Shown here piece after piece: positions 1 through 64,000 of a stretch of 64,000 nt of DNA. Positions within the stretch are counted from its first letter, which is position 1; each line of letters starts with the position of its first letter. Source of the stretch: Eledone cirrhosa (taxonomy: Eukaryota); assembly GCA_964016885.1 (NCBI GenBank), contig OZ024761.1, positions 17,732,001 to 17,796,000 on the forward strand. Reading direction: 5' to 3'. A model generated the notes under the pieces. It searched no databases, was not told where the DNA came from, and saw only the letters and a program-made list of their open reading frames with translations. Made by a program: the position numbers and the translations under genes.

Positions 1-459
1 TACGTGTTCAAAGCAAGCAAATTCCTTACAGTGTGAGGATAAAAAAAAAAATTTATGTTTTAAGTTGATTCGAAATCCAAACACGGCATTCCCCAGTTCT
101 ATGTCTTACCACTAGACTATAAAGACTTAACTGATTTTCTTCTTAATATATACATATATAAACTTATTTTCAGTCTAACAATAAAATAGCTTTAAATGTG
201 TCTATTTCCACTCTGTATTTGTTAGTCTGTAGGTGGCCATGTGGGTAGTTGAGGAGTATCTCCGCATCAATTGAGTGTGTATAGATTGGTGATAGGGTTT
301 CGATCTTCTACTTTATCTTAAATTTAAATAAGTTTTATTTTTTTCATCTAAAGAATGGTCTCCACCTTTTTATTAGTTCCCCCTCCGCTCGAACCTACAC
401 TACCTACACAACCACCAAGTGGCCGTAATTCTACTGCGCAAATTTCATATATTTAAATC

Positions 460-2660
460 TATTTTAGCATTTCTTTGATAAAGAACCACATACGATGTTT
501 GACATAATTGAAAAAAAAAAGAAAAAATATTATTTTACTATTTCATAAGCTCTGGCAGGTATCGAAAACCTCATATATGGATTCATTTTACTTACATCAT
601 AAACACACATATGTATATATAATAATAATTTTTTGATAACTTTTCAGTGACAAAATACATACATGGATAGGGTTTCCAATCTCAGAATATATCTCCACTA
701 GGAATGTGTGTGTGTGTATATCTTTATTATTCCTTTGAAAAGTAGTTTTAATTTTAAAAAATTATATATTTCACTATTTCTAAAGTCTTGGCAGATATTC
801 CATCTCCATCTATAGATTCATTTAAATACATTGTATTTGACTTACGTGAAATTCAATATATAATTTTTTTCTAAATTTTGTTTTCAAGTACCAAAATAAA
901 AACAAATTAGTAAGGTTTTCAGTCACTTAAATGCGTGATTGTTATAGACACTTAACTGTTGTTGTCGGGCTGTCATATTTACCGTCATGTGTGCATTTAA
1001 ATCTGACTGAGTCAATCCTCCCATTCTCCTGGTCTAAAAACGGCCTATTTATTTTACAGGAGAGAAAGCGAGATACCTTACTTATGCCTTTAAACGTTAA
1101 TTTTGCACTTGACTTATAATTCCCTTTCCTTCTCTTTAGATTGAAAAACAAAAATATTTTACGTCTACAATTATATTCAACATAATTCATGTCAGTCTTC
1201 ACAAGTTTTTGCTACATCTGATTCAAGCTGTTATGGCTTTGGGAGGAAAGTATCCAGCTAAGAATGTATTCCGTAGTAAGTGTCATAAGAAAGATTTGTA
1301 GGTCTAAGAAACCTAACAAATAGATTTCAAATTTGTCGGCAATTAAACAAAACTTTAAAATAAGCAATACTAAAGCCACAAACGTTTTTCTATCTACGTC
1401 TCAGCTGAAGAAAAAAAAAAAAAACAAACCGCTCGAATGATTACGAGGAGTGCAAATAGAGAAATATAGCTAATGAACCATTAATTTCTGTATTGTGTAA
1501 ACATACTCTAACACAGAAAAACATAACATTACCGTTTATGAACACATTTCGGAGTCATACTAACTAAATTTATTTTAGCATTTCTTCAATAAAGAACAAC
1601 ATACAGTGTTTGACATAATTGAAAAAAAATAATATTGTGTTACTATTAAGCTTTGGCAGATATTGAAATCCTATCTACAGATTCGTTTAAATATATTATA
1701 TTGGACTTAAAACTGAGGAAATTATTTTTAAACGTTTGTTTTCCAGTACCAAAATAAAAATACATTAGTAAGGTTTTCTGTCTCATAAATGCGTGGTTGT
1801 TATAGACACTTAACTATTGTTGTAGGGGTACCGTAATTACCGTCATGTGGGCATTTAAACCTGACCGAGTCAATCCTCCCCTCCTCCTGGTTTAATAACT
1901 GCCGATTTATTTTGCCAGAGAGAAAGAGATATTTTTCTTTTCTTTAAACGTTAATTTTGCACTTGGCTTATAATTCCTTTTTCTTCTCTTAGATTGAATA
2001 AACCTCAACAATTATATTCAACATAACTCATATTAGTATTCACAGTCAAGGACCTGTTTTTACTGTATCTGCTTCAAGATATTATAGGTGGGATAAGGCA
2101 GTACAACCCAAAATAAAGTGTCAAAAGAAGGGACACTGATATAAGGTTTGTTGGACTAAGCAACCGAAGAAATAGATTTTAAAGTTTTAGGCAATAATGA
2201 AGACAATTCTGACCAAGATTAGACTCTTACATCCATATTAGCCTCTGTCAATTCAGTAGACCACTGAACTTTATTCATAATCAGAAAACAAGGCCACTTA
2301 TTGACAATAGACCAGACAAAACATTTAACAACAATTACTACAGCGATGGTGCGAGAAGATCAGGGTTTCTAAATCAGAGAATGTTTCTTTAACACAAACG
2401 TATAAAAAGTAGAAGGGATATTGGCAGTGCATAGAACTAGGAAATAACTTCTATCAAATAGATTTTCTAGTGGCTAGGAACTTAGTAGCTCCAGTTATAA
2501 TTGTGTTACACAATGTTCAGTAAGTATTTTTCTATTGAAATCAAACTGAAAGGTATACTAAAGCCACAGACGTTTATATATATATATGTTTCATCTAAAG
2601 TAAAAAAAAAAACGTACGAATTATTACAAGCAGTGTAAGCACGAATTAAAGCTAATAAAT
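460..2660. repeat. Old internal direct duplication within the unit (sub-repeat A ~460-1480, sub-repeat B ~1570-2660)
   Basis: Both begin TATTTTAGCATTTCTT, share the ATGCGTG..GAGTCAATCCTCCC core and end with ACTAAAGCCACA.ACG...AGCTAAT. B has a ~350-bp insertion (~2195-2545). A has an extra partial copy (535-690 vs 770-930). Confidence 0.9.
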
Positions 2661-3611
2661 GTACCAAGAAGGCTACCTCAAGATTTGCAATTCATTCAAG
2701 AAGAAATCAAACTTATGCATATGTCGACGACATCATTATGGCTAGAGAGGACATGAAGAATCTACAACTAGAGGTGGAAGACAAGAGAAACGACCATCCT
2801 ACCTGAAATATTATATGTTATGATATTAAATATTTCTTATACTGTCATGTTTTTTTCTTTAAAACGTTTGCATCTCAATAAAGTGGAGAAAACTATTATA
2901 TACAGTTGTTATATCATTATACTTTAGTTTTAACTTATTATTTTTATCTCTTCACATTAGAAAGAATAAAAACTTAGTAAAATCCTATATGTGTATAAAT
3001 ATAATATATGAAAGTGTGTTTGAAAGTATATAATAATAATATGAATGTTGACAAAGAGTTGTAAAATCCAAGCAAGGCAACCTACAGTTTTACACTAACA
3101 GAGACGGCTTAGAAAACGTTACCTCTTCCAAACGAATGCGAAAGAGATTGTTTCGAAACTGCCGGTGTAACACTAAATATATTACCGGTGCAACTATTTT
3201 AGTTTACCCTTTTATAAACTCACTCCAGTCATTTCAAATCGTGTTCAGAGTACCGGCAATAAGAAAAAATAAAGCGTTTGCAAAGTTTCTAAATCTGCTA
3301 AAAATGAAAGATAAATCTCTCACTCTGTCTCCAATATGTAATAAACCGTGACTTATATATATATATTTGTATGTATGTGTGTATAAATATATATATATAT
3401 ATATATACCTAAGAATGTACATGCACACACACACGTATATGTATATATATTTATATGTATACATATATACATACATGCATATATACATCTGTGTCTATAT
3501 ATATATGTACATATATGTGTAAATATGTATATATATTAGTGTATATATATTGCTATGTATATGCATATTCGTATAATTATACTCTATATTATTAGTCCAT
3601 ATATTCATATA

Positions 3612-3845
3612 CAGTTATCCCCCCGGCATTCGTGGGGTTTACGGTCCTAGAGAACCCGAGAATAGTGAAAAACCGCGAATATTGTAGATGGTCCATAGAA
3701 ATGCCTATAAACCTCGAAATAAAACGTAAAATATAATAAAAATCGAGTGAGCGTTTTATGCGAAGGGGCGTCCAATAGGCCAGAAAATACAATATATTGT
3801 TGTTAATAATTTAGCGTTAAAACAATATATATTATCACGAAAAAG
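3612..3845 (+). mobile_element. pogo/Tigger-like (Tc1-mariner superfamily) left-end fragment
   Basis: TA followed by CAGTTATCCCCCCGGCATTCGTGGGG...CCGCGAATA resembles recalled Tigger/pogo termini. A second related end, CAGTGAACCCCGACATTCGCGGG, starts at ~4286. No transposase. Confidence 0.55.
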
Positions 3846-3860
3846 GCATATATATATATA

Positions 3861-4240
3861 TATTGATTTGACTGCTATCTCTAGCATACACTAGAAAAAA
3901 CCGGAGGTGGAGAAAATTGAAAAACTTCTTCTTTTTCCCCCCTCTAACTTTTCAAACAAAAGAATATTTTATGTAAACAAAAACGAAATTTTTGCCAAGA
4001 AAGATAACTCTTCTCTGACTTAAATCCAAAATTGGGATACAAAAAATTGCGGAATTTTTTTTTGCTTCCCAATTTTGGATTCAAGTCAGCGAAGAGTTAT
4101 CTTTCTTGGCAAAAATTTCGTTTTTGTTTACATAAAATTTCCTTTTGTTTAAAAAGTTAGAGGGGGAAAAAGAAGAAGTTTTTCAATATTCTCCGCTTCC
4201 GGTTTTTCTTTTTATGCTAGAAATAAGAGTGAAAGCAATA
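3861..4240. mobile_element. ~380-bp foldback palindrome (MITE-like) embedded in (TA)n; copies start at ~10033, 16201, 22374, 28601, 34747, 40911
   Basis: Arms of ~185 bp are near-perfect reverse complements, e.g. GAAAAACTTCTTCTTTTTCCCCCTCTAACTTTT / AAAAGTTAGAGGGGGAAAAAGAAGAAGTTTTTC and TTTTATGTAAACAAAAACGAAATTTTTGCCAAGAAAGATAACTCTTC / GAAGAGTTATCTTTCTTGGCAAAAATTTCGTTTTTGTTTACATAAAA. The loop is at ~4048-4052. Confidence 0.9.
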
Positions 4241-4289
<49 letters not shown>

Positions 4290-4547
4290 TGAACCCCGAC
4301 ATTCGCGGGCCCATTTATTTGCGGAATATTCCTTAGAACCTAAGTAATAGTGATATATATATATATAGAAATAGACATACATATATATATACACACATAT
4401 ATATCTATATATGTATGTGTGTATACATATATTTATGTATATATATAAGTATTTATAGGTATATATACATTTATACATATATATATATATACATACATAC
4501 ATACACACACATATATTTATATGTACACACACACACACACATATATA

Positions 4548-4583
<36 letters not shown>

Positions 4584-4645
4584 CTGTGCCAATCTATTGA
4601 GTACATTGTATTTATTGTGGTTTCTCCCCGGCAATCTACATACGC

Positions 4646-4678
<33 letters not shown>

Positions 4679-7600
4679 TATATATTTATATATATTTATT
4701 AGAAGAGGTAAGACGAGTCGCACCTCGTACCCAAAGTACGACATTTGGCTGCTAATTCTAGCAGGTTTAGAATTTACTATTTTCCAAACAGAATTTAACT
4801 TTACACCCCTCACTCTAAACTCGATTTCAAATTACCGGGGAGTTTGTTGAAGCAGGGTTCAACTGAAATATCTACACCGGTAACTTAATTAGTGTTACAC
4901 CGGTATCCCTGAGTCATAAACTATTTGGCATTCTTCGAAGGAGGTACTGGTTTTTTAGCTGTCTTAAATGGACTATATACGCACACAATGCATATACATA
5001 AATTAATGTTTTTCTCTGTAGAAAGAGATTGACATCATTTCTTAAATCATTATTTAGGGTTTTACAACAAAACATATTGTATGTGTAATTATACATACAT
5101 TGAATTTACGTATTTATTTTTTTTATTTTTACCTACACTTTAGTAGTATATATATATATTCATTTGTGTGTGCGTTCATTTCGTGGGTAACTGCAGTTAA
5201 CGTTCGTCTCGTGTTGGGTTTTATTACAGAGTTAAAGCGACTAGAGTGAGAATAAAAAAGTAAGAAAGATCGAAAACACTGTTGTATATAAATTTTATTG
5301 GCACATTAGAATTGTTACAATATTGATAGCTCGGAGTACAATCATAATATGTATATATTTTTCACATAAAATTAATATTCAAACTGACTCCAGTGTGTTT
5401 ATTTTAAAGCGACGTAATTCTACCTCCCAGAGATTTGAACACAGTTTCATGTTACTGGGTGGTACAATGAAGCAGAGAGAGTATAAATTCGCTACACTGG
5501 TGGCATATTTGGTGTTTCACCGGTTTTCTTATAACAACACACTGGATACGACTTGCATGATAGAGGTAATGTTTTATTTGTCTTCTGTGTTAGAGTATAA
5601 CTGTAGTTTGACTTGTTAAATTTATAGTATATATCTGTTATATATATTCTTAACTATGCTATGATAGCATCTCAATTACTAATTTCATCTCTTCGGAGGT
5701 TACTGCCCTGATGTCATCTCTTCCACTAAGACACTCTCCACAAGCTTGCCTCTCCTCGTATCATCACCCAAAGTTGTATCAATCTCCACAAAGCCAACAC
5801 TTCTCATTATGTCTAAGAAAGCCACCTCAAGCAAGTGTTTCGACGTGTGTGTGTAGAATAAACGCAAGGTTTGACGGAACAAGAAAATAAAAATTATTCC
5901 TTCTCATATATATATCTTGTACATTGTATTATATTAAGGTGTTTCTGTAAATTAAAGCAATGAAATTGACCCCTAAATTTAACGACACTTTTATATTAAC
6001 AGACATTCTTCATCTTCATAGTAAGTTAAATCAAGGGTTTACTACTTGGTGCATTTATGTGTCTTTGTCTTATCTCCAAATAAAGTTTTAAATAGTATGG
6101 CACGTTTATTTATATGCTGACTGTCTTACCACCAGAGAGAGTAAAATAAAGCTTTAAATGGCATGACTACGTGTTTAAAGCAAGCAAATTCCTTACAGTG
6201 TGAGGATAAAAAAAAAAATTAATGTTTTAAGTTGATTCGAAATCCAAACACGGCATTCCCCAGTTCTATGTCTTACCACTAGACTATAAAGACTTAACTG
6301 ATTTTCTTCTTAATATATACATATATAAACTTATTTTCAGTCTAACAATAAAATAGCTTTAAATGTGTCTATTTCCACTCTGTATTTGTTAGTCTGTAGG
6401 TGGCCATGTGGGTAGTTGAGGAGTATCTACGCATCAATTGAGTGTGTATAGATTGGTGATAGGGTTTCGATCTTCTACTTTATCTTAAATTTAAATAAGT
6501 TTTATTTTTTTCATCTAAAGAATGGTCTCCACCTTTTTATTAGTTCCCCCTCCGCTCGAACCTACACTACCTACACAACCACCAAGTGGCCGTAATTCTA
6601 CTGCGCAAATTTCATATATTTAAATCTATTTTAGCATTTCTTTGATAAAGAACCACATACGATGTTTGACATAATTGAAAAAAAAAAGAAAAAATATTAT
6701 TTTACTATTTCATAAGCTCTGGCAGGTATCGAAAACCTCATATATGGATTCATTTTACTTACATCATAAACACACATATGTATATATAATAATAATTTTT
6801 TGATAACTTTTCAGTGACAAAATACATACATGGATAGGGTTTCCAATCTCAGAATATATCTCCACTAGGAATGTGTGTGTGTGTATATCTTTATTATTCC
6901 TTTGAAAAGTAGTTTTAATTTTAAAAAATTATATATTTCACTATTTCTAAAGTCTTGGCAGATATTCCATCTCCATCTGTAGATTCATTTAAATACATTG
7001 TATTTGACTTACGTGAAATTCAATATATAATTTTTTTCTAAATTTTGTTTTCAAGTACCAAAATAAAAACAAATTAGTAAGGTTTTCAGTCACTTAAATG
7101 CGTGATTGTTATAGACACTTAGCTATTGCTGTCGGGCTGTCATATTTACCGTCATGTGTGCATTTAAATCTGACTGAGTCAATCCTCCCATTCTCCTGGT
7201 CTAAAAACGGCCTATTTATTTTACAGGAGAGAAAGCGAGATACCTTTCTTATGCCTTTAAACGTTAATTTTGCACTTGACTTATAATTCCCTTTCCTTCT
7301 CTTTAGATTGAAAAACAAAAATATTTTACGTCTACAATTATATTCAACATAATTCATGTCAGTCTTCACAAGTTTTTGCTACATCTGATTCAAGCTGTTA
7401 TGGCTTTGGGAGGAAAGTATCCAGCTAAGAATGTATTCCGTAGTAAGTGTCATAAGAAAGATTTGTAGGTCTAAGAAACCTAACAAATAGATTTCAAATT
7501 TGTCGGCAATTAAACAAAACTTTAAAATAAGCAATACTAAAGCCACAAACGTTTTTCTATCTGCGTCTCATCTGAAGAAAAAAAAACAAAACAAACCGCT

Positions 7601-10412
7601 CGAATGATTACGAGGAGTGCAAATAGAGAAATATAGCTAATGAACCATTAATTTCTGTATTGTGTAAACATACTCTAACACAGAAAAACATAACATTACC
7701 GTTTATGAACACATTTCGGAGTCATACTAACTAAATTTATTTTAGCATTTCTTCAATAAAGAACAACATACAGTGTTTGACATAATTGGAAAAAAATAAT
7801 ATTGTGTTACTATTAAGCTTTGGCAGATATTGAAATCCTATCTACAGATTCGTTTAAATATATTATATTGGACTTAAAACTGAGGAAATTATTTTTAAAC
7901 GTTTGTTTTCCAGTACCAAAATAAAAATACATTAGTAAGGTTTTCTGTCTCATAAATGCGTGGTTGTTATAGACACTTAACTATTGTTGTAGGGGTACCG
8001 TAATTACCGTCATGTGGGCATTTAAACCTGACCGAGTCAATCCTCCCCTCCTCCTGGTTTAATAACTGCCGATTTATTTTGCCAGAGAGAAAGAGATATT
8101 TTTCTTTTCTTTAAACGTTAATTTTGCACTTGGCTTATAATTCCTTTTTCTTCTCTTAGATTGAATAAACCTCAACAATTATATTCAACATAACTCATAT
8201 TAGTATTCACAGTCAAGGACCTGTTTTTACTGTATCTGCTTCAAGATATAGGTGGGATAAGGCAGTACAACCCAAAATAAAGTGTCAAAAGAAGGGACAC
8301 TGATATAAGGTTTGTTGGACTAAGCAACCAAAGAAATAGATTTTAAAGTTTTAGGCAATAATGAAGACAATTCTGACCAAGATTAGACTCTTACATCCAT
8401 ATTAGCCTCTGTCAATTCAGTAGACCACTGAACTTTATTCATAATCAGAAAACAAGGCCACTTATTGACAATAGACCAGACAAAACATTTAACAACAATT
8501 ACTACAGCGATGGTGCGAGAAGATCAGGGTTTCTAAATCAGAGAATGTTTCTTTAACACAAACGTATAAAAAGTAGAAGGGATATTGGCAGTGCATAGAA
8601 CTAGGAAATAACTTCTATCAAATAGATTTTCTAGTGGCTAGGAACTTAGTAGCTCCAGTTATAATTGTGTTACACAATGTTCAGTAAGTATTTTTCTATT
8701 GAAATCAAACTGAAAGGTATACTAAAGCCACAGACGTTTATATATATATATGTTTCATCTAAAGTAAAAAAAACGTACGAATTATTACAAGCAGTGTAAG
8801 CACGAATTAAAGCTAATAAATGTACCAAGAAGGCTACCTCAAGATTTGCAATTCATTCAAGAAGAAATCAAACTTATGCATATGTCGACGACATCATTAT
8901 GGCTAGAGAGGACATGAAGAATCTACAACTAGAGGTGGAAGACAAGAGAAACGACCATCCTACCTGAAATATTATATGTTATGATATTAAATATTTCTTA
9001 TACTGTCATGTTTTTTTCTTTAAAACGTTTGCATCTCAATAAAGTGGAGAAAACTATTATATACAGTTGTTATATCATTATACTTTAGTTTTAACTTATT
9101 ATTTTTATCTCTTCACATTAGAAAGAATAAAAACTTAGTAAAATCCTATATGTGTATAAATATAATATATGTAAGTGTGTTTGAAAGTATATAATAATAA
9201 TAATATGAATGTTGACAAAGAGTTGTAAAATCCAAGCAAGGCAACCTACAGTTTTACACTAACAGAGACGGCTTAGAAAACGTTACCTCTTCCAAACGAA
9301 TGCGAAAGAGATTGTTTCGAAACTGCCGGTGTAACACTAAATATATTACCGGTGCAACTATTTTAGTTTACCCTTTTATAAACTCACTCCAGTCATTTCA
9401 AATCGTGTTCAGAGTACCGGCAATAAGAAAAAATAAAGCGTTTGCAAAGTTTCTAAATCTGCTAAAAATGAAAGATAAATCTCTCACTCTGTCTCCAATA
9501 TGTAATAAACCGTGACTTATATATATATATTTGTATGTATGTGTGTATAAATATATATATATATATATATACCTAAGAATGTACATGCACACACACACGT
9601 ATATGTATATATATTTATATGTATACATATATACATACATGCATATATACATCTGTGTCTATATATATATGTACATATATGTGTAAATATGTATATATAT
9701 TAGTGTATATATATTGCTATGTATATGCATATTCGTATAATTATACTCTATATTATTAGTCCATATATTCATATACAGTTATCCCCCCCCCCCCGGCATT
9801 CGTGGGGTTTACGGTCCTAGAGAACCCGAGAATAGTGAAAAACCGCGAATATTGTAGATGGTTCATAGAAATGCCTATAAACCTCGAAATAAAACGTAAA
9901 ATATAATAAAAATCGAGTGAGCGTTTTATGCGAAGGGGCGTCCAATAGGCCAGAAAATACAATATATTGTTGTTAATAATTTAGCGTTAAAACAATATAT
10001 ATTATCACGAAAAAGGCATATATATATATATATATTGATTTGACTGCTATCTCTAGCATACACTAGAAAAAACCGGAGGTGGAGAAAATTGAAAAACTTC
10101 TTCTTTTTCCCCCCTCTAACTTTTCAAACAAAAGAATATTTTATGTAAACAAAAACGAAATTTTTGCCAAGAAAGATAACTCTTCTCTGACTTAAATCCA
10201 AAATTGGGATACAAAAAATTGCGGAATTTTTTTTTGCATCCCAATTTTGGATTTAAGTCAGCGAAGAGTTATCTTTCTTGGCAAAAATTTCGTTTTTGTT
10301 TACATAAAATTTCCTTTTGTTTAAAAAGTTAGAGGGGGAAAAAGAAGAAGTTTTTCAATATTCTCCGCTTCCGGTTTTTCTTTTTATGCTAGAAATAAGA
10401 GTGAAAGCAATA

Positions 10413-10481
<69 letters not shown>

Positions 10482-10733
10482 TGAACCCCGACATTCGCGG
10501 GCCCATTTATTTGCGGAATATTCCTTAGAACCTAAGTAATAGTGATATATATATATATAGAAATAGACATACATATATATATACACACATATATATCTAT
10601 ATATGTATGTGTGTATACATATATTTATGTATATATATAAGTATTTATATGTATATATACATTTATACATATATATATATATACATACATACATACACAC
10701 ACATATATTTATATGTACACACACACACACACA

Positions 10734-10792
<59 letters not shown>

Positions 10793-10853
10793 TGTGCCAA
10801 TCTATTGAGTACATTGTATTTATTGTGGTTTCTCCCCGGCAATCTACATACGC

Positions 10854-10888
<35 letters not shown>

Positions 10889-13800
10889 TATATATTTATA
10901 TATATTTATTAGAAGAGGTAAGACGAGTCGCACCTCGTACCCAAAGTACGACATTTGGCTGCTAATTCTAGCAGGTTTAGAATTTACTATTTTCCAAACA
11001 GAATTCTACTTTACACCTTTCACTCTAAACTCGATTTCAAATTACCGGGGAGTTTGTTGAAGCAGGGTTCAACTGAAATATCTACACCGGTAACTTAATT
11101 AGTGTTACACCGGTATCCCTGAGTCATAAACTATTTGGCATTCTTCGAAGGAGGTACTGGTTTTTTAGCTGTTTTAAATGGACTATATACGCACACAATG
11201 CATATACATAAATTAATGTTTTTCTCTGTAGAAAGAGATTGACATCATTTCTTAAATCATTATTTAGGGTTTTACAACAAAACATATTGTATGTGTAATT
11301 ATACATACATTGAATTTACGTATTTATTTTTTTTATTTTTACCTACACTTTAGTAGTATATATATATATTCATTTGTGTGTGCGTTCATTTCGTGGGTAA
11401 CTGCAGTTAACGTTCGTCTCGTGTTGGGTTTTATTACAGAGTTAAAGCGACTAGAGTGAGAATAAAAAAGTAAGAAAGATCGAAAACACTGTTGTATATA
11501 AATTTTATTGGCACATTAGAATTGTTACAATATTGATAGCTCGGAGTACAATCATAATATGTATATATTTTTCACATAAAATTAATATTCAAACTGACTC
11601 CAGTGTGTTTATTTTAAAGCGACGTAATTCTACCTCCCAGAGATTTGAACACAGTTTCATGTTACTGGGTGGTACAATGAAGCAGAGAGAGTATAAATTC
11701 GCTACACTGGTGGCATATTTGGTGTTTCACCGGTTTTCTTATAACAACACACTGGATACGACTTGCATGATAGAGGTAATGTTTTATTTGTCTTCTGTGT
11801 TAGAGTATAACTGTAGTTTGACTTGTTAAATTTATAGTATATATCTGTTATATATATTCTTAACTATGCTATGATAGCATCTCAATTACTAATTTCATCT
11901 CTTCGGAGGTTACTGCCCTGATGTCATCTCTTCCACTAAGACACTCTCCACAAGCTTGCCTCTCCTCGTATCATCACCCAAAGTTGTATCAATCTCCACA
12001 AAGCCAACACTTCTCATTATGTCTAAGAAAGCCACCTCAAGCAAGTGTTTCGACGTGTGTGTGTAGAATAAACGCAAGGTTTGACGGAACAAGAAAATAA
12101 AAATTATTCCTTCTCATATATATATCTTGTACATTGTATTATATTAAGGTGTTTCTGTAAATTAAAGCAATGAAATTGACCCCTAAATTTAACGACACTT
12201 TTATATTAACAGACATTCTTCATCTTCATAGTAAGTTAAATCAAGGGTTTACTACTTGGTGCATTTATGTGTCTTTGTCTTATCTCCAAATAAAGTTTTA
12301 AATAGTATGGCACGTTTATTTATATGCTGACTGTCTTACCACCAGAGAGAGTAAAATAAAGCTTTAAATGGCATGACTACGTGTTCAAAGCAAGCAAATT
12401 CCTTACAGTGTGAGGATAAAAAAAAAATTAATGTTTTAAGTTGATTCGAAATCCAAACACGGCATTCCCCAGTTCTATGTCTTACCACTAGACTATAAAG
12501 ACTTAACTGATTTTCTTCTTAATATATACATATATAAACTTATTTTCAGTCTAACAATAAAATAGCTTTAAATGTGTCTATTTCCACTCTGTATTTGTTA
12601 GTCTGTAGGTGGCCATGTGGGTAGTTGAGGAGTATCTACGTATCAATTGAGTGTGTATAGATTGGTGATAGGGTTTCGATCTTCTACTTTATCTTAAATT
12701 TAAATAAGTTTTATTTTTTTCATCTAAAGAATGGTCTCCACCTTTTTATTAGTTCCCCCTCCGCTCGAACCTACACAACCACCAAGTGGCCGTAATTCTA
12801 CTGCGCAAATTTCATATATTTAAATCTATTTTAGCATTTCTTTGATAAAGAACCACATACGATGTTTGACATAATTGAAAAAAAAAGAAAAAATATTATT
12901 TTACTATTTCATAAGCTCTGGCAGGTATCGAAAACCTCATATATGGATTCATTTTACTTACATCATAAACACACATATGTATATATAATAATAATTTTTT
13001 GATAACTTTTCAGTGATAAAATACATACATGGATAGGGTTTCCAATCTCAGAATATATCTCCACTAGGAATGTGTGTGTGTGTGTATATCTTTATTATTC
13101 CTTTGAAAAGTAGTTTTAATTTTAAAAAATTATATATTTCACTATTTCCAAAGTCTTGGCAGATATTCCATCTCCATCTATAGATTCATTTAAATACATT
13201 GTATTTGACTTACGTGAAATTAAATATATAATTTTTTTCTAAATTTTGTTTTCAAGTACCAAAATAAAAACAAATTAGTAAGGTTTTCAGTCACTTAAAT
13301 GCGTGATTGTTATAGACACTTAGCTATTGTTGTCGGGCTGTCATATTTACCGTCATGTGTGCATTTAAATCTGACTGAGTCAATCCTCCCATTCTCCTGG
13401 TCTAAAAACGGCCTATTTATTTTACAGGAGAGAAAGCGAGATACCTTTCTTATGCCTTTAAACGTTAATTTTGCACTTGACTTATAATTCCCTTTCCTTC
13501 TCTTTAGATTGAAAAACAAAAATATTTTACGTCTACAATTATATTCAACATAATTCATGTCAGTCTTCACAAGTTTTTGCTACATCTGATTCAAGCTGTT
13601 ATGGCTTTGGGAGGAAAGTATCCAGCTAAGAATGTATTCCGTAGTAAGTGTCATAAGAAAGATTTGTAGGTCTAAGAAACCTAACAAATAGATTTCAAAT
13701 TTGTCGGCAATTAAACAAAACTTTAAAATAAGCAATACTAAAGCCACAAACGTTTTTCTATCTACGTCTCAGCTGAAGAAAATAAAACAAAACAAACCGC

Positions 13801-16580
13801 TCGAATGATTACGAGGAGTGCAAATAGAGAAATATAGCTAATGAACCATTAATTTCTGTATTGTGTAAACATACTCTAACACAGAAAAACATAACATTAC
13901 CGTTTATGAACACATTTCGGAGTCATACTAACTAAATTTATTTTAGCATTTCTTCAATAAAGAACAACATACAGTGTTTGACATAATTGAAAAAAAATAA
14001 TATTGTGTTACTATTAAGCTTTGGCAGATATTGAAATCCTATCTACAGATTCGTTTAAATATATTATATTGGACTTAAAACTGAGGAAATTATTTTTAAA
14101 CGTTTGTTTTCCAGTACCAAAATAAAAATACATTAGTAAGGTTTTCTGTCTCATAAATGCGTGGTTGTTATAGACACTTAACTATTGTTGTAGGGGTACC
14201 GTAATTACCGTCATGTGGGCATTTAAACCTGACTGAGTCAATCCTCCCCTCCTCCTGGTTTAAAAACTGCCGATTTATTTTGCCAGAGAGAAAGAGATAT
14301 TTTTCTTTTCTTTAAACGTTAATTTTGCACTTGGCTTATAATTCCTTTTTCTTCTCTTAGATTGAATAAACCTCAACAATTATATTCAACATAACTCATA
14401 TTAGTATTCACAGTCAAGGACCTGTTTTTACTGTATCTGCTTCAAGATATTATAGGTGGGATAAGGCAGTACAACCCAAAATAAAGTGTCAAAAGAAGGG
14501 ACACTGATATAAGGTTTGTTGGACTAAGCAACCGAAGAAATAGATTTTAAAGTTTTAGGCAATAATGAAGACAATTCTGACCAAGATTAGACTCTTACAT
14601 CTATATTAGCCTCTGTCAATTCAGTAGACCACTGAACTTTATTCATAATCAGAAAACAAGGCCACTTATTGACAATAGACCAGACAAAACATTTAACAAC
14701 AATTACTACAGCGATGGTGCGAGAAGATCAGGGTTTCTAAATCAGAGAATGTTTCTTTAACACAAACGTATAAAAAGTAGAAGGGATATTGGCAGTGCAT
14801 AGAACTAGGAAATAACTTCTATCAAATAGATTTTCTAGTGGCTAGGAACTTAGTAGCTCCAGTTATAATTGTGTTACACATGTTCAGTAAGTATTTTTCT
14901 ATTGAAATCAAGCTGAAAGGTATACTAAAGCCACAGACGTTTATATATATATATGTTTCATCTAAAGTTTAAAAAAAAACGTACGAATTATTACAAGCAG
15001 TGTAAGCACGAATTAAAGCTAATAAATGTACCAAGAAGGCTACCTCAAGATTTGCAATTCATGAAGAAATCAAACTTATGCATATGTCGACGACATCATT
15101 ATGGCTAGAGAGGACATGAAGAATCTACAACTAGAGGTGGAAGACAAGAGAAACGACCATCCTACCTGAAATGTTATGATATTAAATATTTCTTATACTG
15201 TCATGTTTTTTTCTTTAAAACGTTTGCATCTCAATAAAGTGGAGAAAACTATTATATACAGTTGTTATATCATTATACTTTAGTTTTAACTTATTATTTC
15301 TATCTCTTCACATTAGAAAGAATAAAAACTTAGTAAAATCCTATATGTGTATAAATATAATATATGTAAGTGTGTTTGAAAGTATATAATAATAATATGA
15401 ATGTTGACAAAGAGTTGTAAAATCCAAGCAAGGCAACCTACAGTTTTACACTAACAGAGACGGCTTAGAAAACGTTACCTCTTCCAAACGAATGCGAAAG
15501 AGATTGTTTCGAAACTGCCGGTGTAACACTAAATATATTACCGGTGCAACTATTTTAGTTTACCCTTTTATAAACTCACTCCAGTCATTTCAAATCGTGT
15601 TCAGAGTACCGGCAATAAGAAAAAATAAAGCGTTTGCAAAGTTTCTAAATCTGCTAAAAATGAAAGATAAATCTCTCACTCTGTCTCCAATATCTAATAA
15701 ACCGTGACTTATATATATTTGTGTGTATAAATATATATATATATATACCTAAGAATGTACATACACACACACACGTATATGTATATATATTTATATGTAT
15801 ACATATATACATACATGCATATATACATCTGTGTCTATATATATATGTACATATATGTGTAAATATGTATATATATTAGTGTATATATATTGCTATGTAT
15901 ATGCATATTCGTATAATTATACTCTATATTATTAGTCCATATATTCATATACAGTTATCCCCCCGGCATTCGTGGGGTTTACGGTCCTAGAGAACCCGAG
16001 AATAGTGAAAAACCGCGAATATTGTAGATGGTCCATAGAAATGCCTATAAACCTCGAAATAAAACGTAAAATATAATAAAAATCGAGTGAGCGTTTTATG
16101 CGAAGGGGCGTCCAATAGGCCAGAAAATACAATATATTGTTGTTAATAATTTAGCGTTAAAACAATATATATTATCACGAAAAAGGCATATATATATATA
16201 TATTGATTTGACTGCTATCTCTAGCATACACTAGAAAAAACCGGAGGTGGAGAAAATTGAAAAACTTCTTCTTTTTCCCCCCTCTAACTTTTCAAACAAA
16301 AGAATATTTTATGTAAACAAAAACGAAATTTTTGCCAAGAAAGATAACTCTTCTCTGACTTAAATCCAAAATTGGGATACAAAAAATTGCGGAATTTTTT
16401 TTTGCTTCCCAATTTTGGATTCAAGTCAGCGAAGAGTTATCTTTCTTGGCAAAAATTTCGTTTTTGTTTACATAAAATTTCCTTTTGTTTAAAAAGTTAG
16501 AGGGGGAAAAAGAAGAAGTTTTTCAATATTCTCCGCTTCCGGTTTTTCTTTTTATGCTAGAAATAAGAGTGAAAGCAATA

Positions 16581-16631
<51 letters not shown>

Positions 16632-16889
16632 TGAACCCCGACATTCGCGGGCCCATTTATTTGCGGAATATTCCTTAGAACCTAAGTAATAGTGATATAT
16701 ATATATATAGAAATAGACATACATATATATATACACACATATATATCTATATATGTATGTGTGTATACATATATTTATGTATATATATAAGTATTTATAG
16801 GTATATATACATTTATACATATATATATATATACATACATACATACACACACATATATTTATATGTACACACACACACACACATATATA

Positions 16890-16925
<36 letters not shown>

Positions 16926-16987
16926 CTGTGCCAATCTATTGAGTACATTGTATTTATTGTGGTTTCTCCCCGGCAATCTACATACGC

Positions 16988-17020
<33 letters not shown>

Positions 17021-20000
17021 TATATATTTATATATATTTATTAGAAGAGGTAAGACGAGTCGCACCTCGTACCCAAAGTACGACATTTGGCTGCTAATTC
17101 TAGCAGGTTTAGAATTTACTATTTTCCAAACAGAATTCTACTTTACACCCCTCACTCTAAACTCGATTTCAAATTACCGGGGAGTTTGTTGAAGCAGGGT
17201 TCAACTGAAATATCTACACCGGTAACTTAATTAGTGTTACACCGGTATCCCTGAGTCATAAACTATTTGGCATTCTTCGAAGGAGGTACTGGTTTTTTAG
17301 CTGTCTTAAATGGACTATATACGCACACAATGCATATACATAAATTAATGTTTTTCTCTGTAGAAAGAGATTGACATCATTTCTTAAATCATTATTTAGG
17401 GTTTTACAACAAAACATATTGTATGTGTAATTATACATACATTGAATTTACGTATTTATTTTTTTTATTTTTACCTACACTTTAGTAGTATATATATATA
17501 TTCATTTGTGTGTGCGTTCATTTCGTGGGTAACTGCAGTTAACGTTCGTCTCGTGTTGGGTTTTATTACAGAGTTAAAGCGACTAGAGTGAGAATAAAAA
17601 AGTAAGAAAGATCGAAAACACTGTTGTATATAAATTTTATTGGCACATTAGAATTGTTACAATATTGATAGCTCGGAGTACAATCATAATATGTATATAT
17701 TTTTCACATAAAATTAATATTCAAACTGACTCCAGTGTGTTTATTTTAAAGCGACGTAATTCTACCTCCCAGAGATTTGAACACAGTTTCATGTTACTGG
17801 GTGGTACAATGAAGCAGAGAGAGTATAAATTCGCTACACTGGTGGCATATTTGGTGTTTCACCGGTTTTCTTATAACAACACACTGGATACGACTTGCAT
17901 GATAGAGGTAATGTTTTATTTGTCTTCTGTGTTAGAGTATAACTGTAGTTTGACTTGTTAAATTTATAGTATATATCTGTTATATATATTCTTAACTATG
18001 CTATGATAGCATCTCAATTACTAATTTCATCTCTTCGGAGGTTACTGCCCTGATGTCATCTCTTCCACTAAGACACTCTCCACAAGCTTGCCTCTCCTCG
18101 TATCATCACCCAAAGTTGTATCAATCTCCACAAAGCCAACACTTCTCATTATGTCTAAGAAAGCCACCTCAAGCAAGTGTTTCGACGTGTGTGTGTAGAA
18201 TAAACGCAAGGTTTGACGGAACAAGAAAATAAAAATTATTCCTTCTCATATATATATCTTGTACATTGTATTATATTAAGGTGTTTCTGTAAATTAAAGC
18301 AATGAAATTGACCCCTAAATTTAACGACACTTTTATATTAACAGACATTCTTCATCTTCATAGTAAGTTAAATCAAGGGTTTACTACTTGGTGCATTTAT
18401 GTGTCTTTGTCTTATCTCCAAATAAAGTTTTAAATAGTATGGCACGTTTATTTATATGCTGACTGTCTTACCACCAGAGAGAGTAAAATAAAGCTTTAAA
18501 TGGCATGACTACGTGTTTAAAGCAAGCAAATTCCTTACAGTGTGAGGATAAAAAAAAAAAATAATGTTTTAAGTTGATTCGAAATCCAAACACGGCATTC
18601 CCCAGTTCTATGTCTTACCACTAGACTATAAAGACTTAACTGATTTTCTTCTTAATATATACATATATAAACTTATTTTCAGTCTAACAATAAAATAGCT
18701 TTAAATGTGTCTATTTCCACTCTGTATTTGTTAGTCTGTAGGTGGCCATGTGGGTAGTTGAGGAGTATCTACGCATCAATTGAGTGTGTATAGATTGGTG
18801 ATAGGGTTTCGATCTTCTACTTTATCTTAAATTTAAATAAGTTTTATTTTTTTCATCTAAAGAATGGTCTCCACCTTTTTATTAGTTCCCCCTCCGCTCG
18901 AACCTACACTACCTACACAACCACCAAGTGGCCGTAATTCTACTGCGCAAATTTCATATATTTAAATCTATTTTAGCATTTCTTTGATAAAGAACCACAT
19001 ACGATGTTTGACATAATTGAAAAAAAAAAGAAAAAATATTATTTTACTATTTCATAAGCTCTGGCAGGTATCGAAAACCTCATATATGGATTCATTTTAC
19101 TTACATCATAAACACACATATGTATATATAATAATAATTTTTTGATAACTTTTCAGTGACAAAATACATACATGGATAGGGTTTCCAATCTCAGAATATA
19201 TCTCCACTAGGAATGTGTGTGTGTGTATATCTTTATTATTCCTTTGAAAAGTAGTTTTAATTTTAAAAAATTATATATTTCACTATTTCTAAAGTCTTGG
19301 CAGATATTCCATCTCCATCTGTAGATTCATTTAAATACATTGTATTTGACTTACGTGAAATTCAATATATAATTTTTTTCTAAATTTTGTTTTCAAGTAC
19401 CAAAATAAAAACAAATTAGTAAGGTTTTCAGTCACTTAAATGCGTGATTGTTATAGACACTTAGCTATTGCTGTCGGGCTGTCATATTTACCGTCATGTG
19501 TGCATTTAAATCTGACTGAGTCAATCCTCCCATTCTCCTGGTCTAAAAACGGCCTATTTATTTTACAGGAGAGAAAGCGAGATACCTTTCTTATGCCTTT
19601 AAACGTTAATTTTGCACTTGACTTATAATTCCCTTTCCTTCTCTTTAGATTGAAAAACAAAAATATTTTACGTCTACAATTATATTCAACATAATTCATG
19701 TCAGTCTTCACAAGTTTTTGCTACATCTGATTCAAGCTGTTATGGCTTTGGGAGGAAAGTATCCAGCTAAGAATGTATTCCGTAGTAAGTGTCATAAGAA
19801 AGATTTGTAGGTCTAAGAAACCTAACAAATAGATTTCAAATTTGTCGGCAATTAAACAAAACTTTAAAATAAGCAATACTAAAGCCACAAACGTTTTTCT
19901 ATCTACGTCTCATCTGAAGAAAAAAAAACAAAACAAACCGCTCGAATGATTACGAGGAGTGCAAATAGAGAAATATAGCTAATGAACCATTAATTTCTGT

Positions 20001-22753
20001 ATTGTGTAAACATACTCTAACACAGAAAAACATAACATTACCGTTTATGAACACATTTCGGAGTCATACTAACTAAATTTATTTTAGCATTTCTTCAATA
20101 AAGAACAACATACAGTGTTTGACATAATTGGAAAAAAATAATATTGTGTTACTATTAAGCTTTGGCAGATATTGAAATCCTATCTACAGATTCGTTTAAA
20201 TATATTATATTGGACTTAAAACTGAGGAAATTATTTTTAAACGTTTGTTTTCCAGTACCAAAATAAAAATACATTAGTAAGGTTTTCTGTCTCATAAATG
20301 CGTGGTTGTTATAGACACTTAACTATTGTTGTAGGGGTACCGTAATTACCGTCATGTGGGCATTTAAACCTGACCGAGTCAATCCTCCCCTCCTCCTGGT
20401 TTAATAACTGCCGATTTATTTTGCCAGAGAGAAAGAGATATTTTTCTTTTCTTTAAACGTTAATTTTGCACTTGGCTTATAATTCCTTTTTCTTCTCTTA
20501 GATTGAATAAACCTCAACAATTATATTCAACATAACTCATATTAGTATTCACAGTCAAGGACCTGTTTTTACTGTATCTGCTTCAAGATATTATAGGTGG
20601 GATAAGGCAGTACAACCCAAAATAAAGTGTCAAAAGAAGGGACACTGATATAAGGTTTGTTGGACTAAGCAACCAAAGAAATAGATTTTAAAGTTTTAGG
20701 CAATAATGAAGACAATTCTGACCAAGATTAGACTCTTACATCCATATTAGCCTCTGTCAATTCAGTAGACCACTGAACTTTATTCATAATCAGAAAACAA
20801 GGCCACTTATTGACAATAGACCAGACAAAACATTTAACAACAATTACTACAGCGATGGTGCGAGAAGATCAGGGTTTCTAAATCAGAGAATGTTTCTTTA
20901 ACACAAACGTATAAAAAGTAGAAGGGATATTGGCAGTGCATAGAACTAGGAAATAACTTCTATCAAATAGATTTTCTAGTGGCTAGGAACTTAGTAGCTC
21001 CAGTTATAATTGTGTTACACAATGTTCAGTAAGTATTTTTCTATTGAAATCAAACTGAAAGGTATACTAAAGCCACAGACGTTTATATATATATATGTTT
21101 CATCTAAAGTAAAAAAAACGTACGAATTATTACAAGCAGTGTAAGCACGAATTAAAGCTAATAAATGTACCAAGAAGGCTACCTCAAGATTTGCAATTCA
21201 TTCAAGAAGAAATCAAACTTATGCATATGTCGACGACATCATTATGGCTAGAGAGGACATGAAGAATCTACAACTAGAGGTGGAAGACAAGAGAAACGAC
21301 CATCCTACCTGAAATATTATATGTTATGATATTAAATATTTCTTATACTGTCATGTTTTTTTCTTTAAAACGTTTGCATCTCAATAAAGTGGAGAAAACT
21401 ATTATATACAGTTGTTATATCATTATACTTTAGTTTTAACTTATTATTTTTATCTCTTCACATTAGAAAGAATAAAAACTTAGTAAAGTCCTATATGTGT
21501 ATAAATATAATATATGTAAGTGTGTTTGAAAGTATATAATAATAATAATATGAATGTTGACAAAGAGTTGTAAAATCCAAGCAAGGCAACCTACAGTTTT
21601 ACACTAACAGAGACAGCTTAGAAAACGTTACCTCTTCCAAACGAATGCGAAAGAGATTGTTTCGAAACTGCCGGTGTAACACTAAATATATTACCGGTGC
21701 AACTATTTTAGTTTACCCTTTTATAAACTCACTCCAGTCATTTCAAATCGTGTTCAGAGTACCGGCAATAAGAAAAAATAAAGCGTTTGCAAAGTTTCTA
21801 AATCTGCTAAAAATGAAAGATAAATCTCTCACTCTGTCTCCAATATGTAATAAACCGTGACTTATATATATATATTTGTATGTATGTGTGTATAAATATA
21901 TATATATATATATATATATACCTAAGAATGTACATGCACACACACACGTATATGTATATATATTTATATGTATACATATATACATACATGCATATATACA
22001 TCTGTGTCTATATATATATGTACATATATGTGTAAATATGTATATATATTAGTGTATATATATTGCTATGTATATGCATATTCGTATAATTATACTCTAT
22101 ATTATTAGTCCATATATTCATATACAGTTATCCCCCCGGCATTCGTGGGGTTTACGGTCCTAGAGAACCCGAGAATAGTGAAAAACCGCGAATATTGTAG
22201 ATGGTCCATAGAAATGCCTATAAACCTCGAAATAAAACGTAAAATATAATAAAAATCGAGTGAGCGTTTTATGCGAAGGGGCGTCCAATAGGCCAGAAAA
22301 TACAATATATTGTTGTTAATAATTTAGCGTTAAAACAATATATATTATCACGAAAAAGGCATATATATATATATATTGATTTGACTGCTATCTCTAGCAT
22401 ACACTAGAAAAAACCGGAGGTGGAGAAAATTGAAAAACTTCTTCTTTTTCCCCCCTCTAACTTTTCAAACAAAAGAATATTTTATGTAAACAAAAACGAA
22501 ATTTTTGCCAAGAAAGATAACTCTTCTCTGACTTAAATCCAAAATTGGGATACAAAAAATTGCGGAATTTTTTTTTGCATCCCAATTTTGGATTCAAGTC
22601 AGCGAAGAGTTATCTTTCTTGGCAAAAATTTCGTTTTTGTTTACATAAAATTTCCTTTTGTTTAAAAAGTTAGAGGGGGAAAAAGAAGAAGTTTTTCAAT
22701 ATTCTCCGCTTCCGGTTTTTCTTTTTATGCTAGAAATAAGAGTGAAAGCAATA

Positions 22754-22834
<81 letters not shown>

Positions 22835-23094
22835 TGAACCCCGACATTCGCGGGCCCATTTATTTGCGGAATATTCCTTAGAACCTAAGTAATAGTGATA
22901 TATATATATAGAGAAATAGACATACATATATATATATACACACATATATATCTATATATGTATGTGTGTATACATATATTTATGTATATATATAAGTATT
23001 TATAGGTATATATACATTTATACATATATATATATATACATACATACATACACACACATATATTTATATGTACACACACACACACACATATATA

Positions 23095-23155
<61 letters not shown>

Positions 23156-23216
23156 TGTGCCAATCTATTGAGTACATTGTATTTATTGTGGTTTCTCCCC
23201 GGCAATCTACATACGC

Positions 23217-23247
<31 letters not shown>

Positions 23248-26200
23248 TATATATTTATATATATTTATTAGAAGAGGTAAGACGAGTCGCACCTCGTACC
23301 CAAAGTACGACATTTGGCTGCTAATTCTAGCAGGTTTAGAATTTACTATTTTCCAAACAGAATTCTACTTTACACCCCTCACTCTAAACTCGATTTCAAA
23401 TTACCGGGGAGTTTGTTGAAGCAGGGTTCAACTGAAATATCTACACCGGTAACTTAATTAGTGTTACACCGGTATCCCTGAGTCATAAACTATTTGGCAT
23501 TCTTCGAAGGAGGTACTGGTTTTTTAGCTGTCTTAAATGGACTATATACGCACACAATGCATATACATAAATTAATGTTTTTCTCTGTAGAAAGAGATTG
23601 ACATCATTTCTTAAATCATTATTTAGGGTTTTACAACAAAACATATTGTATGTGTAATTATACATACATTGAATTTACGTATTTATTTTTTTTATTTTTA
23701 CCTACACTTTAGTAGTATATATATATATTCATTTGTGTGTGCGTTCATTTCGTGGGTAACTGCAGTTAACGTTCGTCTCGTGTTGGGTTTTATTACAGAG
23801 TTAAAGCGACTAGAGTGAGAATAAAAAAGTAAGAAAGATCGAAAACACTGTTGTATATAAATTTTATTGGCACATTAGAATTGTTACAATATTGATAGCT
23901 CGGAGTACAATCATAATATGTATATATTTTTCACATAAAATTAATATTCAAACTGACTCCAGTGTGTTTATTTTAAAGCGACGTAATTCTACCTCCCAGA
24001 GATTTGAACACAGTTTCATGTTACTGGGTGGTACAATGAAGCAGAGAGAGTATAAATTCGCTACACTGGTGGCATATTTGGTGTTTCACCGGTTTTCTTA
24101 TAACAACACACTGGATACGACTTGCATGATAGAGGTAATGTTTTATTTGTCTTCTGTGTTAGAGTATAACTGTAGTTTGACTTGTTAAATTTATAGTATA
24201 TATCTGTTATATATATTCTTAACTATGCTATGATAGCATCTCAATTACTAATTTCATCTCTTCGGAGGTTACTGCCCTGATGTCATCTCTTCCACTAAGA
24301 CACTCTCCACAAGCTTGCCTCTCCTCGTATCATCACCCAAAGTTGTATCAATCTCCACAAAGCCAACACTTCTCATTATGTCTAAGAAAGCCACCTCAAG
24401 CAAGTGTTTCGACGTGTGTGTGTAGAATAAACGCAAGGTTTGACGGAACAAGAAAATAAAAATTATTCCTTCTCATATATATATCTTGTACATTGTATTA
24501 TATTAAGGTGTTTCTGTAAATTAAAGCAATGAAATTGACCCCTAAATTTAACGACACTTTTATATTAACAGACATTCTTCATCTTCATAGTAAGTTAAAT
24601 CAAGGGTTTACTACTTGGTGCATTTATGTGTCTTTGTCTTATCTCCAAATAAAGTTTTAAATAGTATGGCACGTTTATTTATATGCTGACTGTCTTACCA
24701 CCAGAGAGAGTAAAATAAAGCTTTAAATGGCATGACTACGTGTTTAAAGCAAGCAAATTCCTTACAGTGTGAGGATAAAAAAAAAAATTAATGTTTTAAG
24801 TTGATTCGAAATCCAAACACGGCATTCCCCAGTTCTATGTCTTACCACTAGACTATAAAGACTTAACTGATTTTCTTCTTAATATATACATATATAAACT
24901 TATTTTCAGTCTAACAATAAAATAGCTTTAAATGTGTCTATTTCCACTCTGTATTTGTTAGTCTGTAGGTGGCCATGTGGGTAGTTGAGGAGTATCTACG
25001 CATCAATTGAGTGTGTATAGATTGGTGATAGGGTTTCGATCTTCTACTTTATCTTAAATTTAAATAAGTTTTATTTTTTTCATCTAAAGAATGGTCTCCA
25101 CCTTTTTATTAGTTCCCCCTCCGCTCGAACCTACACTACCTACACAACCACCAAGTGGCCGTAATTCTACTGCGCAAATTTCATATATTTAAATCTATTT
25201 TAGCATTTCTTTGATAAAGAACCACATACGATGTTTGACATAATTGAAAAAAAAAAGAAAAAATATTATTTTACTATTTCATAAGCTCTGGCAGGTATCG
25301 AAAACCTCATATATGGATTCATTTTACTTACATCATAAACACACATATGTATATATAATAATAATTTTTTGATAACTTTTCAGTGACAAAATACATACAT
25401 GGATAGGGTTTCCAATCTCAGAATATATCTCCACTAGGAATGTGTGTGTGTGTATATCTTTATTATTCCTTTGAAAAGTAGTTTTAATTTTAAAAAATTA
25501 TATATTTCACTATTTCTAAAGTCTTGGCAGATATTCCATCTCCATCTGTAGATTCATTTAAATACATTGTATTTGACTTACGTGAAATTCAATATATAAT
25601 TTTTTTCTAAATTTTGTTTTCAAGTACCAAAATAAAAACAAATTAGTAAGGTTTTCAGTCACTTAAATGCGTGATTGTTATAGACACTTAGCTATTGCTG
25701 TCGGGCTGTCATATTTACCGTCATGTGTGCATTTAAATCTGACTGAGTCAATCCTCCCATTCTCCTGGTCTAAAAACGGCCTATTTATTTTACAGGAGAG
25801 AAAGCGAGATACCTTTCTTATGCCTTTAAACGTTAATTTTGCACTTGACTTATAATTCCCTTTCCTTCTCTTTAGATTGAAAAACAAAAATATTTTACGT
25901 CTACAATTATATTCAACATAATTCATGTCAGTCTTCACAAGTTTTTGCTACATCTGATTCAAGCTGTTATGGCTTTGGGAGGAAAGTATCCAGCTAAGAA
26001 TGTATTCCGTAGTAAGTGTCATAAGAAAGATTTGTAGGTCTAAGAAACCTAACAAATAGATTTCAAATTTGTCGGCAATTAAACAAAACTTTAAAATAAG
26101 CAATACTAAAGCCACAAACGTTTTTCTATCTACGTCTCATCTGAAGAAAAAAAAACAAAACAAACCGCTCGAATGATTACGAGGAGTGCAAATAGAGAAA

Positions 26201-28980
26201 TATAGCTAATGAACCATTAATTTCTGTATTGTGTAAACATACTCTAACACAGAAAAACATAACATTACCGTTTATGAACACATTTCGGAGTCATACTAAC
26301 TAAATTTATTTTAGCATTTCTTCAATAAAGAACAACATACAGTGTTTGACATAATTGGAAAAAAATAATATTGTGTTACTATTAAGCTTTGGCAGATATT
26401 GAAATCCTATCTACAGATTCGTTTAAATATATTATATTGGACTTAAAACTGAGGAAATTATTTTTAAACGTTTGTTTTCCAGTACCAAAATAAAAATACA
26501 TTAGTAAGGTTTTCTGTCTCATAAATGCGTGGTTGTTATAGACACTTAACTATTGTTGTAGGGGTACCGTAATTACCGTCATGTGGGCATTTAAACCTGA
26601 CCGAGTCAATCCTCCCCTCCTCCTGGTTTAATAACTGCCGATTTATTTTGCCAGAGAGAAAGAGATATTTTTCTTTTCTTTAAACGTTAATTTTGCACTT
26701 GGCTTATAATTCCTTTTTCTTCTCTTAGATTGAATAAACCTCAACAATTATATTCAACATAACTCATATTAGTATTCACAGTCAAGGACCTGTTTTTACT
26801 GTATCTGCTTCAAGATATAGGTGGGATAAGGCAGTACAACCCAAAATAAAGTGTCAAAAGAAGGGACACTGATATAAGGTTTGTTGGACTAAGCAACCAA
26901 AGAAATAGATTTTAAAGTTTTAGGCAATAATGAAGACAATTCTGACCAAGATTAGACTCTTACATCCATATTAGCCTCTGTCAATTCAGTAGACCACTGA
27001 ACTTTATTCATAATCAGAAAACAAGGCCACTTATTGACAATAGACCAGACAAAACATTTAACAACAATTACTACAGCGATGGTGCGAGAAGATCAGGGTT
27101 TCTAAATCAGAGAATGTTTCTTTAACACAAACGTATAAAAAGTAGAAGGGATATTGGCAGTGCATAGAACTAGGAAATAACTTCTATCAAATAGATTTTC
27201 TAGTGGCTAGGAACTTAGTAGCTCCAGTTATAATTGTGTTACACAATGTTCAGTAAGTATTTTTCTATTGAAATCAAACTGAAAGGTATACTAAAGCCAC
27301 AGACGTTTATATATATATATGTTTCATCTAAAGTAAAAAAAACGTACGAATTATTACAAGCAGTGTAAGCACGAATTAAAGCTAATAAATGTACCAAGAA
27401 GGCTACCTCAAGATTTGCAATTCATTCAAGAAGAAATCAAACTTATGCATATGTCGACGACATCATTATGGCTAGAGAGGACATGAAGAATCTACAACTA
27501 GAGGTGGAAGACAAGAGAAACGACCATCCTACCTGAAATATTATATGTTATGATATTAAATATTTCTTATACTGTCATGTTTTTTTCTTTAAAACGTTTG
27601 CATCTCAATAAAGTGGAGAAAACTATTATATACAGTTGTTATATCATTATACTTTAGTTTTAACTTATTATTTTTATCTCTTCACATTAGAAAGAATAAA
27701 AACTTAGTAAAATCCTATATGTGTATAAATATAATATATGTAAGTGTGTTTGAAAGTATATAATAATAATAATATGAATGTTGACAAAGAGTTGTAAAAT
27801 CCAAGCAAGGCAACCTACAGTTTTACACTAACAGAGACGGCTTAGAAAACGTTACCTCTTCCAAACGAATGCGAAAGAGATATTTCGAAACTGCCGGTGT
27901 AACACTAAATATATTACCGGTGCAACTATTTTAGTTTACCCTTTTATAAACTCACTCCAGTCATTTCAAATCGTGTTCAGAGTACCGGCAATAAGAAAAA
28001 ATAAAGCGTTTGCAAAGTTTCTAAATCTGCTAAAAATGAAAGATAAATCTCTCACTCTGTCTCCAATATGTAATAAACCGTGACTTATATATATATATTT
28101 GTATGTATGTGTGTATAAATATATATATATATATATATACCTAAGAATGTACATGCACACACACACGTATATGTATATATATTTATATGTATACATATAT
28201 ACATACATGCATATATACATCTGTGTCTATATATATATGTACATATATGTGTAAATATGTATATATATTAGTGTATATATATTGCTATGTATATGCATAT
28301 TCGTATAATTATACTCTATATTATTAGTCCATATATTCATATACAGTTATCCCCCCCTCCCCGGCATTCGTGGGGTTTACGGTCCTAGAGAACCCGAGAA
28401 TAGTGAAAAACCGCGAATATTGTAGATGGTTCATAGAAATGCCTATAAACCTCGAAATAAAACGTAAAATATAATAAAAATCGAGTGAGCGTTTTATGCG
28501 AAGGGGCGTCCAATAGGCCAGAAAATACAATATATTGTTGTTAATAATTTAGCGTTAAAACAATATATATTATCACGAAAAAGGCATATATATATATATA
28601 TATTGATTTGACTGCTATCTCTAGCATACACTAGAAAAAACCGGAGGTGGAGAAAATTGAAAAACTTCTTCTTTTTCCCCCCTCTAACTTTTCAAACAAA
28701 AGAATATTTTATGTAAACAAAAACGAAATTTTTGCCAAGAAAGATAACTCTTCTCTGACTTAAATCCAAAATTGGGATACAAAAAATTGCGGAATTTTTT
28801 TTTGCATCCCAATTTTGGATTTAAGTCAGCGAAGAGTTATCTTTCTTGGCAAAAATTTCGTTTTTGTTTACATAAAATTTCCTTTTGTTTAAAAAGTTAG
28901 AGGGGGAAAAAGAAGAAGTTTTTCAATATTCTCCGCTTCCGGTTTTTCTTTTTATGCTAGAAATAAGAGTGAAAGCAATA

Positions 28981-29021
<41 letters not shown>

Positions 29022-29283
29022 TGAACCCCGACATTCGCGGGCCCATTTATTTGCGGAATATTCCTTAGAACCTAAGTAATAGTGATATATATATATAGAG
29101 AAATAGACATACATATATATATATACACACATATATATCTATATATGTATGTGTGTATACATATATTTATGTATATATATAAGTATTTATAGGTATATAT
29201 ACATTTATACATATATATATATATATACATACATACATACACACACATATATTTATATGTACACACACACACACACATATATA

Positions 29284-29322
<39 letters not shown>

Positions 29323-29383
29323 TGTGCCAATCTATTGAGTACATTGTATTTATTGTGGTTTCTCCCCGGCAATCTACATACGC

Positions 29384-29416
<33 letters not shown>

Positions 29417-32400
29417 TATATATTTATATATATTTATTAGAAGAGGTAAGACGAGTCGCACCTCGTACCCAAAGTACGACATTTGGCTGCTAATTCTAGC
29501 AGGTTTAGAATTTACTATTTTCCAAACAGAATTCTACTTTACACCCCTCACTCTAAACTCGATTTCAAATTACCGGGGAGTTTGTTGAAGCAGGGTTCAA
29601 CTGAAATATCTACACCGGTAACTTAATTAGTGTTACACCGGTATCCCTGAGTCATAAACTATTTGGCATTCTTCGAAGGAGGTACTGGTTTTTTAGCTGT
29701 CTTAAATGGACTATATACGCACACAATGCATATACATAAATTAATGTTTTTCTCTGTAGAAAGAGATTGACATCATTTCTTAAATCATTATTTAGGGTTT
29801 TACAACAAAACATATTGTATGTGTAATTATACATACATTGAATTTACGTATTTATTTTTTTTATTTTTACCTACACTTTAGTAGTATATATATATATTCA
29901 TTTGTGTGTGCGTTCATTTCGTGGGTAACTGCAGTTAACGTTCGCCTCGTGTTGGGTTTTATTACAGAGTTAAAGCGACTAGAGTGAGAATAAAAACGTA
30001 AGAAAGATCGAAAACACTGTTGTATATAAATTTTATTGGCACATTAGAATTGTTACAATATTGATAGCTCGGAGTACAATCATAATATGTATATATTTTT
30101 CACATAAAATTAATATTCAAACTGACTCCAGTGTGTTTATTTTAAAGCGACGTAATTCTACCTCCCAGAGATTTGAACACAGTTTCATGTTACTGGGTGG
30201 TACAATGAAGCAGAGAGAGTATAAATTCGCTACACTGGTGGCATATTTGGTGTTTCACCGGTTTTCTTATAACAACACACTGGATACGACTTGCATGATA
30301 GAGGTAATGTTTTATTTGTCTTCTGTGTTAGAGTATAACTGTAGTTTGACTTGTTAAATTTATAGTATATATCTGTTATATATATTCTTAACTATGCTAT
30401 GATAGCATCTCAATTACTAATTTCATCTCTTCGGAGGTTACTGCCCTGATGTCATCTCTTCCACTAAGACACTCTCCACAAGCTTGCCTCTCCTCGTATC
30501 ATCACCCAAAGTTGTATCAATCTCCACAAAGCCAACACTTCTCATTATGTCTAAGAAAGCCACCTCAAGCAAGTGTTTCGACGTGTGTGTGTAGAATAAA
30601 CGCAAGGTTTGACGGAACAAGAAAATAAAAATTATTCCTTCTCATATATATATCTTGTACATTGTATTATATTAAGGTGTTTCTGTAAATTAAAGCAATG
30701 AAATTGACCCCTAAATTTAACGACACTTTTATATTAACAGACATTCTTCATCTTCATAGTAAGTTAAATCAAGGGTTTACTACTTGGTGCATTTATGTGT
30801 CTTTGTCTTATCTCCAAATAAAGTTTTAAATAGTATGGCACGTTTATTTATATGCTGACTGTCTTACCACCAGAGAGAGTAAAATAAAGCTTTAAATGGC
30901 ATGACTACGTGTTTAAAGCAAGCAAATTCCTTACAGTGTGAGGATAAAAAAAAAATTAATGTTTTAAGTTGATTCGAAATCCAAACACGGCATTCCCCAG
31001 TTCTATGTCTTACCACTAGACTATAAAGACTTAACTGATTTTCTTCTTAATATATACATATATAAACTTATTTTCAGTCTAACAATAAAATAGCTTTAAA
31101 TGTGTCTATTTCCACTCTGTATTTGTTAGTCTGTAGGTGGCCATGTGGGTAGTTGAGGAGTATCTACGCATCAATTGAGTGTGTATAGATTGGTGATAGG
31201 GTTTCGATCTTCTACTTTATCTTAAATTTAAATAAGTTTTATTTTTTTCATCTAAAGAATGGTCTCCACCTTTTTATTAGTTCCCCCTCCGCTCGAACCT
31301 ACACTACCTACACAACCACCAAGTGGCCGTAATTCTACTGCGCAAATTTCATATATTTAAATCTATTTTAGCATTTCTTTGATAAAGAACCACATACGAT
31401 GTTTGACATAATTGAAAAAAAAAAGAAAAAATATTATTTTACTATTTCATAAGCTCTGGCAGGTATCGAAAACCTCATATATGGATTCATTTTACTTACA
31501 TCATAAACACACATATGTATATATAATAATAATTTTTTGATAACTTTTCAGTGACAAAATACATACATGGATAGGGTTTCCAATCTCAGAATATATCTCC
31601 ACTAGGAATGTGTGTGTGTGTATATCTTTATTATTCCTTTGAAAAGTAGTTTTAATTTTAAAAAATTATATATTTCACTATTTCTAAAGTCTTGGCAGAT
31701 ATTCCATCTCCATCTGTAGATTCATTTAAATACATTGTATTTGACTTACGTGAAATTCAATATATAATTTTTTTCTAAATTTTGTTTTCAAGTACCAAAA
31801 TAAAAACAAATTAGTAAGGTTTTCAGTCACTTAAATGCGTGATTGTTATAGACACTTAGCTATTGCTGTCGGGCTGTCATATTTACCGTCATGTGTGCAT
31901 TTAAATCTGACTGAGTCAATCCTCCCATTCTCCTGGTCTAAAAACGGCCTATTTATTTTACAGGAGAGAAAGCGAGATACCTTTCTTATGCCTTTAAACG
32001 TTAATTTTGCACTTGACTTATAATTCCCTTTCCTTCTCTTTAGATTGAAAAACAAAAATATTTTACGTCTACAATTATATTCAACATAATTCATGTCAGT
32101 CTTCACAAGTTTTTGCTACATCTGATTCAAGCTGTTATGGCTTTGGGAGGAAAGTATCCAGCTAAGAATGTATTCCGTAGTAAGTGTCATAAGAAAGATT
32201 TGTAGGTCTAAGAAACCTAACAAATAGATTTCAAATTTGTCGGCAATTAAACAAAACTTTAAAATAAGCAATACTAAAGCCACAAACGTTTTTCTATCTA
32301 CGTCTCATCTGAAGAAAAAAAAACAAAACAAACCGCTCGAATGATTACGAGGAGTGCAAATAGAGAAATATAGCTAATGAACCATTAATTTCTGTATTGT

Positions 32401-35125
32401 GTAAACATACTCTAACACAGAAAAACATAACATTACCGTTTATGAACACATTTCGGAGTCATACTAACTAAATTTATTTTAGCATTTCTTCAATAAAGAA
32501 CAACATACAGTGTTTGACATAATTGGAAAAAAATAATATTGTGTTACTATTAAGCTTTGGCAGATATTGAAATCCTATCTACAGATTCGTTTAAATATAT
32601 TATATTGGACTTAAAACTGAGGAAATTATTTTTAAACGTTTGTTTTCCAGTACCAAAATAAAAATACATTAGTAAGGTTTTCTGTCTCATAAATGCGTGG
32701 TTGTTATAGACACTTAACTATTGTTGTAGGGGTACCGTAATTACCGTCATGTGGGCATTTAAACCTGACCGAGTCAATCCTCCCCTCCTCCTGGTTTAAT
32801 AACTGCCGATTTATTTTGCCAGAGAGAAAGAGATATTTTTCTTTTCTTTAAACGTTAATTTTGCACTTGGCTTATAATTCCTTTTTCTTCTCTTAGATTG
32901 AATAAACCTCAACAATTATATTCAACATAACTCATATTAGTATTCACAGTCAAGGACCTGTTTTTACTGTATCTGCTTCAAGATATAGGTGGGATAAGGC
33001 AGTACAACCCAAAATAAAGTGTCAAAAGAAGGGACACTGATATAAGGTTTGTTGGACTAAGCAACCAAAGAAATAGATTTTAAAGTTTTAGGCAATAATG
33101 AAGACAATTCTGACCAAGATTAGACTCTTACATCCATATTAGCCTCTGTCAATTCAGTAGACCACTGAACTTTATTCATAATCAGAAAACAAGGCCACTT
33201 ATTGACAATAGACCAGACAAAACATTTAACAACAATTACTACAGCGATGGTGCGAGAAGATCAGGGTTTCTAAATCAGAGAATGTTTCTTTAACACAAAC
33301 GTATAAAAAGTAGAAGGGATATTGGCAGTGCATAGAACTAGGAAATAACTTCTATCAAATAGATTTTCTAGTGGCTAGGAACTTAGTAGCTCCAGTTATA
33401 ATTGTGTTACACAATGTTCAGTAAGTATTTTTCTATTGAAATCAAGCTGAAAGGTATACTAAAGCCACAGACGTTTATATATATATATGTTTCATCTAAA
33501 GTTTAAAAAAAAACGTACGAATTATTACAAGCAGTGTAAGCACGAATTAAAGCTAATAAATGTACCAAGAAGGCTACCTCAAGATTTGCAATTCATTCAA
33601 GAAGAAATCAAACTTATGCATATGTCGACGACATCATTATGGCTAGAGAGGACATGAAGAATCTACAACTAGAGGTGGAAGACAAGAGAAACGACCATCC
33701 TACCTGAAATATTATATGTTATGATATTAAATATTTCTTATACTGTCATGTTTTTTTCTTTAAAACGTTTGCATCTCAATAAAGTGGAGAAAACTATTAT
33801 ATACAGTTGTTATATCATTATACTTTAGTTTTAACTTATTATTTCTATCTCTTCACATTAGAAAGAATAAAAACTTAGTAAAATCCTATATGTGTATAAA
33901 TATAATATATGTAAGTGTGTTTGAAAGTATATAATAATAATATGAATGTTGACAAAGAGTTGTAAAATCCAAGCAAGGCAACCTACAGTTTTACACTAAC
34001 AGAGACGGCTTAGAAAACGTTACCTCTTCCAAACGAATGCGAAAGAGATTGTTTCGAAACTGCCGGTGTAACACTAAATATATTACCGGTGCAACTATTT
34101 TAGTTTACCCTTTTATAAACTCACTCCAGTCATTTCAAATCGTGTTCAGAGTACCGGCAATAAGAAAAAATAAAGCGTTTGCAAAGTTTCTAAATCTGCT
34201 AAAAATGAAAGATAAATCTCTCACTCTGTCTCCAATATCTAATAAACCGTGACTTATATATATTTGTGTGTATAAATATATATATATATATACCTAAGAA
34301 TGTACATACACACACACACGTATATGTATATATATTTATATGTATACATATATACATACATGCATATATACATCTGTGTCTATATATATATGTACATATA
34401 TGTGTAAATATGTATATATATTAGTGTATATATATTGCTATGTATATGCATATTCGTATAATTATACTCTATATTATTAGTCCATATATTCATATACAGT
34501 TATCCCCCCGGCATTCGTGGGGTTTACGGTCCTAGAGAACCCGAGAATAGTGAAAAACCGCGAATATTGTAGATGGTCCATAGAAATGCCTATAAACCTC
34601 GAAATAAAATGTAAAATATAATAAAAATCGAGTGAGCGTTTTATGCGAAGGGGCGTCCAATAGGCCAGAAAATACAATATATTGTTGTTAATAATTTAGC
34701 GTTAAAACAATATATATTATCACGAAAAAGGCATATATATATATATATTGATTTGACTGCTATCTCTAGCATACACTAGAAAAAACCGGAGGTGGAGAAA
34801 ATTGAAAAACTTCTTCTTTTTCCCCCCTCTAACTTTTCAAACAAAAGAATATTTTATGTAAACAAAAACGAAATTTTTGCCAAGAAAGATAACTCTTCTC
34901 TGACTTAAATCCAAAATTGGGATACAAAAAATTGCGGAATTTTTTTTTGCATCCCAATTTTGGATTTAAGTCAGCGAAGAGTTATCTTTCTTGGCAAAAA
35001 TTTCGTTTTTGTTTACATAAAATTTCCTTTTGTTTAAAAAGTTAAAGGGGGAAAAAGAAGAAGTTTTTCAATATTCTCCGCTTCCGGTTTTTCTTTTTAT
35101 GCTAGAAATAAGAGTGAAAGCAATA

Positions 35126-35164
<39 letters not shown>

Positions 35165-35420
35165 TGAACCCCGACATTCGCGGGCCCATTTATTTGCGGA
35201 ATATTCCTTAGAACCTAAGTAATAGTGATATATATATATATAGAAATAGACATACATATATATATATACACACATATATATCTATATATGTATGTGTGTA
35301 TACATATATTTATGTATATATATAAGTATTTATAGGTATATATACATTTATACATATATATATATATACATACATACACACACATATATTTATATGTACA
35401 CACACACACACACATATATA

Positions 35421-35479
<59 letters not shown>

Positions 35480-35540
35480 TGTGCCAATCTATTGAGTACA
35501 TTGTATTTATTGTGGTTTCTCCCCGGCAATCTACATACGC

Positions 35541-35575
<35 letters not shown>

Positions 35576-38500
35576 TATATATTTATATATATTTATTAGA
35601 AGAGGTAAGACGAGTCGCACCTCGTACCCAAAGTACGACATTTGGCTGCTAATTCTAGCAGGTTTAGAATTTACTATTTTCCAAACAGAATTCTACTTTA
35701 CACCTTTCACTCTAAACTCGATTTCAAATTACCGGGGAGTTTGTTGAAGCAGGGTTCAACTGAAATATCTACACCGGTAACTTAATTAGTGTTACACCGG
35801 TATCCCTGAGTCATAAACTATTTGGCATTCTTCGAAGGAGGTACTGGTTTTTTAGCTGTCTTAAATGGACTATATACGCACACAATGCATATACATAAAT
35901 TAATGTTTTTCTCTGTAGAAAGAGATTGACATCATTTCTTAAATCATTATTTAGGGTTTTACAACAAAACATATTGTATGTGTAATTATACATACATTGA
36001 ATTTACGTATTTATTTTTTTTATTTTTACCTACACTTTAGTAGTATATATATATATTCATTTGTGTGTGCGTTCATTTCGTGGGTAACTGCAGTTAACGT
36101 TCGTCTCGTGTTGGCTTTTATTACAGAGTTAAAGCGACTGTAGAGTGAGAATAAAAAAAGTAAGAAAGATCGAAAACACTGTTTTATATAAATTTTATTG
36201 GCACATTAGAATTGTTACAATATTGATAGCTCGGAGTACAATCATAATATGTATATATTTTTCACATAAAATTAATATTCAAACTGACTCCAGTGTGTTT
36301 ATTTTAAAGCGACGTAATTCTACCTCCCAGAGATTTGAACACAGTTTCATGTTACTGGGTGGTACAATGAAGCAGAGAGAGTATAAAATCGCTACACTGG
36401 TGGCATATTTAGTGTTTCACCGGTTTTCTTATGACAACACACTGGATACGACTTGCATGATAGAGGTAAAGTTTTATTTGTCTTCTGTGTTAGAGTATAA
36501 CTGTAGTTTGACTTGTTAAATTTATAGTATATATCTGTTATATATATTCTTAACTATGCTATGATAGCATCTCAATTACTAATTTCATCTCTTCGGAGGT
36601 TACTGCCCTGATGTCATCTCTTCCACTAAGACACTCTCCACAAGCTTGCCTCTCCTCGTATCATCACCCAAAGTTGTATCAATCTCAACAAAGCCAACAC
36701 TTCTCATTATGTCTAAGAAAGCCACCTCAAGCAAGTGTTTCGACGTGTGTGTGTAGAATAAACGCAAGGTTTGACGGAACAAGAAAATAAAAATTATTCC
36801 TTCTGATATATATATCTTGTACATTGTATTATATTAAGGTGTTTCTGTAAATTAAAAACAATGAAATTGACCCCTAAATTTAACGACACTTTTATATTAA
36901 CAGACATTCTTCATCTTCATAGTAAGTTAAATCAAGGGTTTACTACTTGGTGCATTTATGTGTCTTTGTCTTATCTCCAAATAAAGTTTTAAATAGTATG
37001 GCACGTTTATTTATATGCTGACTGTCTTACCACCAGAGAGAGTAAAATAAAGCTTTAAATGGCATGACTACGTGTTCAAAGCAAGCAAATTCCTTACAGT
37101 GTGAGGATAAAAAAAAAATTAATGTTTTAAGTTGATTCGAAATCCAAACACGGCATTCCCCAGTTCTATGTCTTACCACTAGACTATAAAGACTTAACTG
37201 ATTTTCTTCTTAATATATACATATATAAACTTATTTTCAGTCTAACAATAAAATAGCTTTAAATGTGTCTATTTCCACTCTGTATTTGTTAGTCTGTAGG
37301 TGGCCATGTGGGTAGTTGAGGAGTATCTACGCATCAATTGAGTGTGTATAGATTGGTGATAGGGTTTCGATCTTCTACTTTATCTTAAATTTAAATAAGT
37401 TTTATTTTTTTCATCTAAAGAATGGTCTCCACCTTTTTATTAGTTCCCCCTCCGCTCGAACCTACACTACCTACACAACCACCAAGTGGCCGTAATTCTA
37501 CTGCGCAAATTTCATATATTTAAATCTATTTTAGCATTTCTTTGATAAAGAACCACATACGATGTTTGACATAATTGAAAAAAAAAAGAAAAAATATTAT
37601 TTTACTATTTCATAAGCTCTGGCAGGTATCGAAAACCTCATATATGGATTCATTTTACTTACATCATAAACACACATATGTATATATAATAATAATTTTT
37701 TGACAACTTTTCAGTGACAAAATACATACATGGATAGGGTTTCCAATCTCAGAATATATCTCCACTAGGAATGTGTGTGTATATCTTTATTATTCCTTTG
37801 AAAAGTAGTTTTAATTTTAAAAAATTATATATTTCACTATTTCTAAAGTCTTGGCAGATATTCCATCTCCATCTATAGATTCATTTAAATACATTGTATT
37901 TGACTTACGTGAAATTCAATATATAATTTTTTTCTAAATTTTGTTTTCAAGTACCAAAATAAAAACAAATTAGTAAGGTTTTCAGTCACTTAAATGCGTG
38001 ATTGTTATAGACACTTAGCTATTGTTGTAGGGCTGTCATATTTACCGTCATGTGTGCATTTAAATCTGACTGAGTCAATCCTCCCATTCTCCTGGTCTAA
38101 AAACGGCCTATTTATTTTACAGGAGAGAAAGCGAGATACCTTTTTTATGCCTTTAAACGTTAATTTTGCACTTGACTTATAATTCCCTTTCCTTCTCTTT
38201 AGATTGAAAAACAAAAATATTTTACGTCTACAATTATATTCAACATAATTCATGTCAGTCTTCACAAGTTTTTGCTACATCTGATTCAAGCTGTTATGGC
38301 TTTGGGAGGAAAGTATCCAGCTAAGAATGTATTCCGTAGTAAGTGTCATAAGAAAGATTTGTAGGTCTAAGAAACCTAACAAATAGATTTCAAATTTGTC
38401 GGCAATTAAACAAAACTTTAAAATAAGCAATACTAAAGCCACAAACGTTTTTCTATCTACGTCTCAGCTGAAGAAAAAAAAACAAAACAAACCGCTCGAA

Positions 38501-41290
38501 TGATTACGAGGAGTGCAAATAGAGAAATATAGCTAATGAACCATTAATTTCTGTATTGTGTAAACATACTCTAACACAGAAAAACATAACATTACCGTTT
38601 ATGAACACATTTCGGAGTCATACTAACTAAATTTATTTTAGCATTTCTTCAATAAAGAACAACATACAGTGTTTGACATAATTGAAAAAAAATAATATTG
38701 TGTTACTATTAAGCTTTGGCAGATATTGAAATCCTATCTACAGATTCGTTTAAATATATTATATTGGACTTAAAACTGAGGAAATTATTTTTAAACGTTT
38801 GTTTTCCAGTACCAAAATAAAAATACATTAGTAAGGTTTTCTGTCTCATAAATGCGTGGTTGTTATAGACACTTAACTATTGTTGTAGGGGTACCGTAAT
38901 TACCGTCATGTGGGCATTTAAACCTGACCGAGTCAATCCTCCCCTCCTCCTGGTTTAATAACTGCCGATTTATTTTGCCAGAGAGAAAGAGATATTTTTC
39001 TTTTCTTTAAACGTTAATTTTGCACTTGGCTTATAATTCCTTTTTCTTCTCTTAGATTGAATAAACCTCAACAATTATATTCAACATAACTCATATTAGT
39101 ATTCACAGTCAAGGACCTGTTTTTACTGTATCTGCTTCAAGATATTATAGGTGGGATAAGGCAGTACAACCCAAAATAAAGTGTCAAAAGAAGGGACACT
39201 GATATAAGGTTTGTTGGACTAAGCAACCGAAGAAATAGATTTTAAAGTTTTAGGCAATAATGAAGACAATTCTGACCAAGATTAGACTCTTACATCCATA
39301 TTAGCCTCTGTCAATTCAGTAGACCACTGAACTTTATTCATAATCAGAAAACAAGGCCACTTATTGACAATAGACCAGACAAAACATTTAACAACAATTA
39401 CTACAGCGATGGTGCGAGAAGATCAGGGTTTCTAAATCAGAGAATGTTTCTTTAACACAAACGTATAAAAAGTAGAAGGGATATTGGCAGTGCATAGAAC
39501 TAGGAAATAACTTCTATCAAATAGATTTTCTAGTGGCTAGGAACTTAGTAGCTCCAGTTATAATTGTGTTACACAATGTTCAGTAAGTATTTTTCTATTG
39601 AAATCAAACTGAAAGGTATACTAAAGCCACAGACGTTTATATATATATATGTTTCATCTAAAGTAAAAAAAAAAACGTACGAATTATTACAAGCAGTGTA
39701 AGCACGAATTAAAGCTAATAAATGTACCAAGAAGGCTACCTCAAGATTTGCAATTCATTCAAGAAGAAATCAAACTTATGCATATGTCGACGACATCATT
39801 ATGGCTAGAGAGGACATGAAGAATCTACAACTAGAGGTGGAAGACAAGAGAAACGACCATCCTACCTGAAATATTATATGTTATGATATTAAATATTTCT
39901 TATACTGTCATGTTTTTTTCTTTAAAACGTTTGCATCTCAATAAAGTGGAGAAAACTATTATATACAGTTGTTATATCATTATACTTTAGTTTTAACTTA
40001 TTATTTTTATCTCTTCACATTAGAAAGAATAACAACTTAGTAAAATCCTATATGTGTATAAATATAATATATGTAAGTGTGTTTGAAAGTATATAATAAT
40101 AATAATATGAATGTTGACAAAGAGTTGTAAAATCCAAGCAAGGCAACCTACAGTTTTACACTAACAGAGACGGCTTAGAAAACGTTACCTCTTCCAAACG
40201 AATGCGAAAGAGATTGTTTCGAAACTGCCGGTGTAACACTAAATATATTACCGGTGCAACTATTTTAGTTTACCCTTTTATAAACTCACTCCAGTCATTT
40301 CAAATCGTGTTCAGAGTACCGGCAATAAGAAAAAATAAAGCGTTTGCAAAGTTTCTAAATCTGCTAAAAATGAAAGATAAATCTCTCACTCTGTCTCCAA
40401 TATCTAATAAACCGTGACTTATATATATTTGTGTGTATAAATATATATATATATATACCTAAGAATGTACATACACACACACACGTATATGTATATATAT
40501 TTATATGTATACATATATACATACATGCATATATACATCTGTGTCTATATATATATGTACATATATGTGTAAATATGTATATATATTAGTGTATATATAT
40601 TGCTATGTATATGCATATTCGTATAATTATACTCTATATTATTAGTCCATATATTCATATACAGTTATCCCCCCGGCATTCGTGGGGTTTACGGTCCTAG
40701 AGAACCCGAGAATAGTGAAAAACCGCGAATATTGTAGATGGTCCATAGAAATGCCTATAAACCTCGAAATAAAACGTAAAATATAATAAAAATCGAGTGA
40801 GCGTTTTATGCGAAGGGGCGTCCAATAGGCCAGAAAATACAATATATTGTTGTTAATAATTTAGCGTTAAAACAATATATATTATCACGAAAAAGGCATA
40901 TATATATATATATTGATTTGACTGCTATCTCTAGCATACACTAGAAAAAACCGGAGGTGGAGAAAATTGAAAAACTTCTTCTTTTTCCCCCCTCTAACTT
41001 TTCAAACAAAAGAATATTTTATGTAAACAAAAACGAAATTTTTACCAAGAAAGATAACTCTTCTCTGACTTAAATCCAAAATTGGGATACAAAAAATTGC
41101 GGAATTTTTTTTTGCATCCCAATTTTGGATTTAAGTCAGCGAAGAGTTATCTTTCTTGGCAAAAATTTCGTTTTTGTTTACATAAAATTTCCTTTTGTTT
41201 AAAAAGTTAGAGGGGGAAAAAGAAGAAGTTTTTCAATATTCTCCGCTTCCGGTTTTTCTTTTTATGCTAGAAATAAGAGTGAAAGCAATA

Positions 41291-41331
<41 letters not shown>

Positions 41332-41589
41332 TGAACCCCGACATTCGCGGGCCCATTTATTTGCGGAATATTCCTTAGAACCTAAGTAATAGTGATATAT
41401 ATATATAGAGAAATAGACATACATATATATATACACACATATATATCTATATATGTATGTGTGTATACATATATTTATGTATATATATAAGTATTTATAT
41501 GTATATATACATTTATACATATATATATATATACATACATACATACACACACATATATTTATATGTACACACACACACACACATATATA

Positions 41590-41642
<53 letters not shown>

Positions 41643-41703
41643 TGTGCCAATCTATTGAGTACATTGTATTTATTGTGGTTTCTCCCGGGCAATCTACATA
41701 CGC

Positions 41704-41734
<31 letters not shown>

Positions 41735-52707: not shown

Positions 52708-53734
52708 CTGAAGAGAAAACACGTTTAGAGATTCATTAACACATTTCATTAACATATTTCTAATAAAAGATACTGTCTATAATTTTGAAAATACTCAAGA
52801 ATTTAGAGGGATTTAGTAATATACTGTATTTAACCTCTTCAGTGCCATAGATGAGATAACTAATCCTAACATGTTTGCATTCCAGTGACACGGACGAGAT
52901 AACTCGTCCTAACATGTTTGAACTCGTTTCCAACAGTTCATAAGCTAGATGGGGTTACTAGTTTATTAATGAAACGTTTGTCAATCATTCAGGTATATGT
53001 TGTTGATAAATGTTTGTTTTTAAAAAAAGTCATTTTACTGAAAAAAAAAAAAAAAAACCCAGCACAGCAACTGTAGTTGTGTAAAATATACGCAGCAGTC
53101 AACAGGTTGAAGTTTGTGAAGGGTATAAAGTTTAAACATCGTATTTTTTTTATTATCATTTAACATTTTAATTTTAGTTGTAATATTTTAGTAGATTTTT
53201 AAAACATAAGGAAGTCATCAGCATCATCATCATCATCGTCTTCGTTTAACATCCATCTTGGGTTAGACAGGAGTTGTCCCACTTGAGGCAAGGTTGGTCG
53301 GGTGACCGTGTCTCGCTCATATAGGATTATCTGGCAGGTTTTCTACAGCTGGATGCCCTTCCTAACACCAACCACATTTACAGTGTGGACTGGGAACTTT
53401 TTACCGTGTTGAAAATAAATTTACTTTAGTCTCTACATCATATTTTTTTGTTGAAATATTTAGTACATTTTTAAAACAAAAGAAAATGGAAATAAATTTA
53501 TTTTATTCATCATGTTTACATTTGAGGAGATGTTTGTGATTTAATTTAAGGACCACTGCAGCACTAGAACTCCACTAGCCAGTAACCCAAACTGACCTAT
53601 GACCTTATAAGATGCAGGGTGATTTTCTGAGACATGTTTTGGAAAAGAAAGTACGTGTTATAAGTCGTCAAAGATGGTAATTAATTTCCTCATTATTAAG
53701 CTGGTGTTTAGAACATATGTTAAAGGTGGAAGTG

Positions 53735-54050
53735 GTGGTGCCATGACAAAAAAGCACCCAGTACACCCTGTAAAGCGGTAGTGCTGGTGCCAAGACAAAA
53801 AAGACCCAGTACACCCTGTAAAGCGGTAGTGCTGGTGCCAAGACAAAAAAGACCCAGTAGACCCTGTAAAGCGGTAGTGCTGGTGCCATGACAAAAAAGA
53901 ACCCCGTTCACCCTGTAAAGTGGTAGGTAGTGCTGTGCCATGATAGAGAAGCACCAACTCACCCTGTAAAGCGGTAGTGCTGGTGCTACAAAAAGAAGCA
54001 CCCAGTAAACCCTGTAATGTGGTTGCTGCTAAGAAAAGCATCCAGTCATA
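53735..54050 (+). repeat. 48-bp tandem repeat derived from the SINE 3' module
   Basis: GTGCTGGTGCCA.GACAAAAAAGACCCAGTACACCCTGTAAAGCGGTA at 53781, 53829 and 53877; cf. the SINE segment AAAAAGCACCCAGCACTCACTGTAAA at ~46534. Confidence 0.85.
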
Positions 54051-54289
54051 GAAAACAGAGGCTATGAGTAAGACATGGCCACCTGACATGTCTCGTCTCA
54101 CGACGTAACAATCCAGCAAACCTAAGCAAGAATAGAAAGTAGACATGTGATGATGATGATGATCATGCTGGCCACATGTTTATGAAAAACTGGTCAGTTA
54201 TACAGATGCAAGCTGCACCTCTGCATGATACCTATTCTGACCTAGGGTCAGCGAGCCATCCAAGAGAAAGTGTTGTAAAGTGTACTTAC

Positions 54290-54415
54290 AGCTTTGAGTG
54301 TGAGTGATAGTGTTAGCTTAGTGTCATCAGTGAGTGATTGGATGTGGACAAAACACTCTTGGTGACAGACAAATGTACAGTCCAGAAATACTTGTGGATA
54401 GAATATTATTGGTAT
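54290..54415 (-). CDS. CEP192: CEP192-like exon: IPIIFYPQVFLDCTFVCHQECFVHIQSLTDDTKLTLSLTLKA
   Basis: TCTTTCAG acceptor, GTAAGT donor, 126 bp, phase 0 to 0. The ASH-type I-x-F-x-P motif corresponds to VSITFLP. Confidence 0.82.
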
Positions 54416-54439
54416 CTGAAAGATAAACAGAGAGAGATA

Positions 54440-55020
54440 TTGACATTATCACTACTACCACCACCACAATTAACATTATCACCACCACAATTAACATTAT
54501 CACCACTACAATCATCATTATCATCACCACCACAATCATAATCAACATTATCACAACCACCCCCACCACCATCATAATCACATTATCAACATTATCACCA
54601 CCACCACCACCACCACCACAATCAACATTATCACCACCACCACCACAATCAACATTATCACCACCACCACCACAATCAACATCACCACCACCACAATCAA
54701 CATGATCACCACCACCATCACCACCACCACAATCACAGTCAACATTATCACCACCACAATCAACATGATCACCACCACCACCACCACCACCACAATCACA
54801 GTCAACATCACCACCACCACAATCAACATGATCACCACCACCATCACCACCACCACAATCACAGTCAACATTATCACCACCACAATCAACATCACCACCA
54901 CCACCACAATCAACATCACCACCACAATCAACATCACCACCACAATCAACATTATCCCCCCCCCCACCACCACCACAATCAACATTATCACCACCACCCT
55001 CACTATCATCATCACCACCA
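54440..55020. repeat. (ACC)n-based compound minisatellite
   Basis: Repeated (CAC)nAATCAACATTAT; source of the GGGDNVDC-repeat ORF. Confidence 0.92.
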
Positions 55021-55470
55021 TTTAACATTTGCTTATAGAGGAGATGATGAAGGAACATGACAAGTGGAGAGATGCAGTGTTGAAAAGGACCTGTCCAACC
55101 CAAGCAAGTGTGGAAAAACGGACATAAAAATGATGATGATTTCCCTGCTAGCAAAGGTTGGTTAAGTCATCAGCAGACTGGGTTGCTACCCAAAGCAGAG
55201 GGACTGAACTTACGGTGGGCCGGGAGCCTGCAAGTCACTTACAATTCTACAAACTGCTGAGTGTATTTTATCATGATCCCAGCACTAGGGAGGTTGTTGT
55301 CTTCAACTTGGTTGAAGGGTTCTCCTGACTCTTTGTTTGACAGGTTTTCTACAGTTGAATGCCCTTCCTATCAACAACCATTTACAGAGTGTACTGGGTG
55401 TTAAACGATGATGATAATGATGATATCCCTGACTACACAACAACAACAACACACCCCTAAAGTTACTTAC

Positions 55471-55560
55471 TTGATACGTCTGTCCAGCAAACAATGTCCC
55501 TGTCAATTCCAATGTTTTAAACATATCATAGGATGGCATCATAGTTTTCTTTCCTTGATT
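55471..55560 (-). CDS. CEP192: CEP192-like exon: NQGKKTMMPSYDMFKTLELTGTLFAGQTYQ
   Basis: TTTACAG acceptor, GTAAGT donor, 90 bp, phase 0 to 0. Cf. DVFRATYAAFRCSPISGLLESHGIQK (recalled). Confidence 0.83.
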
Positions 55561-55579
55561 CTGTAAATATATAATAATA

Positions 55580-56140
55580 ATGGTTTCTGATTTAGGCACA
55601 AGGCCAACATATTTTTTGGGGGTGGAGGGGAAATTTGATTAAATTGACCCCAGTGCATTATTGGTATGTTATTTTATCGACCCTGAAAAGCAAAACTAAT
55701 CCCAGAAATAATAATTGATTCTAATTTTGGCACAAGGCCAGCAATTACCCAGTGCATTACTGGTACTTTATTTTATCGACCCCGTAAGGATGAAAGGCAA
55801 CGTTAACCTTGGCGGGATTTGAACACAGAATGGAAAGGGCCGTAACTCTATGCGTCAAAGCATGGCGTCCAACCCTCTACCGGTACTGCCAATTCACCGC
55901 CTTTTCCCAGGAATAATAATAATGATGGGTTCTGATGTAAGCACAAGGCCGGCAATTTTGGAGAGAGGGGAAGTTGATTAAATCGATCCCAGAGAATTAT
56001 TGGCACTTTATTTTATCAACCCATAATGTTGAAAGCTAACCTCGGTGAAATTTGAACTCAGAACGTAAAGGGCCATAACTCTATGCTGCAAAGCATGGTG
56101 TCTGATGCTCTACAGATAATGCCAATCCACAGCCTTAATA
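55580..56140 (-). mobile_element. Cluster of three head-to-tail copies (some partial) of the 47345 SINE family
   Basis: GCACAAGGCC...TTATTTTATC.ACCC...TTTGAAC blocks start at ~55583, 55716 and 55928. Confidence 0.8.
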
Positions 56141-56264
56141 ATGTTAATAATAGCACCCTCAATGCTACAGAAACAAAACAAAAAAAAAAACAACACTGCA
56201 CATACCCAAGGCACATAAAGCTGTGCTCAATAATGCAGTGACAGCACACAGTGAAACATAAAAT

Positions 56265-56430
56265 ATGATGGTGATGATGATGGTAGTGATGATGGTGGTA
56301 GTGATGATGATGGTAGTGATGATGATGGTGGTGGTGGTGATGGTGGTGTTGATAGTAGTGATGGTGATGGTGGTGATGATGGTAGTGATGATGATGGTGG
56401 TGGTGGTGGTGGTGGTGATGATGATGACAA
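56265..56430. repeat. (TGA/TGG)n trinucleotide microsatellite
   Basis: Seen directly; produces the poly-His ORF artefact. Confidence 0.95.
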
Positions 56431-56664
56431 TGACAATAACAATAGTTGTTTCTAAAATAGGCACAAGGCCAGCAATTTGATGGAGGGGGGGGGGGGGGGG
56501 GGCAGTTTGTTAGATCAGTGCTAATGTTAGAAAGAATTATCATAATTCAATTTTGTCATAAAGACTTCAATGATCCCCCAGTACATAACTGGTTACATGT
56601 TTTATGAGTATGAGATATATTCAACAGAAAAACAAAACAAAAAACAAGACAAAGAAAATCTTAC

Positions 56665-56750
56665 ATTTGAAAAATAAGGAAATGCTGCTTGGTTATCCAG
56701 AGTCCATCTGACCACTAGCGGACTGTGGTTGGTCAGTTCTATATAATTAC
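56665..56750 (-). CDS. CEP192: CEP192-like exon: (C)NYIELTNHSPLVVRWTLDNQAAFPYFSN
   Basis: GTTGTAG acceptor, GTAAGA donor, 86 bp, phase 1 to 0. Close to the recalled CEP192 segment CLELENHGTTDVKWHLSSLAPPYV. Confidence 0.88.
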
Positions 56751-56792
56751 CTACAACACAGAATATACATACATATTTATAAAGGGAATTGC

Positions 56793-56824
<32 letters not shown>

Positions 56825-56973
56825 ATATATGTATGTGTATACATATATATATATAGAGAGAGAGATATATATATAGAGAGATATATATATATATATATAT
56901 ACACACACATATTTATAAAGGGAATTGCATGATGATGATGATGATGATATATGTGTGTGTGTGTATATATATG

Positions 56974-57027
<54 letters not shown>

Positions 57028-57112
57028 TATTTATAAAGGGATATACATATATATACACACACATTTTTAAAAGGATTTACATATACATACACACAATTTA
57101 TAATGGAGATTT

Positions 57113-57143
<31 letters not shown>

Positions 57144-57239
57144 GGAACGATCGACTTTCGTCAAATCGGACCGAGGGAACAATGTTTCCGTTGGTCTTTC
57201 CAATTGCTAATACTATCTATCGGTCGCAACTCCAGGTAG

Positions 57240-57360
57240 AAGGAGCAACGTGAAATAAAGTGTCTTGCCCAAGGACATAACGCATCGCCTGGTCCAGGAA
57301 TCGAACTCACAACCTTACGATTGCGAATCCAATTCTCTAACCACTCAGCCACACGCCTTC
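57240..57360 (-). mobile_element. tRNA-derived SINE head (46334 family)
   Basis: Minus strand GGCGTGTGGCTGAGTGGTTAGAG...GAGTTCGATTCC...CCTTGGGCAAGACACTTTATTTCACGTTGCTCC. Confidence 0.82.
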
Positions 57361-57799
57361 ATATATATATATATAATAATAATAATAATAATGAAATTAT
57401 TGTGTAAAGTGCTCAGGTGCACTACAACTCGTCAAAGGTGTATGTATAGTACATAGAATAATACACAAATGTCAGGGAAGTACATGTGTGTATGTGTTAG
57501 CTGTAGTGTTGGCGGATCTCGGGAAGCATGGAGGCCTTAAAGGATGCAGTGTCTCGACAGCTAACAACTGATGCAGGTAGTTTGTTCCATGCTTCAGATA
57601 TACATACTCACATATTTATAGAGATTTACATACACATTCACTCACAGTACACAGTGTGTACACACACACATTTACAGAAGGATTTATAAAAACATACACA
57701 GTACACACACACAGTATATGCACAGCAAGATACATACACATACATACCGAGGGATTTACATATAGATCGTCCCGCCCTTGCAAGCAGGGAAGAGCGGAC

Positions 57800-57833
<34 letters not shown>

Positions 57834-57849
57834 ACATTTCACAATACAC

Positions 57850-58550
57850 AACACACACATGAGACTACATACAAACATATATACACACATGAGACTACGT
57901 ACAAACATATATACACACATCAGACTACGTACAAACATATATACACACATCAGCCTACGTACAAACATACATACACACATGAGACTACGTACAAACATAT
58001 ATACACACATGAGACTACATACAAACATATATACACACATGAGACTACGTACAAACATATATACACACATCAGCCTACGTACAAACATATATACACACGA
58101 GACTACATACAAACATATATACACACACGAGACTACATACAAACATATATACACACATGAGACTACATACAAACATATATACACACATGAGACTACATAC
58201 AAACATATATACACACATGAGACTACATACAAACATATATACACACACGAGACTACATACAAACATATATACACACATGAGACTACGTACAAACATATAT
58301 ACACACATGAGACTACATACAAACATATATACACACATGAGACTACGTACAAACATATGTACACACATGAGACTACATACAAACATATATACACACATGA
58401 GACTACATACAAACATATATACACACATGAGACTACATACAAACATATATACACACATGAGACTACATACAAACATATATACACACATGAGACTACATAC
58501 AAACATATATACACACATCAGACTACGTACAAACATATGTACACACATGA
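57850..58550. repeat. 30-bp minisatellite, about 23 copies
   Basis: ACACACATGAGACTAC(A/G)TACAAACATATAT repeated in tandem. Confidence 0.97.
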
Positions 58551-58559
58551 GAGTACATC

Positions 58560-59320
58560 TGCACACATACACAGAGATAAGGGCACGTACACACATATAT
58601 ATATAGTGACAAGGGTGTGTACGTACACACATATATACAGATATAAGGGTACGTACACACACACACACATAGAGATAAGGTATGTACACACACACACATA
58701 CAGAGATAAGGGTATGTACACACACACATACAGAGATAAGGGTACATACGTACACACACATACAGAGATAGGGGTACATATGGACACACATACAGAGATA
58801 GGGGAATGTACACACACACATACAGAGATAAGGGATGTACACACACACATACAGAGATAAGGGTGTGTACACACACACATACAGAGATAAGGGTGTGTAC
58901 ACACACACACATATAAGGGTACTTGCACACATAGAGATAAGTGTACACACACACATACAGAGATAAGGATACGTACACACACACACACACACATACAGAG
59001 ATAAGTGTACACACACACACACACACACAGATAAGAGTGTGTACATACACACATACAGAGATAAGGGTACGTACACACACACATACAGGGATAAGGGTAC
59101 TTACACACACACATACAGAGATAAGGGTACTTGCACACACAGAGATAAGGGTGTGTACACACACACAGAGATTAGGGTATGTACACACACATATAGAGAT
59201 AAGGTTACATGCACACGCACACAGAGACAAGGGTACTCACACACATAGAGATAGGAGTATGTACACACACACATACAGAGATAAGGGTTCATACACACAC
59301 ACAGAGACAAGGGTACTTAC
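58560..59320. repeat. ~30-bp minisatellite homologous to the adjacent splice donor
   Basis: Repeated (AC)nATACAGAGATAAGGGT..; the last unit is the real donor (GAGACAAGGGTACTTAC). Confidence 0.9.
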
Positions 59321-59774
59321 AGGCCAGTTTGGAACTCTCCTCTAAATGAAATACAATTGTAGTCTCCGTGATAGAAACATTAATTGGACATGTGACACCT
59401 CCATCTTTGTTCACTGACAGATTGTCATGGTGATGAGATGACTCTGATTCTGTACCAACTTCAATGTTAGACTGATGGTCATTCTGGTGGATGATGGCTG
59501 GACTGGCAGAACTGCTGGTCTTGGAATGTTCGGACACATTGATGTTGTTGGAGTTGGGGTATTTGTCCTTCAGCTTGTTCGAATTGACAAAGTTGGTGGG
59601 CGTGGGTCGGTTGGCAAAAAGATTGGTCGTGCTGAAAGAACTGGCAGACAGGGCCTGTTGTTTGACCAGCACTGAACCTGCTCGTTCATCTGGAACATTG
59701 AGAGTCAATGGCTGCAAAGGTGGTCTATGAGGGCTCGTTTCAGTATTGAGAGGGCTTGGTATGATGTGAAGTTG
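59321..59774 (-). CDS. CEP192: CEP192-like exon: QLHIIPSPLNTETSPHRPPLQPL...PINVSITETTIVFHLEESSKLA (Ser/Asn-rich linker and start of the next ASH domain)
   Basis: CTATTTCAG acceptor, GTAAGT donor, 454 bp open, phase 0 to 1. Lies within ORF 59289..59930(-). Confidence 0.87.
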
Positions 59775-60068
59775 CTGAAATAGGGATTGTTGAAAGAAAA
59801 GGAAGATGTTAAACAATGCTGGTGATGATGATGGTGATAGTGGTGATGATGGTGGTGGTGATGATGATAGTGGTGATGATGGTGGTGATAATGATGATGG
59901 CAATGATGATGATAGTAGCCAGTAACCCAAACTGACTTGACATACGATGAAGGGCGATTTTCTGGGACATTTTTTCTATAAAAAAAAAGAGGGGGGGGGG
60001 GGGGGGGAAGCAATCAAATATGGTAATTAGAACTGCAAACACCATCAACAACGACAACAACAACTTAC

Positions 60069-60156
60069 CGAAACTTCAACTCCTGTAGTTACATAGATGT
60101 ATATTCCTTCAGCTGATGGGATTTCAATAAAGTAGACGAGAACCTCCTCCACACCA
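60069..60156 (-). CDS. CEP192: CEP192-like exon: (H)GVEEVLVYFIEIPSAEGIYIYVTTGVEVS
   Basis: ATTCCAG acceptor, GTAAGT donor, 88 bp, phase 2 to 0; the only open frame. Confidence 0.8.
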
Positions 60157-61179
60157 CTGGAATATATAAATTAATTAATTAACTAATTAATCAATCAATC
60201 AATCAAATCAAATCAATAGACAGGTAGACATTTCCACTTTCTAGCTTCAACTTGAAGAAATTCTACGTAAGTGCCATGGGTAGCCCAGATTTTAGAATAG
60301 TTGCAAAGTATCCCTGCCTGACATTGGAAGCAACTAAAAGGGTTGGTGTCAAGGAAGGTCATCTAATTGTAAAACCTTTCTCAAACAATTCCCATCCAAA
60401 TCCATGCTAGCCAGCAGAGAAAAGTGGATGTAATTATCATCGTTTAACGTTTATTTAGATGGCTTGTGACGTTATTAGACACGTCAGGTCAGGTGATTCA
60501 CACCTTGCTCATCGGATCTATATTTTGGTTTGGGGGTGCCCTTCCTAATGCCAACCACATTACTGTGTAGGCAGGGTGGTTTTTTTGTCGTGGCACCAAA
60601 ACAACCATAAAATATATAGCTATAAAAGTTTAAAAGTTTAAATAACACCAAGAATTTAATGCATTTTTAAACTGACAGCCATTTCTACCTTACAGAGCCA
60701 CTTAGTGACTTATATAACTTCTGATTTGTAATTCGACACAGGTGTCGTCGGAATTTATTAAAACGCTTAATAGTAATTCACACAGAATAACATGTTGGAC
60801 CTATGATATCATCATCATCATTTTTTTACGTCCGCTTTTCCTTGCTTGCAAAGGTGGGACGGGTCCTATTCAACACAGCATCTCCCCATTTGTCACAGTT
60901 CTTCGTCATCTCCCCTGTGAGCATCAGCGATCTGAGGTCAGCTCTCACCACCACCTCCGCCCATGATTTTCGTGGTCTAATATTAAATACAACAAAGGCC
61001 ATATGTAGTTGAAAGTTTATTTCTATATCCATGATATATATTTTTCGCTGAGGTCAACAACAAGACAGTCCTATTCCTACCCAATCTTTCAGCCCGACCT
61101 TTTCAGATGCTAGAAAATATTTAAACAAAAGCTTCAAACAAGTTCAAAGTTTTTTATAATACGAAGGGCTAGCGATTAA

Positions 61180-61406
61180 CCCTTTAGCATTTACATTACT
61201 ATATATATATATATACTATTGTATTGTTGCAGTAAAGACTTTACCTCGCATAATTATCTCACAAAATATTGAATCGATGAGATTTTGATGTTATTTATTT
61301 TGAGAACAATACTTTAACGTCAGTATGAGTGGCCGATTACAGTCAGTTTGAACAGAAAGAGATGAGAGAATTCTGGCCAGATACGGCCAGTTTAAATGTT
61401 AAAGGG
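61180..61406. mobile_element. piggyBac-type non-autonomous element (MITE)
   Basis: TTAA duplication at 61176-61179 and 61407-61410. TIRs CCCTTTAGCATTTA / TAAATGTTAAAGGG (13/14). A related partial copy lies at ~46978-47091. Confidence 0.8.
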
Positions 61407-61629
61407 TTAATGTTGGTTCTAGACGAGCCAGCCACAGTATGTACATATAGAGAGAAAGGGAGAGAAAGAGAAAAGTGTGTGTGTGTGTGTAAATGTAGTT
61501 AATGTTAGGAAAGACACCCAGCTGTAAAATCCCTGACCAAATTTACAGTCATGCCAGAGCAAGGTACAGAGGGGCCAATTCTGGCAAGACTTGTCTCCCG
61601 ATGTGGACGATCAACGGTGATGATGATGA

Positions 61630-63400
61630 TGTGTATGAATATATATAGGCTGTGTGTCTGTGTATATGCTGTCTGTGTGTGTATATGCAGTGTGTGTGTG
61701 TGTATATATGCTGTGTGTGTATATATGCTGTGTATGTATGTATATATGCAGTGTGTGCGTGTGTATGTATAAATGATGTGTGTGTATGTATATATGATGT
61801 GTGTGTGTATGTATATATGCAGTGTGTGCATGTGTATGTATATATGATGTGTGTGTATGTATATATGCTGTGTGTGTGTATGTATATATGCAGTGTGTGC
61901 ATGTGTATGTATATATGATGTGTGTGTATGTATATATGATGTGTGTGTATGTATATATGCTGTGTGTGTGTATGTATATATGCTGTATGTGTGTATATGT
62001 ATGTAAATATGCTGTGTGCGTGCGTGTGTGTGTGTATATATGCTGCTTGTGTGTGTGTGTGCATGTGTATGTGCGTGTGTATGTATATATGTTGTGTGTG
62101 CGTGTGTATATATGCTGCTTGTGTGTGAATGTATATATGCTGCTTGTGTGTGCGTGTGTATATATGTTGCGTGTGTATATATGCTGCTTGTGTGTGAATG
62201 TATATATGCTGCTTGTGTGTGCGTGTGTATGTATATATGATGGGTGTGCGTGTGTATATATGCTGTGTGTATGTATATATGCTGCTTGTGTGTGAATGTA
62301 TATATGCTGCTTGTGTGTGCGTGTGTATATATGCTGCTTGTGTGTGAATGTATATATGCTGCTTGTGTGTGCGTGTGTATGTATGTTGCGTGTGTATATA
62401 TGCTGCTTGTGTGTGAATGTATATATGCTGCTTGTGTGTGCGTGTGTATATATGCTGCTTGTGTGTGAATGTATATATGCTGCTTGTGTGTGCGTGTGTA
62501 TGTATATATGATGGGTGTGCGTGTGTATATATGCTGTGTGTATGTATATATGCTGCTTGTGTGTGAATGTATATATGCTGCTTGTGTGTGTATGTATATA
62601 TGCTGTGTGTGTATGTATATATGCTGCTTGTGTATGTATATATGTTACTTGTGTGTGTATGTATATATGCTGTGTGTGTATGTATATATGCTGCTTGTGT
62701 ATGTATATATGTTACTTGTGTGTGAATGTATATATGCTGCTTGTGTGTATGTATATATGCTGCTTGTGTATGTATATATGTTACTTGTGTGTGAATGTAT
62801 ATATGCTGTGTGTGCGTGTGTATATATACTGCTTGTGTGTGTATGTATATATGCTACTTGTGTGTGTGTGTATATATGCTGTGTGTGTATGTATATATGC
62901 TGCTTGTGTGTGTATGTATATATGCTGTGTGTGTATGTATATATGCTGTGTGTGTATGTATATATGCTGCTTGTGTGTGTATGCATATATGTTACTTGTG
63001 TGTGAATGTATATATGCTGTGTGTGCGTGTGTATATATACTGCTTCTGTGTGTATGTATATATGCTGTGTGTGTATGTATATATGCTGCTTGTGTATGTA
63101 TATATGCTGCTTGTGTGTGTATGCATATATGTTACTTGTGTGTGAATGTATATATGCTGTGTGTGCGTGTGTATATATACTGCTTCTGTGTGTATGTATA
63201 TATGCTGTGTGTGTATGTATATATGCTGCTTGTGTGTGTATGTATATATGCTGCTTGTGTGTATGTATATATGCTGCTTGTGTGTGTATATATGTTACTT
63301 GTGTGTGAATGTATATATGCTGTGTGTGCGTGTGTATATATACTGCTTGTGTGTGTATGTATATATGCTACTTGTGTGTGTGTGTGTGTATATATGCCAT
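61630..63400. repeat. (TG)/(TA)-based minisatellite, ~1.8 kb
   Basis: Variable unit TGTATATATGCTGCT(TG)n. Confidence 0.96.
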
Positions 63401-63430
63401 GTATATGATAATAGTTAAAGCAACACTTAC

Positions 63431-63496
63431 TGAGGTCCAACATCAATCTGTTTCTTGCTGACATTCAACTTATCAGTCGGCCAATTCAGTTGAAAC
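63431..63496 (-). CDS. CEP192: CEP192-like exon (most 5' in the window): FQLNWPTDKLNVSKKQIDVGP(H)
   Basis: GAGCAG acceptor, GTAAGT donor, 66 bp, phase 2 to 2. Cf. recalled FELCWPAHCLTVTPQHGCVAP. The gene continues beyond the right edge. Confidence 0.83.
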
Positions 63497-63924
63497 CTGC
63501 TCCAAATAAAAACATCCATATTATAAGATTTCTGTTGACTGGAGAGGAGTCTAATTTGGTTTACAGGGAAAGTGTGTGGGGGAGGGGGTTATGATTTGGT
63601 TTATAGCAGGGAAAAGCGGATGTAAAATGATGATGATGATGATGATGATGATTCAGACATGTATTGTACAAGTTACGACATTTGTTTAATAAATATAGCC
63701 TTTTGAAATATATTCAAAATGTTAAGAAAGCCAGAGATAGGAAATTTTTATTTAGAAATATAGTCATTTTGATACACCCTGTATAATTTGGTTTATGGGG
63801 AGAGACAGGTAAGATTCCGATTTGGTTTATGGGGCGGTAAAGTTGGCTTACAATTTGGAAAGATAGACATGGAGTGAGATAGAGAGAAATAGATTGGGGG
63901 GGGGGGGGGGGGGGGCAGAGATTT

Positions 63925-64000
63925 AACCCTAGTGGTAAGGGTGTTGGACTTACGATCGTAATGTCATGGGTTCGATTCCTGGGTTGGGTTGAGCAACAAG
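63925..64000 (+). mobile_element. tRNA-derived SINE head, cut by the window edge
   Basis: TAGTGGTAAGGGTGTTGGACTTACGATCG...GGGTTCGATTCC (A and B boxes). Confidence 0.6.

What the first reader, a model, noticed from the sequence alone, without database searches (positions are those of the whole stretch)
3058..5068. Nested 2-kb inverted-repeat structure in every unit
Seen: diverged outer arms of ~300 bp (centre of symmetry ~4030) enclose TA/CA/TG microsatellite blocks on both sides (3355-3600, 4240-4700) and a near-perfect inner palindrome (centre ~4050), so the symmetry axes almost coincide. Inference: either an old long-TIR transposon with later nested insertions, or a duplicated divergent regulatory pair. 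If transcribed it folds into a long multi-segment dsRNA repeated at least 7 times, a candidate hairpin-RNA/endo-siRNA locus or ADAR substrate. Extensive A-to-I editing in coleoids is established. A cruciform-prone core might also have driven the amplification.
Basis: partly seen in the sequence, partly recalled or inferred. Interest (0 to 1): 0.7.

Follow-up and report, generated by a model that had tools for sequence, protein, structure and literature searches.

The report
Self-repairing palindrome inside a macrosatellite
This is a real mirror-image stretch in a 6.2-kb non-coding unit repeated about 90 times in this genome; its core likely stays symmetric because DNA repair copies one arm onto the other, and no RNA run was available to test whether it makes a hairpin RNA.

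Summary
The nested inverted repeat is real: inner arms 3860-4046/4058-4240 are about 90% alike, outer arms only about 150 bp at 79% (60% overall). It sits in a 6.2-kb non-coding macrosatellite unit with at least 88 copies: seven arrays on one chromosome-sized contig, two copies on another. It is not a TIR transposon. Both arm types occur unpaired elsewhere, each unit holds a third outer-arm copy, and no target-site duplication was found. An outer-then-inner half-unit recurs in other repeat families, so the structure is most likely an old mirror duplication of that half-unit. A diverged copy keeps a 465-bp spacer that the arrays have lost. The inner arms share array-specific mutations, and identity falls from 97.5% to 88% outward with no G-U excess, which points to DNA-level arm-to-arm repair. 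A derivative without the palindrome has 110 copies, so this palindrome is not needed for amplification. Transcription is untested, and one published survey found no dedicated siRNA pathway in molluscs. The scan's earlier notes show no match. Mostly ordinary; the open lead is a conserved splice-donor-like site in the outer modules.

The parts
1..44615 (+). Tandem array of a 6.15-6.22-kb non-coding unit (7.2 units in the window; the array starts about 7 kb upstream)
   Evidence: L023
3075..3330 (-). Outer module O1 (left outer arm), with a short ACCGGT-type hairpin at 3162-3190 and a splice-donor-like GAG|GTAACG at 3123|3122; function inferred only
3354..3600 (.). Degenerate (TA/CA/TG)n microsatellite; pairs with any TA block
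3612..3848 (+). 5' part of a dispersed ~360-bp TA-flanked MITE (T), cut off at its 3' side
3860..4046 (+). Inner module M, left arm
4047..4057 (.). 11-nt spacer, remnant of a ~465-bp spacer kept in a diverged unit at C22:13.10 Mb
4058..4240 (-). Inner module M, right arm
4241..4284 (.). (TA)n run, variable in length between units
4287..4352 (-). 3' end of MITE T, inverted relative to the 5' part at 3612-3848
4353..4699 (.). Two (TA/CA)n microsatellite blocks with a short unique stretch between them
4740..4975 (+). Outer module O2 (right outer arm), hairpin 4875-4903, donor-like GAG|GTACTG at 4943|4944
5410..5615 (+). Third outer module O3, same orientation as O2, donor-like GAG|GTAATG at 5565|5566; outside the finding

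Best explanation
The stretch is a decayed mirror-image pair inside a non-coding 6.2-kb macrosatellite, likely made by an old inverted duplication and likely kept symmetric at its core by DNA repair that copies one arm onto the other, with no function shown. Steps: (1, inferred) a half-unit made of outer module O, microsatellite and inner module M was duplicated back-to-back around a TA/CA run, probably by fold-back priming; (2, shown by comparison) the lineage of the young arrays lost about 465 bp of central spacer, leaving 11 nt; (3, pattern shown, mechanism inferred) template switching or gene conversion keeps homogenising the arms nearest the centre while the periphery decays, and a MITE fragment came to lie on both sides; (4, shown) the whole 6.2-kb unit is amplified into at least seven arrays on one contig; (5, shown) other derivatives lack the palindrome altogether.
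For: O followed by M in the same orientation occurs in 14 of 17 non-C22 loci fetched from outer-motif hits (selected loci, many of them copies of one amplified unit). M is unpaired or in direct copies in 14, and in tail-to-tail pairs in 22, of 38 loci. The diverged unit L061+L022 has the same arms with anchors 561 bp apart, against 94-96 in 71 of 73 array palindromes. Its two arms are 98.8% alike in the inner half but 93% alike to array arms and group together in the tree (95/78). In the 17.0-Mb array both arms carry the same private allele at one site in 9 units (10 left and 9 right arms carry it; 1.2 expected), and at two more sites. Left-right identity is 97.5% in the inner half, 87.6% in the outer half, 69-80% for the mirrored MITE end and 60% for O1/O2. 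Mismatches show no G-U excess: 22 would be G-U on the + strand, 35 on the - strand, 59 are transversions (counts from array consensuses, not independent). 88 exact left-arm motifs map the arrays; 110 copies of a junction lacking 3050-4846, also seen in runs X1 and X2. Arm homogenisation by template switching: PMC8604942 (abstract).
Against: The O tree is unresolved: O1+O2 has 81/71 support, and O1+Oc (p-AU 0.32) and O1+O3 (0.13) are not rejected, so O2 need not come from the same duplication as the inner arms. The mirrored MITE end is no closer to the left-hand MITE (45 of 56) than to dispersed copies (up to 59 of 72). Shared alleles on both arms are also what selection on an RNA stem would leave. 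Array-specific alleles are a few events spread by array homogenisation, not many independent ones; 3 of the 74 palindromes are duplicate fetches. AG|GTA persists in 21 of 22 O rows, which neutral decay does not predict well.
Confidence: 0.62

Rival explanations
1. Same structure, but functional: O1, O2 and O3 are promoter or first-exon modules of an amplified, unannotated non-coding gene family, and O1/O2 are transcribed outward from a shared central enhancer (M).
For: AG|GTA, donor-like, in 21 of 22 O rows across four subfamilies that are 52-71% alike, pointing away from the centre in O1 and O2. The hairpin motif is kept in all subfamilies. An ACCGGAAGT word (ETS-like, recalled) is kept in M of both families. 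O sits in tandem units on C18, C20, C22, C23 and C25.
Against: Clustering of invariant columns is not significant (1 run against 0.29 expected, p = 0.27), and several copies were found through the hairpin motif itself. Between arrays O is no better conserved than its flanks or an RT-like scrap. No Pfam match above cut-off for 9 ORFs, no Rfam family at gathering score, no C2H2 motif in 710 kb of fetched loci.
Confidence: 0.15
2. The outer arms are two separately placed paralogues of module O that happen to flank a younger inner palindrome; only the inner ~500 bp per side was ever duplicated.
For: O1 is closer to the unpaired Oc (71%) than to O2 (60%); a third copy lies 450 bp from O2; single O2-type copies occur at C7 (L021) and elsewhere.
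Against: O2 lies at the mirror distance from the centre (4032 against 4052) and shares a tail with O1; the best tree does hold O1 and O2 on one side, weakly.
Confidence: 0.12
3. A selected hairpin-RNA locus (endo-siRNA source or ADAR substrate).
For: A 381-nt hairpin at -228 kcal/mol, z = -32.6; in the 2-kb fold O1 pairs with O2 (160 pairs on +, 137 on -); the inner arm halves are the least changed part against the oldest unit (95% and 92%).
Against: No G-U bias; conversion explains the low divergence; PMC12479628 (passages) finds no dedicated siRNA pathway in molluscs; the Rfam miRNA hits over the hairpin are far below gathering scores.
Confidence: 0.06
4. An old long-TIR (foldback-type) transposon with nested insertions, or a two-armed retro-insertion into (TA)n like those the scan noted for hammerhead repeats in this genome.
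For: The inner arms abut (TA)n on both outer ends; M also rides inside an 801-bp element with ~45-bp TIRs (L041); real MITE pieces are present.
Against: No TSD; no empty site found; arms occur unpaired and in direct copies; part of an unrelated MITE is mirrored on both sides in the diverged unit; no hammerhead family match.
Confidence: 0.05

Closest known systems
Macrosatellites (DXZ4 and other human arrays; PMC3081327, PMC3018141, search listing only)
   Same: Kilobase-size units in head-to-tail arrays, homogenised within arrays (98.5% here) more than between them.
   Different: AT-rich mosaic of MITE, LINE-like and microsatellite pieces; at least seven arrays in both orientations on one contig; an internal palindrome in each unit.
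Arm-to-arm conversion in sex-chromosome palindromes (PMC3723533, bioRxiv 10.1101/800185; listing) and quasi-palindrome template switching (PMC8604942; abstract)
   Same: The two arms share derived alleles and are closer to each other than to orthologous arms.
   Different: Arms of about 200 bp, between the two known size ranges; non-coding; present in about 90 replicate copies with an identity gradient from the centre.
Drosophila hairpin-RNA loci (PMC10292708; listing)
   Same: A long imperfect inverted repeat predicted to fold as one stem.
   Different: No transcript, small RNA or target gene shown; siRNA pathway reported absent in molluscs (PMC12479628).
Tc1/mariner-type MITEs (family features recalled)
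   Same: Element T has TA on both sides and ~24-bp imperfect TIRs in dispersed copies.
   Different: It applies to the passenger T only, which is split and partly inverted here, not to the 2-kb structure.

Membership tests
Macrosatellite | Unit over 1 kb in head-to-tail arrays | tested here: met
   6.15-6.22-kb units; 88 exact motifs in 7 arrays on C22 and 2 on C24
Macrosatellite | Units more alike within than between arrays | tested here: met
   About 98.5% within the window; 85-88% whole-unit BLAST identity and 88-99% per segment between arrays
Macrosatellite | Copy-number polymorphism between individuals | not testable with these tools
   One assembly; contig depths are not copy numbers
TIR transposon (2-kb structure as one element) | Matched terminal inverted repeats with sharp ends | tested here: not met
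   Outer arms 60% alike with no defined ends; three modules per unit
TIR transposon (2-kb structure as one element) | Target-site duplication or empty site | tested here: not met
   Only one 7-8-bp direct match, inside the left arm, over all tested end pairs; the deleted form keeps part of O2, so it is not an empty site
TIR transposon (2-kb structure as one element) | Dispersed copies of the whole element | tested here: not met
   Paired O1+O2 motifs in the listed matches lie in arrays; outside them the listed copies are single (100 of 199 matches listed)
Palindrome under arm-to-arm repair | Arms share lineage-specific derived alleles | tested here: met
   Three sites in the 17.0-Mb array, four in the diverged 13.1-Mb unit
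Palindrome under arm-to-arm repair | Conversion events seen directly in pedigrees or populations | not testable with these tools
   No population data over the palindrome
Hairpin-RNA / endo-siRNA locus | Long fold-back stem | tested here: met
   Predicted only
Hairpin-RNA / endo-siRNA locus | Transcribed through both arms and diced to phased 21-22-nt RNAs | not testable with these tools
   Needs RNA and small-RNA reads
Hairpin-RNA / endo-siRNA locus | G-U pairs favoured among arm differences on one strand | tested here: inconclusive
   22 against 35 transition mismatches by strand, 59 transversions; counts not independent
Tc1/mariner-type MITE (passenger T only) | TA on both sides, short TIRs, many dispersed copies, no ORF | tested here: met
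   TA|CAGT..ACTG|TA in L142, L143, L151, and nearly so in L141, L152, among 11 aligned dispersed copies; 2553 first-look candidates, 40 scored; superfamily name recalled

The most novel reading that the evidence does not exclude
The outer modules are conserved promoter and first-exon cassettes of an undescribed non-coding gene family amplified to hundreds of copies on the small chromosomes, and in this subfamily a back-to-back pair shares a central palindromic enhancer whose two halves are kept identical by arm-to-arm repair, so that read-through also yields a long ADAR substrate from about 90 loci.
Probability: 0.12. Interest if true: 0.6.

Novelty: new member of a known kind. Interest (0 to 1): 0.25.

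Why it matters
If the main reading holds, this is a compact natural experiment: about 90 replicate copies of a 200-bp-arm palindrome in arrays of different age, in which the reach and rate of arm-to-arm repair, spacer loss and whole-palindrome deletion can be measured in an invertebrate. It is also a caution: changes shared by both arms look like compensatory RNA-stem evolution but can come from DNA repair alone. It would matter more only if the outer modules prove to be transcribed.

Tried and rejected
Rfam at gathering score and ARAGORN on the window: nothing. Rfam by E-value on 1-6400: 69 sub-threshold hits, nearly all on the hairpin or microsatellites. Pfam on 9 of 38 stop-to-stop ORFs: nothing above cut-off. 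Zinc-finger cluster link: no C2H2 motif in 710 kb of fetched loci; the genome-wide motif listing stopped before C22, so this is not settled. Sequencing runs: no RNA holder listed. Runs X1, X2, X4 and X5 laid on 4705-9510, beside the palindrome, gave flat depth, balanced change types and no GT..AG joint among the 15 of 44 joints shown; they look like genomic DNA and say nothing on expression; the palindrome core itself was not covered. Metagenome scan for the outer motif: 1 hit, a chance match in an unrelated coding repeat. Idea that the inner palindrome is the junction of tandem TIR elements: rejected once L061 showed a spacer between the arms. Idea that the GCTGCTATTTCTAGCA word is a splice acceptor: rejected, since it faces inward in M and outward in O and is part of an old dispersed repeat (2259 and 703 exact hits for two variants). 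Claim that O1 and O2 are not sisters: withdrawn. O1 alone does not fold better than shuffles (z = -0.38). Earlier notes near this place or on this sequence: none relevant.

Full report
Setting. The window is G000:C22:17732001-17796000 in a 3.0-Gb genome. Bases 1-44615 are a tandem array of a 6.15-6.22-kb unit at about 98.5% identity. Units differ at 25 substitution columns within the finding, and public runs hold the flanking parts of the unit, so the family is not an assembly artefact. An exact 29-bp left-arm motif occurs 88 times: arrays at 15.1, 16.4, 17.0, 17.7, 18.2, 18.9 and 30.6 Mb of C22, in both orientations, and twice on C24. No tRNA, Rfam family or Pfam domain above cut-off was found.

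Observation. The inner palindrome is real (178 of 196 aligned bases, centre 4052, 11-nt spacer). The outer match is real but shorter and weaker than stated: 115 of 145 bases at 3102-3251/4812-4964, score 84 against a shuffle maximum of 33, and 60% over 162 shared columns. The microsatellite blocks pair only because TA runs are self-complementary; an unrelated block scores higher. If the 2 kb were transcribed, the predicted fold pairs the inner arms and also O1 with O2 on either strand.

What the parts are. The outer arm (O) is a module of about 250 bp with a short ACCGGT-type hairpin. Each unit has three copies: O1, O2 and O3 at 5410-5615. Another subfamily, Oc, lies unpaired in tandem units on C18, C20, C23 and C25 (135 motif hits against 26 controls; 17 of 19 fetched hits were real). 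A lone O2-type piece lies between a LINE-like fragment and a microsatellite on C7. The inner arm (M) is also a mobile module: unpaired or in direct copies in 14, tail-to-tail in 22, absent in 2 of 38 selected loci; in L041 it rides in an 801-bp element with ~45-bp terminal inverted repeats and no visible TSD. Between O1 and M lies the 5' part of a ~360-bp TA-flanked MITE with 2553 first-look candidates in the genome; its 3' end lies on the other side of the palindrome, inverted.

History. In 14 of 17 loci of the Oc family, O is followed by M in the same orientation as O1 and the left arm here, so an O-M half-unit is older than this array. A diverged unit at C22:13.10 Mb (75-79% identity) has the same arms around a ~465-bp spacer with a TA/CA core, a whole MITE on one side and its 3' end mirrored on the other. 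Anchor distance is 561 bp there and 94-96 bp in 71 of 73 array palindromes, so the spacer was lost once before the arrays spread. A junction that removes 3050-4846 occurs 110 times, mainly on C18, C20 and C25 among the 100 listed, and in runs X1 and X2: these sequences amplify without this palindrome.

Why the core stays symmetric. Across 74 palindromes (3 are duplicate fetches), left-right identity is 97.5% in the inner half and 87.6% in the outer half. The arms of the diverged unit are 98.8% alike in the inner half but 93% alike to array arms, and they group together. In the 17.0-Mb array both arms carry the same private allele in 9 units where 1.2 are expected, with two more such sites. This is the pattern described for template switching between inverted-repeat arms (PMC8604942, abstract) and for gene conversion in large palindromes (PMC3723533, listing). 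Fold-back at inverted repeats as a source of inverted duplications is described in yeast (PMC10164571, abstract). Selection on an RNA stem could leave a like pattern, but there is no clear G-U excess (22 on +, 35 on -, 59 transversions; not independent counts). These are a few events spread by array homogenisation, not dozens.

What is not settled. The O tree cannot tell whether O1 and O2 are one duplication (81/71 support; alternatives p-AU 0.32 and 0.13), and the mirrored MITE end is no closer to its partner than to dispersed copies. AG|GTA is kept in 21 of 22 O rows and faces outward in O1 and O2, which is the one hint of function; but invariant columns do not cluster more than chance (p = 0.27) and O is no better conserved between arrays than its flanks. 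Expression could not be tested. A survey of molluscan small RNAs reports no dedicated siRNA pathway, while allowing that editing may act on dsRNA (PMC12479628, passages), so an endo-siRNA role is unlikely and incidental editing of read-through RNA remains possible.

Comparison and novelty. It meets the tested features of a macrosatellite and of a palindrome under arm-to-arm repair, and fails those of a single TIR element. Three searches listed no paper on this repeat. A curated Octopus vulgaris repeat annotation exists (PMC13282606, part 1 of 3 read); I did not see its library, which may hold T, M or O. The scan's earlier notes on this genome describe other mosaic macrosatellites and two-armed hammerhead insertions into (TA)n; the latter gave a rival that the data do not favour. 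Verdict: new member of a known kind, interest 0.25.

Noticed in passing
window 44591-44626: The array's right end carries a perfect 13-bp inverted repeat around a 10-nt loop, followed by a 92% copy of unit bases 598-1052: a possible template-switch footprint.
   Followed up: no
window 749-1343 and 1616-2195; 445-588 and 1555-1688: Older internal duplications (75-79%). On the - strand the larger module has a G-rich box, a TGACTCA-like word and, in L022:2400-2440, TATAAAT: promoter-like by eye (motif names recalled).
   Followed up: partly
window 2690-2810: Reverse-transcriptase-like scrap (YAYVDDII), also present in C23 and C25 units; no Pfam match.
   Followed up: partly
C18, C20, C23, C25 (L053-L060, L062-L078): A second, larger family of 7-15-kb and higher-order tandem units with O, a spaced M palindrome, Helitron-like and LINE-like fragments.
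   Followed up: partly
L041:3691-4491 (C1:1.106 Mb): 801-bp element with ~45-bp terminal inverted repeats starting CAGTGG (hAT-like, recalled) that carries module M; pieces recur in many C18 loci; no TSD seen.
   Followed up: partly
genome-wide: The word CTGCTATTTCTAGCA recurs in O, in M and in an old dispersed repeat (2259 and 703 exact hits for two longer variants); it resembles a MEF2 site (recalled).
   Followed up: partly
L021:4799-5070 (C7:91.89 Mb): A lone 270-bp O2-type piece joined directly to a 5'-truncated LINE-like fragment; could be a template jump or a chance insertion.
   Followed up: no
L061:8153-8594 and 791-1231: Two further, unrelated ~440-bp palindromes (87-89%) near the diverged unit; this region seems prone to fold-back duplications.
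   Followed up: no
window 50112-50445 and 53721-54054: Inverted pair of 48-49-bp minisatellite blocks about 3.3 kb apart, beyond the array.
   Followed up: no
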